Positions 1 to 44,468 of a stretch of 44,468 nucleotides of DNA are shown one piece after another. The stretch is taken from IMG/VR virus record IMGVR_UViG_3300008055_000147. The stretch is one strand, 5' to 3'. The notes below the pieces were generated by a model. The model did no database searches, was not told the DNA's origin, and worked only from the letters and a program-made list of their open reading frames with translations. Every line of letters starts with the position of its first letter. Positions within the stretch are counted from its first letter, which is position 1. Made by a program: the position numbers and the translations under genes. The DNA comes from a virus.

Positions 1-99
1 CCTCCTGCATCCTCTTCTCGTAGGCAAGCCAAGCCTTGATGCGCTCGGCCCGCTTGCTTACCGGTATCTCGGGCCCGTTGAAAAAGAGCTTGCTGTAGC
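1..99. repeat. 99-bp exact terminal duplication (copy 1; identical to 44370..44468)
   Basis: Bases 1-99 (cctcctgcatcc...gcttgctgtagc) recur base-for-base at 44370-44468. This indicates a circular-assembly overlap or a short direct terminal repeat. Confidence 0.95.
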
Positions 100-199
100 T
101 CTTGGGTTTTGGAGATGGCTTGGCGTTTATCTGGAAAATCCCGCCGAAAATGGCGATAAAGGGCCCGAGGATCTTGTTCATTACTGTGAACGTGGCCAT
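1..199 (-). CDS. small membrane protein (76 aa in total), 5' part; the ORF wraps the window ends and finishes at 44338
   Basis: ATG at 199. Translation MATFTVMNKILGPFIAIFGGIFQINAKPS... contains one hydrophobic helix. The frame continues from base 1 into 44369..44338 (TGA) once the duplicate is collapsed. TAATG stop/start coupling with the upstream ORF. Confidence 0.55.
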   Translation of the reverse strand, partial: MATFTVMNKILGPFIAIFGGIFQINAKPSPKPKSYSKLFFNGPEIPVSKRAERIKAWLAYEKRMQE

Positions 200-366
200 T
201 ACTTCTCCTGTGTGGGTTGATTGAACAATGGCCCCAGCACCCCTCCATCAAGGGCTAGGCGCCCTTGTTCTGGTGGTGCAAGCTCTTGAGCCTTGGGGCT
301 GTAGCTGCGGGCCTCAGCCCCTGGTAGGGCTAAGGCGTCCTGGTGGTAGCGGTGTGGTTTGGTCAT
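199..366 (-). CDS. hypothetical 55-aa protein (below the ORF-track size cutoff)
   Basis: ATG at 366 lies 3 nt after the stop of the 370..765 gene. The TAA at 201..199 overlaps the next ATG (TAATG). Translation MTKPHRYHQDALALPGAEARSYSPKAQELAPPEQGRLALDGGVLGPLFNQPTQEK. Supported only by the tight coupling. Confidence 0.35.
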   Translation of the reverse strand: MTKPHRYHQDALALPGAEARSYSPKAQELAPPEQGRLALDGGVLGPLFNQPTQEK

Positions 367-369
367 GGT

Positions 370-765
370 TCAGCAGACACAATCGGCGCTAGCCCGTGAC
401 AGGGCGGCCATCAGCTGCTGGGCAGCGTCCAGCGTCCACAGCTTGGCGCTGAGGATTGGTGTTGCTCTGCCCTCGACATAGGCCACCAGAATCCAGCCCT
501 CGCTGGAACCAGGACGCACACCTAAGCGCAGCAGGGGACCGGTATGGGCTGGCACTTGATGGCCCCAGCCTTCCGCATAGTCGAGCCAGTAGATCTCATT
601 GCCGTTGATGGCCAGGCCGTGCTCAGTCCTGAGGTTGAACTGCACCCAGGTGTCTATGGCGTCGATGATCTGGCGGACGGTGACGCAGTGTTTCTCATCC
701 GTTGGGATGGTGTGGAGCTGGTGCGTGTAGTCGCAGCGGTACGAGCCGTAGATGGTTGCGGTCAT
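370..765 (-). CDS. hypothetical early protein (131 aa)
   Basis: ORF with an ATG start, preceded by the ACCCACGACC box (775-784) and a structured intergenic element. No family recognised. Confidence 0.6.
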   Translation of the reverse strand: MTATIYGSYRCDYTHQLHTIPTDEKHCVTVRQIIDAIDTWVQFNLRTEHGLAINGNEIYWLDYAEGWGHQVPAHTGPLLRLGVRPGSSEGWILVAYVEGRATPILSAKLWTLDAAQQLMAALSRASADCVC

Positions 766-832
766 GGGTCTTGAGGTCGTGGGTTGTGCTGGTTGAACCC
801 AGCAGGGAACCCCTAAGGGCTCCGGGCTGAGA
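766..832 (-). repeat. structured intergenic element, copy E1 (two hairpins plus the ACCCACGACC box)
   Basis: Minus sense: TGA-TCTCAGCCC-GGAGCCC-TTAG-GGGTTCC-C-TGCTGG-GTTCAA-CCAGCA-CAACCCACGACCTCAAGACCC-ATG. The same architecture occurs at 1354-1431, 2017-2091 and 2248-2317. Confidence 0.75.
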
Positions 833-1129
833 TCAGACGTAAGGCGCCAGGTCGTAGTGATCGACCATCCCTACGGGTGAGACAGGGCAGCCGGCATTAA
901 GCCCGGCTTTGTAGGGGCGGACCGCTACTAGATGGCCGGGCCATTCCTTGCGGTCTTCCCGTGCCCATTGGTGGGCCTGGCTCCTCCACCAGCGAGCCGT
1001 ACCAGGGCTGGCTGATTCGTCCCCCTCGTAGGGCAGTGGCGTTATTTGGTACAGCTCCCAGGGCAGCCAGTGCTCACCGTCGTCAGCAGGGCAGGCCATC
1101 CATAGGGCTGTGCAGTTGGGTTGGGTCAT
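833..1129 (-). CDS. hypothetical early protein (98 aa, Trp-rich)
   Basis: ORF with TAATG coupling to the upstream gene. No family recognised. Confidence 0.55.
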   Translation of the reverse strand: MTQPNCTALWMACPADDGEHWLPWELYQITPLPYEGDESASPGTARWWRSQAHQWAREDRKEWPGHLVAVRPYKAGLNAGCPVSPVGMVDHYDLAPYV

Positions 1130-1353
1130 TAGATCAGCCCCCCCTTCAAGAAAGCCATCCGCCCGACTTCTGCGGTGTGAGTGCCGTTGAGGTTGCGGGA
1201 CAGGGCGCCTGTCAGCCGGTGGTAAGCCTGGCTTAATTCGCTGCGGGTGTCGGGCAGCATCTGAGCCACCTTCCCTGAGTCGAGCAGCTTCAGTGCAGCC
1301 AGGATGGCTACGGCCTGGGGCTCGGATAAGACGTACTCCGTGCGTGTGTTCAT
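1129..1353 (-). CDS. hypothetical early protein (74 aa)
   Basis: ATG start preceded by ACCCACGACC (1361-1370). No family recognised. Confidence 0.55.
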   Translation of the reverse strand: MNTRTEYVLSEPQAVAILAALKLLDSGKVAQMLPDTRSELSQAYHRLTGALSRNLNGTHTAEVGRMAFLKGGLI

Positions 1354-1431
1354 TGGATTAGGTCGTGGGTACTGCCTAAGGGCAGCAGGGAAGGGAGCAG
1401 GGCTCCCCTCCGGGCTGTCGTTAGGCGATGG
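1354..1431 (-). repeat. structured intergenic element, copy E4
   Basis: Minus sense: CAGCCC-GGAGGGGAGC-CCT-GCTCCCTTCC-CTGCTGCC-CTTA-GGCAG-TACCCACGACC. A 10-bp stem with different bases but the same layout as E1. Confidence 0.7.
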
Positions 1432-2016
1432 TCAGCAGCTGCGGAAGATGTGAACCCCTCCGGTGCTGCAGTCCTCCTCCCGGTAGCCGTCAAAGGTGAG
1501 GTCACGCCAAGCCCTCTCCCAGTCGATGCAGCTGGTTGGCCAGTTGCTGTAAAGGTCTCGGGTCTCGGTGATCTCCTCAGCCAGCTCCTGGGCGTAGTCC
1601 TCGCCGCTGCTGTAGCAACCGCAATAGGTTTCCCTGAAGCTGTCCTCGTCCAGGGTCTGGCCCTGGTTCTCACACTCCAACTGGTAAGCCTCTCGGGTGT
1701 CCTCGTCTGAGTAGTTGCTCAGACCATCAACCCAGGCCACTAGCTCACCTAGGGCAGGCCACTCGGTCTGAGACAGGTAGCCGGGCAGTCCTGAACTGGT
1801 GTGGACGGCGTACTCCTCAGCCCCTGGCTCTGGGCTGTGGGACAGCATCCAGTCAATGCCCTCTTGGATGCCCTCCTCGTCTATGTCGCCTTCCAGGTCG
1901 ATCCAGTCACCGTGCAACTTGCCGTTGTTGTAGGCGGCAAGGCAGGCGACATAGATCCCCACCTCTGGGCAGCCGGTAGCAATGCAGGCCGGCTTGGTCG
2001 TTGTTGTCGTTGTCAT
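1432..2016 (-). CDS. ardA: ArdA-like antirestriction protein (DNA mimic)
   Basis: 194 aa and very acidic. N-terminal IYVACLAAYNNGKLHGDWIDL and C-terminal ...CIDWERAWRDLTFDGY... match the characteristic ArdA pattern. Lies in the first-transcribed part of the early operon. Confidence 0.8.
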   Translation of the reverse strand: MTTTTTTKPACIATGCPEVGIYVACLAAYNNGKLHGDWIDLEGDIDEEGIQEGIDWMLSHSPEPGAEEYAVHTSSGLPGYLSQTEWPALGELVAWVDGLSNYSDEDTREAYQLECENQGQTLDEDSFRETYCGCYSSGEDYAQELAEEITETRDLYSNWPTSCIDWERAWRDLTFDGYREEDCSTGGVHIFRSC

Positions 2017-2091
2017 GGTCTGAATCCCTTGGTCGTGGGTTTGGTTGCTGGGTGAACCCAGCAGAGGACCCCGTAGGGCCCTGGGCTGAGA
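2017..2091 (-). repeat. structured intergenic element, copy E2
   Basis: Minus sense: TGA-TCTCAGCCC-AGGGCCC-TACG-GGGTCCT-C-TGCTGGG-TTCA-CCCAGCA-ACCAAACCCACGACC. Stem positions covary with E1. Confidence 0.75.
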
Positions 2092-2247
2092 TCAGCGCAG
2101 CATCAGCAGCAAAGACAAGACGCCGGCCAGTGCAATCAACACCTTTTGCCGTTCTTGTAGCTGCTCGATCTGCTGCGCCTGCCAATCGGTCAGCTCAACG
2201 GCTGCCGTGATGATTTGGTCCTTGGTGCTGCTAGCGGTCGTGTTCAT
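2092..2247 (-). CDS. small tail-anchored membrane protein (51 aa)
   Basis: The internal ATG at 2247 is preceded by the ACCCACGACC box (2255-2264). Translation MNTTASSTKDQ...KVLIALAGVLSLLLMLR has a C-terminal hydrophobic helix. The longer track ORF (to 2337) overlaps the upstream gene and element. Confidence 0.5.
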   Translation of the reverse strand: MNTTASSTKDQIITAAVELTDWQAQQIEQLQERQKVLIALAGVLSLLLMLR

Positions 2248-2317
2248 GGCTTGAGGTCGTGGGTTGTGCTGGTTGAACCCAGCAGGGAGCCGGTAAGGCT
2301 CCGGGCTGAGATCTGAT
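2248..2317 (-). repeat. structured intergenic element, copy E3
   Basis: Minus sense: CAGCCC-GGAGCC-TTACC-GGCTCC-C-TGCTGG-GTTCAA-CCAGCA-CAACCCACGACCTCAAGCC-ATG. Confidence 0.75.
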
Positions 2318-2515
2318 TCAGTAGCCCAACCAAGCAAGCAACGCCTCGGCGTTGCGCTCGTCTAGGTGGCACCAGCTCACCCCGTGGCTGTCCTCGTAAA
2401 GGTCAGACAGGGTGAAGCCGTGCTGCCCCAGCAACGCCTGGGCGTCGCCGTGGCTGAGGTTGCCTGCCTCGTCGGCATGGTCAAGCACTGAATCCTCGAA
2501 GGTGAGGTAGTCCAT
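2318..2515 (-). CDS. small acidic protein (65 aa), first gene of the leftward early operon
   Basis: ATG at 2515 (MDYLTFEDSVLDHADEAGNLSHGD...), D/E-rich. Preceded by the variant box ACCACGACC (2532-2540). The 218-aa track ORF upstream of this ATG is low-complexity G/R/P sequence in a GC-rich non-coding region. Confidence 0.55.
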   Translation of the reverse strand: MDYLTFEDSVLDHADEAGNLSHGDAQALLGQHGFTLSDLYEDSHGVSWCHLDERNAEALLAWLGY

Positions 2516-2531
2516 CAGGTTGTCTAGGTGC

Positions 2532-2540
2532 GGTCGTGGT
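2532..2540 (-). promoter_or_regulatory. variant early-gene box (ACCACGACC)
   Basis: One-base variant of the ACCCACGACC box, 16 nt upstream of the ATG at 2515. Confidence 0.4.
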
Positions 2541-3060
2541 AGCTGGCTTGCGCCTGCTTGCATCCACCCTAGTCGATTCTCTGCACCCCTGCAAGGAAGT
2601 CGGGGCAATTGCCTCCTTCGCCCTCCCTCGCCCCTGCCCTGCCTGCTGGGTGTTGCTGCCCTGGGCCTGCTGGCAAAGCTTGGGCGCATTGGGTAACAGT
2701 GGGCGCGGACGTAGGCGGACGCCTGCCCAAGCCCCGGCGGGCTCACCCGCCTGGCCTCCCTGCCCGGCTGACCCCCGTCTCCCCGCCGCCCCAGACCTGG
2801 GCAGCAGGCAGGCCAGCGGATCTCAGATCCGATGCGGCCCAGCGGTGGCAACCCCTCTCCCTCCCGGCTTGCTTCGGTGCTTGCCCTGGTGGCCGGCAGG
2901 CCCCAGCAGCCGCAGCCGAGGGGGTACGGGGGGACCGGGGCGCCTGGCGATAAATACAGGCCCCTTTGCCACACGCACCATTTCCAGCTCTCTACGAGGC
3001 ACCTACCCCAGTTGTGTTTGGGTTGTGGCGGGAGTTTTCGGGTAAAGGTCTTGGGTTTTT
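2541..3060. promoter_or_regulatory. GC-rich divergent intergenic control region (no credible CDS)
   Basis: Separates the leftward early operon from the rightward block. Four of six frames stay open only because stop codons are scarce, and the translations are G/R/P/A low complexity. Contains C-tract arrays (2621-2639, 2758-2792, 2852-2865) and G-tracts (2919-2940). Confidence 0.6.
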
Positions 3061-3087
3061 GGGGGCAGAAGCTTTACAGGGCTGTAT

Positions 3088-3528
3088 ATGATTTATCTGT
3101 CTTCTGTCCAGAAGCCTTTGGCCGTTTTACTGGTGGGATCCTGCCCTGCGATGAGGGAAGCATTGTCCTTAGGGGGTGCTTGTGGGCAGGTTTATGGAGT
3201 GATGTGGGAAGCGGCTTGGTACGACCAGAGGGGGGAGTGTGGGGGGACGACTGAGTTGAGCCATAAAGCGATTGGGGATCTGTGTCACCTGGGCAATGCG
3301 ACGGTGTTGAAGGCGATTGATGCGTTGTTGGATGACGGGATGATCCAGTGTTTGCATTTGGTGCCGAGTGGGAGGGGGAGTTGGAAAAGGAGGTATCGGG
3401 TCATCCATCCAGGCCGACTGGAGGCGCAGCGCAAGGCGATTGCTGTGATGGGTCCTGCGTTGTTGCCATCGGAGAGGGCGAAGCACTTGTTGCCGGTCTG
3501 GTCTGATGTGGAACCTCTTGTAGCCTGA
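3088..3528 (+). CDS. winged-helix DNA-binding protein
   Basis: HTH-like LSHKAIGDLCHLGNATVLKAIDALLDDGMI followed by a wing-like GRGSWKRRYRVI. The start is uncertain (the ATG at 3151 is also possible). Codon usage is atypical (TTG/GGG/GCG-rich). Confidence 0.55.
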   Translation: MIYLSSVQKPLAVLLVGSCPAMREALSLGGACGQVYGVMWEAAWYDQRGECGGTTELSHKAIGDLCHLGNATVLKAIDALLDDGMIQCLHLVPSGRGSWKRRYRVIHPGRLEAQRKAIAVMGPALLPSERAKHLLPVWSDVEPLVA

Positions 3529-3562
3529 CCTCATCACGACCGATATGACCGCCAATTCGCTT

Positions 3563-3572
3563 GGTCGTGGGT
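3563..3572 (-). promoter_or_regulatory. ACCCACGACC box, isolated copy facing the antisense of the wHTH gene
   Basis: Exact 10-mer on the minus strand, 35 nt past the stop of the 3088..3528 gene. Confidence 0.5.
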
Positions 3573-3579
3573 CGGAAGG

Positions 3580-3840
3580 GTGTGTCGCCGTGATCCTGGG
3601 ACCCCTTGTCTTTATGGCAGGGGGTTTCTTGATGCCGGTAGCCTGGGCTTACACCCATGGAGAGCTGCTGTGTACCTGGACAACGTTGTTGCCTTGGCCT
3701 TGGGTCTAGAGGGGACAATTGACCCTTCGCAGGAAGTTGTTGCTGCTGCTGTGGAAGCAACGGGCTACACCGGGTATGTCGCCCCTGACTTTGTGGCTGC
3801 AGCACCCAAGCCAGCTGCTGCTCCTAAAGCAAAACGCTGA
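3580..3840 (+). CDS. hypothetical protein (start uncertain; GTG at 3580 or 3670)
   Basis: No in-frame ATG. The stop overlaps the next ATG (TGATG), which suggests translational coupling. Ala/Pro/Lys-rich C-terminus. Confidence 0.4.
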   Translation: MCRRDPGTPCLYGRGFLDAGSLGLHPWRAAVYLDNVVALALGLEGTIDPSQEVVAAAVEATGYTGYVAPDFVAAAPKPAAAPKAKR

Positions 3841-4145
3841 TGGCAGTCATGACGCGAGAGGACTTTGAGTGTCTGTGTGAGCAGGCGGGATATGGCATTG
3901 GCTATTGGGCTGATGCCGCCCACCTGGAGCCGGACTGCTACACGGTGATGGATACAGAGGAGGGGAAGCTTGAGATCCCGCGTGTTCGTGTCGAGCAGGT
4001 CTTGACCCAGCTGGAAGCTGGTCAACACAACCTGAGGGCAGACCTAAGGAAAGCAGCAATCAGTGGTGATGCCGGGGAATGGGACAGCGAGGTGGCTGAT
4101 GTGTTGATTCAGCTGGCGGCATTTGGTGAAGTGGTCTACAGCTGA
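3840..4145 (+). CDS. hypothetical protein (101 aa)
   Basis: ATG start with TGATG coupling on both sides. No family recognised. Confidence 0.6.
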   Translation: MAVMTREDFECLCEQAGYGIGYWADAAHLEPDCYTVMDTEEGKLEIPRVRVEQVLTQLEAGQHNLRADLRKAAISGDAGEWDSEVADVLIQLAAFGEVVYS

Positions 4146-5908
4146 TGCAACACCTCTGGGAGCCGTTACCAGAACCGCTGCATGACTTTGCCAATTTCTG
4201 CTGCTACCTCCTTAGGGAGCAGGGATTGGCTGATAGTCCAACCAAGCAGCAGGTAGCAGTTGCCCAGTGGATGCAGCACGGGCCAAGGAAGTCCCTAACC
4301 ATTGCCTACCGGGGGCTGGGGAAGTCGCTGTTGGCCAGCTACTACGCCTTATGGCGGTTGCGGTTGGACCCCAACGAGAAGTTGCTGATCGTCTCAGCTA
4401 CAGCCATCAAGGCAACGGACTTCACGCAGTTCATGCTGCGGACCATGGGGGAGGTGGACATCCTTCAGTGTCTCCTGCCTGGTCCTGCCAATCGTTTCTC
4501 CAACATTGCCTTTGATGTCGCTCCAGCCACGGTGGAGCAAAGCCCATCAGTGCGGGCCCTGGGGGTGCAAGCACAGACCACTGGTCAGCGTTGTACCTGC
4601 GCGATCCTGGATGACGTTGAGGTCCTCTCCAACACCATCACCCAGCTGAAGCAAGAGCGGGTGGCTCATGCAGTGGAGGAGATCGAGTCGATCATCAAGC
4701 CAGATGAAGGGCAGCTGCTGCCAAGGAAGGTGCTGTACCTAGGCACACCCCACACAGAAGCGTCTATTTACCTACGACTGGTTCGGGAAAGGGGGTATTC
4801 CAGTCGGTATTGGCCTGCTCTGTACCCCGAGGAACTGGACCCCTACGAGGGGAACCTATGCGGGCGGATTGAAGCTGAGGTGACAGCTGATCCGGGGCTG
4901 GTTGGAGAGCCCACTGACCCTGAACGGTTCAGCCATGAAGACCTGCTGCAGCGGCAGGCATCCATGACCAAGAGCACTTTCCAGCTGCAGTTCATGTTGA
5001 ACTGCCGGTTGGCCACCTTGGATCGCTACCCCATCCGCCTGGGGGACCTGATGGTGATGGATATTGACGCATCTGCCCTGCCAGAGACGGTGGTGTGGTC
5101 GTCGTCTCCTGAGTGCCGGCTGCAGGAGCTGGTTTGCGTTGGGATGGGCGCTGATCGCTTTTACCACCGCCCCATTTTTGTCAACGGCTGGATTTCCAAG
5201 AGTGAACACTGGCGCTGTGTCTTAGCTGTTGACCCTGCTGGTCGGGGTTCAGACGAGCTGGCTTGGGCTGTCGTCGCTGAATTGAACGGCAACTTCTTCC
5301 TTTTGGAGTCCGGTGGCAGCACCCTGGGCTATGCCGATGAGGTGCTGCAGTTCCTGGCCAAATTGGCCAAGAAGTGGGATGTGAACTACGTCATCAACGA
5401 ATCCAACATGGGCGATGGCATGTTTACAGCCCTGTTGAAGCCCCATTTGATGCGGGAACACGCCGTCACGATTGAGGAGGTGCGTCACAACATCAGAAAA
5501 GAGACCCGGCTGTGCGACACCTTGGGCCCGATCATTCAGCAACACCGCCTGGTGGTCACCACCAAGGTGATCAAGCAGGACTACCGGATGCAGGATGACG
5601 ACCCGGAGAACGGTTACAGCCGGTCTTTGTTCTTTCAGGCCAGTCGTCTTACCCCCGAGAGGGGGTGTTTGAGCCACGATGACCGTCTTGATGCGTTGGC
5701 CATCGCCTGTGCGTTCTTTGTCGAGTCCGCCGCCCAGGATCAGCGTGTTGCCAAGCAATCACGGGCCGATCAGCTCCAACAGGAGTCCTATGAAGCGTGG
5801 CTGGATGAAACTGGTGCTGCAGTGGATGCGTTAGCCCTCGGGTGGCGGCCAAGGGCTAGCACCGGCAGAGCCCATGGGGGTGTCACCCGGCTGCGGGTGG
5901 GCGCTTGA
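4145..5908 (+). CDS. terL: terminase large subunit (T7 gp19-like)
   Basis: 587 aa. Walker A-like AYRGLGKS near residue 55, as in T7-type TerL, and an acidic nuclease half at the C-terminus. Size and context fit. Confidence 0.85.
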   Translation: MQHLWEPLPEPLHDFANFCCYLLREQGLADSPTKQQVAVAQWMQHGPRKSLTIAYRGLGKSLLASYYALWRLRLDPNEKLLIVSATAIKATDFTQFMLRTMGEVDILQCLLPGPANRFSNIAFDVAPATVEQSPSVRALGVQAQTTGQRCTCAILDDVEVLSNTITQLKQERVAHAVEEIESIIKPDEGQLLPRKVLYLGTPHTEASIYLRLVRERGYSSRYWPALYPEELDPYEGNLCGRIEAEVTADPGLVGEPTDPERFSHEDLLQRQASMTKSTFQLQFMLNCRLATLDRYPIRLGDLMVMDIDASALPETVVWSSSPECRLQELVCVGMGADRFYHRPIFVNGWISKSEHWRCVLAVDPAGRGSDELAWAVVAELNGNFFLLESGGSTLGYADEVLQFLAKLAKKWDVNYVINESNMGDGMFTALLKPHLMREHAVTIEEVRHNIRKETRLCDTLGPIIQQHRLVVTTKVIKQDYRMQDDDPENGYSRSLFFQASRLTPERGCLSHDDRLDALAIACAFFVESAAQDQRVAKQSRADQLQQESYEAWLDETGAAVDALALGWRPRASTGRAHGGVTRLRVGA

Positions 5909-6122
5909 AGTCCACAACCTTGCCTTGCATCGACTCGAAGTTGAGTTTTCCTGCCAATTTGGCCAGAGTGCTGCCTTCTTGAGCAACGGCAGTGACGTTG
6001 TTCTGCTTCAGGAGGGCCAGCGCCTCAGACCTGGCCTTGCGATCACCGTTTTGCAGGTCTTCTAGGACCTGTTCAACCAGGGCTTCGTGCATCTGCCCGA
6101 GCATGTCTTGAAGGTCTGCCAT
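5883..6122 (-). CDS. terS: terminase small subunit-like protein (T7 gp18-like), inverted
   Basis: 79 aa from the ATG at 6122. ...MLGQMHEALVEQVLEDLQNGDRKARSEALALLKQNN...LAKLAGKL parallels T7 gp18 ...MLDTAMAQRMLADLSDHERRSPQLYNAIFKLLDRH...LGGLAGAL (T7 sequence recalled from memory). The 3' end overlaps the TerL 3' end by 26 nt. Confidence 0.5.
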   Translation of the reverse strand: MADLQDMLGQMHEALVEQVLEDLQNGDRKARSEALALLKQNNVTAVAQEGSTLAKLAGKLNFESMQGKVVDFKRPPAAG

Positions 6123-6138
6123 GACTACGGGGGTGGAG
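6123..6138 (-). promoter_or_regulatory. phage-RNAP-type promoter-like motif (CTCCACCCCCGTAGTC) abutting the terS ATG
   Basis: Minus-strand copy of the CHCCACCCC(C/T)GTA motif, directly before the only minus-strand gene in the late block. Confidence 0.45.
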
Positions 6139-6180
6139 GAGCTGTTCCCATTGTGGCTATGCCGGTAACCTGAAGCAGCG

Positions 6181-6196
6181 TTACACCCCTGTCGTG
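6181..6196 (+). promoter_or_regulatory. phage-RNAP-type promoter-like motif (TTACACCCCTGTCGTG)
   Basis: Plus-strand copy, back-to-back with 6123-6138. It ends in the GTG start of the 6194 ORF that heads the virion operon. Confidence 0.45.
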
Positions 6197-6385
6197 GTTC
6201 CCATTCCACCAATTAACGAGCGGTTGGTGGCGGTATTGGCCACCAAGTTCCCTGATCAGGCCCCAGATCTGGACTGTCCTGATCGCGAGGTGTGGTTTAA
6301 GGCCGGGCAGGTGTCAGTGGTGCGCTGGCTTGCTTCCAAGTTGGAAGAACAGGAGAACGTTCCTTTTGATTCGGAGGGCCTCTGA
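6194..6385 (+). CDS. hypothetical protein (63 aa, GTG start)
   Basis: ORF coupled by TGATG to the next gene. No family recognised. Confidence 0.45.
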   Translation: MVPIPPINERLVAVLATKFPDQAPDLDCPDREVWFKAGQVSVVRWLASKLEEQENVPFDSEGL

Positions 6386-6774
6386 TGTGTAGCGGTGGCG
6401 GTGGGGCGGCAACAATCACGCAGCCGGATTACAGCGCATACAACAAGCAGTTCGATCTGCAGAAATCGGCCATTGACCAGGCCATGAACAGTGGCGCACA
6501 GCTGATGCAACAGCAGCTGAATCAGTCCATGACTGCCAAGCAGCAGGCATTGAGTGCGTCTGTTGAGCAGAGGAAGGTGCTGGCCGAGAACACCAACGCT
6601 CAAGCCATGCGGATGGCGGCTTTGATTGGCACACCGCCCCCCGAGAAGTCAGCAGCAGCGCCTGAAGTGGGCAGCGCCAGGGGAATTGAGACCAAAAAAG
6701 GCAAGTCGGCACTACGCATCGGGCTGGATTCCACCAGTCGGATGAGTCAGGGCGCTGGCCTCAACATCACCTAG
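6385..6774 (+). CDS. small virion protein, gp6.7/gp7.3-like paralogue 1
   Basis: N-terminus MCSGGGG, a Q-rich middle, and C-terminus KKGKSALRIG...GAGLNIT. Compare the T7 gp6.7 N-terminus MCFSPK and the gp7.3 C-terminus KKSLSVARSSGGGINI. Lies upstream of the portal gene as in T7. Confidence 0.6.
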   Translation: MCSGGGGAATITQPDYSAYNKQFDLQKSAIDQAMNSGAQLMQQQLNQSMTAKQQALSASVEQRKVLAENTNAQAMRMAALIGTPPPEKSAAAPEVGSARGIETKKGKSALRIGLDSTSRMSQGAGLNIT

Positions 6775-6784
6775 GAGAACGACC

Positions 6785-7183
6785 ATGTGTTTTGGCGGAA
6801 GCCCTCAGGCCCCACAAATCGTCTACCAGGGCCCCAGTCAGGCGGACTTGGACGCTGGCCAGGCATCGCTGGATCTTTACAAGCAGCAGATGACTGACCA
6901 GCAGTCCACTTTCAAGACCCAGCTGCAGGCCCAGATTGACAAAGCCAACAAGGACACAACTGAGCTGCAGTCGAAGTTGTCGTCTGAGTCAGCTGCTGCC
7001 TCTGCTGCCTCTGCTGCTCAGCAGACCGGCGCTTATGCAGCCACTGCAACCCAGACGGACGCACCGGTCAATGCTGCAACAACTGCTGCAGTGATGAAGA
7101 AGGAGAAGCCCAAGAACAACTTGAAGATTGCCTCAGCCGCCACTCCGGCATCTGCTGGCACTGGCCTCAATATCGGAGTCTGA
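6785..7183 (+). CDS. small virion protein, gp6.7/gp7.3-like paralogue 2
   Basis: N-terminus MCFGGSPQ, a Q/A-rich middle, and C-terminus KNNLKIASAATPASAGTGLNIGV. Confidence 0.6.
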   Translation: MCFGGSPQAPQIVYQGPSQADLDAGQASLDLYKQQMTDQQSTFKTQLQAQIDKANKDTTELQSKLSSESAAASAASAAQQTGAYAATATQTDAPVNAATTAAVMKKEKPKNNLKIASAATPASAGTGLNIGV

Positions 7184-7185
7184 CC

Positions 7186-7737
7186 ATGTGCGGTGGTGGT
7201 GGTGGTGGTTCCGTTCCAATCGAGAACCAAAGCGATGAGGACCTTGCCTCGTATCAGGCACCTGTAGGCCAGCTGGCTGGATACGACGAAGAAGGCAACC
7301 CGATCTACGAATACGGCGAGAACTACGGCAGTGAAGTGGAGCAGTACAACTCAGCCCAGGCTGAGATTGACCGCAGGCAACAGCTCAGGGACCAGTTAGC
7401 CGCACAAGCTACTGAGCGGGAAAACGTTCTCCAGATCCAGCGGGACCAGGCCGTTGAGATGGAGCAACAGCAGACGGCAATCGTCACCAAGCAGCAGGAG
7501 CAGGCCGCGCAACTGCAGACCCAGCAAGCCGAGCGCGTGACTGGCATCCGCGCTGCGGGCAACGCCGTCACCCAGTCCCTTCAGATTCTTGGCCGCCAGG
7601 GCGGGAAGCAGGCGCCAACTGCTGCAACCACTGCCCCGGCAGGCAAGAAGGCCGTGTCCCGTATGGCCCCAAGTTCAGGACTGCGGATCGGCTCCACCCA
7701 GGCCGGTTCTGGCGCTGGCGCAAACGTCGCTATCTAG
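7186..7737 (+). CDS. small virion protein, gp6.7/gp7.3-like paralogue 3
   Basis: N-terminus MCGGGGGG, a Q/E-rich coiled-coil-like middle, and C-terminus SSGLRIGSTQAGSGAGANVAI. Confidence 0.6.
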   Translation: MCGGGGGGSVPIENQSDEDLASYQAPVGQLAGYDEEGNPIYEYGENYGSEVEQYNSAQAEIDRRQQLRDQLAAQATERENVLQIQRDQAVEMEQQQTAIVTKQQEQAAQLQTQQAERVTGIRAAGNAVTQSLQILGRQGGKQAPTAATTAPAGKKAVSRMAPSSGLRIGSTQAGSGAGANVAI

Positions 7738-7739
7738 TC

Positions 7740-9365
7740 ATGCCAACTGCTCAACAGCGATATAGCTCCCTTGAAGGGGACCGCAACTACTACCTGGAAC
7801 GGGCCCGGACGGCCTCCAGGCTGACAATTCCCTACCTGATCCCCCAGGGGAATGAGCCAACGGCTGGCACCAGGGAGTCGTACCCCGTGCCATGGAACGG
7901 CATCGGCGCCAGGGGCGTGTTGAACCTGGCCAGCCGCATGTTGCTTGCCCTGCTTCCACCCACCCAGCAGTTCTTCCGCTTTTCGCTGGACGAGGCGGCC
8001 CTGGCACAGCAGGGGGTGGGCCTGGAACAGAAGTCTGAGTTTGAGCTGGCCCTCAGCAAGATCGAGCGCGAAGTCCTGAAAGCGATTGAAACCAGCAATG
8101 ACCGGGTGGTGTTCCATGAAGCCCTCCTCCATTTATTGGTCTCAGGCAATGCCCTCCTCTATATCGGCACCGAGGGGCTGCGGGTATTTCACCTGAACCG
8201 CTACGTCTGCTCCAGGGACCCCATGGGCAACCCTTTGGATGCGGTCGTCTGCGAGGAGCTGCCCATCTACAAGCTGCCCAAGAAGGTGCAGGACATTGTT
8301 AAAGGCGATGAGCCAGATGCCCTGAAAGGAATCCTGGACGACCAGGACCCCGTTGCAGGCAAGGCCCAGGAGAAGACCGTCAAGCTTTACACCTACATCG
8401 AGTGGGGTGAAAAGACGGTTTGCTGGCACCAGGAAGTCCGGGGTCAGAAGATCCCAGGCACTGAAGGCAAAGCACCGCTGGACATCAGCCCCTGGCTGGC
8501 ACTGCGCATGACCCGCGTAGACGGGCAGCCCTATGGCATTGGCTATGTCGAGTCAGCAGCACTGGCTGACCTGCAGACCGCTGAGGTCTTGTCTCAAGCC
8601 GTAGCCGAAGGCGCTCTGGCATCCGCCAAGGTGTTGTTTTTGGTCAAGCCCTCTGGGGTTACCAAGGCTGCCGACCTGGCTCGCGCCCCCAATGGCTCAT
8701 TCGTCACGGGTGACCCCAATGACGTACTGGCCCTACAGGTGCAGAAGTCTCAGGACCTGTCGGTTGCCATGCAAGGCAAGCAACAGATCGAGGCCCGGCT
8801 TAGTCAAGCCTTCATGCTTGCCGATGTGCGGGACTCTGAGCGCACAACGGCTGAAGAAGTACGGCTGCAGGCGCTGCAAATTGAGAACAGCCTGGGTTCC
8901 ATCTACTCAATCCTGACGACTGAGTTTCAGGTCCCCTACGTCTCCCGCAAGCTCGACATCCTGACCCGTGCAGGCAAGGTGCCCAAGCTGCCTAAGGATC
9001 TGGTAAAGCCAGTCATGACAGTGGGTCTGGCTGCGGTAGGCCGTGGCAACGACCTGGAGCAATTGGTCAGATTCACCACCACCCTGGGCCAAACCATGGG
9101 CCCTGAGTCGCTATCCACCTACATCAAGCCCAGCGAGCTGATCAAACGATTGGCCTACTCGATGGGCATTGATGTCCTTGGCCTGGTAAAGACCGAGGAA
9201 GAGCTGGCTGCTGAAGCTCAACAGCAACAGCAGATGGCTCAACAGCAACAGCTGATGGCATCACCGATGGGTGATCCGCAGAAGCTGGCAACTGCGGCGG
9301 CCACCGTGCAGGAAATGCAGCAGCCCGGACTTGCACAACAGTCAGCCGAGGAGGTGACGTCATGA
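7740..9365 (+). CDS. portal (head-tail connector) protein, T7 gp8-like
   Basis: 541 aa. Sits directly upstream of the scaffold and capsid genes, with a Q-rich acidic C-terminal tail. Called by size and synteny. Confidence 0.8.
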   Translation: MPTAQQRYSSLEGDRNYYLERARTASRLTIPYLIPQGNEPTAGTRESYPVPWNGIGARGVLNLASRMLLALLPPTQQFFRFSLDEAALAQQGVGLEQKSEFELALSKIEREVLKAIETSNDRVVFHEALLHLLVSGNALLYIGTEGLRVFHLNRYVCSRDPMGNPLDAVVCEELPIYKLPKKVQDIVKGDEPDALKGILDDQDPVAGKAQEKTVKLYTYIEWGEKTVCWHQEVRGQKIPGTEGKAPLDISPWLALRMTRVDGQPYGIGYVESAALADLQTAEVLSQAVAEGALASAKVLFLVKPSGVTKAADLARAPNGSFVTGDPNDVLALQVQKSQDLSVAMQGKQQIEARLSQAFMLADVRDSERTTAEEVRLQALQIENSLGSIYSILTTEFQVPYVSRKLDILTRAGKVPKLPKDLVKPVMTVGLAAVGRGNDLEQLVRFTTTLGQTMGPESLSTYIKPSELIKRLAYSMGIDVLGLVKTEEELAAEAQQQQQMAQQQQLMASPMGDPQKLATAAATVQEMQQPGLAQQSAEEVTS

Positions 9366-9892
9366 CAATCGAATCATTCAACGTCTACGACTTTGAGGCC
9401 AAGGACGATTTGGAGGCCCTGGTTCAGTGGTATGTGCACGAAAAGCCTCTATTCACAATGCCGCCAGGCGGCCTAATGTTCGTAGACAATGCCTGCGGTG
9501 CCTGTCTTTTTAGGCATGAAAATCTGCAAGTCGAAATGTTCCTTATCCCTCCTGATACAGAGATCCCGGATCATTTGCATCCCAATGTAGACAGCATTGA
9601 AGTGGCTGTTTGGGGTGCTCAGCTCCGACACTCAGGGCAGGTCGTGATGTCATTCGACGAAATGGATCTGAGCCGTGGGTGGGCGCTGCGCGTTCGGCCA
9701 GGTGACTGGCACGGAGGCAAAGCCTCGCCGCTCGGAGCCTGCTTCTTGTCATTTCAAAAATGGATCAACGAAGTACCGCCAACCAGCGTTGTCAACGACT
9801 GGTCTGGCGAAGTGCTTGGCAACAAGCATTTGCACCAAATCACTAGCGGCACCGCTGTGCCCAAAGAACCCACCGAGCAACAACCCGCATGA
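9362..9892 (+). CDS. cupin-fold protein (moron between portal and scaffold)
   Basis: Cupin-like motifs PDHLHPNVDSIEVAVWG and RVRPGDWHGG. GC by eye is about 48-50 percent, below the flanking genes. Confidence 0.55.
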   Translation: MTIESFNVYDFEAKDDLEALVQWYVHEKPLFTMPPGGLMFVDNACGACLFRHENLQVEMFLIPPDTEIPDHLHPNVDSIEVAVWGAQLRHSGQVVMSFDEMDLSRGWALRVRPGDWHGGKASPLGACFLSFQKWINEVPPTSVVNDWSGEVLGNKHLHQITSGTAVPKEPTEQQPA

Positions 9893-10734
9893 CCACGACC
9901 CCACAGCTGACCACGCCTGAGGGCATCGAAGGGATGGTGGCCCCTGGCCAGGAGAACATCCTGGAGGAGTTCGTCAAAGAGCAGGAGACGCAGGAGCCTG
10001 AACTGCTACTAGGCAAGTTCAGGTCGCAGGACGACCTGGCCAAGGCATACCAGGAGCTGGAGAAGAAGCTGGGTCAGCCCAAAGAGCAGGCGGCTAATAC
10101 CGCCGAGCCAGAAGCGCCGGCCACGCCGCAGGAGTACAGCCGGGAGACCTCAATTGACGACTACGGCGAAGCCCTGTCCGACAAGTTTGAAGAAGCCCAG
10201 CTCAACCCCTACGAGATGGCTGCCGCCTGGGAGCGGGGTGACGACATTTCCAGCTACGTCGAGAAGCTCACCGGCACCGGCATCCCCAGGCAAGTGATTG
10301 AGCAGTACCTGGCCAGGGCCGAGGCCCAGGGCTCAACCCCTGCAGAAGCCCCAGGACTGACTGAATCAGACGCCGCTGAACTCAAGGCCATGGTCGGCGG
10401 GGACGCTGCCTTTAGCAAGTTGAGTCAGTGGGCTGCCAGCAACCTGGAGCAAGGCGAACTGGCCAAATACAACGCCGTGGTGGACAGCGGCAACAAAGAC
10501 GCCATCGAGTGGGCGCTGAAGGCCCTGCAGGCGCGGGTAGCCGCACCTGACTCCGTAGTGGAGCCAAAGCTCTACGGGGGTGGTGAAGCCGCAGCTGAGA
10601 CCAAGTTTGAAAGCCAGCAACAGGTTTTGGACGCAATGAACAAGCGGAATGGTCGCGGCCAGCGCATGTATGACGTTGATGAGGCTTATCGGGACAAGGT
10701 TCAGAGGTTGTTGGCAGTTAGCGATGTGTTCTAG
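9889..10734 (+). CDS. scaffolding protein (T7 gp9-like)
   Basis: 281 aa, highly acidic and A/E/Q-rich, between portal and capsid. Confidence 0.7.
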   Translation: MTTTPQLTTPEGIEGMVAPGQENILEEFVKEQETQEPELLLGKFRSQDDLAKAYQELEKKLGQPKEQAANTAEPEAPATPQEYSRETSIDDYGEALSDKFEEAQLNPYEMAAAWERGDDISSYVEKLTGTGIPRQVIEQYLARAEAQGSTPAEAPGLTESDAAELKAMVGGDAAFSKLSQWAASNLEQGELAKYNAVVDSGNKDAIEWALKALQARVAAPDSVVEPKLYGGGEAAAETKFESQQQVLDAMNKRNGRGQRMYDVDEAYRDKVQRLLAVSDVF

Positions 10735-10842
10735 TAGCGTTAATTCAGAACGCAACCGGATCGACAGGCCCTTTCAGGAGGACAACCTGTGGCGGTGAAG
10801 GAACAAGCGGGCTAAAAAACCACTTTTTCGTCACTACTAACA

Positions 10843-11916
10843 ATGGCTGTCAACGACGTTTTACTAAACCGTCTTGGCCAGATCAAAGGCGCTGCCGCCA
10901 CTTGGGGCGCTGGCGCTACTGGCCTTGATGCAGACCGCGCCCTGATGCTCAAGCTCGGCTCTGCCGAAGTCCTTGATGCTTTTATGACCGCTTGCCTGTT
11001 CAAAGGCAAGACCCGTGAGCGGAACATCCGTGGCGGCAAGTCGGTGGCATTTCCGATCACCGGCAAAATGTCTGCCCGGTATCACCAGCCCGGTACACCC
11101 ATCCTGGGTGAAGGCAACAATCCTTCCGACATCAACGAGCGGGTTATCAGCCTCGACGCTCTGATGATTGCAGATGCTGCGATCTATCAGCTTGACGAGC
11201 TGATGTCCTACTTCGACGTTCGGCAGATCTACACGACTGAGCTGGGCCGTGCCCTCGCTTACGAGTGGGACAAGCGTGTCGCCCGCATGATTTTTGCCGC
11301 CGCTAGCAACGCGACGGAGCCCCTGGCTAAGAACGGTGGCGCCTCACCTGCTGGTCCTGCGGACAACCGTGGCCGCGTCGGCAAGGTGATCACCTTGGGC
11401 ACCGACTACACCACCGCTGGCGCAACCCGCCAGGCCAAGGGTGATGCGTTGGTGAACGCCATCTTTGACGCTCGAATCAGCTTCGAGAAGAAAGATGTGC
11501 CCACCGACAGCCTGTATGCGGTCTTCACTCCTGATGACTACTACGCCATCACGATGTCCAGCCGGGCGATCAACACCGACTTCAATGGCAGCAGCGGCTC
11601 CAACGGCACCATTGCCGAAGGCACCGCCATGCGTGTTGCTGGTATCCCCATCTACTCCAGCAACTTCATTGAGCAGCCTGCCTACACCCTGAAGGCTGGC
11701 GACTACAACGCTGACTACGCTCAGAACCTGAGCAAGTGCAAGGCGCTGATCTTCAACCGTGATGCGGTTGGTGTTCTCACCTTGCTCTCACCTTCCCTCC
11801 AGCTGACGGGCGAGGAGTTCCGGGTTCAGTACCAGTCCGACTTGCTTGTGGCCCGCCAAGCCATCGGCATGGGCGTACTGCGGGCTGAGTCTGCCTGCGC
11901 AATTGTCGTCCCCTAG
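10843..11916 (+). CDS. major capsid protein (T7 gp10-like)
   Basis: ALMLKLGSAEVLDAF, GGKSVAFPITGKMSARYHQPG and ERVISLDALMIADAAIYQLDELMSYFDVRQIYTTELG align with the T7 gp10 blocks LALFLKVFGGEVLTAF, SGKSAQFPVLGRTQAAYLAPG and EKVITIDGLLTADVLIYDIEDAMNHYDVRSEYTSQLG. Confidence 0.92.
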   Translation: MAVNDVLLNRLGQIKGAAATWGAGATGLDADRALMLKLGSAEVLDAFMTACLFKGKTRERNIRGGKSVAFPITGKMSARYHQPGTPILGEGNNPSDINERVISLDALMIADAAIYQLDELMSYFDVRQIYTTELGRALAYEWDKRVARMIFAAASNATEPLAKNGGASPAGPADNRGRVGKVITLGTDYTTAGATRQAKGDALVNAIFDARISFEKKDVPTDSLYAVFTPDDYYAITMSSRAINTDFNGSSGSNGTIAEGTAMRVAGIPIYSSNFIEQPAYTLKAGDYNADYAQNLSKCKALIFNRDAVGVLTLLSPSLQLTGEEFRVQYQSDLLVARQAIGMGVLRAESACAIVVP

Positions 11917-11943
11917 GCTTTTAGGGGGCAAAGGAGTATCCGA

Positions 11944-11976
11944 GGGGTCAGGCCGCGCACCTGGCCCCTTTTTTTT
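11944..11976 (+). terminator. rho-independent terminator after the capsid gene (analogue of T7 T-phi)
   Basis: GGGGTCAGG-ccgcgca-CCTGGCCCC (9-bp stem with one G-U pair) followed by TTTTTTTT. Confidence 0.8.
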
Positions 11977-12013
11977 GGCGCTCTACCATTAGTCCACAGC
12001 CGTGTAAGGGTCG

Positions 12014-12676
12014 ATGGGCCTACAGAACCAGTCAGCCACCCCAGGCAGGACCAACATCCTGGGGGCTGTCAACACCCTTTTGATGAACGTGGGCGAAATG
12101 CCCGTGGATTCGCTCAGCAACGTCCAGGTGCAGGACGCCAGGATTGCTGAAGCCACAATCCTGGAACTGCACAAGGAGGGGCAAACCAAGGGCTGGAGCT
12201 GGAACACCGAGCACGACTACCCCTTCCAGAAGGACACCGCCACCACCGAGATCGTGGTGCCAGCCAATGTGATGCGGTGGGTGCCAAACCCGTACAACTA
12301 CGCCAGGCGTTTTGAGCTGCGGGGGCAGAAGGTCTACGACCGTGACACCCGTTCCACCAAGTTTGACGACACCATCACCGAGATTCGGGCCGATGTGGTG
12401 TGGCTGCTGGATTGGGATTCCTGCCCTGAGCCCTACAACCGCTACGCGACCATGCGGGCCGCCAGGGTTTTTAGTGCCAGGACCCTGGGCAACGACTCCC
12501 TGGTGCGCTTTTCAGCAGCTGATGAGCAGGCAGCACTGACAGAGCTGCAGCGGATGGAGCTGGAAAACAACGAATACAACCTGCTGACTGGTGGTCGTGG
12601 CCTAAGCCCATTCCCGACTTACCAGCCTGGCTTTGGCCTGCTGCGGAACCTCCAGGGAGGCCGGGTCATTGGCTGA
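12014..12676 (+). CDS. tail tubular protein A (T7 gp11-like)
   Basis: LGAVNTLLMNVGEMPVDSL...GWSWN...VYDR... parallels T7 gp11 LSAVNDILASIGEPPVSTL...GWTFN...VYDR. Synteny fits. Confidence 0.85.
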   Translation: MGLQNQSATPGRTNILGAVNTLLMNVGEMPVDSLSNVQVQDARIAEATILELHKEGQTKGWSWNTEHDYPFQKDTATTEIVVPANVMRWVPNPYNYARRFELRGQKVYDRDTRSTKFDDTITEIRADVVWLLDWDSCPEPYNRYATMRAARVFSARTLGNDSLVRFSAADEQAALTELQRMELENNEYNLLTGGRGLSPFPTYQPGFGLLRNLQGGRVIG

Positions 12677-15437
12677 TCTTGTTAGCTACACCATTCCATC
12701 GCTGATCCAAGGGGTCAGCAACCAGCCGGATGCGCAGCGTGATCCAACGCAGGGTGAAATCCAGATCAATGGCGTGTCGTCCATTGCCGAGGGGCTGCGA
12801 AAGCGTGATGGCACCAGGGTGATCGCCAAGGTGTCGGACACCCCGTTTGGAGATGCCTTCATTCACAGCATCCTGCGGGATGACAACGAGAAATACCTAG
12901 CGATCATTACCAAAACGGCAGTCAAGGTCTTCGACCTGGCCGGCACCCAGTTCACGGTCAATGCCCCTGGGGGCTACGGCTATTTGACCAACGTGACCGA
13001 TGCCCGGCAGCAGATCAGGGCATCCTCGATTGCCGACTACACCTTCATCTCCAACACCAACACGGTGACCGAGATGGACCCGGCGCTGGCGCCGCAGGCA
13101 ACCCGCCCAAGCCCACATGAGGCCCTGGTGTGGGTCAAGGCAGCCAACTACGGACAGAAATACAAGGTCACGGTCAATGGTGTAGCGGTAACGGTCACTA
13201 CAGCTGTGACCCCGGTGGTCAGCACCGGATCAATAGTGACGGAAAACCGGATCAGCACTGCTGACATTGCAGCGCAGATCAGTGCGGCGTTGCTTTACGG
13301 AGCGGTCACGGCGCTGACGTTCACGGCATCGGCCACCACCTTGGTTGGGGTCAAGAACGCGCTGCCCACCACCACGGATGGGAGCGGATCGGGACTGCTT
13401 GTGGATGTGACTGGCGCTGCTGGTTTTGTCTCAGCCTGTGCGATCAGTGCTGGTGGAGTGGGCTATCAGGCGGGCGCCAAGATCTTTGTGGCCCGCTACT
13501 TGCTAGATGGGGGCGCCGACACCACGCCGGTTCAAGTGGCGACTGTTGGTACTGCAGCAGCTGGTCTGTTGAGTGGCGTAACGATTAGCCAGTCGGGGTC
13601 GGTGTTGTGGCTGCGATCAAGCAGCGCGATGACAATTGCCGCTTCGGATGCCAGGGCCAATGCCGACATCACGGCAATCCTGAGTCAAGTCCAGGCATTT
13701 ACTGAACTGCCCACCATTGCCCCTGTGGGGTATCAAGTCGAGATCACGGGCGACCCCGGCAACAACTTCGACGGGTATTACGTCGAGTTCAAGCCCAAAT
13801 CCGGCACGTTTGGCGAGGGCACCTGGAGTGAGGTGGTCAGCCCTGGAGTCGAGTACAAGATCAAGGCCACGACCATGCCGCACATCCTGGTGCGGCTGCC
13901 AAGCGGGCAGTTCCATTTCGGACCCGCAGATGGCAGCACCCAGGGCGGAGTTGTTCTTCCCGCTTGGGGGCAGCGAACGGCTGGTGACTACAACACCTCG
14001 CCAGACCCCAGCTTTATCGGATACGCCATCAACGACCTGACGGTTTACAAAAGCCGGCTAGTGATGCTGGCCGACGAGAACATCATCTTGAGCCGCACCA
14101 GGGAGTTCTTTGAGTTCTTCCCCGAGACGGTGACCACGGTGCTCGACACCGATCCGATTGATCTGGTGGCCAGCAACAACCGGGTGTCGGTGTTGCGTTA
14201 CGCGGTGCCGTACCAGGACGAATTGATCCTGTTCAGCAGCCAGTACCAGTTCCGCTTCAACGCGGCTGAGACGGTGCTGACACCTGCGACAGCGCAGATC
14301 ACCGTGCTGACTCAATATGAGCTGGACCCTCTCTTGCGGCCCCAGCAGGTTGGTGGCGGGATTGTGTTCTGCCAGGCCAATGGTGGCTGGTCCCAGTTCC
14401 GGGAGTTCAGCTTTCGTGGTGCCGGCACGGCCCTTACCGCCGACACCCAGGACCTGACCGCTTATGTCTCCTCTTACATCCCAAGGGGTGTTTATAAGGC
14501 GGCGGTGAATGACACTGGCAATTCCGCGTACTTCATAAGCAGTCAGACCGGGTACGAAAACCGGATCTACGTCTACAAGTTTTTCTTCCGCAACACCGGC
14601 AACGGTGCAGAACGGGCCCAAAGCAGCTGGAGCTACTGGGAGTTCAAAGGCAAGGTGTTGCAGGTCATCTGCATCAGGGAAGTGCTGTACTGCCTATTCC
14701 AGCAAGGCAGCCAGGTTTTCCTTGAGCTGATCCCAGTGCAAGACCGCTCCAACACAAGCGTTTACCCATTGCTGCTGGACCGAGAGATAAGCACCACAAC
14801 CGACACGCCAACCGCCCTGCGGGTCGCGCCCGGTGTTTACAGCGCCATCACCAAGCAGACGACCTGGACCCTGCCATTCACGATGCTGGCGCTGACTGAG
14901 GCGTGGTCCGCGCTTACTCAGTCAGCGACATCCACTTCTGGAGGCTTTGTCGGGGGAGTAAAGCTCGCAAGTGCCAGCTCTGGCAACACGCTGACGGCCA
15001 AAGGGGACTGGTCTACCGCTGAAGTGTTCTTTGGGGAATCTTTTCAGTTCCGCTATCGCTTCAGCCGATTTAAGTACATGAAAGAGCTGGGCGGCGGAAA
15101 GGCATCAGCCAATTACATGCGCACCCAAGTAAGAAGCGCCAAGCTTCGTTATCACGAAACCGGATACTTTGAGATCCATGTGTTTCCTGAGTACCGAGAG
15201 CCAGGCAAGTACATCTTTGATGGGACTGTAATTGCTGTTAGGGATAGCCGGATTGGTCAGTTGGCATCGGACGAAGAGGATGCCCAGCGGTATTACGAGG
15301 GCGTTTTCAACATCCCAATCATGAGCCGTGGCAACCAATGCCTGGTGGAGATCAGAAACCCCACGCCGCACCCGTGCAAGTTCTCAACCTGTGAATGGGC
15401 AGCAATCCTTAGCGGCAAGACGCGAGGTCTCCAATGA
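12669..15437 (+). CDS. tail tubular protein B (T7 gp12-like)
   Basis: About 920 aa. N-terminus (L)ADLVSYTIPSLIQGVSNQPD resembles T7 gp12 MALISQSIKNLKGGISQQPD. The likely TTG start at 12669 overlaps the gp11-like stop. The track ORF begins at 12633. Confidence 0.85.
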   Translation: MADLVSYTIPSLIQGVSNQPDAQRDPTQGEIQINGVSSIAEGLRKRDGTRVIAKVSDTPFGDAFIHSILRDDNEKYLAIITKTAVKVFDLAGTQFTVNAPGGYGYLTNVTDARQQIRASSIADYTFISNTNTVTEMDPALAPQATRPSPHEALVWVKAANYGQKYKVTVNGVAVTVTTAVTPVVSTGSIVTENRISTADIAAQISAALLYGAVTALTFTASATTLVGVKNALPTTTDGSGSGLLVDVTGAAGFVSACAISAGGVGYQAGAKIFVARYLLDGGADTTPVQVATVGTAAAGLLSGVTISQSGSVLWLRSSSAMTIAASDARANADITAILSQVQAFTELPTIAPVGYQVEITGDPGNNFDGYYVEFKPKSGTFGEGTWSEVVSPGVEYKIKATTMPHILVRLPSGQFHFGPADGSTQGGVVLPAWGQRTAGDYNTSPDPSFIGYAINDLTVYKSRLVMLADENIILSRTREFFEFFPETVTTVLDTDPIDLVASNNRVSVLRYAVPYQDELILFSSQYQFRFNAAETVLTPATAQITVLTQYELDPLLRPQQVGGGIVFCQANGGWSQFREFSFRGAGTALTADTQDLTAYVSSYIPRGVYKAAVNDTGNSAYFISSQTGYENRIYVYKFFFRNTGNGAERAQSSWSYWEFKGKVLQVICIREVLYCLFQQGSQVFLELIPVQDRSNTSVYPLLLDREISTTTDTPTALRVAPGVYSAITKQTTWTLPFTMLALTEAWSALTQSATSTSGGFVGGVKLASASSGNTLTAKGDWSTAEVFFGESFQFRYRFSRFKYMKELGGGKASANYMRTQVRSAKLRYHETGYFEIHVFPEYREPGKYIFDGTVIAVRDSRIGQLASDEEDAQRYYEGVFNIPIMSRGNQCLVEIRNPTPHPCKFSTCEWAAILSGKTRGLQ

Positions 15438-15889
15438 AGTGGGCAACGGCGACTGAGGAGCGAGTCACGCACATTGCTCAGCACCTCCGCAAAGAAGATC
15501 GGCGGGAGGTTCTGGCCAGCCATGGCCTGGCTGGCGAGCAGTGTGTGATGAACAGCTGGAGGGCCAGCGCAGTGGTGCGCTGCATCTGTTTAGACGACCA
15601 AACCCCAGTCGCTGTCTGCGGTGTGGTTGAGGCAGAGCACGGCGGGGTGATCTGGCTGCTGGGGACAGATCGCCTGTTTGAGACTGCTGCCGACACCCGC
15701 CAGTTCATCAGGGGTGGAAAGATCTGGGTGAATGGGCTAATAGATGACTGGGGGCAGCTCCATAATTGGGTCTACAACAAGAACCAGCGGTCCATGGTCT
15801 GGCTTCGCTCCCTTGGGTTCACCATTCATCCGGCATCACCCATGGGGCCTTTTGCTGAGTTGTTCTGCTACGTCGAGAGGAGGGCCTGA
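15434..15889 (+). CDS. internal virion protein A (T7 gp13-like, acetyltransferase-like fold)
   Basis: 151 aa between the gp12-like and gp14-like genes. The C-terminal NQRSMVWLRSLGFTI is GNAT-like. Called mainly by synteny. Confidence 0.55.
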   Translation: MKWATATEERVTHIAQHLRKEDRREVLASHGLAGEQCVMNSWRASAVVRCICLDDQTPVAVCGVVEAEHGGVIWLLGTDRLFETAADTRQFIRGGKIWVNGLIDDWGQLHNWVYNKNQRSMVWLRSLGFTIHPASPMGPFAELFCYVERRA

Positions 15890-16680
15890 TGATTATTGAC
15901 CCCGTATCAGCGGTAGTCGGTGGCGTATCAGCCATTGGCGGGATCTTCCAGTCCATTGCCGCCGACAAGGCAAAGAAGCAGGACTACCTGAATCAGAGCG
16001 CCTATGCCAGTGCAACTGGAGCTTTCAACCAGTGGCAGGCTGGGTTGAACCAGAGAATTAACACTCAAAACTCGCAATATCAATACTGGGGTGAGACGGT
16101 CCAATACAACCAGCAGCTGGCCTACACGGGGCAGCTCAGGAATTACGAGCTAGCCAAGGAGCTTGCCCAGGCCGACCGGGTTGGCCAGGCCCGTGCTGGT
16201 GCAGGCACCAACTACGCCATCAATGCCACCGTCACCGCCAACCAGCTGCAGGAGCGGGGGATGCAGGAGGCCGTAGCGATGCAGCAGTACGCCTACAGGG
16301 CGCTGCAGCAGTCGTCGGCCTACCAGGCAATGGCGCAGGAGGGCAGGACGGCTGATCGCTACATCGCCAACTTTGCCCGGCAAGCCGGTGACTACAACAC
16401 CTTGATGCAGATAAACCAGGGCCTGCAGGACCGGCAATACCGGAATGATCAGCTGGGGAACATCACCAAGTACCTGAACGAATACAACAGCCAGCAGTTC
16501 TACGAGCCCACGCAGTACGTCGATCCAGTGGCTCCATTCCCGCCGCTGCCTTCCTTGATGATGCCGCCCCCACCATCAATGAAGGGTGGAGCGCCAGCAA
16601 ACACCACTGGCCTTGGCATCGGCACCGCTCTGCTGGGCGGGGTGAACGCCTACATGACTACCAAAGCAGCCATCAAGTAA
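15889..16680 (+). CDS. internal virion protein B (T7 gp14-like)
   Basis: 263 aa with N- and C-terminal Gly/Ala-rich hydrophobic segments and a Q-rich middle. Called by synteny. Confidence 0.6.
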   Translation: MIIDPVSAVVGGVSAIGGIFQSIAADKAKKQDYLNQSAYASATGAFNQWQAGLNQRINTQNSQYQYWGETVQYNQQLAYTGQLRNYELAKELAQADRVGQARAGAGTNYAINATVTANQLQERGMQEAVAMQQYAYRALQQSSAYQAMAQEGRTADRYIANFARQAGDYNTLMQINQGLQDRQYRNDQLGNITKYLNEYNSQQFYEPTQYVDPVAPFPPLPSLMMPPPPSMKGGAPANTTGLGIGTALLGGVNAYMTTKAAIK

Positions 16681-16683
16681 GCC

Positions 16684-19062
16684 ATGTCACGCCCCCAGGA
16701 CCTCCCCGAAGGCCAGATCGCCCCAGCCGCCAGGGGCGTCGATGCCTTCTTGCGGCCTACCGACATTCAGGTAGCCGCCCCATCTCAGGCCCCTGCTTTT
16801 GGCAACCCGAAGGGGATGACGGCCCTGGCCGTATCTGGGACACCCAGCGTCCAGGGGTACAACAGCTCCGCTCAGTTGGCCGAGGCCCTGGGCCCTTTCA
16901 TGAAGGAACTGACCCAGACCACCCAAACCGTTGGTCTGGCCTACGCCGGGTGGCGGATAAACGAAGGCGAGGCTCAGGCGCAGGAAGCTGTCCGTCGGGC
17001 CCAGGCGGCCAACGACCAATCAACTGAAGCGGGTCAGCTTGAGTACGCCGCTGCCAACCGTGCGCTGGGGGTGAAGGACCCGCAGGCCGGCTGGGCCATG
17101 CACGTTCTTGACCCCTACACCCAGCTGGGCTGGGAGCGGGGCAAGTCCAAGGCTGCAGGGCAGGAGATTGAGGCGGGCATGGCTGGGTATGTCGCCAAGA
17201 ACTCAGGCCGCATTGACTACAAGGCCCCTGACCAGGGGTTTGGTGCGCTGCAAACCATCCGGTCTGAGTACATCACCCAAGTCACCGGCAAGTACGGGAT
17301 CAGCGATAGGAGCCACGGCTTTCAGAAGTACGCGGCGCCATCCATCGAGAAGGCCAGCGGGCGTGTAGCCCAGGCGATGGTGGAGGACCGGGCGAAGTTC
17401 TTTGACCAGAACAAGCCGCAGGAGCTGTCGATGCTGATCATCAACAGCCTGACGACCGCTAATTCAACCGGGACGATTGAGTACGGCGGCAAGACGTACA
17501 CCAAGGCAGAAGGGCCCCTGTTTGAGGTGGCGCTTGGGCTGAAGGTGAACGAAGAAGCCGAAGCCTTCTTGCGTCAGGCCGGCCTGCCTGGCCAGGCAAG
17601 CAAATGGAAGGAGGAGGCTTATGGAATCCTCAGGGCAACAGCTGACTACAACCAATCGCTTGGTATCAGCAATTATCTCGGGCGACTGATGACGGCTGAG
17701 CCGTTGCGGGGTGCAGACGGCAAGCCTGTTGTTGATGCCACTGGTAAACCGGTTTACCTGAGCTGGGAGCAGCTTTACAGCAAAACCAAGATCGACTCTC
17801 AAATCAAATACGAGCAGGCAGGTTTTGCCAACCGTGCCGCCAAGGCCAAGGATGTGGGCGAGCGGGCCGGCGCTGATATTGCGCAAGCCACGCAGGACAT
17901 GCTGCCTGGCCCTGCCAGGGCTGCGGCGGGCTTTGCGGCATTAGGCCAGTTCGTGGCTCAGGAAAATGCCATCCGCGAAAAGAGTGGGCAGCCACCCCTC
18001 AACAACTTGGAGCTTTACCAGATCAGGAAGTCATGGAAGGAAGCCAACGAGCTGAACTCCGACTTGGTATTTGAGAAGGACGACCCCAGAGTTGAGGTGA
18101 CCTACCTGGGGCAGCTGGCCACCTTGCAGGGCAGCGCCTTCAATGCCGCTGGGGAGCGGAGCAGGGCGCGGGCTTTGGCGGCCACCATCCGAGACCCGGC
18201 CAAGGCAAGTCAGTTCCTGACCAAGGCACTGAACGAGATCGAGCAGAAAGAGAAGGAGGTGCAGGACTTCAGCGCCTACTCAGGACCGCGAGACAAGGTG
18301 ATCGTGGACAACATCAAGTCCAGGATCGAGCGCAATTACGACGCCAGGGCTGACTACACCAAGCCTGACCGAGTTGAGTCTGAGCGCCGTCAGCGGAGTG
18401 CCTACACCGCCCTTGTGAATGACCGCATCAAGGCAAGGGAGGCCCAGCTCCAGCGGAAGCTGAGTGAAAGCGAGGTCAGGTCCATAACTCAAACAGCCAT
18501 TGACGAATACGGAGGCAAGGACAAGGACGCACTGCCGTACCTGTTCCCAGGGAGCGTGGCCTATCCCGGCTCACCATCAGTGGACCCAGCCACCACGATG
18601 AAATCGGTGCCCCTGGGGCCTGACGGCAAGCCAAAGCCAAATGGCGGCAAGCCTGTCCCGCCTGTTTATGAGATCAACCAGCTGGACGACATCCCCAACC
18701 GCAGGCAGGAGTTGGTGCAGTACCAAGCCAAGCCGGTGCTGTCGTTGAACGCAGTGCGTCAGTCCTTCTTTGCTGTGATGCAGGGCAAGCGGCTATCCCC
18801 TGCCATTGAGCGGGCATGGCGTGATGCCCAGGCACCCAATCCATTCGTCTTTCTGCAGCGTCAGCTGGAGATGTACCCCAACTACAAGGGCGGGGAATGG
18901 ACGCCAGCTGAGATGAAGAAGGCCAAGGAGAGGCTGACTTCACAGGCAGCCCTTGAGGGCAACAGCGTCTCCAAGGCAGCAATGGCCCCATCAATGCCAC
19001 TGCTGGCATCCCTGGGCAACTGGGCAGGCAACACGCTTCTGGGCATCACGCCAGCCTCTTAG
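16684..19062 (+). CDS. internal virion/core protein C (T7 gp15-like)
   Basis: 792 aa. Size and position match gp15 (747 aa in T7). Confidence 0.6.
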   Translation: MSRPQDLPEGQIAPAARGVDAFLRPTDIQVAAPSQAPAFGNPKGMTALAVSGTPSVQGYNSSAQLAEALGPFMKELTQTTQTVGLAYAGWRINEGEAQAQEAVRRAQAANDQSTEAGQLEYAAANRALGVKDPQAGWAMHVLDPYTQLGWERGKSKAAGQEIEAGMAGYVAKNSGRIDYKAPDQGFGALQTIRSEYITQVTGKYGISDRSHGFQKYAAPSIEKASGRVAQAMVEDRAKFFDQNKPQELSMLIINSLTTANSTGTIEYGGKTYTKAEGPLFEVALGLKVNEEAEAFLRQAGLPGQASKWKEEAYGILRATADYNQSLGISNYLGRLMTAEPLRGADGKPVVDATGKPVYLSWEQLYSKTKIDSQIKYEQAGFANRAAKAKDVGERAGADIAQATQDMLPGPARAAAGFAALGQFVAQENAIREKSGQPPLNNLELYQIRKSWKEANELNSDLVFEKDDPRVEVTYLGQLATLQGSAFNAAGERSRARALAATIRDPAKASQFLTKALNEIEQKEKEVQDFSAYSGPRDKVIVDNIKSRIERNYDARADYTKPDRVESERRQRSAYTALVNDRIKAREAQLQRKLSESEVRSITQTAIDEYGGKDKDALPYLFPGSVAYPGSPSVDPATTMKSVPLGPDGKPKPNGGKPVPPVYEINQLDDIPNRRQELVQYQAKPVLSLNAVRQSFFAVMQGKRLSPAIERAWRDAQAPNPFVFLQRQLEMYPNYKGGEWTPAEMKKAKERLTSQAALEGNSVSKAAMAPSMPLLASLGNWAGNTLLGITPAS

Positions 19063-19099
19063 GCGACAGGCAATGCGAAAACTTGGCCTAATCAAATAA

Positions 19100-19115
19100 C
19101 TACACCCCCGTGCAG
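19100..19115 (+). promoter_or_regulatory. phage-RNAP-type promoter-like motif (CTACACCCCCGTGCAG)
   Basis: Lies in the 100-bp gap before the 1855-aa gene, with AT-rich AATAA just upstream. Confidence 0.4.
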
Positions 19116-19162
19116 CAGCTGGGTTATGCGTTGAAATAGGTGAAGCGTATTGATGCCACAGG

Positions 19163-22100
19163 ATGCCAACTCCCAGGGGCTTAGCCAATGACGAGAACGC
19201 TGTAGCGGTTGGGGAGGGAGGCGCCAAGGCAAAGCCCAAGCCCAAGCCAGCGAAGCCTCCAGTCCGGCCCTGGTACTGGTATCTCACCCCTGCAGGCATT
19301 GCAAACGAAGCGCGGGTTCGGGCTAAGCAGATCCAGAGGATCAACCAGGGCCACACCTTCACAGGCCATCGCTTCGACCCCAAATACGGGGTCATGATTC
19401 CAGGCCAATGGGTAGGCCCGAATGGGCAAAAATCGGGCCTTTCCCCTGTCGAGCGGGACATCGTTTACGGGGCTGTAGTCAAACCCGTCAAGACGGTGGC
19501 CAATTTGGCAACCAATGCTGTCCAACGTGTCACCAATGGGTGGAAGCCGGCAGACCCTGCATCGACTCCTGTTGGCCGCTTCATCAACCAGGCAGACCGC
19601 CAGATCAAGGGCGGCATGTTGATCAAGCAAGACGAGCAACGCAGACCAGAGGATCTGTTCTGGCAGCAGATGGGCGAGATGGCCTCCACCAGCGTTGTTG
19701 GTGGTGTGGCTGCCCATGGGCTTGTACCTGCAGCGGCATTTACGACAGGTGCCTTCAAGGCATTGGCCCCTACCGCTCAGCAGGCATTGCGGTGGACCGC
19801 TGGTGTCGGCACTGAGTCCGTTATCTCAACGGCACTGACCGACAACCGGCAGGGCAACGTGGCCAATGCCTTTGGGGAGAACGCCCCAATGGCGATCAAG
19901 CCAGAGGACGACATGGTGTCGGCACTGGGCAAGTCGCTCATCCCCAATGCCGGTGCGGAGATCAGCCTGGGGTTGGGCTTCCTTGGCCTTGGGAAAGCCG
20001 TTGGCAGGGGCCTGGAGGGCTTTGACAATGTGCGTCGCCGCCAGGCGGAAGGCCGTGCTGCGCAGGAGACCACTGACGCCCGCAATTTCACCAAGGAGAC
20101 TGGTCTTCAGAACGAGGCCGATGGCGAGCACGGCTTCACGGAGCAGGCCACACAGCCAGCGCCTGCAGCTGCGCCTGAGGCAGCCGCTGCTCCAGAAGCA
20201 GCCCCTGTTGCCCCACCGACCAAGCAGCAGGCAGAGGATTCCCTCCTGGGCCCAAAGGAGCAGCCAGCAGAAGCTGCAGCACCTATTGAGGAGCCTGAAT
20301 ACAGCCCTGAGTTGCCTGAGGTGGATACAGCCGTCATGGCTGCAGGCCGCCTGGACGATGACCAGCTGATTGCAACAGCCCAGGGCACTGGCCCTGTCTT
20401 GCCTGAACTGGAGCGCCAGCTGACAGAACAGAGGGCTGGCTTCCAGCCCCAGGAGGGTTTGACCCCAGATGTGGTGGCGGCACCAACCGAGAACTTGGCT
20501 ACGCCAACGGTGCCCTACGAGGACCAGTGGTCGCAGCTACCAAACCAGACGTTGTTTTCGCTGGCTTCTCCTGCGAATAACCCTGAGCTATTCGACATCG
20601 TTAGCAAGATGACGGGTCGCAGCTACGACGAGTTCACCTGGACTGATGTGGTGGATGGACTGAGTGCCCTGAAGGACAAGGGATTAACGGTCATCCCCAG
20701 CCGGGTGATTAACAGCTCTGGCATGAGGCTGACATCAGACCTATCGGTTAATGCACCGCTTTTCCAATACAAGGACGGTGTAAACGCCCAGGGCCAGCAG
20801 AAAGGCAACTCCCTTGAGGGGGTGACCAAATGGAACCCTGATGTCGAGCAGACAAATCTGGTGTGGGACAACCCCGCCGATGGCAAGACCTACATGATCA
20901 ATGGCCACAACTCCCTAGCCAAGGCAAAGGAGCTTGGTATCCCGACGATCCCAACAAAAACGATCTTCGCCAATACGCCAGGGGAGGCCCGGCTTATTGG
21001 AGCCAAGGCCAACATTGCCTCTGGCGGTGGCACTGCATTTGATGCAGCCAAGATCATCCGTGAGCTGGGCATTACGGATGCAGCTGGCCTTGAGGCTGCT
21101 GGCATCCCTTTGGACTCTGGCCTAGGCACCTCTGGCCTGGCATTAAGCAAGCTGCCCGACGACCTGTTCCAGCAGGCAATCAACGGTGAGCTGCCGATGG
21201 GCCGTGCCATGGCCCTGGGGGGCAGTGGTCTCGATCCAGCGGACATGATCCGGGTTGCCGGGTTAGGTGGCAAAAAGGAAATCAGCGAGCGTGGTTTTGC
21301 TGAGCTGGTGCAGATGGCATCTTCTGCCCCGAAGGTGGCTGATGCCGCCCAGGGCGGTATCCCTGGCATGGACGAATGGCTCAAGGATTCATCGGTAATT
21401 GAGAAGGCTGAACTGTCAGCCAAAGTCCGCGCTGAGCTGATCAGCAACAAGAACCTGTTTGGCAAGGTCGGCAAGAGCAAAGCCGCCCAGGCCCTGGCCG
21501 ACAAAGGCGGCACCCAGGTGAACCAGGGGCAGGTACTGAACGCTGCTGATGTGGCCCGTGGGGTGCTCGATGAGTTCGACCGGGACAAGTACCTAGCCAA
21601 CACACCGATCAGTGAGCTGCTGAATCAGGGGGCATCCGACATCGCCGCCGGGGCAAAGCCTGCTGTGATCGCCAAGCGCATCCTGCAGCAGCTGGAGATG
21701 GCAGCCGAGGCAGCACCCCCTGCGGTGAAGGCGGAACCCTCCATCGACTCCGTTGGCCCTGCCCGCTGGGATTCATGGCCGCCCGAGAAGCAGCAGCAGA
21801 AGGCCGTTGAAGCCCAGGGGCTTGTGCTGTCTGACCGGGTGCTGGCCAGCCGCCAGAAGTACCAGGCCGACTATGAGGCCAACCAGGCGGCAGTGCTTCG
21901 ATACAACGACGAGATGCCTGGCTCAAATAGCCCTAGCGAGCTGACCGAGGAGCAGTTCATCGCCAAGTACGGGGCTGATGAGAGCACCCATCCGCAGTTA
22001 ATGAACAAGGGCGGGGCAACACCCAAGCAGCTCAAGGACCTGGAGAACCACAACTGGGCGCAGGAGTACCTGGCCTGGTACGGGCAGAAGACCGCTAACT

Positions 22101-24730
22101 CGCCACTGACCCCTGAGATGCGCAAGCAGCTCAAGGCCCAGGTGGTCAAACGTGCCATTGAAAACGGCGAGGTGCGGCCATCTGCCACACCACTGCCTGA
22201 CCTACCTGAACCACCGAAGGACCTGAACGACCCTGCGGCATTGATTGCGGACGAGGCCCGCCTGGCGCAGGAGTACGGGACGCAGGACGTTATTGCCGGT
22301 CAGCTGGCACTGGACGCCAAGCGGCAGGCCATGGGCTGGAGCGATATGTCCCTGGAGCAGAAGAAAGCCAGCGGGATGCTCGATGAATGGCAGCGCCCCC
22401 AGGAGCCCGTTGGCGACAGCCTGGAGGACCGTGCCGCCTACGCCAGGGAACAGCGGATGGCAGCTGAGGCAGCTGGTGACACCACCCTGGCCAGGGAATG
22501 GCAAAACGCTGAAAGGCAGCTGGAGAAGGACCGCATTTCTCAAGCCCAACAACGCCAGGCCACCAGCCAGCCAGACATGTTTGGCGTTGGTGCATACGAC
22601 AACAGCACCCCGCTGCTAAATAATCCCCCGCCTGCCCCTGAGCCAGGGGTAAAGCGTTTCTTCCATGGAGCTGCTGGGGAGTTCAAGTTGGTGGAGGGCG
22701 GTGAGTTTGAGAGCGGCGAAATGAATATCTACGGGCAGGGCCTGTACTCAACAGACAGCCTCAACACCGCAGGTAAATACCAGAAGAAGAACAAGGCCAA
22801 GGGTGCCCAGGCCAATGGGGTCACCTACGAGGTGGTGGAGAAGAAGCCGGTCAAGTTCTTCGACCTAGACGCACCAGCAACACCAGACGTTCTCAACAAG
22901 CTGCGAGATGTGGCTGGCTACGACTCCATGACGGAGTTGGTGGAGACCGCTATCAGCGAGCTGGATGGCACCCCATCGCTAACCCAGGTCTTCGATGAGA
23001 TGCGGGCTTGGTCCCGTGAGCTGGAAGTCCCAGCCCATGAGATCCAATCAACCTGGCATGAGCTGTCCCTGGCGCTGGAGAAGGACGGCTATGGCGGCTT
23101 CACCCATCAGGGTGGTCACCTTGCTGGCCGTGGCAAGGAGCTTCATCAAGTCCGCATCTACTGGGACCCGGCCAACAGCGTTGACATCTACAAGGTGGAT
23201 GCCGATGGCAACCGAGTGGCCGTACAGACCAGGGAAGCAAAGGCTCCTGCTGGCGAAGTCGCTCAAACGATGACTGCCTTGACCAAGGGGATGCTCGAAG
23301 GGCCGCGCCGCCAAATGTTTGAGGCGTACCAAGCCAACAAGGTCAAGCTGTCTGGCGTTGACGAGCCCTACCTCAACGCTTTGCAGCAGTTGAAGGCGAA
23401 AGGCATTACGGCCAATACGCAAGAAGAGTTCAACGCCTTGCTGGACCGAGTTATCGCGGAGCGAGATCGGAGACAGGCCCCAGCCGCCCCTGCCATCGAG
23501 ATCCCTGAAGCTGCTGGCGCCAAGATCACGGCCAAAACCGACCAAAGCCGAATCCTGGGCGCCGCTGAATCGCTGTTCAACTGGGTCAACAGTGGGGTCC
23601 CCGGCGAGAGGCAGGCAATCACGTCAGTTGAGCAGGCGCTGGCACTGGTGCGGGCCAAGGGGTCACGGCTTGACCCAGACAAGGTTCCTGGCCTGGACAT
23701 GGATGAGGCCAGAAATGACAAGGCGATGGGTAGATCCACGCCTAATACGGAAGCCGTTGCTCAGGCTTACAAGCAGTTCTACGGAGTCAAGCCCGACGCC
23801 CTGTCGCCCCTATCTGACATGGACGAGGAGGCCGCGCTCCTGGGCCTAAGGGCCGGGCCGCTGCCATTCATGGATATGCCCACCAGTGAGGCAGCCAAGA
23901 CCAGGCAACTGCTGGAGGGTGCCTTGACTGATGCAGTCAGGCGAATTACGGGCAAGGAGGACGTTGCCTTCCATGGCTACACCGATCGGGTGATTAGCCC
24001 TTCCGAGCACGGCGGAGATGGTGTCCGCACTGGTACTCGGAAAGGCTTCTACGACCCCATGACCGACATGGTGAATGTGATGGGGTTGATGGATAGGAGC
24101 CCCGGCGAAATCGTGGAGACCGCCATTCATGAGTCCTGGCACCGAATCCAATACACCCTCCTGACCTTGAAGGACATGGAGATATTCGATTCGGTCTTTG
24201 GGAAGATCCGGGTGAATGACCTGGCCTCAATGCGTTCTGCCAATGGCAAGGCAACGCTTGAGAAGCAGGCATACGCCGCCCAGGTGGTTGCCGCCTACAA
24301 GGCGCAAGGTCTTGACGCATCCATGGAGGGTGTCCGCGTTGGCTTGGTTGAGGCCATGGACGATCAATTCCCCCTTAAGGACGGCAGATCCTGGGGGAAC
24401 ACCCTCAGGGGTGAAGTGGGAATCCGCGTCATTCAGGGCATTTACAAGGTGATGGACCTAATCGAGCGGGTGAATAACGGCATCCGTGGCCGTGGGTTTG
24501 AAACTGTCCAGAGCATGTTTGAGAAGGCTTACTCCGGGGAGCTGGCCAAGACCAGGGCCTGGGATTCCGTAGCCCAGCTGACCACCCCTGATCAAAAGGC
24601 AAGGCTGGCCAAACTTGAAGAGTGGAGGAAGGACAACAAGAAGGGCATCTCTGAGATCAGTCAGATGGTCGCCAGCATTGATGAACAGATCAATGCACTC
24701 AAATCCCAAGCAATGAAAGGAGGCTGCTGA
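19163..24730 (+). CDS. giant polyvalent virion protein (ParB-like, ART-like and HExxH zincin-like regions)
   Basis: 1855 aa. Residues 515-640: VWDNPADGKTYMINGHNSLAKAKELGIPTIP (ParB/Srx-like). Residues 1163-1345: RFFHGA...GQGLYST...GYGGFTHQGG...KELHQVRIYWDP (ADP-ribosyltransferase-like). Residues 1656-1660: HESWH (nt 24128-24142). The N-terminus is Gly/Ala-rich and hydrophobic. Confidence 0.65.
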   Translation: MPTPRGLANDENAVAVGEGGAKAKPKPKPAKPPVRPWYWYLTPAGIANEARVRAKQIQRINQGHTFTGHRFDPKYGVMIPGQWVGPNGQKSGLSPVERDIVYGAVVKPVKTVANLATNAVQRVTNGWKPADPASTPVGRFINQADRQIKGGMLIKQDEQRRPEDLFWQQMGEMASTSVVGGVAAHGLVPAAAFTTGAFKALAPTAQQALRWTAGVGTESVISTALTDNRQGNVANAFGENAPMAIKPEDDMVSALGKSLIPNAGAEISLGLGFLGLGKAVGRGLEGFDNVRRRQAEGRAAQETTDARNFTKETGLQNEADGEHGFTEQATQPAPAAAPEAAAAPEAAPVAPPTKQQAEDSLLGPKEQPAEAAAPIEEPEYSPELPEVDTAVMAAGRLDDDQLIATAQGTGPVLPELERQLTEQRAGFQPQEGLTPDVVAAPTENLATPTVPYEDQWSQLPNQTLFSLASPANNPELFDIVSKMTGRSYDEFTWTDVVDGLSALKDKGLTVIPSRVINSSGMRLTSDLSVNAPLFQYKDGVNAQGQQKGNSLEGVTKWNPDVEQTNLVWDNPADGKTYMINGHNSLAKAKELGIPTIPTKTIFANTPGEARLIGAKANIASGGGTAFDAAKIIRELGITDAAGLEAAGIPLDSGLGTSGLALSKLPDDLFQQAINGELPMGRAMALGGSGLDPADMIRVAGLGGKKEISERGFAELVQMASSAPKVADAAQGGIPGMDEWLKDSSVIEKAELSAKVRAELISNKNLFGKVGKSKAAQALADKGGTQVNQGQVLNAADVARGVLDEFDRDKYLANTPISELLNQGASDIAAGAKPAVIAKRILQQLEMAAEAAPPAVKAEPSIDSVGPARWDSWPPEKQQQKAVEAQGLVLSDRVLASRQKYQADYEANQAAVLRYNDEMPGSNSPSELTEEQFIAKYGADESTHPQLMNKGGATPKQLKDLENHNWAQEYLAWYGQKTANSPLTPEMRKQLKAQVVKRAIENGEVRPSATPLPDLPEPPKDLNDPAALIADEARLAQEYGTQDVIAGQLALDAKRQAMGWSDMSLEQKKASGMLDEWQRPQEPVGDSLEDRAAYAREQRMAAEAAGDTTLAREWQNAERQLEKDRISQAQQRQATSQPDMFGVGAYDNSTPLLNNPPPAPEPGVKRFFHGAAGEFKLVEGGEFESGEMNIYGQGLYSTDSLNTAGKYQKKNKAKGAQANGVTYEVVEKKPVKFFDLDAPATPDVLNKLRDVAGYDSMTELVETAISELDGTPSLTQVFDEMRAWSRELEVPAHEIQSTWHELSLALEKDGYGGFTHQGGHLAGRGKELHQVRIYWDPANSVDIYKVDADGNRVAVQTREAKAPAGEVAQTMTALTKGMLEGPRRQMFEAYQANKVKLSGVDEPYLNALQQLKAKGITANTQEEFNALLDRVIAERDRRQAPAAPAIEIPEAAGAKITAKTDQSRILGAAESLFNWVNSGVPGERQAITSVEQALALVRAKGSRLDPDKVPGLDMDEARNDKAMGRSTPNTEAVAQAYKQFYGVKPDALSPLSDMDEEAALLGLRAGPLPFMDMPTSEAAKTRQLLEGALTDAVRRITGKEDVAFHGYTDRVISPSEHGGDGVRTGTRKGFYDPMTDMVNVMGLMDRSPGEIVETAIHESWHRIQYTLLTLKDMEIFDSVFGKIRVNDLASMRSANGKATLEKQAYAAQVVAAYKAQGLDASMEGVRVGLVEAMDDQFPLKDGRSWGNTLRGEVGIRVIQGIYKVMDLIERVNNGIRGRGFETVQSMFEKAYSGELAKTRAWDSVAQLTTPDQKARLAKLEEWRKDNKKGISEISQMVASIDEQINALKSQAMKGGC

Positions 24731-24732
24731 TC

Positions 24733-27700
24733 ATGACCAACTGCGATGACCTGTTCCAACAGATCCAGGACCTTCAGGCCAAGAAGAAAGGACTGTCTGA
24801 TGCGCTGACCCCGCTGATGCAGGCAGATGAGCCACCAGACCCAGCCCGCGTCTTTGTCTTTCGGGATAAGAACGGCCAGCAGATCGAGGCGGATTTTGAT
24901 GATGTCTGGAAGCAGATCAGCCGTGATCCCCTAGCCACCCAACAGTGGGCTGAGCTTGCTGCTGGCAGGGGTGACCTACCTGATGGTGCCAATGGTGAGT
25001 TTGAAAACCTGCGGCAGATGGTGAGCCGCATGGGAATGACCAATGCCACCGACCTGGCGGCATTTATGCAGAAACTGACTGGTGACTGGGCTGAGGTGAA
25101 CACCCCAGACTTTGTTGCTGTCACCGCCATCAACAACAAGGAGGTGTTCCTCGATCAGCTGCAGGGTGCCTTCAGCGAGGCCCGTGTAGCGATTGGCAAG
25201 GACAAGATCAGCCAGCTGGTGGCCACCAACGTGGCGCCATTCCTCAACATCCTGCAACGACAGAGCAAGTTGCGGGTAGCTGGTGCCCTCACCCGTCAGA
25301 CGTTGCACGACTCAATTGACCTGCTGAAGCAGCAGATCGCCGCAACTGGCGTTAGGCCCACCCGTGAGGCCAAGGCTCAGTTCTTGGATGCCTATGCCAA
25401 GGCGATCTTTGCCCACCGCTCTGAGCGGATTGCGTCCCGTCGGTCTGGCCAGTTGCTGCAGAACTACCAGCGCATGGTCGCGGAGGACAACGGAGTACCT
25501 GGCTCCCTGTGGCAGGACACCGCTGATGAAGCCAGGGCTGCGGCTGATGCATTGGCTGAGGAGACCATTGCCATGACCCCAGACGAAATGGTGAAGGAAG
25601 GCAGCATCCCCCGGCAGGTGGTGGAAGCAGCCGACAAGGGTGAGGCAGGCATCAAGGACCTGGAGGAGATCCAGCTGACGTTCAAGATTGAAGGGGTGGA
25701 CCCCACCACCAATGATCTGGACAAGGGCTGGGAAAACATCTGGAGGCGTTCAGCCCGTGCTGGCTACAAGGATTCGATCCTGTTTAACCCCCGCACCCAG
25801 CTGGTGATGAACTACCTAAGCCAGAAGGTTGTCTTCCTGGCCGAGGGAGCCAGAAAGGTTGCAGGGGAGAACGCCTGGAAGTTGTATGAGGGCCGTGCCC
25901 GTGGAGCACAGCTGGACGCCCTGGGCGGTGACCCTGTTGCGCTGAAGACAGCAAGGAAACAGCCGATCTACGTCAACCCCCTGGCTACTGGCTTCTTCCG
26001 TGATGCCCTTAAGGATCAGCTGGATGGTGCGCGTATTGCTGGTGAAGCCGGCCTGCGGGCTGAGGCAATCATCAAGCAGTCCTGGGGCGAATCCCTTAAG
26101 CGCAGCTTCATGGGCGACGAAGCACCTTTCGCAGGCAACGTCGATAACTTTGCGGCCAAGGGTCAGATGGACCTGGACACGCAATACAGGGCAGCGCAGG
26201 AAGTATTGGATGAACCATGGGACCCCAAGCGATTCCATTTCCAGCTGCGGGACAAAATCCACATCGGCTTGAAGGTGTTTGCTAACAGCAAGATCGAGAA
26301 GGCAACTGGCCAAAGGCTGCCGGTCTATTCAGCTCTGCAGATGATGACGGCAGTGGACCAGCGGGCTGGCCTACGCAACTTCATGACGGATCGGGCTAAT
26401 GACCTGATGCTTGAGCAGGCCAGCCTCAACCCTGGCGGCACCCTCAAGGAGTGGGGAGACGCAGCCGACAAAGCCCTCCAGGACCAGCTGTATCAGGCCA
26501 CCCCGTCTGAGCAGAACATCAAAGATGCCAGGACACAGTTCAGCCTTTCGGAGGAGGACTTGAGCGACGACGAGGTGGCTGCCTACCTGGCGGCAGAGAA
26601 GATCGGGCTGCCGGTGCTGGCCACTCCAGATCAGGTCAAGTCAAAAGACTTGTCAATTGCTATGCGGATGCAGAAGCAGCAGACAGAAGGCGTTACGGGT
26701 GCCATCAGCAAGTTTGCAGATCAGGCCAGGGCCAATGAGTGGGTGGACTCCCAGCTGCCCTTCTGGCGGTCTCCCTACAACCAGCTGGTGTGGGATGTCT
26801 CCATGGCCAATCCATTCACCCCGATCAGCAAGGTTGCTCAGGTGGCATGGAACCTGCCCCAAGGCAAGGTGACTCCCAAGCTGCTGGCTGAAGCCCAGGC
26901 CAGCACCATCATCTGGCTGTCAATTGCAGGGGCGGCCTACACCATGCGCGAAAACGGCTTGATCGTTGGCAATGGCCCGGTTGACCCCAATGCCCGTAGG
27001 CAATGGATGACTGGGCTGAATACACAGGGGAAGGTGCCCAACAGCATCCTTGGCATCCCTTTCAACATGGGCGGGATACCAGTGCTCAACAGCATCTTCA
27101 TGTTGGTTGATGCCATGGATGTCATTGACCAGGGCAACGTCAGCGAATACGACCGGATGAACGCCTGGCAGGGCATGGCCCAGGTCGGGGCTGGAACCAT
27201 CATGCGGATGCCTGGCTTCCGTCAGGTGCAGATGATTTATGACGCCTTCTCCAATGGCAATGAGAACGCCATTCGGAAACTGTCTGGCTGGTTCCTCAAT
27301 GGTCAGGCCAACCCAACATCAGGTGTTGAGCGATTTGCTGAATGGGCTTCCGGCACTGCTACCAGCAACCTGCAGCGCCCCCGTGGGTTTACGGGCGGCG
27401 ATGAGCGGTGGGACCTGAGCCAGCTGCCAGCTGATCACCCCCTGCGCGGCGCTTACTACGGGATGCAGAAGTGGATCTATGAATCCAACCCAGGCGTAGC
27501 CCATTGGACTGGTGTACCGATCAAGGAGGCCACATGGCTGGGGCGTGAGATACGTCGCCCTTCAGGGATCTTCCGTGGCGAATGGCCCATTGGCGTCCCT
27601 GGCATCTGGGAGTTCAACAAAGGTGACCACAAGACTGAGACCAAGCTGGAGCAGCTGGGCCTGCTGGACCCACCCAAGGCGTTGATGACTGGCCAGCTCG

Positions 27701-28215
27701 ACGGAGTGCCCATGCTTCCCGATGCCGAGCAGGAGTTCAACAGCTACCTGGGTACGGTCAAGCCAACAAGCACCTACTCCCGCGATCCGCTTGGCGGGTA
27801 TGTGGTTTGGTCAGGCGAGGAAGCTGAGAGAAAGGGCCCTGGTGGACGCCCAAGCGGCACGGTGCAGGAGAGGGTCGATCTAACCAGGCTGGTGGATCAG
27901 GCCGTCCAGGGCCGCACTGTGCGCGAGGCGCTCCAGTTTGTGTTCGACAGCCCCCAATGGCGGAAGTGGGATTCCAACCCAACCTTTACCACTGACACAA
28001 GGGTGAATGATCGCCCCAAGGACATCATCCAAAGACAGCCTGGACCCACCGTGACGCGGAAGATCAAGGAGTTCTACGCACAGCTTGCCCAGCGACAGAT
28101 GGAAGAGAGCAACAGCCCTGCAGCACAACAATGGAGGGATGACAGGGCCATCCTGGAGCGCGACCCAGCCACTGTTAGGCCAGCACAGCAGTGGCTGCAA
28201 GAGACCATGCGGTAG
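24733..28215 (+). CDS. internal virion/core protein D (T7 gp16-like by position)
   Basis: 1160 aa, the last large gene before the fibre. No lytic transglycosylase motif recognised. Confidence 0.55.
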   Translation: MTNCDDLFQQIQDLQAKKKGLSDALTPLMQADEPPDPARVFVFRDKNGQQIEADFDDVWKQISRDPLATQQWAELAAGRGDLPDGANGEFENLRQMVSRMGMTNATDLAAFMQKLTGDWAEVNTPDFVAVTAINNKEVFLDQLQGAFSEARVAIGKDKISQLVATNVAPFLNILQRQSKLRVAGALTRQTLHDSIDLLKQQIAATGVRPTREAKAQFLDAYAKAIFAHRSERIASRRSGQLLQNYQRMVAEDNGVPGSLWQDTADEARAAADALAEETIAMTPDEMVKEGSIPRQVVEAADKGEAGIKDLEEIQLTFKIEGVDPTTNDLDKGWENIWRRSARAGYKDSILFNPRTQLVMNYLSQKVVFLAEGARKVAGENAWKLYEGRARGAQLDALGGDPVALKTARKQPIYVNPLATGFFRDALKDQLDGARIAGEAGLRAEAIIKQSWGESLKRSFMGDEAPFAGNVDNFAAKGQMDLDTQYRAAQEVLDEPWDPKRFHFQLRDKIHIGLKVFANSKIEKATGQRLPVYSALQMMTAVDQRAGLRNFMTDRANDLMLEQASLNPGGTLKEWGDAADKALQDQLYQATPSEQNIKDARTQFSLSEEDLSDDEVAAYLAAEKIGLPVLATPDQVKSKDLSIAMRMQKQQTEGVTGAISKFADQARANEWVDSQLPFWRSPYNQLVWDVSMANPFTPISKVAQVAWNLPQGKVTPKLLAEAQASTIIWLSIAGAAYTMRENGLIVGNGPVDPNARRQWMTGLNTQGKVPNSILGIPFNMGGIPVLNSIFMLVDAMDVIDQGNVSEYDRMNAWQGMAQVGAGTIMRMPGFRQVQMIYDAFSNGNENAIRKLSGWFLNGQANPTSGVERFAEWASGTATSNLQRPRGFTGGDERWDLSQLPADHPLRGAYYGMQKWIYESNPGVAHWTGVPIKEATWLGREIRRPSGIFRGEWPIGVPGIWEFNKGDHKTETKLEQLGLLDPPKALMTGQLDGVPMLPDAEQEFNSYLGTVKPTSTYSRDPLGGYVVWSGEEAERKGPGGRPSGTVQERVDLTRLVDQAVQGRTVREALQFVFDSPQWRKWDSNPTFTTDTRVNDRPKDIIQRQPGPTVTRKIKEFYAQLAQRQMEESNSPAAQQWRDDRAILERDPATVRPAQQWLQETMR

Positions 28216-28266
28216 CCCATCACGGCCTCGGCGGGGCACAATAGGTCAACAGCCATGTAGTGGTCG

Positions 28267-31122
28267 ATGACCGTCCCCATCCCATATAGCTACCGCCAGT
28301 ACGCAGGGAATGGCACAGCCAAGGACTTTGCTGTCCCATTCCCTTACTTGGAAAGGGCTCAAGTCCGCGTCTATATCAATTTGGTCATTGAGACTGGCGT
28401 CTACACCACCTTGCTGGCTGAGGGGACTGGCTACAGCTGGACAAGCAACACCCAGATCCAGGCCGTCACAGCCCCCGCCACCGGCCAGGTCCTAACAGTT
28501 CGGAGGGAAACGCCCAACGGCGAACAGCTGGTTGTGTGGCAAGACGGCTCCAACCTGATCTCAGCAGACCTCAACACCTCAGACCTCCAGAACCTGTACG
28601 TCGTCCAGGAGTGGATTGATTACGCAACCCGGTCCAACGAGGTTAGCCAAGAGGCAATCGCCTCAGCCAGGGCAGCACTGCCCAAGGCTGGCGGCACCAT
28701 GACAGGCCCGATTGTCCTGAGTGGCAATCCAACCGCACCGCTTCAAGCAACACCCAAGCAATACATCGACGCCGCTGATGCGGTGCTCCAAGCGGACGTC
28801 AATACCAAGTGGAACAAGTTCTCCGACACGATTGACAGCACCGAAGCCTGGCTGAGCCAAGACGACAAGGTCTCAACCATCAAGGCATCTGACTTCCAAT
28901 TCACCACGCTGGTCCAGACCGCAACGCCAGCCGGGACAAGCTGGCCGGTGGGCAAGACCTGGCTGCAGAACGACGTCAACAAGACCCTGTCGATCTGGAA
29001 CGGATCCACATGGGTCGGCCTGGCATCAGGTGGCACGTTCACGACGCAGCCCACGACCATTTACGTCGATTCGATCAACGGCAATGACAGCTTTGATGGT
29101 CACCGGATCATCAATCCGATGAAGACCATCAAGGCAGCTGTCGCATCTGCATCAGCTGGTTGGATCATCAAGGTGGTGCCTGGCGTTTACCAGGAAATCT
29201 TGCCCATCGACATCACCGTCGCCAACTTGTCCATTGTTGGCGAGGCCCAGCGGTCGTGCTTTGTTCACCCGACAGTCGCCACGCAGGAACAGATCATGTT
29301 CCGCTGCAACAGCGGCACCTACATCGACGGATTTACGTTTGTGGGCCTCAAGGCCTCTGGGTCCCGTGGTGGCAACGCTGTTGACACCAATGCCACCTAT
29401 GGCTTGCCCACTTCCCAGGGCTGGGTCGCAGGGTTCTACCCCGGTTGCAACATCAAAAAAAGCCCGTACATCAACAACTGCACCAACTTTGCCGACAGCG
29501 GCATCAACAACGCTGCGTTTGACCCCAACAACTACGCAGGTACTGGCGGCGACCTGACCTCTGCCCCAACCGGTGGCGGCATCATTGTCGATGGCTCTGT
29601 CCCAAGCGTCAGCAGTCCCCTGCGTAGCTTCGTTATTAACGAGTTCACCCAGGTGTGCCTGGATGGGCCAGGCCTGCTGGTGTGCAACAACGGTTACGCC
29701 CAGGCCGTCAGCTTCTTTGGCCTGTTTTGTCACTACCACGCCAAGGCGTTGTCTGGCGGCCAGATCAACATGGAGGTCGGCACCACCAACTTTGGTCGCT
29801 ACGGCCTGATTGCTGACGGCAAAAGCTCCGCTGCCATCTTCACGGCCACAGCCAACGGAGCGGCTTCTGCTGGCGCCACAACATTTGCCATTAACGCTCC
29901 GACGGCTGGTGGTTCCTGGTTCGGTGCTGCAACCCGTCCAGCCATCAACATGCTGGTTCAGATTGGCTCCGACATCTACCCAATCCTTAGCGCCACAGCC
30001 AACGGAGGTGGGTGGAACGTTGTCATCAGTCGCCCGGACCCAAATGACCTTTCTGTCAACCTTGGCTTGCTTAACAACCATGCCAACGCAGCGACAGTCA
30101 GCTTCTTCCTGCGGTCAATGGTCAGCACTGCGTCCCACACGATGGAGTACGCAGGCTCTGGCACCAATTACAACGCGCTCCCGGAAAACGGTGGGGTGCC
30201 CATTGAAGCCAACGAATCCATCAACTTGAACAATGGCCGGGTTTGGCTAACCAGCACCGACCAAAACGGTAAGTTCAAAGTTGGCGACACCTTCCAGGTA
30301 AATCAACAGACCGGCGTCGTAACCATTCCTCCTGCTGCAGCTAGCGGTGTCCAGAAAACAGGGGCCACTGGTTCTGCCGTTATTCCAGCGGGCTCAACGG
30401 CTCAACGTGACGCCAGTCCCAACGCTGGTTACTTCCGCTTCAACGTCACCACCACAAAGTTCGAGGGCTACAGCGGCGCTGCCTGGGGCCCGCTTGGGGG
30501 TGCTGCTGCGGGGGTTTCGGGCTCCATCCAGGTCAACAACGGTTCTAATGAACTTGGCTTCATTGCCAACCTCAAGTGGGATGCGACTAACACCGAGCTA
30601 GATGTCCCTGGCAGCATCAACCTTGACGACGGGGGGACATTCACCACAACCCTCCAGACCATCACACCAACGGCTGCGCGGACGATCAGCCTGCCGGATG
30701 CCACTGGAACCGTTGCACTCGTAGCGGGCAGCTCTGGGGCCATTCTCTACAACAACGCTGGGGCACTGGCGGGTGGACCGCTTTACGACAGCACCAGGCT
30801 CACGCTTGGCTACGCCATCGGTGGAACGGTCACCCAGGCAACCAACAAAGCCACAGGCGTCACTTTGAACGGTGCGTCTGGTCGCATCACAATGAACGGG
30901 GCATCACTTGCTCTCGACACCACCGTTACCTTTACACTTACCAATAGTTCAATTACCGCCAATGATTTGCTGATCTTGAATCACGTCAGTGGTGGCACAG
31001 CAGGCTCGTACCTGCTCAATGCCCAAGCCGCTGCTGGATCAGCCACCATCAATGTTCGCAACATTACAGCGGGCATTTTGAGTGAAGCCATTGTCATTGG
31101 TTTCGCTGTTATTAAAGCCTAA
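28267..31122 (+). CDS. tail fibre/tailspike (gp17-like N-terminus plus right-handed beta-helix domain)
   Basis: N-terminus YSYRQYAGNGTAKDFAVPFPYLERAQVRVYIN is typical of the T7 gp17 adaptor domain. TIYVDSINGNDSFDGHRIINPMKTIKAAVASASAGWIIKVVPGVY is typical of the start of a pectate-lyase-like beta-helix. Confidence 0.85.
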   Translation: MTVPIPYSYRQYAGNGTAKDFAVPFPYLERAQVRVYINLVIETGVYTTLLAEGTGYSWTSNTQIQAVTAPATGQVLTVRRETPNGEQLVVWQDGSNLISADLNTSDLQNLYVVQEWIDYATRSNEVSQEAIASARAALPKAGGTMTGPIVLSGNPTAPLQATPKQYIDAADAVLQADVNTKWNKFSDTIDSTEAWLSQDDKVSTIKASDFQFTTLVQTATPAGTSWPVGKTWLQNDVNKTLSIWNGSTWVGLASGGTFTTQPTTIYVDSINGNDSFDGHRIINPMKTIKAAVASASAGWIIKVVPGVYQEILPIDITVANLSIVGEAQRSCFVHPTVATQEQIMFRCNSGTYIDGFTFVGLKASGSRGGNAVDTNATYGLPTSQGWVAGFYPGCNIKKSPYINNCTNFADSGINNAAFDPNNYAGTGGDLTSAPTGGGIIVDGSVPSVSSPLRSFVINEFTQVCLDGPGLLVCNNGYAQAVSFFGLFCHYHAKALSGGQINMEVGTTNFGRYGLIADGKSSAAIFTATANGAASAGATTFAINAPTAGGSWFGAATRPAINMLVQIGSDIYPILSATANGGGWNVVISRPDPNDLSVNLGLLNNHANAATVSFFLRSMVSTASHTMEYAGSGTNYNALPENGGVPIEANESINLNNGRVWLTSTDQNGKFKVGDTFQVNQQTGVVTIPPAAASGVQKTGATGSAVIPAGSTAQRDASPNAGYFRFNVTTTKFEGYSGAAWGPLGGAAAGVSGSIQVNNGSNELGFIANLKWDATNTELDVPGSINLDDGGTFTTTLQTITPTAARTISLPDATGTVALVAGSSGAILYNNAGALAGGPLYDSTRLTLGYAIGGTVTQATNKATGVTLNGASGRITMNGASLALDTTVTFTLTNSSITANDLLILNHVSGGTAGSYLLNAQAAAGSATINVRNITAGILSEAIVIGFAVIKA

Positions 31123-31144
31123 CCCCCACACACGAATTATCATC

Positions 31145-31423
31145 ATGGCTCAATTCACGATCGACATCCCCGACGAACTACTGCCTGCCCTGGTGGTTGA
31201 GTTCGGTCTTGTTCAAGGCAGCACGACTGCCACCACGCCTGAAGAGTATTTCCAGGCCAGCATTGTTGAGACGGTGCGTCAACGCGCTGAGATTTATAAA
31301 GTTGGTCCGTACTTCACGGGACCTATTGATCCTCAGTACAACGCTGATGGCACCCCGTTTGGCGTTGTCCCTGAACCCCCGCTAGACAGCGACACTGCTC
31401 CGTTGGTTGAGGAGGAAGTATGA
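31145..31423 (+). CDS. hypothetical protein (92 aa)
   Basis: ATG at 31145 (MAQFTIDIPDELL...). The stop overlaps the next start. Confidence 0.5.
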   Translation: MAQFTIDIPDELLPALVVEFGLVQGSTTATTPEEYFQASIVETVRQRAEIYKVGPYFTGPIDPQYNADGTPFGVVPEPPLDSDTAPLVEEEV

Positions 31424-32235
31424 CGCTGATCATCAGCAAAGTCTTCACCTACGACACGGATGCTAGTGATTACATTCAGCGGGTCGAAGGAGCTTCTGGT
31501 GACAATCAAGCTCTGGAGCCCGCAACAAGGCAGGCCATCAACAACTTCGTCATTGGCTGCAAGCAGGACGGCATCTGGGACGCCATTAAGGCCAGCTGCA
31601 TCTTGAGTGGGGCACGGACGCTTCCGGGGGCGTTAACAACGCTCAAGCCAGCATCAGCCGGTGGAAACGTTGGCCCGACAAGCAACGGCGGATTTGGTCC
31701 TGGCGATTACAATCGGAAGACTGGATTGGTGGGTCAACCCTCCAACCCTAGTTACTTAAATAGTAACCGCGCCGCAAATGCAGATCCGCAAAACAGTTTT
31801 CACGCATCTTGTTTTATTTCTACGGTGCAAAGCAATGGCAAAGCTTTAATGGGTGCTGTTACAACAGGCCCATTAAATAGAATGGTTCAACTAGCGATTG
31901 ATAACGGTCAAGATGTTTGTGCGATCAGATCGGACGGCACCTTGCCCTCAACTAGGCCATCTCTTTCTTTTGCTACAGGTTTCATGGGAGGCAGCAGGCC
32001 GTCTAGCGCAACTTTTAATTTTCGCTATGACAATACTCAGTTGACAAAAAACGAAATTAGCTTAGCGCCGGCTGCTTTGGACATTTTTGTATTTGCTCAA
32101 AACCTAAACGGTAGTGTTTCTGCTGCCTCCTTAGCCCGCCTCGCTTTCTACTCCATCGGCGAATACCTCGACCTAGCCCTCCTTGACGCCCGCGTTTCAA
32201 CCCTTATTTCCGCATTTGCGGTAGCTATCCCATGA
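31420..32235 (+). CDS. fibre-associated protein (271 aa)
   Basis: Coupled to neighbouring genes in the fibre cluster. The central part (31741-32110) is about 43 percent GC by manual count. Confidence 0.5.
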   Translation: MTLIISKVFTYDTDASDYIQRVEGASGDNQALEPATRQAINNFVIGCKQDGIWDAIKASCILSGARTLPGALTTLKPASAGGNVGPTSNGGFGPGDYNRKTGLVGQPSNPSYLNSNRAANADPQNSFHASCFISTVQSNGKALMGAVTTGPLNRMVQLAIDNGQDVCAIRSDGTLPSTRPSLSFATGFMGGSRPSSATFNFRYDNTQLTKNEISLAPAALDIFVFAQNLNGSVSAASLARLAFYSIGEYLDLALLDARVSTLISAFAVAIP

Positions 32236-33038
32236 GCCCTTTAACTGAACCGACCAGGCTTGTGTTGCGCAAAGGAATGGGCACTTGGGCCGAAGGCGGC
32301 GACAATGTTTATTACATCGACGTGGCCGGTGTTGCTTACCGTGTTCACGAATTTAAGGCCGTTGGCACCACGTCGCTAAATGTTGTGAGTGGGGGCACTT
32401 TTCAATACCTGATTGTTGCTGGCGGGGGTGGAGGTGGAACTGGCGGTTATACGGTTGGTGGAGCCGGAGGTGGAGCCGGAGGATTTTTAACAGGAACAAC
32501 TGCTCTAAGTATCGGAGTATTCACAGTCAATACTGGGGCTGGCGGGGCTGGATCGGATCTTGACGGAGCAGCCTCAAGTTTTGCCGGAATTACCGCAACT
32601 GGTGGCGGAGGTGCTGTTTCTTTTAGTGATGGTCGCAACGGTGGGTCTGGCGCTGGCGCTCCAGGCGAAAACAGAACCGCAGGAGTTGGCATAGCTGGTC
32701 AAGGCAATAATGGCGCAATCGGGCGAGGTCTTGTCGGCAATGTCTCCACTTCTGGTGGCGGTGGCGGTGGTGCCGGTGGGCCTGGTGTCAGACCGAACCC
32801 CGGCCCAAACAATCCGGGCCCCGGCGGCGTGGGCTTAGCTTCTTCTATTTCTGGAACTTCCGTCGTTTATGCAAGCGGTGGTCAAGGCTCTATTAACATT
32901 GTCTTTACTCCGACTAATGCGCCTGCCAATAGCGGGAATGGAGGAGGAGGAGGAGGAGGAGGAACTAGCACAACTCTTCCAGGCCAATTAGGCGCTGCTG
33001 GCGGCTCCGGCATCGTCATCGTGAGGTACGCAATATGA
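32232..33038 (+). CDS. glycine-rich domain protein (fibre-like)
   Basis: YLIVAGGGGGGTGG..GGAGGGAGG..GGGGGGAG..GGGGGGGG..GSGIVIVRY is the typical phage glycine-rich domain architecture. Confidence 0.65.
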   Translation: MSPLTEPTRLVLRKGMGTWAEGGDNVYYIDVAGVAYRVHEFKAVGTTSLNVVSGGTFQYLIVAGGGGGGTGGYTVGGAGGGAGGFLTGTTALSIGVFTVNTGAGGAGSDLDGAASSFAGITATGGGGAVSFSDGRNGGSGAGAPGENRTAGVGIAGQGNNGAIGRGLVGNVSTSGGGGGGAGGPGVRPNPGPNNPGPGGVGLASSISGTSVVYASGGQGSINIVFTPTNAPANSGNGGGGGGGGTSTTLPGQLGAAGGSGIVIVRYAI

Positions 33039-33102
33039 CACCCGTTTCAACCCCCTCTCTTTATCAAACTCCTCCCTTTTCCTTTTCCTTCGAGGTGCTG
33101 TC

Positions 33103-33777
33103 ATGAGTTGGATTATTACGCCGCAGCAGCCGGTGCCCGTAGATCCGATCTACGGAAACGTGTCTCTGTTGCTTCACGGCAACGGCACCAACGGTTCCAC
33201 CACGATCACCGACAACAGCCCCAGCCCAAAGACGGTTACCGCTGTTGGCGGCGCCAAAATCAACACAACGCAAAGCAAATTTGGTGGATCAAGTATTTCT
33301 TTTAGAATAGTAAGTGAATCTGCTTACCTAGACATTCCAACGCTATCATTTGCAGTCGGTGAATCGTTTACATTGGAAGCTTGGTTGTATAAAACATCAA
33401 GAGACGGCACCGGCTATAGTAATATCTTTTCAGGGGGCGGGCCTAATCAATTCGGATACGACCTAACTACAGAGTCAACGATTTTTATGTATATTGCTGC
33501 CGGATTTGGAGTGGCAGAATCTGGCACGGCTGTTACTTATAATAATTGGCTTCATTTAGCTTGGACTAGGGACGGCGCAACGTGCCGAGCTTTTGTCAAT
33601 GGTGTTCAGCAAGGTACAGGCACAAGAAGCGAAGCCTTTACCATTTCGCGCATTGGCGCAACGTCTTCTGGTGCGCAAACCGTAGGCGGTTACGTTGACG
33701 AGCTTCGCATTACCAAGGGCATCGCCCGCTACACCGCTAACTTCACGCCCCCTGCTGCCCCGTTCCCGGACGCCTGA
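33103..33777 (+). CDS. LamG/concanavalin A-like lectin domain protein
   Basis: LLLHGNGTNGSTTITDNSP...FTLEAWLY...NWLHLAWTRDG...FVNG...GYVDELRITKGIARYTANFTPP is the typical Laminin_G_3-type pattern. Confidence 0.75.
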   Translation: MSWIITPQQPVPVDPIYGNVSLLLHGNGTNGSTTITDNSPSPKTVTAVGGAKINTTQSKFGGSSISFRIVSESAYLDIPTLSFAVGESFTLEAWLYKTSRDGTGYSNIFSGGGPNQFGYDLTTESTIFMYIAAGFGVAESGTAVTYNNWLHLAWTRDGATCRAFVNGVQQGTGTRSEAFTISRIGATSSGAQTVGGYVDELRITKGIARYTANFTPPAAPFPDA

Positions 33778-33781
33778 GGCC

Positions 33782-34051
33782 ATGACCCCTAGCCCCACCC
33801 ACCGGCCCCGTAGCATGTGTTTGCCTGAGGGGTCCAAGCCGGTAAACTGCACAGATGTAGAGCTGTTGTCCGTGGACCCCGCCACCCTCGCTGCCATTCT
33901 TGGTCTCGGCGGTGCCGGGGTCTCTGCTCTCTGGAAGATTGCCGCTGGCCTAGGCAAGTTTGAGGCCAAAACGACCACCATCCTTGGCGCGATGCAGGTC
34001 ATGCTGCAGGACCATGAGGAACGCCTTCGGGTGATGGAGCGTAGGTACTGA
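33782..34051 (+). CDS. small membrane protein (holin candidate)
   Basis: ATG at 33782. One hydrophobic helix (LAAILGLGGAGVSALWKIAAGL) and a charged C-terminus. Lies at the end of the late operon. Confidence 0.45.
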   Translation: MTPSPTHRPRSMCLPEGSKPVNCTDVELLSVDPATLAAILGLGGAGVSALWKIAAGLGKFEAKTTTILGAMQVMLQDHEERLRVMERRY

Positions 34052-34063
34052 CTTGCCAATGTG

Positions 34064-34079
34064 CTCCACCCCCGTAGCG
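34064..34079 (+). promoter_or_regulatory. phage-RNAP-type promoter-like motif (CTCCACCCCCGTAGCG)
   Basis: Lies in the 49-bp gap, 21 nt before the ATG at 34101. Confidence 0.4.
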
Positions 34080-34100
34080 TGGGGCAACTGCCCCTAAGCC

Positions 34101-34286
34101 ATGGACCGCTTTGCTCAGTACGTCGCCTTGGTGATTGCGCTGCACGGCGCCGCCCTGGTGATCGTCAACCTGACCCCTACCCCCAAGGATGACGAGGCCC
34201 TGGGCAATGCCCGGCGTGTAGTGGTCAAGCTGTACCGGGCCATCGAGATCCTTGCTGGGATTATTGGGCCACTGTCCAAGCGTTGA
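34101..34286 (+). CDS. small membrane protein (61 aa)
   Basis: N-terminal hydrophobic helix YVALVIALHGAALVIV followed by TPTPKDDE. It is the last plus-strand gene. Confidence 0.5.
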   Translation: MDRFAQYVALVIALHGAALVIVNLTPTPKDDEALGNARRVVVKLYRAIEILAGIIGPLSKR

Positions 34287-34294
34287 GGCTGCCC

Positions 34295-35017
34295 CTACGC
34301 AGGGGGTGACCAAAGATTTGGGCGCTGTTTGCTGTGGTCATATTCCCCTGGCCGAAGGATGCGAGCACAGCGGGCCATCTGCACCGCAAAGGCAGGTGCA
34401 TGACCTGCCTTGAGGTATGCCTTCTGCACTGCCAGCCACATGTCTTCCTCGGTCTCACAGTCAGCCAATGCCTTGCTGGCTGCCACCGGGCCAACGCCTT
34501 TGCAACCTGGGTAGCCATCAGCCGCATCCCCGGTGAGCACCTGGCTGTAGAAGGCCAGGTCCGCCTGGGCCAGGGTGACCTCACTGATCTCAGTGCCCTG
34601 TAGGTGCAGGCCAGGGACTGTCTTCAGGTCTTTATCCCTAGAGACGATGACATCACCGGGCTCAGCCACCAGGGCGAGCACATCATCACCTTCCACATTG
34701 GCGATGAAGTGACTGGGCCAAAGGGATTCACACCAGGGTCTCAGTGCCCCATAGCCAGCAGGTCTACGGGTCTTGCGGCGGTTGGACTTGTAGTCGGAGT
34801 AGACCGCATATCTGTAGTTGGTGCGGTCACCAAAGCACAGGTGGATCTCAGCATCAGGGAGAGTGTTCTCGATAGCTGCCACCTCAGCTTCAAAAGCAGT
34901 CTTGGCATCAGTGATGCGGCAGAGGTAGGTCCACACATCAGGCTGCAGTTCAGCTTCGTATTCAGCAGCAGCAGCGCAGCGGTAGAGGAAGACCTCAGCA
35001 TCAATCAGGGCTTTCAT
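34295..35017 (-). CDS. 5'-3' exonuclease (T7 gp6-like, FEN/PIN family)
   Basis: MKALIDAEVFLYR..., YKSNRR, NVEGDDVLA and SRDKDL motifs are typical of the FEN-type exonuclease fold. It is the last gene of the leftward block. Confidence 0.8.
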   Translation of the reverse strand: MKALIDAEVFLYRCAAAAEYEAELQPDVWTYLCRITDAKTAFEAEVAAIENTLPDAEIHLCFGDRTNYRYAVYSDYKSNRRKTRRPAGYGALRPWCESLWPSHFIANVEGDDVLALVAEPGDVIVSRDKDLKTVPGLHLQGTEISEVTLAQADLAFYSQVLTGDAADGYPGCKGVGPVAASKALADCETEEDMWLAVQKAYLKAGHAPAFAVQMARCARILRPGEYDHSKQRPNLWSPPA

Positions 35018-35210
35018 GGGCCTCTTTGATTAGGTAGTCAGCAACTTCATTGACGGCCAGGTGGCAGATGCGGGCGCGGTCCTCTGGTGGGGCCATGGCA
35101 CGAATGGCTGAAGCGACCTCACGGATCACTGCTGCCATACGTCTGCGTTCGTCAACGCCATACGCCCCTAGCGATTGGTGAATCTCGATGCAGCTATCAA
35201 GCAGATTCAT
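35001..35210 (-). CDS. hypothetical protein (69 aa)
   Basis: ORF coupled to its neighbours. No family recognised. Confidence 0.5.
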   Translation of the reverse strand: MNLLDSCIEIHQSLGAYGVDERRRMAAVIREVASAIRAMAPPEDRARICHLAVNEVADYLIKEAHESPD

Positions 35211-35581
35211 GGCACCTCTGTCAGTGGGTCATAAAAAGCTGAGCAAATACCGGCAAAGAATCCACCGGCTTCAGGGATGCCAAGGGTGCAGTTGTGATCC
35301 CAGTGAACGCATTTGCCGCAGTGCATCCTGGGTGGCAGGCCATCCATCCCCAACCAGTCGGGCATTGGTGTTTCGGCGATCTGCTGATCAGTAGGTGGTG
35401 GGACTTGCTTCCAGTTGATGTAGCAGCAGGCATTGCGCAAAGTCTGAGAGCTGATACCCCATCCCCTTGCCAACTTGGCCAACGTGCCCTTAGGTCCTTT
35501 GGCGCAGTAGATGCGGGCCTGGGTAACCATCTCCTCAGTCAACACTGCATTGGGGCTATCCACTCCGTAGTGGAAGATCAT
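35207..35581 (-). CDS. HTH DNA-binding protein with a Cys/His-rich C-terminus
   Basis: LTEEMVTQARIYCAKGPKGTLAKLARGWGISSQTLRNACCYINW is HTH-like. The C-terminus is HCGKCVHWDHNC. Confidence 0.5.
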   Translation of the reverse strand: MIFHYGVDSPNAVLTEEMVTQARIYCAKGPKGTLAKLARGWGISSQTLRNACCYINWKQVPPPTDQQIAETPMPDWLGMDGLPPRMHCGKCVHWDHNCTLGIPEAGGFFAGICSAFYDPLTEVP

Positions 35582-35805
35582 GGCTCAATCACCTCAACAG
35601 TTGCGCCAGGCCAGCGGGCCAATGCGTACTGCTTGGCCTTGTCAGCAGTGGCCGCCTTAGTTGTCCACTTCATGGGTCTCAAGGTCTGGATGGTGACCTT
35701 GAGGGTGAACTGCCTGGTCCTCTCCTTATCGAGCGGGCGGCTGATGCCAGGGCCATAGCGGCTGCCAGTGTCCTCGTCCCAGAAGTGTGGCTGCATCCCT
35801 CCCAT
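35578..35805 (-). CDS. hypothetical protein (75 aa)
   Basis: The ATG at 35805 overlaps the upstream stop (TGATG). The track ORF extends to 35859. Confidence 0.45.
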   Translation of the reverse strand: MGGMQPHFWDEDTGSRYGPGISRPLDKERTRQFTLKVTIQTLRPMKWTTKAATADKAKQYALARWPGATVEVIEP

Positions 35806-36002
35806 CACTCGTTCTCCGCTTCGATGATGTGGCTGCAGGCACGGATGTAGCCATCCCAATAGCAGGAGACCGAGTGAGCACCGTCTTTTACCGCCTGGTT
35901 GTACTGGCGGAAGGCAAAGATCTTGAGCCGCTTGAGGGTGCCAACAGTGACATCAAGCTGGCGGTCCTCACTGAAGTCTGATGTTTCTGGTGTCGTAGAC
36001 AT
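35805..36002 (-). CDS. hypothetical protein (65 aa)
   Basis: ATG at 36002 (MSTTPETSDFSEDRQ...). The track ORF extends to 36089. Confidence 0.45.
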   Translation of the reverse strand: MSTTPETSDFSEDRQLDVTVGTLKRLKIFAFRQYNQAVKDGAHSVSCYWDGYIRACSHIIEAENE

Positions 36003-36165
36003 TGGTGGTTTTAGGGGTTGAAGATTGTGCCCAAAGGACTGAGCATCTGGTGGGGAATATGCGGACAACAGTGCCCTTCTTCCATCCATCAGCGCCGTAG
36101 AAGTGAACGGGTTGCTCTGGCTTGAGTTGGTCCCAGCTCAGAACATCCCTGCCGGGTCGATCCAT
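35968..36165 (-). CDS. hypothetical protein (65 aa)
   Basis: ATG at 36165 (MDRPGRDVLSWDQLKPEQPVHFYGADGWKKGTVVRIF...). Overlaps the helicase 3' end by 28 nt. Confidence 0.4.
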   Translation of the reverse strand: MDRPGRDVLSWDQLKPEQPVHFYGADGWKKGTVVRIFPTRCSVLWAQSSTPKTTNVYDTRNIRLQ

Positions 36166-37718
36166 TTCTGCTCCATTTGTTGGGTGTCTTCTGTGAAGAC
36201 GAATGAGCCTGCATAACCACATCGGCCAAGCATCCTGTTTTTGAGGCAGTAAGAATGAGTTGTTTGGTCACCACGCTTGCGGCCCAGTGCCCAAATTGTG
36301 TCCGCCAGTTGGACCACGGAATGTGAGCCCCTGATGTCATGTAATTCGGGTACACCGCCGTCTTCCATGTTCTTGCTCTGGCTAGATCCACGGTTCAGGT
36401 GATTTATGGCAATCACCGTGCATTTGGTGGCAGCAATAAAGCTCCTGATCTTGGTCACCATTGCATCGAGATGCTTGGTGTCCTGCGCCAGACCAGAGCC
36501 CAGGATTGTCAGGTGATCCAGGAAGATGAACTCACACTTCAGCGTCCGAACCATGTAGTTCATCCGTTGAAGAATGACCTTCTCATCGAGGGAGCCGAAG
36601 TGATCGAATAGCTCAAGGGTCCCTGAGCCGGTAACGAACTTGTCCGCCTGGGCAATGCGGGTCAGCTCGTCATCAGTGAGCCCTGCGTAGTTCTGTCTGG
36701 CATGGAGCTGGATGCCAGCAGCCAGGCCAACAAACCTGAAGACGGCCTCCTCAGCGGTCTCCTCCAGGCCAACCCAGCCAACCTTGTGGCCGGACTCCAT
36801 CAGCCCCAGGGCCAGGGCACGGGCAAAGGTGGTCTTACCCACCCCAGACCCAGCCACCAGCACAATCAGCTGGTTGTCATAGAAGGGTGCCTTCTGATTC
36901 CACCAGGCAAAAGCGGTATCAGTAGCCCGGCGATCTGGTGGCTTGAGCACCAGGCCCTGATAGGCCGAGGCTGGCTTGATGCCATCAGGCCGTAACTCCT
37001 TGGCGGCATAGATCGCTTCACGGGCCGCCATTGAACCCATCTCTTGGATGGTGTCGTTGGCGTCCTTGCAGGGAAAGACAACACGGCGAACCTGACCAGC
37101 CTCAAACAAGCCCACCAGGGCCTTGGCCGCAGCCTCCCCTGGGCCATCCATATCGGTGGCGATGTAGATGGTCTTGAACTGGTTGAAGAAGTCGAGCTTC
37201 TCCTCCACGAACTTGGCTGCGCTCTGCGCCCCGTTAGGGACCGAGATGCCAATGACCTTGCCGTTGGTGGCATAGGTGATCGAGGGGGCATCGAACTCCC
37301 CTTCACAGATGGCAATGCCTTCGTGGTGGGAGGGGCTGGCTAGGTGGGCACCAAAGCCAGCAACACCCTTGGCAGTGCCAGTCCAGCTGATCTTCTTTTC
37401 GTCGGAGCGATGCTTCTGGCCAATGACCTTTCCGGCATCATCCCGGTATTGGAAGACCACACCACCTTCAATACGAAGAATCCCGTATTGATCGAGTATG
37501 CGCTTGGGCAAACCCCGGTAGTTGTCATCCCCCCAGGGGATCAGGTTGGCCTCACTCATTGGCCGAACAGGGTCGAGTCGGGGCGCTCTTTCAGCTTCGG
37601 TTTCGCCTTTCGTGTAGGCGTTACACGCGAAGCAGTACGAGTGATCTGAATAGACCGCCAGACCGTCAGAGCTGCCGCAAGGGCAAGGGCTATGCCGAAG
37701 GAACTTGGACTCACTCAC
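36138..37718 (-). CDS. bifunctional primase-helicase (T7 gp4-like)
   Basis: Zinc finger CPCGSSDGLAVYSDHSYCFAC, TOPRIM motifs (IAICEGEFDA, IATDMDGPGE) and a DnaB-type Walker A (AGSGVGKTTF). Ends ...WIDPAGMF. Confidence 0.9.
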   Translation of the reverse strand: MSESKFLRHSPCPCGSSDGLAVYSDHSYCFACNAYTKGETEAERAPRLDPVRPMSEANLIPWGDDNYRGLPKRILDQYGILRIEGGVVFQYRDDAGKVIGQKHRSDEKKISWTGTAKGVAGFGAHLASPSHHEGIAICEGEFDAPSITYATNGKVIGISVPNGAQSAAKFVEEKLDFFNQFKTIYIATDMDGPGEAAAKALVGLFEAGQVRRVVFPCKDANDTIQEMGSMAAREAIYAAKELRPDGIKPASAYQGLVLKPPDRRATDTAFAWWNQKAPFYDNQLIVLVAGSGVGKTTFARALALGLMESGHKVGWVGLEETAEEAVFRFVGLAAGIQLHARQNYAGLTDDELTRIAQADKFVTGSGTLELFDHFGSLDEKVILQRMNYMVRTLKCEFIFLDHLTILGSGLAQDTKHLDAMVTKIRSFIAATKCTVIAINHLNRGSSQSKNMEDGGVPELHDIRGSHSVVQLADTIWALGRKRGDQTTHSYCLKNRMLGRCGYAGSFVFTEDTQQMEQKWIDPAGMF

Positions 37719-37905
37719 TGGCCTCCAGAGGGCCTCGGACTGTCATCCAACCCTTGATCTTTCCTTGCCAAACAACTTGGTGTTCGTGGGTGGTGAAGTG
37801 GGCCCCGCACTCATCGCAGATGCGGTATCGGCGGTTAAAGGCGGGCCTGGACTTCAGCTCCTTCACCCTGCTTTTGGGGCTGCTGCATTTAGGGCAGGCA
37901 ATCAT
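37711..37905 (-). CDS. zinc-ribbon protein (NrdR N-terminal-like / Ogr-Delta-like)
   Basis: MIACPKCSSPKSRVKELKSRPAFNRRYRICDECGAHFTTHEH parallels E. coli NrdR MHCPFCFAVDTKVIDSRLV...VRRRRQCLVCNERFTTFE. There is no ATP-cone. Confidence 0.6.
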   Translation of the reverse strand: MIACPKCSSPKSRVKELKSRPAFNRRYRICDECGAHFTTHEHQVVWQGKIKGWMTVRGPLEASE

Positions 37906-38270
37906 GGCTTCTCATTCCAAATGATCTTCATGTAGATGGATGCGTCCTTGGGTGAAGCGTGTGACCAGCGCATGGCAATAGAGCGAATGACTGTCACGTT
38001 GTCGTCCTTCCAAATCAGGCCATTACCTGCATCAAGAAGTGAGCCCAGGCGGTTATCAAGGTCACCTCTGGCAGGGCCATGGAAGTGACAGATAAGGCAG
38101 TTGATGTGGATTAGGGGAGGGTCGGTCCACCACTCCCCCATCAGTGCCCGGCACTGCCCCAGCCACTCCTTGTAAACCTTGTCGGTGTAAGGGCGGGACT
38201 GCCCCATAAACGACCTGGGCCTGGCCTTGGAGATGGGCCTGATTGGCAGGGATAGGTCAGCTGTTTGCAT
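37902..38270 (-). CDS. rusA: RusA-like Holliday junction resolvase
   Basis: 122 aa. RGDLDNRLGSLLDAGNGLIWKDDNVT matches the RusA catalytic region. It occupies the position of T7 gp3. Confidence 0.7.
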   Translation of the reverse strand: MQTADLSLPIRPISKARPRSFMGQSRPYTDKVYKEWLGQCRALMGEWWTDPPLIHINCLICHFHGPARGDLDNRLGSLLDAGNGLIWKDDNVTVIRSIAMRWSHASPKDASIYMKIIWNEKP

Positions 38271-38818
38271 CAGAACGGCATCTCCGGGTCCACATACCCA
38301 CCGGGGACGACATCAAAAACTTCGGCGCCGCCTTTGCGCTCAAACTCCACTAGGTCCACGACCTGGGCCTTGAGTGGTTGGAAGGTCAGACCGCAACCAG
38401 TGGGGCCCTCCCATGCGTAGATCGAGAAGGCAATGATCACCTTGGAGCCGTTGCCGATCTCCTTATCAGCAGGCCAGGGGTTCTTGCGGGAGTCGAACAG
38501 GGTCGGCCCTTCAGAAGCGGTGCCGTCCTTGCGCTTGAACTCGTTGAGCTTGAAGCGCACCACGGTTTTGGTGTCGTCTTCTTTGTCGGCTTTCCAGGGG
38601 AAGGCTGCTGAGTGCTTGCGCTTCTGACCGTGGAGGGTTTCGTACTGGTCCTCCATCTGCACCAACCATTCCGCATGGGTCTTGTTGGCGTTGTCGAGCA
38701 CCAGATCAGTCGTCCACTGATTGGCCTTGCTGGGATCGAAGGTGTTGGGGCGGGCAGGGCCAACCAACTTGCACCACCGGACTTCTGCCAGGGGGGTGAC
38801 GTAAAGCTCTTTTGCCAT
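38270..38818 (-). CDS. single-stranded DNA-binding protein (T7 gp2.5-like)
   Basis: 182 aa, located just after the RNAP gene. The tail ends ...DPEMPF with a terminal Phe, as in gp2.5. The start is preceded by CCCACGACC (38821-38829). Confidence 0.7.
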   Translation of the reverse strand: MAKELYVTPLAEVRWCKLVGPARPNTFDPSKANQWTTDLVLDNANKTHAEWLVQMEDQYETLHGQKRKHSAAFPWKADKEDDTKTVVRFKLNEFKRKDGTASEGPTLFDSRKNPWPADKEIGNGSKVIIAFSIYAWEGPTGCGLTFQPLKAQVVDLVEFERKGGAEVFDVVPGGYVDPEMPF

Positions 38819-38820
38819 GT

Positions 38821-38829
38821 GGTCGTGGG
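38821..38829 (-). promoter_or_regulatory. early-gene box CCCACGACC, 2 nt before the SSB ATG
   Basis: Minus sense: CTACGACATTCCCACGACCAC-ATG. Confidence 0.5.
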
Positions 38830-38855
38830 AATGTCGTAGACCCAGCCAAGTTACC

Positions 38856-38880
38856 TAATACTCTCCACCCCTGTAAATAC
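38856..38880 (+). promoter_or_regulatory. phage-RNAP-type promoter-like motif (TAATACTCTCCACCCCTGTAAATAC), antisense to the RNAP gene
   Basis: Plus-strand copy 25 nt to the left of the RNAP stop codon (38905), so it points into the RNAP gene from its 3' end. Core 38863-38878 matches 41359-41374 at 15 of 16 positions. Confidence 0.45.
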
Positions 38881-38904
38881 CTACGAGCCGAGTCTCTTGC
38901 GTCT

Positions 38905-41217
38905 TTAGCTGAACAGGTAAGGGTTGTTGCCGATCTCGCCAGGGCAAAGCGTGTTCACCATTGGGGGTTCAGGCAGCACTTTCCCGCTCCTGTCCTGCAT
39001 CTCCTGGTGCCAGACGCCTAGCCAATCGGTTGAATACATACGACGCATCTCATCCAGCAGCATTTGATGTGTCGTACCAGCATGGCTGGGGTGGATGCTG
39101 AAGCAGTCGTGATTAGTCAGCACAGGGATGCCGTGCTCTCCAGCCCTGTGAACAATGGCCTGGAGGAACGCTGCATCCAGGCTGTGGGTGAAATTGGCAG
39201 CAATGCTTTTGTTTGCTCCCCGGTAGCTGAGGGGTGCATCTGCCGGCTGGTCGGCAATGTTCATTGACACCTTTTTGCCAAACAGCAGGGTGTTGACCGT
39301 GGTGGTCTTGGACTCCCGGTCAGCAATCCGCATGGGCCAGCCCATTGGGGACGTCCACTCCAGGGGCCTGGCGTCCGGCGGTGCCATCACCTTCTTGGCG
39401 CAGGCCCTCAGCCATCGCTGCAGGGTGTTGGTCAGCTGAAGCTGCTCTTTGATCTCAGCCCATAGGTGTTTGGCCAGGTATCGAGCAGGCACTGCCACCC
39501 GATAGGCGAACTGCTCCAGGGGCACCGGGCCAACGTGCTCAGCCATCAGATCCACCAGCCCATCGGTGAGGCTCATGTGTTTGCCGCCGTAGGGGGCCGC
39601 CAGCACGGCGCTTTTCACGGTGGAGCGGGTGATGCCGTAGTCCAGCCACAGCTGGCTCAGCCCCCGCTGGGCAGGGGTCTCATAGAACTCCTGGTCGTGC
39701 TTGAGACGGGCGATCAGCTTTCCTGCCACCACCCCATAGAGGTCCTTGGGGGTGGAGCCCCAGAGGTTGCACAGCCGGCCCACCTCCCTGTCCCGCATCA
39801 GGGCAGCAAGGATGCCTGGCCCGCTGGAGGTCTGGTCAAGGCGGATCGGCACCCCGGTGGAGCCCGTTTCCCGCACCTCCTTCATGCCGATGCAGACCTG
39901 GAGGTATTGCCAGGGGTCCTTAGCCCCGCGCCATAGCTCAAGCCTGCTGAGCGGGTCTTCAGCAGCTGCCAGCATTTCGGGTAGGTGGTCCCTGCCCCAT
40001 TGCAGGCGGTCCTCCCAACTGCTGCGCGACATGCCCCAGTGCCCTGCTGCTGCCTTGAGCATCCAGTCACAGCCTTCCGAGTTAACAGGGAACCTGGCCG
40101 CAAAGCTGAGCACTGCTTTCTCTGCATCGCTGCCCTGGTGGGAGACGTACCGATTCAGGGTGTAGAGCCTGCCTCGGTGGTCGGCGTTCCATGCCTGGTA
40201 GACGGTCTCTCCGGCCAGGGTTTCTGAGTGCTGCAGCGCCCGCTCAATCTTGATTCGTTTGGGTCTATGGATCTCCTGGTCCCGGTGTGCCTGCCAGGCC
40301 ATCGCGTTTCTGGCCTTGAGGTCTTCCTCGTTGGGATCTGAACCCAGCCGATCAGGCATTTGCATCGGCACCTTGGCGCAGGGCCATAGCCCGTCGATGC
40401 CGTTATCCCAGCTGATGCGTTGCAGCTCGATCAGCTCGGCACTTACCGACAGGGCGACGGACTGCAAGTGATTGACCCCGGCGATGATCCGGGCCATGTC
40501 CGCCTGGCGGTAGTGCTCGGTGGCCGTGGTCCTCAGCTCGTCCATATCTGGGACGGGCACCTTGATCAAACAGTCATCACTGCCCAGCAGGCCACCGCCG
40601 AACAGCCCCTCCCATGGCACTGGTGGGCAGAGCATGGCGGTGTGAGATGTCCTATGGCCAAGGGGCGGACAGGCAATCACAAACGCCATTGCCTCTTCGG
40701 TGGGCACCACAAAGTTGGGCATGGTCTTGCCAATCCGGTGCTTCACCATCCGCAGCAACCCCAGCCGCAGGATGTGATCCATCAGGAACTGCCCTACCTG
40801 AAGCCTGGTGCGGTCGTCCCACTTGGGTGCTGGGCAATGGAGCAGCGCCATCACCTTGGGGCTCGCCAGTGTGCGCTTAGCCATGCGCTCCCGGAGCAGC
40901 CGCCGCATCTCCACCGGCCTGGTATCCCGCAGCCGGATCAACCGGGCCTCAGCCTCCACTGCCCAGCCCAGGTGCTGGCAGAAGGTGGGGAGACGCTGCT
41001 TACGGGTCAGCTGGTCGATGGCTGCGGTGAGACCAACAGCTGCCAGCTGGGCCACTGAATCAAAGCTGTCGAGCATCGGGATAGCGCCCCAATGCACCCC
41101 TGCCTTGGTGGGGTCATCAGCAAAGCGGCTGAGGGTGGCATCCAGCTCAGCCTCCAGCACTCCTGCAGTGCGCTTGAACAGGGCTGAGCCGTAGGCCAGG
41201 GCGCTCTCCTTGCCCAT
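38905..41217 (-). CDS. single-subunit DNA-directed RNA polymerase (T7 gp1-like)
   Basis: RLDQTSSGPGILAALMRD, ANFTHSLDAAFLQ, LTNHDCFS and the C-terminal ...NPYLFS align with T7 RNAP FDGSCSGIQHFSAMLRD, PNFVHSQDGSHLR, LIHDSFG and ...DFAFA. The first in-frame ATG is at 41217. The open frame extends to a TTG at 41388, so the true start is unresolved. Confidence 0.92.
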   Translation of the reverse strand: MGKESALAYGSALFKRTAGVLEAELDATLSRFADDPTKAGVHWGAIPMLDSFDSVAQLAAVGLTAAIDQLTRKQRLPTFCQHLGWAVEAEARLIRLRDTRPVEMRRLLRERMAKRTLASPKVMALLHCPAPKWDDRTRLQVGQFLMDHILRLGLLRMVKHRIGKTMPNFVVPTEEAMAFVIACPPLGHRTSHTAMLCPPVPWEGLFGGGLLGSDDCLIKVPVPDMDELRTTATEHYRQADMARIIAGVNHLQSVALSVSAELIELQRISWDNGIDGLWPCAKVPMQMPDRLGSDPNEEDLKARNAMAWQAHRDQEIHRPKRIKIERALQHSETLAGETVYQAWNADHRGRLYTLNRYVSHQGSDAEKAVLSFAARFPVNSEGCDWMLKAAAGHWGMSRSSWEDRLQWGRDHLPEMLAAAEDPLSRLELWRGAKDPWQYLQVCIGMKEVRETGSTGVPIRLDQTSSGPGILAALMRDREVGRLCNLWGSTPKDLYGVVAGKLIARLKHDQEFYETPAQRGLSQLWLDYGITRSTVKSAVLAAPYGGKHMSLTDGLVDLMAEHVGPVPLEQFAYRVAVPARYLAKHLWAEIKEQLQLTNTLQRWLRACAKKVMAPPDARPLEWTSPMGWPMRIADRESKTTTVNTLLFGKKVSMNIADQPADAPLSYRGANKSIAANFTHSLDAAFLQAIVHRAGEHGIPVLTNHDCFSIHPSHAGTTHQMLLDEMRRMYSTDWLGVWHQEMQDRSGKVLPEPPMVNTLCPGEIGNNPYLFS

Positions 41218-41303
41218 CTCCTTGAGTCGTCGCTGCTGGGTCAGGTGGGCCTGGCGGGAGCGGGCCTCGGCTTTCAGCTGGCTTGCAATCTGGCGGGCTT
41301 CAA

Positions 41304-41313
41304 GGTCGTGGGT
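41304..41313 (-). promoter_or_regulatory. ACCCACGACC box upstream of the RNAP ATG
   Basis: Exact 10-mer within the open frame upstream of the ATG at 41217. Confidence 0.5.
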
Positions 41314-41350
41314 AACTTGCAATTGCAAATCCTTTGCTTGCAATAGGCAA

Positions 41351-41376
41351 TTTATCTTCTCCACCCCTGTAGATCC
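41351..41376 (+). promoter_or_regulatory. phage-RNAP-type promoter-like motif (TTTATCTTCTCCACCCCTGTAGATCC), pointing toward integrase (antisense)
   Basis: Plus-strand copy in the RNAP upstream region, facing the minus-strand int and MarR-like genes. Confidence 0.45.
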
Positions 41377-41386
41377 AGGTGCAAGC

Positions 41387-41421
41387 AATAAAAAAGGGTG
41401 TTGGCGACTTGCTCAACACCC
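41387..41421 (-). terminator. rho-independent terminator after the integrase gene
   Basis: Minus sense: GGGTGTTG-agcaagtcgc-CAACACCC (8-bp stem) followed by TTTTTTATT. Lies 125 nt past the integrase stop and before the RNAP region. Confidence 0.75.
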
Positions 41422-41545
41422 CTGCAGGGACTCATTTTTGGGATTTTAAGTCCGCTGCGTATACCAATTTCGCCATGCCCCCCAATGGATCTCAGCTGCG
41501 CTTGTGTGCAAGTTGCAAGCAAGTGCAAGTCGGTCCGTGCAAATC

Positions 41546-42547
41546 CTATTGGCGTGTGGACGCAGAAGACAGAACTGCAATGCAATCATCCAGGTCCTGG
41601 GTATCTAGGTGGAGGTAACGGGACACCGCTGCCAGGGTCGTGTGCCCTGAGTAGCGCATCAGCTTGGGCAGGGGGATGCCACCGCCCCCCATGCGTGAGC
41701 AGACGGTATGGCGAGCTGTGTGGATGGTTACGTCATGCAGCCCCAGGGCCAGCTTGGCGTTATCGAACTGGGTCCGCATCTGCCCGTAGCTGATCGTCCA
41801 CACCCGGTAGGTGGGCCGCGGCGGGATGTGCTCGGCCAGTGCATCCATCGCCCTGGTGGTCAATGGGATGGTGCGGGGCTTGCCGTTCTTGGTTCTCCAA
41901 AAGGTGCAGCGGCCTTTCTGGAGGTCAACGTCCTCACCCTTGAGGGCCAGCACCTCCCCGATGCGAGCGCCGGTTTCAGTCAGAAAGACCAGTAGATCGG
42001 CGCACTCCGTTTTGCCGGTGGCCAGGAACCAGGCCACAAACGCCTCGATCTCCTTGTCGGTGAACACCCGGTCCTTGGTGTTGGCCAGCTTCAGCTGGGG
42101 CGGGTACTGAGGCTTTTCCTGGATGTGGCCGTAGGTCAGGGCCTCGGATGCCATAGCCCGCAGTGCGGAGACCGTGTGATTGACGGTGCTGGGCTGGCTG
42201 CCTGCCTTGAGTTGCTCCTGCCTGAATTGGTTTACCTCAGGTGCCCGGATGTCCTCCAGCGGGCACTTGGCGCCGAAGCGGGTGATCCACTTCTGGGCAT
42301 TGATGATCGCGGTTCTACCTCCGGCGGTGCCCTGCCATCTCGTCTGGATGGTCAGCTCCAGAGCCTGCGCCAAGGTGAAGGCGGTGTATCGGGTCTTGGG
42401 TGTGGCAGTGGGCCCCTGGAGGGCCTCCTGCAGCCGGGCCTGAGCCTCTGCCTTGGTGGCTGCTGATAATTGGCGGCGTTGGCCGTTGACGCGGAGATTG
42501 ACTACCCAGCCAGAAGCTCGCCGGGTGATTGTGCCTGTTGTGTCCAT
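41546..42547 (-). CDS. int: tyrosine recombinase (phage integrase)
   Basis: 333 aa. The C-terminal catalytic region TGARIGEVL...HTARHTVCSRM...SGHTTLAAVSRYLHL supplies the R, HxxR, H and Y residues. ACCCACGACCA-ATG start context. Confidence 0.9.
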   Translation of the reverse strand: MDTTGTITRRASGWVVNLRVNGQRRQLSAATKAEAQARLQEALQGPTATPKTRYTAFTLAQALELTIQTRWQGTAGGRTAIINAQKWITRFGAKCPLEDIRAPEVNQFRQEQLKAGSQPSTVNHTVSALRAMASEALTYGHIQEKPQYPPQLKLANTKDRVFTDKEIEAFVAWFLATGKTECADLLVFLTETGARIGEVLALKGEDVDLQKGRCTFWRTKNGKPRTIPLTTRAMDALAEHIPPRPTYRVWTISYGQMRTQFDNAKLALGLHDVTIHTARHTVCSRMGGGGIPLPKLMRYSGHTTLAAVSRYLHLDTQDLDDCIAVLSSASTRQ

Positions 42548-42885
42548 TGGTCGTGGGTGGTGAGTTCAAGGGCCTGGAGGACCGTCTGCATAACGGCCTT
42601 GCCCTTGGCGTTCAAGCGGACGCGATGGCGCCTGCCTTCGTTTGGATCGCGGAAAATCTCGATCAGGTTGAGGGTCGACGCTCTCCGGTTGGAGGTATCG
42701 CTCAAGGCGCCGCAGATCCGGGAGACTGAGGCATTGCTGAGGTTGAACTCGGCCTCGATCTCCGCATAGGTGCAAGCACCCTTTTGGGCGATAAAGACCA
42801 GTGCCTGAGCGTGGTGGAGCGGAAGAGCTGAAGGGTCCAGCAAGTTGAAAATTGCCAGAGCCCTGGCCAGTCGATGTAAAGCCAT
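42502..42885 (-). CDS. MarR-like winged-helix regulator
   Basis: ATG at 42885. LHHAQALVFIAQKGACTYAEIEAEFNLSNASVSRICGALSD...RRHRVRLNAKGKAV is a MarR-type wHTH. Overlaps the integrase start by 46 nt. Confidence 0.65.
   Translation of the reverse strand: MALHRLARALAIFNLLDPSALPLHHAQALVFIAQKGACTYAEIEAEFNLSNASVSRICGALSDTSNRRASTLNLIEIFRDPNEGRRHRVRLNAKGKAVMQTVLQALELTTHDQWTQQAQSPGELLAG
42549..42558 (-). promoter_or_regulatory. ACCCACGACC box, 1 nt before the integrase ATG
   Basis: Minus sense: GAACTCACCACCCACGACCA-ATG. Lies inside the MarR-like coding sequence. Confidence 0.5.
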
Positions 42886-43068
42886 GGTGTAGCAGGCGGG
42901 ACTCCTGCAGGACTGGAGATGAACTCTGGCACAAGAGTCGTACTTCCTGTCGCCCCCGAGGCGTAAATGGCGCACAGTGCGGCATGGCGAGGACGCCCAC
43001 CAATACTGAGTTCTATGGACACCAAGAGGGTTTGATTTCGCAAAAGAGTCGTAGTGATTTTGCGTACA

Positions 43069-43084
43069 CTACACCCCTGAAGTA
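43069..43084 (+). promoter_or_regulatory. phage-RNAP-type promoter-like motif (CTACACCCCTGAAGTA), antisense
   Basis: Plus-strand copy at the 3' end of the minus-strand wHTH gene, pointing into it. Confidence 0.35.
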
Positions 43085-43413
43085 ATCAGCACTCCTGCTG
43101 CGCTCAGCATTTCTCGGCACTGGCTGGTCAGCTGGAAGTAGTAAGCCCGCCCTACCCGTCGGCGCTGCACTAGGTACAGCTCTGGCTTTTTTACCGTCCG
43201 GGTTTTCTTGTCCCACCAGACCAAGAACTGCCTAGCCCCTCGGCTAATTTGGCCATCGCTGGCCTTGGTGTAGGTCATCAGCTGAGCCGTTGACAGGCGG
43301 CCATGGGCGGCCAGCAGCAGGATTATTTCCACCGACACCAGGCCGATATTGGTGCGGGGTCCGGTGTTTATGCGAAGTGTGCACAAAAAGGCGCTGCAAT
43401 GCGCGGCGTTCAT
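43069..43413 (-). CDS. winged-helix DNA-binding protein (114 aa)
   Basis: ATG at 43413, preceded by ACCCACGACC (43431-43440). VEIILLLAAHGRLSTAQLMTYTKASDGQISRGARQF...RVGRAYYFQLT is wHTH-like. Confidence 0.55.
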   Translation of the reverse strand: MNAAHCSAFLCTLRINTGPRTNIGLVSVEIILLLAAHGRLSTAQLMTYTKASDGQISRGARQFLVWWDKKTRTVKKPELYLVQRRRVGRAYYFQLTSQCREMLSAAGVLITSGV

Positions 43414-43430
43414 CGGCTTCACTGGTTTGA

Positions 43431-43440
43431 GGTCGTGGGT
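43431..43440 (-). promoter_or_regulatory. ACCCACGACC box
   Basis: Exact 10-mer, 17 nt before the ATG at 43413. Confidence 0.5.
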
Positions 43441-43503
43441 AGGGGCAGCCCCTCCCGGCATCTTAAAGAGACATCTACACGGGTGCAAGGTTGGGTTAGG
43501 CGT

Positions 43504-44238
43504 TCAGTCCACCAGCACTGCCCAGCCGTCGCTGTTGCTTGCCACAGTCCAGCGGGAATCGAACAGCCTGAAGCTGTAGTGCAGGCTGGCGCCGTTGGCG
43601 TTGAGGTAGGTGCCGCTGGCGTGGTCGATTTCCCCCCATGGGTCATGCACTACAAACCCTGTCGCGTCGTCATACCCAATGACGCAGATCCAGTGGCCCC
43701 CACCTGATGGGCTGGACGGGCTGCCGTGGTGCAGGATGCCGCATGGCACGGGGATTCCTCGGTCGATCTGCCTTTTGATGGTCTCGTTGGTGCCCTGCTG
43801 GGTGAACCGGGCGTTGATTCCTAGCGACCTGAGGCAGGCCACCTGGGCCGCCCCATCGGTTGAGTCCCCGAACTTCTGGCGTCTCTGGATGTAGGCGTCG
43901 TCGTTCGCCACGCTGCCAGGCTTGACGAACATGGCGAGCATCGCGCAGCTGCTGCTGAAGCAGGTCCGGCTGGCGTTATCCGCTCCGCTGGTTACGTTGT
44001 CACGCTGGCTCTGATACTTCACGGCCAGCACCTTCCCTCCGGTGGCTGGCGTGGCGCTCTGCTGCGGCTTGCGGAAGTTGGCAGCCCAGCTGGCCCCCTC
44101 GGTCAGCAGGCACGGGTCAGCCTGGATGATGGCCTGGCGTAGCTCCTCGATGCCAGCCAACTGCTGCGGCTCGCCCTTGTAGGCCGCCCAGAACTGTTGC
44201 CACCTTGCAGGGGTGAGCTGCACTTGATCTATGGCCAC
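43504..44238 (-). CDS. papain-fold cysteine peptidase (peptidase C39-like domain)
   Basis: LAVKYQSQRDN...RTCFSSSCAMLAMF (catalytic Cys context) and GGGHWICVIGYDDATGFVVHDPWGE (His context) follow the C39-like pattern. GTG start. Confidence 0.65.
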   Translation of the reverse strand: MAIDQVQLTPARWQQFWAAYKGEPQQLAGIEELRQAIIQADPCLLTEGASWAANFRKPQQSATPATGGKVLAVKYQSQRDNVTSGADNASRTCFSSSCAMLAMFVKPGSVANDDAYIQRRQKFGDSTDGAAQVACLRSLGINARFTQQGTNETIKRQIDRGIPVPCGILHHGSPSSPSGGGHWICVIGYDDATGFVVHDPWGEIDHASGTYLNANGASLHYSFRLFDSRWTVASNSDGWAVLVD

Positions 44239-44299
44239 GGGGAAAGGCGCTGCTGCCTGAATTATTGCCGGCTTTTCCTTCTCTCCATGGTTGTTTAGT

Positions 44300-44337
44300 A
44301 AACCCAGCAGGGAACCCCTCAGGGCTCCGGGATGGGA
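44300..44337 (-). repeat. structured intergenic element, partial copy E5 (hairpin A only)
   Basis: Minus sense: TGA-TCCCATCCC-GGAGCCC-TGAG-GGGTTCC-CTGCTGGGTTT. Lacks hairpin B and the box. Confidence 0.6.
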
Positions 44338-44468
44338 TCACTGGAACTCGTCTGGGCTCCCTTTTGCCTCCTCCTGCATCCTCTTCTCGTAGGCAAGCCA
44401 AGCCTTGATGCGCTCGGCCCGCTTGCTTACCGGTATCTCGGGCCCGTTGAAAAAGAGCTTGCTGTAGC
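44338..44468 (-). CDS. small membrane protein, 3' part (continuation of the 1..199 ORF)
   Basis: C-terminal ...KRMQEEAKGSPDEFQ, with the stop TGA at 44340..44338. Bases 44370-44468 duplicate 1-99. Confidence 0.55.
   Translation of the reverse strand, partial: YSKLFFNGPEIPVSKRAERIKAWLAYEKRMQEEAKGSPDEFQ
44370..44468. repeat. 99-bp exact terminal duplication (copy 2)
   Basis: Identical to bases 1-99. Confidence 0.95.

Follow-up and report, generated by a model that had tools for sequence, protein, structure and literature searches.

A box at early-gene starts of a temperate T7-like phage and its exact complement in a folded element of the opposite arm: a candidate antisense target site

The c4 RNA of phages P1 and P7 (ImmI) and the CI RNA of phage P4 are immunity factors that act beside protein repressors; exposed short sequences in these RNAs pair before genes for lytic functions and block ribosome access or transcription. 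Seed-type sRNAs with multi-target regulons include cyanobacterial Yfr1, enterobacterial RybB and the sRNAs derived from 3' UTRs. In phage T4 the endoribonuclease RegB and the repressor RegA recognise a motif that is either the Shine-Dalgarno (SD) sequence itself (GGAG) or a degenerate AU-rich site, and T4-type phages carry promoter-early stem-loop (PeSL) cassettes. The P1/P7 c4 antisense RNA is mentioned in PMC8198154 and PMC5320573.

Here a short sequence, the box, was examined in a 44,468-nucleotide viral sequence (IMG/VR record IMGVR_UViG_3300008055_000147; the window, to which all coordinates refer). Judging from the sequence, we see about an even chance that an antisense RNA encoded by this temperate T7-like phage has the box as its shared target. 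The opposite arm contains an exact complement of the box within a folded RNA element, so that one phage RNA may silence the set of early genes. The small structured phage RNA proposed here resembles c4 and CI, but those act on one operon, at two sites within a single transcript family, whereas at least 8-9 separate start regions share the site here, and the RNA here would be a 3' UTR or leader element on the opposite arm. The element has no homology of sequence or structure with c4 or CI and gave no Rfam match at the gathering threshold. Like the seed-type sRNAs it has a conserved seed of 8-13 nt beside or between hairpins, a 3' terminator, and targets in translation initiation regions, seed and targets being kept together. 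Unlike them, the candidate regulator and all of its targets lie within one 44-kb phage genome, the targets share an exact box and not loose matches, and expression is predicted. The proposed use of a short initiation-region motif for coordinated post-transcriptional shut-off of many early genes recalls RegB and RegA, though these are proteins and the candidate partner here is an RNA.

An exact count on both strands found nine copies of GGTCGTGGG on the plus strand of the window (775, 1361, 2031, 2255, 3563, 38821, 41304, 42549 and 43431) and one on the minus strand (29050), where shuffled sequence averaged 0.67 copies and never had more than 3. The count and the nine positions of the initial annotation were confirmed, as was its extension of eight of the nine exact copies by a tenth base: the 10-mer GGTCGTGGGT occurs eight times and the copy at 38821 has a final A instead. 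A variant at 2532 reads TACCACGACC in gene sense. While the enrichment and the strand bias of the motif held, its extent did not, as the conserved unit is not the longer k-mer but the 8-mer core CCACGACC (gene sense). This core is present 15 times in the window against 1.75 expected, with 11 of the 15 copies in early-gene sense.

The boxes of the early genes all lie on the minus strand. The first early gene, of 65 aa, has the variant box at 2532-2541, 16 nt 5' of its ATG. Next to it are the boxes at 2255-2264 (ACCCACGACC, 7 nt 5' of the ATG of a 51-aa gene), 2031-2040 (14 nt 5' of the ATG of ArdA, Pfam PF07275, with an SD-like AAGGGA between box and ATG), 1361-1370 (7 nt 5' of the ATG of a 74-aa gene) and 775-784 (9 nt 5' of the ATG of a 131-aa gene). 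At the other end of the window, the box at 43431-43440, adjoined by a small hairpin at 43441-43453, stands 17 nt 5' of the ATG of a 114-aa gene upstream of integrase which is MarR-like by position. The box at 42549-42558 is 1 nt 5' of the integrase ATG (PF00589), and in relatives the integrase gene has tandem boxes adjoining the ATG. The copy at 38821-38830, TCCCACGACC, is 2 nt 5' of the ATG of a 182-aa gene annotated as SSB in relatives; CCACGACCacATG is common to the SSB gene of the window and of the related loci L001, L019 and L036. Finally, the copy at 41304-41313 lies 86 nt 5' of the RNAP ATG (41217), amid TTGCAA palindromes. These distances agree with those given earlier.

The flanks of the box had been described as not conserved, which is wrong for the copies at 775, 1361, 2031 and 2255. 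The same two-hairpin module, CAGCCCGG-GGAGCCC..GGGGUUCC-CUGCUGG..CCAGCA, precedes each of them (785-829, 1371-1417, 2041-2088 and 2265-2308, respectively), and relatives also carry it. The recurrent order is stop codon, two stable hairpins, box and ATG, and several of the hairpins have UUCG or UACG loops. A further module on the minus strand at 44289-44331, upstream of an ATG at about 44288, has no box, thus module and box are separable. Such repeated stem-loop-plus-signal modules among small early ORFs, at the borders of swapped cassettes, are reminiscent of the PeSL cassettes of T4-type phages, but no sigma-70-like site was found in 1-4200 and the conserved signal here is the box. The recurrent order, together with the single-stranded state of the box, could indicate that the box is an RNA processing site or 5' end in a polycistronic early transcript, the hairpins being 3' stabilisers of the preceding segment, like the RNase III sites of the T7 early region. 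This is very unlikely. The intergenic hairpins have 6-7 bp, about 11 bp if stacked, and are too short for RNase III, for which an irregular hairpin of about 20 bp at least is expected; the box is not AU-rich, unlike RNase E sites; the integrase and SSB boxes have no hairpins; and the copy at 3563 is left unexplained. Processing would nevertheless fit the antisense reading as a later event in which the duplex is cleaved.

The initial annotation also stated that no late gene has the box. This was borne out upstream of the late genes, where no late-sense box was found in the late arm of the window (∼30 kb) or in 11.7 kb of late genes of the related locus L031, but not for the scaffold gene. The sole late-sense copy of the core near a start is inside the scaffold ORF, at 9893-9900 on the plus strand, where it covers codons 2-4 (gene start ATGACCACGACC, MTTTP). 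The synonymous Thr codons of scaffold match the box variant of the lineage in window-like phages, L002 and S-SRP02 but not in L028.

The absence of the box upstream of late genes tells against a promoter, or promoter core, for the single-subunit phage RNAP, one per early gene behind the preceding hairpins. A T7-type RNAP gene is present, a conserved motif that precedes genes on one strand is usually a promoter in this phage family, TTGCAA palindromes flank the RNAP copy, and the first four bases 3' of the box are 72% A/T with a purine as the fifth in 8 of 10 copies (hand count). The temperate T7-like phage LUZ100 has a 17-bp phage promoter motif, with one copy before its RNAP gene (PMC10134795), and work cited in the same paper proposes that in temperate T7-like phages MarR sites flank the phage promoter. 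The window shares with T7-type RNAP promoters (T7, SP6, Syn5, LUZ100; PMC10134795) a strand-specific motif 5' of genes in a podophage that encodes an RNAP. Those promoters, however, span 15-23 bp including a conserved initiation region, stand before middle and late genes and give an SD-containing leader, which is not so here: copies from one genome or from different genomes have no more than 8-10 nt in common, the sequence 3' of the box is variable and nothing is conserved at the positions equivalent to -4 to +3. Since the ATG follows the box by 0-2 nt at the integrase and SSB genes, and in AT-rich relatives the SD follows it by 0-3 nt, a transcript starting at least 5 nt downstream would lose them. 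Seven of the nine copies lie upstream of the RNAP gene, and the RNAP copy is not conserved, being absent in relatives. Given these points a promoter is quite unlikely.

A search of related phages showed that the box is conserved in the same orientation. In about 23 related loci (37-61% GC) the core was found 87 times in early sense and 8 times in the opposite sense, and the 8-mer is retained though the terminases of these phages are about 75% and their RNAPs about 50% identical. Within 25 nt downstream, 56 of the 76 unique copies (74%) have an ATG that begins an ORF of 40 codons or more, as against 14.5% of random positions, and the spacing between box and ATG ranges from 0 to 22 nt across loci. 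Folding of 54 start regions gave an unpaired probability of 0.71 for the box, 0.42 upstream and 0.54 downstream, making the box the most accessible segment. At the first early gene the box is in a hairpin loop, the stems of which vary in a compensatory way.

This accessibility would also suit an SD-independent enhancer of translation that some host factor recognises, for example ribosomal protein S1, another rRNA site or a host RNA, with the start region kept unstructured, ribosomes recruited and the copy at 3563 either unrelated or a decoy. SD sequences are mostly missing from the box genes of the GC-rich window while its late genes have GGAGG. In AT-rich relatives a true SD (AAGGAG) stands between box and ATG with the box 0-3 nt 5' of it, and the epsilon enhancer of T7 gene 10 is likewise directly 5' of the SD. 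The start regions of a sister clade contain a CA-rich AACAACCACC(ACC)n tract, the coding starts being CA-rich as well, and conservation over a wide range of GC content fits a conserved host partner. Against this, exact 8-10-mers with lineage-specific variants are unexpected from an effect of composition, a distance that varies over 0-22 nt is too variable to position ribosomes (about 5-10 nt is expected of an SD replacement) and the single syntenic, co-varying and structured copy at 3563 is not accounted for. Taking picocyanobacteria as the assumed host, the longest complement in five 16S rRNA genes (Prochlorococcus, Synechococcus, Vulcanococcus) was 6-7 nt, a chance level; these matches, GUCGUG or UGUCGUG, are internal and the 3' end of the 16S rRNA is the usual ..CACCUCCU. 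An enhancer is therefore rather unlikely, and the non-SD translation-initiation element suggested earlier does not suffice alone in view of the true SD in AT-rich relatives, the spacing and the short 16S complement. As the box genes of the window mostly have no SD, the box may still have a positive role in translation. A phage RNAP promoter, an SD substitute and pairing with 16S rRNA are all poorly supported.

The plus-strand copy at 3563-3572 (GGTCGTGGGT), hereafter the orphan, is the sole copy in the oppositely transcribed arm and is the most informative copy, not an oddity. It had been said to precede no credible gene. The 128-aa minus-strand ORF 7 nt further on does look non-coding, but the orphan follows the plus-strand gene 3088-3528, of 146 aa, whose transcript would carry it in the 3' UTR. 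No Pfam hit was obtained for this gene, called a wHTH gene in the initial annotation, and the near-identical contig L026 has different sequence in its place. Plus-strand RNA at 3563-3572 reads GGUCGUGGGU, the exact complement of the early-gene box (the anti-box), and 3560-3572 provides 13 nt complementary to the ArdA start region. The candidate antisense RNA or 3' UTR element runs on the plus strand from the stop codon of the 146-aa gene to the end of a strong second hairpin (3529-3640) and places the anti-box in a stem-loop, SL1, upstream of that hairpin. The element has a minimum free energy of -54.1 kcal/mol (z = -3.4), and a 123-nt flank folds to -55.4 in the plus sense versus -34.8 in the opposite sense. 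SL1 has two alternatives, a long stem in which a decoy, UCACGACCGA (3534-3543), pairs with the anti-box over 10 bp, and the canonical inner stem UUCGC-UUGGUC-GUGGG (3556-3571). Hairpin 2 (3598-3628) has 13 bp, four of them G.U, and then UUGAUG, a weak U tail; it was not flagged in a terminator scan. Rfam gave no match at the gathering score anywhere in the window, including the P1/P7 C4 antisense RNA family, and sub-threshold noise alone at the orphan and its L031 counterpart; no precedent for the arrangement of box and anti-box was found in the literature or Rfam.

The orphan is syntenic. It is present, once per genome and near the terminase gene, in all relatives with a recognisable box whose sequence extends over this region, and in the window and about 28 loci it lies between same-sense genes of the opposite arm. 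The hairpin beside it is more stable in the late sense by 6.5-17.6 kcal/mol; for most start-region copies the difference is between -8 and +8. Canonical terminators, composed of a stem and U tract with compensatory changes in the stem, come after the anti-box in most relatives and were found in L002, L004, L007, L029, L031, L033, L037, L039, L042 and L050. The anti-box of L002 is single-stranded and has a terminator hairpin on either side, with U8 after the second. Within SL1 the anti-box occupies the loop (UUGGUC) and the 3' arm (GUGGU), and 99.2% of cells in the alignment were paired versus 26-66% with the partners slid. G.U pairs that do not vary among the 11 sequences indicate that SL1 is a late-sense structure. 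The orphan can be read as just another early-sense copy that by chance lies beside a terminator, and as a promoter it would be the leftmost one, running antisense through the 146-aa gene. The covariation of SL1, however, points to selection on the complementary strand, which argues against the promoter.

Orphan and start-region copies also agree in sequence. The window, L026 and L027 have ACCCACGACC in both, most relatives A-CCACGACC-A, L006 CCACGACCC, L002 CACGACAAC and the S-SRP02 clade AACAACCACC. The box variants thus change together in five sub-lineages, though about five lineages amount to few independent events. Such concerted change would fit a single altered trans factor, and this could be a regulator protein of early genes that binds the box as RNA or DNA, for example an NrdR/Ogr-like zinc-ribbon or small early protein, acting in the manner of T4 RegA or RegB. 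A zinc-ribbon gene of that type, of 64 aa, is conserved in both clades, and the location of the box in start regions and the tandem boxes at the integrase gene also favour this. A protein site is distinctly improbable all the same. No RNA-binding domain was identified among the phage proteins examined; an RNA binder would miss the orphan unless it were transcribed in early sense, while the structure there is late-sense; and binding to double-strand DNA would explain neither why the boxes lie in start regions nor why they favour one orientation.

The third option of the initial annotation, that the box is the target of a phage regulator of early genes, is the one we favour, with the complementary RNA 3529-3640 as the candidate regulator. 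In the antisense reading, transcripts of the plus arm would start in the divergent region near 3050, cross the 146-aa gene and extend as far as the hairpin at 3598-3628. They would contain GGUCGUGGGU, located in or next to a stem-loop, and then a terminator-type hairpin. GGUCGUGGGU could form 10-13 perfect base pairs with ACCCACGACC in early mRNAs at sites 0-22 nt 5' of the starts of ArdA, integrase, the MarR-position gene, SSB and five small genes, that is, within the landing zone of the ribosome. The duplex would keep 30S subunits from binding and probably lead to cleavage by RNase, and transcription of the plus arm would turn off all independently translated early cistrons together. This may occur in the prophage as a second layer of immunity, late in infection as early shut-off, or both. 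The plus-strand RNA, its ends, promoter and expression, and the pairing and repression are what we infer, the transcribed strand being taken from gene orientation only.

Several features expected of an antisense RNA are present. An exact complement exists at a separate locus on a strand presumed to be transcribed, and its structure is specific to that strand. The structured seed is accompanied by an intrinsic terminator in relatives, weaker in the window and absent in the S-SRP02 clade. The boxes are accessible sites in translation initiation regions and co-vary with the seed, albeit in few independent events. Some observations do not sit easily with the antisense reading: the anti-box can be locked in the 10-bp decoy stem in the window and its closest relatives, the hairpin after it has a weak U tail or, in the S-SRP02 clade, no U tract, the RNAP copy is far from its ATG, and the scaffold copy would put a late gene among the targets. 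It is conceivable, but unlikely, that the pairing works in both directions as an early-to-late timer in which box-carrying early mRNAs, as they accumulate, remodel the structured anti-box leader immediately 5' of the terminator before terminase and the late genes. If so, pairing would let transcription pass the terminator or expose the start site of terminase, the early cistrons being silenced by the same duplexes, and late expression would be signalled by the abundance of early mRNA. The anti-box of the S-SRP02 clade lies upstream of a hairpin of 17-22 bp that adjoins the terminase ATG.

An identical 99-nt direct repeat was found at the two ends of the window (1-99 and 44370-44468), indicating that the window is a circular assembly of ~44,369 bp in which the early arm crosses the junction. 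The GC content is 58.8%. The early and replication arm lies on the minus strand, running from 3045 to 1 and then from 44468 to 34295, and encodes ArdA, a C39-like peptidase, integrase, RNAP, a RusA-like protein, an NrdR/Ogr-like zinc ribbon and primase-helicase. The late arm lies on the plus strand from 3088 to about 34000; its first genes are a 146-aa gene and a small one (GTG at 3670), and the terminase and structural genes come next. Between the two arms are ~550 nt of GC-rich non-coding DNA (2542-3087) with many long imperfect inverted repeats, 86% conserved in the related contig L026; promoters, operators or more RNAs may be located there.

The initial annotation had described a strand-biased motif, the box, ahead of early-gene starts. 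An exact count on both strands agreed with it: the plus-strand form GGTCGTGGG occurs nine times on the plus strand (775, 1361, 2031, 2255, 3563, 38821, 41304, 42549 and 43431) and once on the minus strand (29050), against an average of 0.67 and a maximum of three in dinucleotide shuffles. The extension of eight of these copies to GGTCGTGGGT was likewise recovered. What is conserved is the 8-mer CCACGACC (gene sense), present in 15 copies versus 1.75 expected, 11 of them in the early-gene sense. The start codon follows the box by 9, 7, 14, 7, 16, 2, 1 and 17 nt, and at the RNAP gene by 86 nt. The roles first proposed for the box, namely a non-SD initiation element, an RNA processing determinant or the target of a regulator, find support in part.

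Viral contig searches anchored on RNAP and terminase gave about 100 loci. The window RNAP is ~50% identical to those of AP013546 (Oinezvirus) and AP013547 (Nohivirus), uncultured Mediterranean phages, and 37% identical to that of Synechococcus phage S-SRP02. Every close relative, over a range of 37% to 61% GC, showed early-sense enrichment of CCACGACC, and the box copies over 23 loci were 87 early-sense versus 8 opposite. Conservation at start regions, on which the initial annotation had made its case depend, was found in these loci: in 56 of 76 unique box contexts an ORF of 40 codons or more begins with an ATG within 25 nt, versus 14.5% for random positions in the same regions. In AT-rich relatives a real Shine-Dalgarno sequence follows 1-3 nt 3' of the box (e.g. 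CCACGACCcaAAAGGAGatttaatcATG), and at the first early gene the box occupies a hairpin loop with compensatory changes in the stem; integrase genes often have tandem boxes directly against the ATG. Across 54 start regions the box was the least paired segment, with an unpaired probability of 0.71 versus 0.42 upstream and 0.54 downstream.

The flanks had been thought not to be conserved. However, two short stable hairpins stand straight after the preceding stop codon and ahead of the boxes at 775, 1361, 2031 and 2255 (modules at 785-829, 1371-1417, 2041-2088 and 2265-2308), and a further module, at 44289-44331, has no box. The module persists across genomes of 37% to 61% GC, occurs in the S-SRP02 clade too, and may be a 3' stabiliser or barrier. 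The loop of its first hairpin in relatives is often of UUCG or UACG type. L026 is 97% identical to window 779-8038 across the terminase region and mosaic in the early arm, where cassettes have been swapped between hairpin-box modules; its counterpart of the 146-aa gene has been replaced, with the breakpoint at window 3519.

In the T7-like family such motifs are usually explained as promoters for the phage RNAP. The box at the RNAP gene is flanked by TTGCAA palindromes, which fits a proposal for temperate T7-like phages, cited in PMC10134795, that MarR sites flank the phage promoter. Against a promoter, the genes of the late arm have no late-sense copy ahead of them, the RNAP gene is itself downstream of most copies, the conserved stretch is just 8-10 nt, the ATG or SD comes 0-3 nt after the box at several genes, and the RNAP copy is not kept in relatives; we consider this explanation very unlikely. 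T7-like geometry, with ACGAC aligned to T7 -13..-9 or the box to -12..-5, was rejected because the start site falls inside or beyond the ATG (integrase, SSB) and there is no conserved initiation region. The capsid-upstream element TTCAGAACGCAACC, tried as a true phage promoter, had no convincing second copy, and no late promoter was identified in the window. The TTGCAA-type palindromes form clusters (CTTGCAATTGCAAAT, ATTGCAAGC) at 41270-41550, between the integrase and RNAP genes, and TTGCAT..TGCAA sites of similar type occur in the divergent region of the AT-rich relative L031 (8650-8880); they are probably operators for regulators of MarR-like or wHTH type, or else arm sites of the integrase.

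An SD-independent enhancer read by a host component would fit both the missing SDs of the GC-rich window and the CA-rich motif of the S-SRP02 clade. Complementarity to host 16S rRNA, which the initial annotation had put forward as a check, did not materialise: with the host assumed to be picocyanobacterial, the 16S rRNA of Prochlorococcus, Synechococcus and Vulcanococcus gave chance-level 6-7-mers only and no longer complement. The enhancer also leaves unexplained the copy at 3563, and is judged unlikely.

That copy (3563-3572), the orphan, lies in the oppositely transcribed plus arm, behind the stop codon of the 146-aa gene. It had been held to precede no credible gene, which is correct for the minus-strand ORF beginning 7 nt past it, a piece of compositional junk, but its place behind the stop codon of a real plus-strand gene had been missed. 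The 146-aa protein had no relatives in the viral contig search and no Pfam domain. A small early-sense ORF behind the orphan, considered as a gene, is present in some genomes only and looks like antisense junk. Wherever a genome or contig spans the region and its box can be recognised, exactly one opposite-arm copy is present, near the terminase gene and antisense to local genes. Read in late sense, the orphan is an anti-box followed by a hairpin far more stable in that sense: the 60-nt flank in the window folds at −28.3 kcal/mol in late sense versus −10.7 kcal/mol in the opposite sense. This difference is 6.5-17.6 kcal/mol for all orphans, and −8 to +8 for most start-region copies. In most close relatives, and in L002, the hairpin is a textbook intrinsic terminator (stem + UUUUGU or U8), and the stems of relatives differ in a compensatory way; the L002 anti-box is single-stranded and flanked by two terminator hairpins.

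A conserved stem-loop, SL1, includes the anti-box in 11 diverse relatives, with loop UUGGUC and 3' arm GUGGU; the L026 breakpoint falls just 5' of it. SL1 cells are 99.2% paired, versus 26-66% for slid partners. Both sides change at two pairs and several G.U pairs are invariant, which indicates that the structure exists in late-sense RNA only. In the window the SL1 inner stem can form (3556-3571, plus), a decoy UCACGACCGA (3534-3543, plus) offers a longer alternative stem, and four of the pairs in hairpin 2 (3598-3628) are G.U, its U tail being weak. The element matched no Rfam family, and the candidate RNA (3529-3640, plus) falls outside all curated RNA families. A protein regulator binding the box would leave this strand-specific structure unexplained, and we give it a slim chance; the same objection applies to the box as an RNA processing site, which appears highly improbable. 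The terminase relatives L028 (about 650-700) and L038 (about 660-730) lack GGTCGTGG and have at the syntenic site other G/T-rich stretches (GGTCGTTCTG, GTTGTGAATGGTGG) and then a canonical terminator; on these contigs without early arms the stretches may be further anti-box variants.

The orphan and the start-region copies vary jointly across lineages, as ACCCACGACC in the window, L026 and L027, A-CCACGACC-A in most relatives, CCACGACCC in L006, CACGACAAC in L002, where the architecture is unchanged, and AACAACCACC in the S-SRP02 clade, where the two-hairpin layout recurs and the box after it is AACAACCACC(ACC)n. The number of ACC units in that clade (L003, L008, L013, L017) varies in microsatellite-like fashion, and the units run on into coding sequence at early starts (ATGgccACCACCACCACC). 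The scaffold gene starts MTTTP, and its Thr codons spell the box of their own lineage: ACC ACG ACC in the window-like lineage, ACC ACG ACA in L002 and ACC ACC ACC in the S-SRP02 clade. The ACC ACC ACA of L028 is a mismatch to its apparent anti-box. The window-like scaffold copy is on the other DNA strand, in the sense of its own gene, which points to an RNA-level rather than a DNA-strand signal. A Chi-like or primase-site DNA motif, suggested by TGGTC within GGTCGTGG and by GGTGGTGG within the sister motif, was rejected because it gives no reason for start-codon siting and the scaffold copy follows gene sense, not absolute strand. Rho rut or nut/put-like antitermination sites were also rejected; these occur once per operon, whereas the box precedes each cistron. 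To our knowledge cyanobacteria lack Rho.

RNA-RNA pairing is the simplest account of all box copies including the orphan, and from the sequence comparisons we give it an even chance. In this model the box, placed where ribosomes load on early mRNAs, would be paired by a late-sense RNA carrying GGUCGUGG(GU). The source of that RNA could be the 3' UTR of the first plus-arm transcript, a leader made by read-through, or both. Since the boxes lie at start regions, coordinated translational repression and decay of early cistrons would be the likely outcome, and the purpose could be an extra layer of prophage immunity or, late in infection, the shut-off of early genes. When the entire 112-nt element was run in RNAduplex against all start regions, the long GC-rich duplexes obtained were meaningless and were discarded, and repeated strand-specific 9-mers in the distant terminase relatives L052-L105 were repeats within large ORFs, not box analogues.

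Such pairing would act in the manner of the immunity RNAs c4 of P1/P7 and CI of P4, and of seed-type sRNAs, among them Yfr1 of cyanobacteria; its logic would be similar to that of T4 RegA and RegB. Unlike c4, P4 CI and Yfr1, one exact box is common to at least 8-9 start regions of a single phage genome and the candidate regulator is encoded on the other arm, beside the terminase gene. The evidence for this proposed control is computational only, though specific and testable. The S-SRP02 genome paper mentions no promoter, motif or such element, and nothing reporting one was found in the literature on Oinezvirus and Nohivirus regulation.

If pairing occurs, one short RNA would coordinate translation of anti-restriction, integration, regulatory and replication-start genes, the shared 8-10-nt site forming a compact regulon wholly in the phage genome and conserved from 37% to 61% GC. 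A box mutation such as CCACGACC to CCAGCACC would then lose repression and a compensatory anti-box change restore it. Temperate T7-like phages are a recently recognised group with poorly understood lysis-lysogeny and timing controls; the model would supply a testable mechanism, a compensatory-mutation design and a portable box/anti-box pair for engineering. It would also supply a sequence signature by which early genes and the regulatory RNA could be annotated in relatives that have not been cultured. The lineage includes the ICTV genera Oinezvirus and Nohivirus and S-SRP02, and recurs in many marine and freshwater metagenome-derived viral contigs; S-SRP02, whose host is Synechococcus SR-C1, is its only cultured relative.

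The late arm has short elements of its own. The tail tube A and fibre gene starts (11991-12016 and 28244-28269) have CAGCCRTGTARKGGTCGATG in common, with GGTCG immediately 5' of the ATG, and the tail tube A upstream region in L001 and L002 has a similar sequence. Some 55 nt ahead of the capsid gene is a conserved hairpin whose loop reads AGGAGGA (about 10760-10795; also L001 and L002), and directly 3' of the gene is a strong hairpin + T8 terminator resembling T7's T-phi (about 11945-11985; also L001-L003). The 12-mer CCAAGCAGCAGG has four plus-strand copies within late ORFs (4242, 6536, 7487 and 20220), and a (GGA)n run is present at about 32940 (32940-32965).

Follow-up and report, generated by a model that had tools for sequence, protein, structure and literature searches.

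A polyvalent-type giant encoded among the core genes of a T7-like phage as the probable front half of a split ejection protein

The T7 internal core protein gp16 (1318 aa) consists of an N-terminal lytic transglycosylase followed by a long body. In cyanophage A4 (A-4L), the pre-ejectosome is a pentameric assembly of four proteins, with gp27 and gp26 forming the outer layer (Hou et al., PNAS 2025, PMC12002296; PDB 9k3a). Five gp27 subunits are present in the A4 virion. Within the packaged complex, the N-terminal residues 114-154 of gp27 plug into the inner layers, its C-terminal helix is inserted in gp26, and cryo-EM resolves a disulfide between Cys1715 of gp27 and Cys5 of gp26 (PMC12002296). 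The cleft between gp26 and gp27 holds a ring of dsDNA, proposed to be the first-packaged end of the genome. The presence of gp27 in the virion is demonstrated, its ejection is not (PMC12002296), and ADP-ribosyl, NAD and 'polyvalent' are absent as terms from the main text of that paper. Polyvalent proteins combine disparate enzymatic domains, are encoded among phage late genes and are predicted to be packaged and injected (Iyer et al., J Bacteriol 2017, PMC5512222). That article defines the ART-PolyVal family as H-Y-D and discusses auto-processing of polyvalent proteins by their MPTase domains, inside the head or earlier, with P1 DdrB as one example; a T7-type core or split-giant context is not found there by term.

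The window, a 44,468-nucleotide stretch of viral DNA (IMG/VR record IMGVR_UViG_3300008055_000147), carries a T7-like structural module around ORF X, composed of terminase, portal, Gp10A-like capsid, tube, nozzle and T7-type tail fibre genes, together with a weak gp13 match in a profile search. The phage also has genes for an integrase and for a T7-type RNA polymerase. Four ORFs, of 263, 792, 1855 and 1160 aa, separate the fibre gene from the gp13-like gene:

15889..16680, + strand: 263-aa gp14-like inner core protein
16684..19062, + strand: 792-aa protein in the gp15 / A4-gp28 slot, assigned by position only
19163..24730, + strand: ORF X, candidate front half (polyvalent type) of a giant internal (ejection) protein encoded in two parts
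24719..24723, + strand: GGAGG Shine-Dalgarno-like sequence for ORF D, read within the last Gly codons of X
24733..28215, + strand: ORF D, 1160 aa, candidate rear half of the split giant

ORF X starts with ATG and, by ORF list and translation, is exactly the 1855-aa frame described by the sequence-only reading. A protein search returns 65 homologues at E<=1e-25, the majority at E=0, and at least 73 relatives are counted. Homologues occupy the same slot in Nohivirus S31C1, where the protein is named 'LPD-containing protein' in UniProt, and in several metagenomic contigs, so X is not a chance ORF. The 263-aa protein has a hydrophobic N-terminus in the hydropathy profile, contains no cysteine and matches by BLAST a gene of the metagenomic locus L007 with Pfam T7_gp14 (E 8e-7). 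The 792-aa protein likewise lacks cysteine, and no recognisable domain was found in it; in the same slot, the L011 protein has an SLT domain and the S-SRP02 protein an amidase annotation. Profile and PDB sequence searches yield no T7 gp15 or gp16 match for the neighbours of X; the labels 'gp15-like' and 'gp16-like' given to them earlier therefore describe position only. This four-gene order is shared by the window, L001, L004-L006, L009 and L010-L013, 10 examined loci in all; recurring in these and in A4, the arrangement, previously called unusual, is not exceptional for the lineage. One of these loci, L009, is the cultured Synechococcus phage S-SRP02.

Within X, the following parts are distinguished, all on the + strand:

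19163..20662, +: conserved N-terminal region, aa 1-500 (alignment, hydropathy, composition)
20675..21712, +: ParB/Srx N-domain and ParB-type HTH-like module with conserved helical extension, aa 505-850 (phrog_21, PDB profile matches)
22103..22642, +: conserved middle module, aa 981-1160 (BLAST module map)
22649..23197, +: ADP-ribosyltransferase (ART)-fold cassette, aa 1163-1345 (alignment, weak Pfam matches, AF2 model, Foldseek)
23480..23797, +: small mobile module, aa 1440-1545 (BLAST module map)
23795..24727, +: zincin-like module, aa 1545-1855 (alignment invariants, AF2 model, Foldseek)
24641..24727, +: long C-terminal helix, aa 1827-1852, ending ...KGGC (AF2 model, cysteine counts)

In the BLAST module map, residues 1-850 are alignable in nearly all family members. 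Two stretches of the N-terminal region, aa 178-196 and aa 259-277, are Gly/Ala-rich and weakly hydrophobic; an acidic linker rich in Pro, Ala and Glu follows at aa 300-480. Gly and Ala make up 27% of aa 100-300 versus 19-25% elsewhere; the N-terminus, described earlier as Gly/Ala-rich and hydrophobic, is thus modestly enriched, and its hydrophobicity amounts to the two weak stretches. Judged by the N-terminal plug of A4 gp27, X probably docks into the core through this region. The middle module is partly shared with p046 of S-SRP02, its 1016-aa X-equivalent, which matches residues 985-1073, and the mobile module shifts in location among relatives. Neither the middle module (aa 981-1160) nor the mobile module (aa 1440-1545) has a Pfam match. 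A conserved scaffold, largely established by these comparisons, comprises the N-terminal ~850 aa with their ParB/Srx+HTH-like, putative DNA/NTP-binding module, the middle module and the anchor helix at the C-terminus. Between its parts lie what are, again largely established, optional cassettes: here the ART-fold domain (H-Y-Q) and the zincin-like domain (HExxH+E).

The ParB-like module matches phrog_21 at E 2.7e-30. Its profile also retrieves from the PDB ParB-family proteins of Myxococcus (E 0.006), Spo0J of B. subtilis (E 0.053, residues 74-216 on 55-197) and Caulobacter ParB (E 0.34), colinear across the N-domain and HTH, with EspB matches at comparable E. Alignment to Pfam-annotated ParB by hhalign gives P 0.002 and a probability of 14%. 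HTH_ParB matches in X and relatives are weak (E 0.025-0.11, below the Pfam cut-off), and neither X nor 15 relatives match Pfam ParB_N or ddrB-ParB. The module carries the HTH-type signature 'LSxLPxxLFxxAxxGxLP'. The ParB-box follows the family consensus VVNGH(H/N)R, with GHNR or GHHR in most relatives; in this phage it reads NGHNS (aa 580-584, nt 20900-20914), the Arg being replaced by Ser584. The proposed ParB/sulfiredoxin-fold region is thus present, with NGHNS where it had been placed, while the box Arg is lost and the Pfam ParB models are not reached. The module has matches in 4078 representative proteins, 2342 of them at E<1e-30, where its partners include LPD38, LPD1, ART-PolyVal, MuF, RadC, PBECR1, SLT, Zeta toxin and GGDEF. 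Proteins with LPD38, ART-PolyVal, MuF, RadC, PBECR1, SLT and Zeta-toxin domains share it at E<1e-100.

The ART-fold cassette contains the motifs FFHGAAG (from aa 1166), YGQGLYS (from aa 1190) and LHQVRIYW (at aa 1327), which place H1168 on strand 1, Y1195 on strand 2 and Q1329 on strand 5; a four-helix insert of ~70 aa interrupts the fold. In the AF2 model (pLDDT 79), predicted strand E17-21 contains H1168 and predicted strand E45-48 contains Y1195. Foldseek aligns this model with A4 gp27 (9k3a_B, E 3e-5, TMq 0.58) and with RES toxins, which degrade NAD+ (E 0.007-0.02, probability 0.97-0.99). Pfam matches all belong to the ART clan and are all weak, with DUF3990 in 5 of 8 members; the best on the cassette are ART-PolyVal (E 0.07) and PARP (E 0.18), neither above gathering score. 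Model, Foldseek and ART-clan matches together support the ADP-ribosyltransferase-type region recognised from the letters, with a change of catalytic residues. The His, first numbered H1167, is H1168, and E1326, proposed to complete an H-Y-E triad, is variable (T or R in relatives), so that the triad becomes H-Y-Q through Q1329. The His and Tyr are retained in every aligned member having that part of the module; at the strand-5 position Gln is found in X and most relatives, Glu only in P0024. Aravind and colleagues have reportedly described an H-Y-[EDQ] clade of ARTs, and a strand-5 Gln may therefore be compatible with activity. The cassette is carried by some family members only. P0027, P0032 and P0059 have a PARP-type H-Y-E domain above the Pfam threshold, which in P0027 and P0032 occupies the slot of the X-type ART module of P0025. 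The strand-5 Gln and the Ser in place of the ParB-box Arg are atypical catalytic residues.

In the zincin-like module, the HExxH motif reads HESWH (aa 1656-1660, nt 24128-24142), as had been noted from the sequence, and is followed by E1700 (codon 24260-24262). H1656, E1657, H1660, R1661 and E1700 are invariant in the module alignment, and HExxH with the downstream Glu is present in 17/17 diverse members at identities down to 27%. The AF2 model (pLDDT 81) consists of a helix, five strands, an HExxH helix (predicted helix 103-121) and a Glu helix (154-170). Its top Foldseek matches in the PDB are PprI/IrrE, PrpR and anthrax lethal factor (E 0.23-1, probability at most 0.41), and in BFVD it matches crAss-like and other unnamed phage proteins (E 1e-3 to 2e-2), an IrrE-like protein (probability 0.96) and a phage metalloprotease (0.82). 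No Pfam peptidase family matches the module in 17 members even at E<=10, and no PDB sequence matches it. The expectation that profile and structure searches would recognise all three enzyme-like regions is borne out in part: ART-clan and HTH_ParB matches appear but are weak, with no Pfam model above threshold on X, and Foldseek is significant for the ART model (E 3e-5) but not, in the PDB, for the zincin model (E>=0.23). At sequence level, the domain assignments of X are accordingly weak. Three distinct enzyme-like folds in one polypeptide, a late-gene context and a central module shared across a network of proteins nevertheless characterise X as a polyvalent-type protein, each domain having some independent support, in the core-gene block of a T7-like phage.

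In two marine T7-like relatives with three core proteins, L007 and Prochlorococcus phage P-SCSP1, the gp16 slot is filled by a single giant of 2027 aa and 2563 aa, respectively, with the fibre gene directly next and no cysteine. The ParB module of X is colinear in both giants. The zincin module is also colinear in P-SCSP1, where HESFHRIQ lies between the ParB-like module and the D-like part; no X-type ART cassette is found in the fused giants by BLAST. The D profile aligns with the C-terminal ~1100 aa of the giants (hhalign probability 97%, P 1.1e-10), whereas three kinds of controls give P 0.03-0.7 and scores of 17-31 versus 101 for the real match. With D homologous to the C-terminal region of the giants and modules of X in their front part, the alignments identify X and D together as a split form of the single gp16-slot giant.

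At the X-D junction, the stop codon of X (24728-24730) is closely followed by the ATG of D (24733). The sole cysteine of X is its last residue, Cys1855 (codon 24725-24727), and that of D is Cys4 (codon 24742-24744), an invariant column in the D family. Of 77 X family members, 73 end in Cys, and all 73 contain exactly one. Across the 10 loci, the only Cys of X is last and D has a Cys at position 3-5, which is its only one except in L006, where another occurs at 1076; the gp14- and gp15-slot proteins have none wherever readable. The S-SRP02 X-equivalent is devoid of all three enzyme motifs, yet keeps the pair. Conservation of the terminal Gly-Gly is partly explained by its overlap with the ribosome-binding site of D, but that of the Cys is not. 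Taking A4 as the model, Cys1855 of X and Cys4 of D are probably disulfide partners.

The main reading, to which we assign a probability of about 0.6, takes X as the enzyme-bearing N-terminal half of a giant internal virion (ejection) protein whose coding sequence is divided between the adjacent genes X and D. By analogy with A4, a single conserved disulfide probably links the two products again in the virion. X, D and the 263-aa and 792-aa proteins would assemble on the portal as an A4-like four-protein pre-ejectosome. The C-terminal helix of X would dock into D, and the disulfide between the last residue of X and Cys4 of D would covalently re-join the halves at the split point. During infection, the complex would be ejected ahead of, or with, the DNA. 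In the cytoplasm, reduction of the disulfide, cleavage of the chain by the zincin, or both, would set a few copies of X free in each cell. These could bind to the DNA as it enters and modify targets in the host prior to any phage gene expression. Gene anatomy, domain similarities, the relation between split and fused forms and conservation of the Cys pair are observed; packaging, ejection, formation and reduction of the disulfide in this phage, enzymatic activity and the counter-defence role suggested by the sequence-only reading are the inferred part of this picture.

An essentially structural role of X in the pre-ejectosome or ejectosome is unlikely, although several observations suit it. 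The ParB-, ART- and zincin-like regions would then be inactivated relics, or re-used folds acting just as building blocks or DNA-contact surfaces, free of host-directed enzymology. Strand 5 of the ART fold carries Gln in place of an acidic Glu or Asp, this phage has Ser for the ParB-box Arg, Pfam thresholds are reached by no model on X, and the S-SRP02 X-equivalent indicates that the family can exist without enzyme motifs. The A4 gp27 domain matched by the ART model also lies within the modelled pre-ejectosome, where the gp26/gp27 layer contacts the DNA ring. However, HExxH and Glu are invariant in all 17 members, and the ART His and Tyr are retained in all those aligned over that part of the module. 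Relatives have a genuine PARP-type H-Y-E cassette in the same slot; such swapping is typical of effectors and not of scaffolds, and the Gln may allow activity, given the H-Y-[EDQ] clade said to exist.

Distinctly unlikely, too, is that the domains are active but serve the virion and not an attack on the host. As the head matures, the zincin could process X itself or the core proteins, in the manner of the MPTase auto-processing of polyvalent proteins such as P1 DdrB (PMC5512222). The ParB/HTH module, with its HTH-type signature, could anchor the packaged genome end on the core, in keeping with the A4 dsDNA ring and its proposed identity as the first-packaged end (PMC12002296), and the ART-like domain could bind a nucleotide cofactor. 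However, ART and PARP cassettes differ among close relatives, a poor fit to a conserved assembly role, and the ParB-like module recurs alongside toxin-like partners (Zeta toxin, PBECR1, GGDEF) in thousands of proteins; virion service and host-directed roles are also not mutually exclusive. The sequence-only reading took gp14, gp15 and gp16 all to be present (263, 792 and 1160 aa) and X to be an independent fourth gene inserted between gp15 and gp16. Four ORFs stand here against three in T7, D has about the size of gp16, and modules of X are common to polyvalent proteins of unrelated elements. This origin is nonetheless highly improbable: the X ParB module, in P-SCSP1 also the zincin, and the D-like region form one polypeptide in three-protein relatives, the junction bears the Cys pair, which the fused forms lack, and similarity of D to T7 gp16 could not be shown.

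Within the split-giant reading, a redox latch is a tentative extension. The disulfide staple would be stable in the virion and open in the host cytoplasm, perhaps aided by the adjacent zincin, releasing a half with swappable effector cassettes that acts before transcription. These cassettes would be ParB-HTH, ART (H-Y-Q or PARP type) and others, with host DNA, NAD+ or proteins as targets. If true, the polyvalent-protein strategy would form part of the T7-type ejectosome itself, and its release switch would be simple chemistry. The split would extend over a broad range of marine and freshwater T7-like phages, of which many are probably cyanophages.

Compared with T7, X and D recall gp16 in being the last and largest core genes ahead of the fibre gene, with an enzymatic N-terminal part and a long body. 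In relatives, by contrast, the peptidoglycan hydrolase belongs to the gp15-slot protein; Pfam detects no lytic transglycosylase in X, and neither X nor D matches T7 gp16 in PDB, Pfam, PHROG or profile searches. The P-SCSP1 and L007 giants share with X and D the succession of a ParB-like module and the D-like C-terminal ~1100 aa, but are one polypeptide lacking cysteine where X and D are two genes with a Cys pair. Like the polyvalent proteins of Iyer, Burroughs, Anand, de Souza and Aravind, X combines ParB-like, ART and zincin domains in one large polypeptide; it differs from them in its probable integration into a T7-type core through an anchor helix and Cys, as the split half of a gp16-slot giant. 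Its ParB region gives no match to polyvalent ddrB-ParB and its zincin none to MPTase-PolyVal, and its ART domain departs from the H-Y-D family ART-PolyVal (E 0.07) by the Gln at strand 5. RES toxins (Xre-RES, MbcT) and PARP-like ARTs have the ART-fold core in common with X but bear R-E-S or H-Y-E signatures, as opposed to H-Y-Q and the ~70-aa helical insert.

The likeness to A4 consists of synteny, size, the Cys pair and a single domain matched by Foldseek, and is to be read as an analogy: BLAST and hhalign find no sequence similarity of X, D and the 792-aa protein to A4 gp27, gp26 and gp28, and neither HExxH nor GH[HN][RS] is found in gp27. A4 is a member of Saffermanviridae with no RNA polymerase annotated in its record, unlike the window phage with its T7-type enzyme and integrase. 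In A4, gp27 (1717 aa) nonetheless provides a structurally proven precedent for the giant virion-internal protein suspected in this T7-like core block (PMC12002296). Gene order and size classes agree (small, ~800-1000, ~1700-1850 and ~1100-1160 aa, then the fibre): gp29, gp28, gp27 and gp26 of 380, 1058, 1717 and 1114 aa correspond to 263, 792, 1855 and 1160 aa here. A domain of gp27 is matched by the ART-like model of X, and gp27 has the motifs LYHGT...GSGTYFS (HG, GxGxYFS). In both phages, the giant has a long C-terminal helix and a single Cys at or beside the C-terminus (in gp27 only Cys1715), and the next protein a single Cys at residue 4-5 (in gp26 only Cys5).

The window appears to be the complete ~44-kb genome of a T7-like podovirus, in which the late genes and the polymerase-integrase pair are laid out as follows.
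4145-5908, plus strand, terminase
7740-9365, plus strand, portal
10843-11916, plus strand, capsid
12014-12676, plus strand, tube
12633-15437, plus strand, nozzle
15434-15889, plus strand, gp13-like gene (weak match)
After the gp13-like gene, plus strand, ORFs of 263, 792, 1855 (X, 19163-24730) and 1160 aa (D)
28267-31122, plus strand, T7-type tail fibre, directly after the four core ORFs
38905-41388 and 41546-42547, minus strand, T7-type single-subunit RNA polymerase and adjoining tyrosine integrase

The minus-strand arm encodes the T7-type RNA polymerase, a primase-helicase, an exonuclease, the integrase and ArdA, and the adjacency of polymerase and integrase marks the phage as potentially temperate. 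The large terminase gene (4145-5908) lies upstream of the portal gene (7740-9365), an order identical to that of Anabaena phage A-4L (A4); in T7, unlike the window, it sits at the end of the late operon. The ArdA antirestriction match of a 194-aa minus-strand ORF (1432-2016) is strong (Pfam E 1e-22), so the phage also has a conventional, expressed anti-restriction gene, and a 244-aa minus-strand ORF in the early region (43504-44238) matches Peptidase_C39-like/AvrRpt2-type papain-fold cysteine proteases. The 792-aa protein in the gp15 slot (16684-19062) has no recognisable peptidoglycan hydrolase; its counterparts include an SLT transglycosylase (L011 1-2748), an amidase annotation in Synechococcus phage S-SRP02 (L009 10904-13810) and A4 gp28, which bears LT and M23 domains. 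G+C is 59%, and a tRNA scan found no tRNA genes in the window. A picocyanobacterial host is plausible; among cultured phages D has its closest relative in one that infects Synechococcus, and a relative of the X C-terminal module bears the label of a Vulcanococcus (picocyanobacterium) MAG.

X is plainly a genuine gene. The 1855-aa ORF at 19163-24730 is exactly as the sequence-only reading described it, with the quoted motifs in place. Most of its 65 homologues score E=0, and among them are the genes in the same slot of Nohivirus S31C1 (1484 aa) and of several metagenomic contigs 25-48 kb long. Relative to these homologues X is a mosaic, with the following modules mapped by BLAST.
aa 1-850, conserved in nearly all members
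aa 850-980, variable
aa 981-1160, common
aa 1160-1350, ADP-ribosyltransferase (ART) candidate, some members only
aa 1440-1545, small module whose position shifts among members
aa ~1545-1855, common

Searched whole against Pfam, PHROG and PDB sequences, X matched a single profile, PHROG 21 (aa 526-784, E 2.7e-30), whose label 'portal protein' was set aside as uninformative, the match covering profile positions 1025-1284 of 1362. Segments aa 1-500, 846-1165 and 1346-1550 and the inserts of relatives had no Pfam match; word-index searches, module by module, added fragments only, and a 22-sequence large alignment returned nothing in a PDB profile search. An ~80-aa module (F-x-LP-x-L-x3-APRYG ... 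DLDRAAY ... HG-x-V), absent from X and likewise without a Pfam match, recurs after the middle module in many relatives (P0036, P0046, P0050-P0053, P0058 and P0061) and looks like a further cassette of this family.

In relatives with three core genes, a single giant gene (2027 aa in L007, 2563 aa in Prochlorococcus phage P-SCSP1) encodes a protein free of Cys, and the fibre gene comes straight after it. Both giants contain the ParB module of X; that of P-SCSP1 also has the zincin module (HESFHRIQ) and a helix resembling the X C-terminal helix, past which the polypeptide runs on for ~1200 aa. Plain hmmsearch with the D profile gave only sub-threshold colinear matches to the fused giants, so profile-profile comparison with controls was needed. 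By hhalign, the D-family profile aligned with the C-terminal regions of seven giants at 97% probability (P 1.1e-10, score 101; core at D 633-957), while the gp15-slot profile, a reversed template and three block-shuffled templates scored 17-31 (P 0.03-0.7). PDB profile searches found nothing for the D family and one irrelevant weak match (E 0.56) for the gp15-slot family. The shared modules and the D-profile match indicate that X and D together correspond to one gp16-slot giant. The proposal of the sequence-only reading that X is an independent insertion, which the separate ORF between two core genes had invited, is thereby rendered very improbable, D matching the C-terminal parts of giants that themselves bear X modules; nor is the arrangement unusual, since it recurs regularly in the lineage and A4 supplies a structural precedent. 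Term searches of the P-SCSP1u cryo-EM paper yielded no description of core proteins, and the freshwater cyanophage paper (PMC8557907) does not mention S-SRP02.

Three enzyme-like regions had been proposed within X, and each is retained in altered or qualified form. For the ParB/sulfiredoxin-fold region, Pfam is silent on X itself. A 15-sequence profile of aa 505-850 gave weak, colinear matches to solved ParB proteins (E 0.006 for Myxococcus ParB-family proteins, 0.053 for Spo0J, 0.34 for Caulobacter ParB), the HTH_ParB matches were weak, and hhalign against Pfam-annotated ParB gave P 0.002. The family consensus comprises DPxRFQYK, ~35 aa, YVVNGH(H/N)RLxxAKxLG and then an HTH-type LALSxLPxxLFxxVxxGxLP, segments that we read as probable ParB-like boxes; NGHNS in the window phage means that the conserved box Arg is lost. 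Among 1.84 billion representatives the module recurs in 4078 proteins (2342 at E<1e-30) of 430 to 3619 aa, at variable positions. Its partners in 22 of them are LPD38 (7), GGDEF (4), Zeta toxin, ART-PolyVal, tape-measure, SLT, RadC, LPD1, MuF, PBECR1 and VanY, largely the repertoire of polyvalent proteins in Iyer et al. 2017 (PMC5512222). We conclude that aa 505-850 is a putative ParB/Srx+HTH-like module, a hallmark of polyvalent proteins that fits the formal definition of the ParB/Srx superfamily only in part. Of the relatives that carry the ParB-like module, the most distant is bacterial and 2393 aa long, and it also has RadC and LPD23 (L008 10001-17182, a contig of delta proteobacterium NaphS2); its gene lies near resolvase, D5-type primase and Mu-type transposase genes, neighbours that mark it as the polyvalent protein of a mobile element other than a phage.

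In the ART region, an eight-sequence alignment conserves FFHG (H1168), YGxGLYxTD (Y1195), GYGGFTHxGG and LH-Q-VRIYW (Q1329). The weak Pfam matches all fall in the ADP-ribosyl clan (DUF3990 in 5/8 members, ART-PolyVal at E 0.07, PARP at E 0.18). In the AlphaFold model (pLDDT 79, pTM 0.74), H1168, Y1195 and Q1329 lie on strands where ART strands 1, 2 and 5 are expected, and a four-helix insert breaks the fold. Foldseek against the PDB returned RES NAD+-targeting toxins (probability 0.97-0.99) and, as the top match, 9k3a chain B (E 3e-5, TMq 0.58), which is A4 gp27; its assignment to gp28 was rejected. Three relatives (P0027, P0032 and P0059) carry a PARP-type domain, LFHGT...GEGVYFAS...LETVIY, above the Pfam threshold, which in P0027 and P0032 occupies the slot of the X-type module in P0025. 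The two cassettes gave no significant hhalign match (probability 0.7%), and their putative equivalence draws on slot position and motif-by-motif resemblance only. Clan, model, fold matches and the relatives' PARP-type domain together support an ART fold, with the triad H-Y-Q in place of the H-Y-E first proposed, E1326 not being conserved among the eight sequences. ART-PolyVal proper is H-Y-D (PMC5512222).

In the zincin region, five residues (H1656, E1657, H1660, R1661 and E1700) never vary across 17 diverse members, whose identity goes as low as 27%. The model (pLDDT 81) consists of a helix, a five-stranded sheet, the HExxH helix and a Glu-bearing helix, an order that we read as a predicted zincin layout. 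Sequence searches, a PDB profile search included, gave no match to this module; PDB fold matches were all of zincin type (PprI/IrrE, PrpR, anthrax lethal factor) and not significant. Among viral models, the Nohivirus homologue came first, then crAss-like and other unnamed phage proteins (E 1e-3 to 2e-2); among the weaker matches were one IrrE-like protein at probability 0.96 and a mycobacteriophage metalloprotease at 0.82, as well as several proteins named for a 'large polyvalent protein associated domain' and one whose annotation describes a fusion to zincin protease (E 0.09). The proposed HExxH motif thus holds in 17/17 members together with its Glu, and the region is best read, with moderate confidence, as a gluzincin-type peptidase.

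The Foldseek match to 9k3a makes the A4 pre-ejectosome the natural comparison. A4 packages four ejection proteins, gp29, gp28, gp27 and gp26, and its cryo-EM structure, the one case in which the bond has been seen, shows a disulfide between Cys1715 of gp27 and Cys5 of gp26 (PMC12002296). Synteny links the A-4L genome to the window, and its gp27 and gp26 have exactly one Cys each, at the disulfide positions. The sole Cys of X is its last residue and that of D is Cys4; the 263- and 792-aa proteins have none, and other phage proteins checked mostly have 0.5-3% Cys. The pattern recurs in Nohivirus, seven further metagenomic loci and cultured S-SRP02, and 73 of the 77 family proteins have Cys at the end and nowhere else, even where the preceding module differs. 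This unique pair at the X/D junction occurs in split forms only. The final codons of X, AAA GGA GGC TGC TGA (window 24716-24735), contain GGAGG, the ribosome-binding site of D, whose ATG lies 2 nt past the X stop, an arrangement suggesting that the two may be translationally coupled. Since the Gly-Gly codons double as this site, conservation of the terminal Gly-Gly is partly explained, leaving the Cys unaccounted for. The A4 disulfide appears to be a conserved, lineage-wide feature at the gene split/fusion point. Comparison of the X modules, D and the gp15-slot family with A4 gp27, gp26 and gp28 by hhalign gave no signal, so homology to A4 is claimed for one domain fold only. The gp14-like protein starts Met-Cys (Cys2) in both fused-giant phages (L002 5176-5829, L007 6497-7261); those of split-type phages have no Cys.

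From the anatomy of X, its domain similarities, the split/fusion homology and the conserved Cys pair, we infer a course with an overall probability of roughly 0.6, the best explanation as a whole. X and D would enter the virion together as parts of a four-protein pre-ejectosome, X being held there by its C-terminal helix and a disulfide bond, and X would be ejected on infection; freed by reduction and/or zincin cleavage, it may then act through its ParB-HTH, ART-fold and zincin modules. A purely structural X with enzyme-like relics is an unlikely alternative account. The catalytic motifs of X are atypical, and the S-SRP02 equivalent (1016 aa) keeps the Cys pair and scaffold parts with all three enzyme motifs absent, so that the enzyme modules amount to accessory cassettes that a conserved ejection-protein frame can carry or lack; the invariant zincin residues stand on the other side. 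Somewhat less probable still is that the domains serve to assemble the virion or anchor its DNA and not to attack the host, a reading beside which may be set the DNA ring in the gp26/gp27 cleft of A4 (PMC12002296). Ejection and release of an active X remains our preferred reading; should the cassettes prove active, immediate-early takeover of the host or counter-defence would be their candidate roles, in cyanophages that matter ecologically.

The predicted injection of polyvalent proteins and the presence of enzymatic domains on ejection proteins were known already; of pre-ejectosomes that combine four proteins, one of them giant, with a disulfide, A4 was the only known case. In the cited literature we did not find the A4-gp27-position protein of RNA-polymerase-encoding T7-like phages identified as polyvalent, evidence that it is one of two halves into which a gp16-slot giant was split, a junction Cys pair conserved throughout the lineage, swapping of H-Y-Q and PARP-type ART cassettes, or an ART-like domain in A4 gp27. 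The last (L003 20116-25269, aa ~1420-1610) looks like an unannotated domain in a solved pre-ejectosome protein, with the ART-like His and Tyr signature LYHGT...GSGTYFSKS at residues ~1425-1460; ADP-ribosyl, NAD and 'polyvalent' are all absent from the main text of the cryo-EM study of A4 (PMC12002296). Through the apparently conserved junction disulfide, the way in which pre-packaged effectors would be held and released becomes open to experiment, and tractable systems exist: S-SRP02 and A4 are cultured, P-SCSP1 provides the fused form, and CRISPR/Cas-based genome editing is established for A4 (PMC12002296). In conclusion, the comparison joins two literatures, the computational one on polyvalent proteins predicted to be injected with DNA and the structural one on the podovirus pre-ejectosome of A4, and gives one polyvalent family a likely physical address in the virion.

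Follow-up and report, generated by a model that had tools for sequence, protein, structure and literature searches.

The phage promoters of T7 are all co-oriented, with none before gene 1, phi1.1A and phi1.1B directly after it, and phi10 before the capsid gene with the terminator Tphi behind; the leaders of this phage carry ribosome-binding (SD) sequences. In temperate phages, cis-antisense and convergent-promoter circuits are represented by lambda OOP and paQ, P22 sar, and coliphage 186 pR-pL. The closest described arrangement to the one considered here is that of the temperate T7-like phage LUZ100, in which ONT-cappable-seq shows the order MarR, int, terminator, phi1 and RNAP, with tandem phi2 and phi3 before SSB, all of them sense promoters (PMC10134795). 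A local promoter and a strong terminator bracket its major capsid gene (MCP), MarR sites have been proposed on either side of the RNAP promoter, and antisense RNA is present in the structural region (PMC10134795, Putzeys et al. 2023). For Syn5 the RNAP promoter has been defined experimentally as ATTGGGCACCCGTAA followed by the +1 G (Zhu et al., PMC3950665). Of the two copies of this promoter in the Syn5 genome, one directly follows the terminase gene and the other is associated with that of the RNAP.

Organization of the window

The window, by which we mean the whole 44.4-kb stretch of DNA analysed, is the circularly assembled genome of a T7-like cyanopodovirus. Its minus strand carries a MarR-like gene, an integrase gene, a partial-tRNA attP, a terminator, the single-subunit RNA polymerase (RNAP) gene and the SSB gene, and the late genes are on the plus strand. 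RNAP (38905..41322, minus strand; Pfam RNA_pol, E 1e-52) is a core gene found at the same genomic place in every relative, and the protein is 52% identical to that of S37C6 and 37% to that of S-SRP02. Its start had been placed at ATG 41217 in the earlier note; we revised this to TTG 41322, as CAG stands in place of this ATG in the close relative L023 and N-terminal coding conservation against L023 runs further upstream. The SSB gene (38270..38818, minus strand), with CCCACGACCAC preceding its start, is assigned from homologues annotated as SSB in S37C6 and S-SRP02, and its N-terminus is conserved among relatives. The integrase (41546..42547, minus strand; Pfam Phage_integrase, E 2e-20) and MarR-like genes (42502..42885, minus strand; Pfam MarR_2, E 1e-4, under the curated cut-off) are both upstream of attP and co-oriented upstream of RNAP, as in the LUZ100-type module. 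Among the three phages compared, the MarR homologues share 45% identity, and those of S-SRP02 and S37C6 are annotated as MarR; MarR-like and other wHTH genes are conserved across the lineage.

The probable attP core is a partial tRNA-like segment (41441..41483, minus strand) that comprises the 5′ half of a tRNA through the anticodon arm, with anticodon UAA. ARAGORN found no complete tRNA at this segment, which the Rfam tRNA model scores at 17.2 bits (E 0.51) over the acceptor, D and anticodon arms only. The same segment also adjoins int in L005, L013, L016, L019 and S-SRP02. After int and attP there is an intrinsic terminator (41390..41421, minus strand), in which a hairpin at 41396-41421 (dG -16.7) with a G+C-rich stem of 8-9 bp is followed by TTTTTT; read on the plus strand, this hairpin has no adjacent U-run. 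A hairpin at this place, upstream of the motif copy that we call b below, is retained in L023 by different sequences. A cluster of TTGCA[AC] repeats (41283..41542) extends on both sides of attP and copy b and overlaps the RNAP start codon (TTGCAATTGCAAG). Fifteen of the 40 genome-wide matches to this word fall inside these 260 bp, even though the word is depleted overall (40 versus 68 expected), and relatives whose attP and Int are of other types have similar repeats in this position. We regard these repeats as candidate operators for the MarR-like protein or, equally well, as candidate arm sites for Int.

The window thus resembles LUZ100 in being T7-like, in having a MarR-like gene and an integrase upstream of RNAP and a terminator after int, and in the presence of a phage promoter-type sequence directly upstream of RNAP and of copies directly upstream of SSB (in the window, copy a and a degenerate element at 38881-38894, both putative promoters). 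The two differ in layout: all of LUZ100 is collinear, but the window has its early and late blocks on opposite strands and places attP between int and the terminator. The window motif is unrelated in sequence to that of LUZ100 and has a dyad-symmetric core with a G/C-run; the LUZ100 promoters were mapped from transcripts, whereas those of the window are predicted, as is the direction of the copy upstream of RNAP. Bracketing of MCP by a local promoter-type element and a strong terminator is common to the window and LUZ100, and T7 follows the same positional logic, with promoter-type elements directly behind the RNAP gene and ahead of MCP and a terminator past MCP. The Syn5 promoter is similar to the window core in being short (about 15 bp) and C-rich with GTAA just before +1, albeit with a loose resemblance whose alignment requires an indel of 1-2 nt; Syn5 differs in having just two copies, both sense and without dyad symmetry, and its RNAP is only 26% identical to that of the window.

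A near-palindromic element and its distribution

Three strings that the earlier note described as antisense promoter-like copies are present on the plus strand at 38863-38878 (CTCCACCCCTGTAAAT), 41359-41374 (CTCCACCCCTGTAGAT) and 43069-43084 (CTACACCCCTGAAGTA), and we refer to them as copies a, b and c. Copies a and b stand on either side of the RNAP gene as described, and match each other at 19 of 25 positions by our count rather than at about 20; these two copies are real, but the third is weak. In copy c (43069..43082, minus strand CTTCAGGGGTGTAG) TGAAG replaces the YGTAG arm, and the site overlaps the last codons and 3′ end of an ORF (43069..43488) and is part of a hairpin. The MarR-like ATG at 42885 is 183 nt downstream of it, and the site is outside the stretch covered by L023.

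The core of the motif family is 14 bp, YTRCR-N4-YGKAG, and its two arms are near-palindromic. The 14-mer CTCCACCCCYGTAR has four exact matches in the window (plus strand at 38863, 41359 and 34064; minus strand at 6138..6125) and one further match with a single mismatch, compared with 0.04 expected, and none of 100 shuffled sequences reached five; a 16-mer allowing up to three mismatches gave three matches in the window versus 0.36 expected. Copies a and b belong to the late-gene motif family as genuine, non-random and promoter-like members. Elements of the family stand at the heads of transcription units across about 40 related contigs, coming after terminators or gaps and ahead of the first gene of the unit; these first genes lack an SD sequence, internal genes have GGAG-type SDs, and late-region elements are often only 0-7 nt from such SD-less start codons. 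The genome that carries the family also encodes a cognate single-subunit RNAP, and the arm sequence follows RNAP clade, being CTGCA in the S-SRP02-like clade and YTACR in others.

The placement of the motif ahead of late genes is confirmed at four sites. On the minus strand, CTCCACCCCCGTAG at 6125..6138 is 2 nt before the ATG of TerS (5883..6122, minus strand; Pfam DNA_Packaging_2, E 3e-11), an abutment conserved in about 25 relatives and in S-SRP02. The plus-strand copies are TTACACCCCTGTCG at 6181..6194, which abuts the GTG start (6194) of the first head-region ORF, a weaker copy, CTACACCCCCGTGC, at 19100..19113, 50 nt before the ATG at 19163, and a second exact CTCCACCCCCGTAG at 34064..34077, 23 nt before the ATG (34101) of a gene that closes the late block and encodes a 61-aa holin-like protein. 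The last of these is kept exactly in L165 and L212 (about 96% nucleotide identity) and in L230 (87%) despite changed flanks. Related plus-strand variants are CCACAGCCGTGTAA at 11994..12007, after the MCP terminator and 6 nt before the tail-tube-A ATG, and CAACAGCCATGTAG at 28247..28260, 6 nt before the ATG at 28267. The architecture of MCP terminator, element and tail-tube-A is common to 12 relatives, and an A[TG][TG]AG box lies upstream of the element at the tail-tube site.

One copy is embedded in the scaffold gene (CTACGGGGGTGGTG, 10572..10585, plus strand in a sense-strand reading), about 270 nt upstream of the MCP ATG, and relative to MCP it has the G-run on the sense strand. Its codons, CCA-AAG-CTC-TAC-GGG-GGT-GGA, do not vary among six lineages whose amino acid identity is only 44-58%, although CTC, GGT and GGA are rare (11%, 19% and 8%). 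The S-SRP02-like clade has the same scaffold peptide with freely varying codons. The constraint reaches 5′ of the core and ends at the core's 3′ end.

Position and polarity of copies a and b

An 86-nt gap separates the RNAP stop (38905) from the SSB start (38818), and it contains the core of copy a (38863..38876; minus, gene-sense strand TTACAGGGGTGGAG, plus strand CTCCACCCCTGTAA), 27 nt past the stop and 45 nt before the ATG of SSB, which is the first gene past this copy. In tandem with copy a is the degenerate element (38881..38894, minus strand GACTCGGCTCGTAG); judged by how far it is from the RNAP stop, it corresponds in position to the one a-site present in several relatives. Orthologous elements occupy this gap in L018, L005, L027, L028, L029, L043, L003, L004 and S37C6. 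The gap also carries a sigma70-like promoter (-35/N17-18/TAnnnT) conserved in 10 relatives, and the core of copy a overlaps the -35 and spacer of this SSB promoter. The core of copy b (41359..41372, minus strand CTACAGGGGTGGAG) is about 18 nt past the T-run of the terminator and 37 nt before the RNAP TTG at 41322.

Because the arms of the core are dyad-symmetric (CTNCA...TGNAG), its apparent direction is not self-evident. Within the frame CTNCA-N4-TGNAG, four of the five arm pairs match in copies a and b and at least three of five do so at every family member; the symmetry is perfect at the a-site of S37C6 (CTACA-N4-TGTAG) and at 3075..3086 of the window (TACAGGGCTGTA), a palindrome that adjoins the ATG at 3088 in the divergent region between the early (minus) and late (plus) blocks. 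Judged by the letters that break the symmetry of the core (C-run centre, CTCCA 5′ arm, YGTA 3′ arm), copies a and b are opposite in orientation to RNAP, SSB and int, and this part of the antisense proposal stands. At more than 40 sites whose direction is set by an abutting start codon, centres are pyrimidine- and C-rich (about 74% pyrimidine), the 3′ arm has T as its third letter, and a TGGAG arm never occurs at the start-abutting sites of the window clade. Counted by C-run polarity, four copies are sense and three antisense; by G-run polarity, five are sense and two antisense.

Among relatives, the centres of both sites vary on the gene-sense strand (GGGG, GGGC, GCCC, CCCG or CCCA) while the flanks keep one orientation. 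The b-site flanks are asymmetric and kept in relatives, with CTGG upstream and (G)AATAACTTGC downstream, as is AG[TC]A downstream of the a-site; in the sense reading, an initial sequence GAG[CT]A follows the core at nine of the 13 orthologous a-type sites. The G-run is on the sense strand at the a-site of the window, L018, L005, L027, L028 and L004, and at the b-site of the window, L023, L005, L025 and the S-SRP02-like clade. Antisense polarity is found in the window and in the relatives closest to it; with unchanged flanks, the polarity markers are sense at the b-site of L003, L004 and L006 and at the a-site of L029 and L043, which have a C-rich centre on the SSB-sense strand, and of L030, whose element abuts the SSB ATG in the sense direction. 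Since orthologous flanks stay while the centre flips between G-rich and C-rich, the C-run is no dependable arrow; the conserved oriented flanks, the variable centre and the elements of L029, L043 and L030 therefore argue that function is tied to the sense context and not to the C-run.

Direction of action and alternative explanations

Copies a and b most likely activate the RNAP and SSB genes, in the pattern of the temperate T7-like phage LUZ100, instead of making up a new antisense shut-off circuit. We infer recognition of the family by the phage RNAP, and also the direction in which copies a and b fire; from sequence features, the chances seem about evenly balanced that these copies are sense phage-RNAP promoters driving the RNAP and SSB genes. 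The family would then be the lineage's promoter set for its own single-subunit RNAP, with copies a and b acting toward the neighbouring genes, and this first alternative of the earlier note, in which the copies act toward SSB, RNAP and MarR-int, is better supported than the antisense circuit that it favoured. Copy b would be a phi1-type promoter behind the int/attP terminator; flanked by TTGCAA repeats, the candidate MarR-like operators, and placed 37 nt ahead of the RNAP start, it would provide positive feedback on RNAP that a repressor can block. Expression of SSB and the replication genes would come from copy a together with its degenerate partner. The seeming antisense polarity would reflect only the G-run/C-run centre of a near-palindromic core, which presumably does not set direction.

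The alternative in which copies a and b are late-type phage-RNAP promoters that act only along the plus strand, for a late shut-off of early and lysogeny genes, we regard as unlikely. Once RNAP had built up, copy a would fire antisense across the RNAP gene and copy b across attP, int and the MarR-like gene, with occlusion of the overlapping host-type promoters. In that orientation the two match the copies abutting TerS and preceding the 61-aa gene at 13 of 14 positions, being their reverse complement when read on the strand of RNAP and SSB, they have the C-rich centre and YGTA arm of start-codon-fixed sites, their core ends in GTA followed by R as the Syn5 promoter does, and AT-rich boxes (CCTAAT and CAATTT) resembling those upstream of late copies lie upstream of them, as does ATTAG just upstream of copy b in L023. 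The G-run-sense polarity of copy a in the window and five relatives, and that of copy b, are consistent with it, the conserved sigma70-like promoter that copy a overlaps could serve SSB with no phage promoter, the early block is in any case open to late plus-strand read-through in the convergent layout, and LUZ100 offers a precedent for antisense RNA. It is not our leading explanation because the centres of a and b flip within fixed flanks, because the scaffold copy, fixed at synonymous sites in six lineages, is G-run-sense upstream of MCP and would then have to be antisense too, because the positions match mapped sense promoters in LUZ100, and because the third copy is weak. Furthermore, L029, L043 and L030 have sense-polarity elements in the gap before SSB, the replication genes would be left with no phage promoter, and downstream of a and b the plus strand shows neither a terminator nor a conserved feature. 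A search with Rfam matched no known RNA. A plus-strand circuit of this kind would resemble those of lambda, P22 and 186, in which a promoter fires against a regulatory gene; those, however, use host RNAP and have mapped transcripts, whereas direction in the window is read from sequence by markers that differ from one orthologue to the next.

Because the arms are dyad-symmetric, the RNAP might instead load either way, each copy firing in both directions with unequal strength and so serving SSB and RNAP while also making antisense RNA. The arm symmetry throughout the family fits this, as do the occurrence of both polarities at sites with a gene on one side only and, in the S-SRP02 clade, the single element that fills the 29-nt divergent gap between TerS and a C39 peptidase gene, but the asymmetric flanking boxes are conserved, the T7 promoter is partly symmetric and still fires one way only, and we know of no single-subunit RNAP that uses a promoter in both orientations; we consider it improbable. 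To a similar degree we doubt that the 14-mer is an operator bound by a dimeric phage wHTH or MarR-type regulator, with the sites as control points at RNAP, SSB, TerS/head, MCP and the holin-like gene and with orientation irrelevant. Its half-sites are 9 bp apart centre to centre, about one helical turn, as in dimeric HTH operators, sites are found in both orientations, copies a and b overlap sigma70-like promoters in the -35/spacer zone, and suitable MarR-like and wHTH genes are conserved in the lineage. The TTGCAA cluster is nevertheless a better candidate for the MarR-like protein, the late copies are flush against SD-less starts with no other conserved promoter upstream, and the arms track RNAP clade. 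Chance similarity, recombination scars, or target-site duplications from insertion of the RNAP gene are a very improbable source of the copies; two direct repeats do bracket the gene, but the matches far exceed expectation, further copies lie elsewhere in the genome, and a and b differ from each other in relatives (CTACGGGGATGGAG versus ATACGGGGCCGTAG in L027; TTGCACAGGGGCGAAG versus ATACACCCGTGTAA in L004). With RNAP a core gene in all relatives and a and b unlike each other there, an insertion scar or target-site duplication is ruled out, and we reject the recombination-scar alternative of the earlier note.

Taken over both alternatives in which it occurs, antisense or bidirectional, firing of copies a and b along the plus strand, wholly or in part, is doubtful on these sequence grounds, if less so than either alternative by itself. 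If it were true, the RNAP would transcribe antisense over its own gene, attP, int and the MarR-like gene and would occlude the overlapping host-type RNAP and SSB promoters, so that a temperate T7-like cyanophage would possess a built-in switch for negative feedback or commitment. This RNAP would also be the first of the single-subunit type to use near-palindromic promoters able to fire in both directions.

Genome organization of the window

The first and last 99 bp of the window are identical (1-99 and 44370-44468), and the sequence is thus a circularly closed assembly of a true genome of ~44,369 bp, with a G+C content of 58.8%. It is a podovirus of the Autographiviridae type with distant nucleotide similarity (~65%) to the uvMED Oinezvirus S37C6 and the freshwater Synechococcus phage S-SRP02 (L001 among the related contigs, which carry L-numbers); the RNA polymerase (RNAP) shares 52% identity with that of S37C6, 37% with S-SRP02 and 26% with Syn5. 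A scan of genome contigs revealed no prophage belonging to the window clade.

Encoded in a plus-strand block (3088-34286) are TerL, the genes for head, capsid, tail and fibres, and a holin-like protein of 61 aa. The minus-strand block starts at ~3000, crosses the junction and reaches down to 34295; it includes small early genes, a C39 peptidase, RNAP, primase/helicase, the MarR-like gene (42502..42885), the integrase (41546..42547), SSB (38270..38818) and, at its end, a 5'-3' exonuclease (34295..35017). TerS (5883..6122, minus strand; Pfam DNA_Packaging_2) is convergent with TerL. Early and late blocks point the same way in S-SRP02, where inversion is confined to TerL, the C39 peptidase gene and one small gene; in the window and S37C6 it is the entire early block that runs opposite to the late block. 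The lineage has thus gone through large inversions, with the motif sites kept.

The plus block opens with a gene (3088-3528) for a conserved HTH-like protein (57% identity to S37C6 BAQ94372) that matched no family in a Pfam search. The palindrome TACAGGGCTGTA adjoins its ATG, and because the first 10 residues are unconserved the real start is perhaps TTG 3118. Three distal tail-fibre-like ORFs (31420-33777) have a G+C content of 52.3%, against 58.8% for the window, and poor codon-usage scores, and they include, near 32940, a repeat of GGAGGAGGAGG; the region may have been acquired recently as a host-range module.

Two kinds of repeats are seen in the early block. G+C-rich hairpin cassettes (e.g. 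CAGCCCGGAGCCCTTAGGGGTTCCCTGCTGGG) recur on the minus strand between small early genes (766-832, 1354-1431, 2017-2091, 2270-2310 and ~44290-44330), each preceding ACCCACGACC and a start codon, and recall RNase III processing sites or PeSL-like shuffling modules known from other phages. The sequence (A)CCCACGACC is present once on the plus strand and nine times on the minus strand, at 783, 1369, 2039, 2263, 3571, 38829, 42557 and 43439, and at 41312, where it merely encodes RNAP residues T-H-D-L. The early-block copies are positioned 1-17 nt upstream of starts lacking a Shine-Dalgarno sequence (SD), including those of SSB, int and small early genes, and the SSB copy has orthologues in L030, where TTCCACGACCGT directly abuts the SSB ATG, and in S37C6 (GGACCACGACCACATG). 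This repeat may act as a signal for translation initiation, or it may be a degenerate class of promoter.

A lineage-wide family of promoter-like motifs

The earlier note reported three plus-strand copies of a promoter-like motif within the minus-strand block, at 38863 (copy a), 41359 (copy b) and 43069 (copy c), and all three strings are present at these positions. Copies a and b are real, far beyond chance: the 14-mer CTCCACCCCYGTAR has four exact matches (38863 and 41359, plus strand; 34064, plus strand; 6138..6125, minus strand) where 0.04 are expected, and a single match with one mismatch, at 10585..10572 on the minus strand. The likeness of a and b, put previously at about 20 of 25 positions, is 19/25. 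Copy c is doubtful, as it has a poor 3' arm, overlaps the end of a wHTH ORF (43069..43488) and is part of a hairpin. Exact matches to the 14-mer across the collection are mostly unrelated and due to chance, the only relatives among them being L165, L212, L230, L156, L145, L140, L242, L175 and L176.

The family has a dyad-symmetric core frame, CTNCA-N4-TGNAG, variants of which head transcription units throughout the lineage, and the element of copies a and b is a member of it. When window 5883-6194 is compared with ~25 related contigs (L046-L071 and L002; G+C 37-60%), one common architecture is seen past TerL, with a first element 1-4 nt from the TerS start codon, a gap of 45-75 nt, and then an inverted second element, placed 0-3 nt from the start codon (GTG or ATG) of the first head ORF. 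Spacing between motif and start codon is constant, and the two motifs stand at variable distances from each other. Two inverted copies placed flush on divergent starts imply either leaderless divergent mRNAs or face-to-face promoters. Upstream of the tail-tube A gene in 12 relatives, the MCP terminator is followed by an A[TG][TG]AG box and the core, with 5-8 nt between the core and the ATG.

The first genes of units in the window (3088, 6194, 6122 on the minus strand, 12014, 28267 and 34101) lack an SD and internal genes have GGAG-type SDs, which is how single-subunit RNAP promoters would be expected to look if the mRNAs are leaderless or nearly so. The core is also loosely similar to the Syn5 promoter, ATTGGGCACCCGTAA followed by G, the only characterised cyanophage promoter (PMC3950665). 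On the basis of the SD-less unit heads and the Syn5 likeness, we take a phage promoter family as the working identity of the motif.

Several other identities were rejected. A sigma70 -35 box at copy b would lie only 11-13 nt from the conserved TAAATT-type hexamer (window, L023, L005 and L013), and for NtcA, LexA or CRP-type boxes inspection showed unfit half-site order and spacing. An RNA hairpin formed by the arms has no compensatory changes, with A.G and G.G mismatches usual at arm position 3, and long-range pairing between the TerS-abutting and head-ORF-abutting copies is not accompanied by covariation of the centres in low-GC relatives (TATG versus CCTC). An Rfam search of the window found no known RNA family.

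The int-RNAP-SSB region and its likeness to LUZ100

The RNAP start, placed earlier at ATG 41217, has to be moved: L023 (91% identical) has CAG there, and protein-level conservation continues upstream to a TTG-CAA start common to both, so that the RNAP gene is 38905..41322 and encodes 805 aa. Copy b ends 37 nt before this start. The order on the minus strand is the int stop, a run of TTGCA[AC], a partial tRNA, a terminator, one TTGCAC, copy b, and then four further TTGCAA or TTGCC repeats that overlap the RNAP start codon.

The partial tRNA is a 43-nt tRNA-Leu(UAA)-like segment (41441-41483, minus strand) comprising the 5' half only, with acceptor, D and anticodon arms; it scores 17.2 bits with the Rfam tRNA model, ARAGORN finds no complete tRNA in it, and it is likely to be the attP core. 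The same segment is present in L005, L013, L016, L019 and S-SRP02, and other relatives have a tRNA fragment with a CAT anticodon. Between attP and copy b is an intrinsic terminator (8-9 bp G+C stem and T6, dG -16.7), which, once the phage is integrated, would stop transcripts begun at the host tRNA promoter from running on into the RNAP gene. The word TTGCA[AC] is depleted genome-wide, although 15 of its 40 occurrences fall within 260 bp around attP and copy b (41283-41542), a segment also dense in palindromic CTTGCAAG repeats. The cluster is found in relatives with differing Int/attP types, which favours candidate MarR-like operators over Int arm sites.

Copy a is 27 nt past the RNAP stop and 45 nt ahead of the SSB ATG, with a degenerate second element (38881-38894) just upstream. 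A sigma70-like promoter overlaps it in the RNAP-SSB gap (38819-38905) and is conserved as -35/N17-18/TAnnnT in 10 relatives; it is present in the window gap and in the orthologous gaps of L004, L005, L018, L028, L029, L030, L043, S-SRP02 and L002. Examples are TTTACA-N18-TAACTT (window), TTTACA-N18-TATGTT (L018), TTGCAC-N17-TACCTT (L004), TTACGG-N17-TACGTT (L028), TTGCAA-N17-TAAGTT (L029), TTGATT-N17-TAAGTT (L043) and TTGACG-N17-TACCTT in S-SRP02, where the 14-mer is absent. We treat this promoter as a separate feature overlapping the motif, and it could serve SSB without a phage promoter.

In the temperate-type T7-like phage LUZ100, analyzed by ONT-cappable-seq, a host promoter drives MarR-int and terminator T4 follows int; the phage-specific promoter phi1 is directly upstream of RNAP, with positive feedback proposed to be blocked by MarR at sites flanking the promoter (PMC10134795). 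Tandem phage promoters phi2/phi3 are directly upstream of SSB, the MCP gene has a local promoter and a strong terminator around it, and antisense transcripts occur in the structural region (PMC10134795). The phi1 layout is matched in position in the window by the MarR-like gene, int, attP, the terminator, copy b amid TTGCAA repeats, and RNAP; phi2/phi3 by copy a and its tandem partner ahead of SSB; and the MCP bracket by the copy embedded in the scaffold gene and a -21.7 kcal/mol terminator.

Direction and function of copies a and b

At ~25 independent sites abutting start codons, the sense strand has a C/pyrimidine-rich centre (~74% pyrimidine) and a YGTAR 3' arm. By this C-run rule copies a and b face the plus strand, against SSB, RNAP, attP and int, in agreement with the earlier note, which proposed that the phage RNAP may fire from them antisense over its own gene and the int and MarR-like genes. 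They are 13/14 identical to the TerS-abutting copy, and their plus-strand upstream flanks are AT-rich (CCTAAT and CAATTT) and resemble those of several late copies. That a and b are solely antisense promoters is nonetheless unlikely, as the argument depends on polarity as read from the core, a marker that comparison among relatives finds unreliable. On the RNAP-sense strand, b orthologues have constant asymmetric flanks, with CTGG plus 2-4 nt upstream and (G)AATAACTTGC or AGATAAATTGC downstream, yet their centres vary from GGGG (window, L023, L005) and GGGC (L027) to GCCC (L003), CCCG (L004) and CCCA (L006). The a orthologues likewise keep a downstream AG[TC]A flank with centres that are G-rich (window, L018, L027, L028, L005, L004), C-rich (L029, L043) or neutral (L003, S37C6), and in L030 the element adjoins the SSB ATG in the sense direction, toward SSB. 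It seems unlikely that these sites would reverse function while their flanks stayed constant.

The copy in the scaffold gene, ~270 nt upstream of the capsid gene, has its G-run on the sense strand. Its codons, CCA-AAG-CTC-TAC-GGG-GGT-GGA, are the same in six lineages despite protein identity of only 44-58%, and include rare ones (CTC 11%, GGT 19%, GGA 8%); the S-SRP02-like clade has the same EPxL[IL]GGG peptide with freely varying codons. Nucleotide constraint reaches 5' of the core and ends at its 3' end, and a regulatory element thus appears to be embedded in the scaffold coding sequence, looking as a phi10-like sense promoter would. Synonymous sites of EPKLYGGG are fixed in window 10560-10585, L048, L002, L156, L242 and L140. 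Late abutting sites of S-SRP02 have a TGGAG arm (CTGCACCTGTGGAG-tgctc-ATG), with the arm polarity of its b site upstream of RNAP. The flips among a and b orthologues, the scaffold copy and the S-SRP02 arms together argue that the C-run rule is not a dependable arrow. Among strongly polar window copies it gives four sense and three antisense, compared with five and two for a G-run rule, a count that decides nothing, and the direction markers (C-run, arms, post-core bases and the Syn5 initial sequence GCAAG) conflict among relatives. The markers intrinsic to the window's own sequence nevertheless continue to favour plus-strand firing of a and b.

The positional match to LUZ100 and the conservation of flanks place first the reading of a and b as sense promoters ahead of SSB and RNAP, to which we would give about an even chance; most probably they act in the ordinary way that LUZ100-type phages have already shown. 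RNAP could conceivably be loaded either way on a dyad-symmetric core, but bidirectional firing seems rather improbable, and even with it included an antisense circuit is a minority prospect. That the 14-mer is the operator of a dimeric regulator is also rather doubtful. Comparison of motif type with MarR and RNAP phylogeny did not discriminate, as the MarR homologues all stand equally far apart (45% identity). Chance or a recombination scar, the latter raised previously for the copies flanking RNAP, is very improbable; a scar is contradicted by RNAP being a core gene everywhere and by a and b being present in relatives yet differing from each other there.

The comparisons yield a candidate promoter consensus for a group of cyanopodoviruses, freshwater and marine, that is so far uncharacterised. 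Two of its traits are unusual: the cores are dyad-symmetric, and late units start 0-7 nt ahead of start codons lacking an SD, implying mRNAs with no leader or almost none. Were firing antisense or bidirectional, a single-subunit RNAP would here control itself and the lysogeny genes in a novel manner. Should a and b be sense promoters, the window would be a cyanobacterial example of the newly recognised temperate T7-like design, MarR-int-terminator-promoter-RNAP, in which RNAP feeds back on its own gene, and which bears on lysogeny maintenance in the Autographiviridae.
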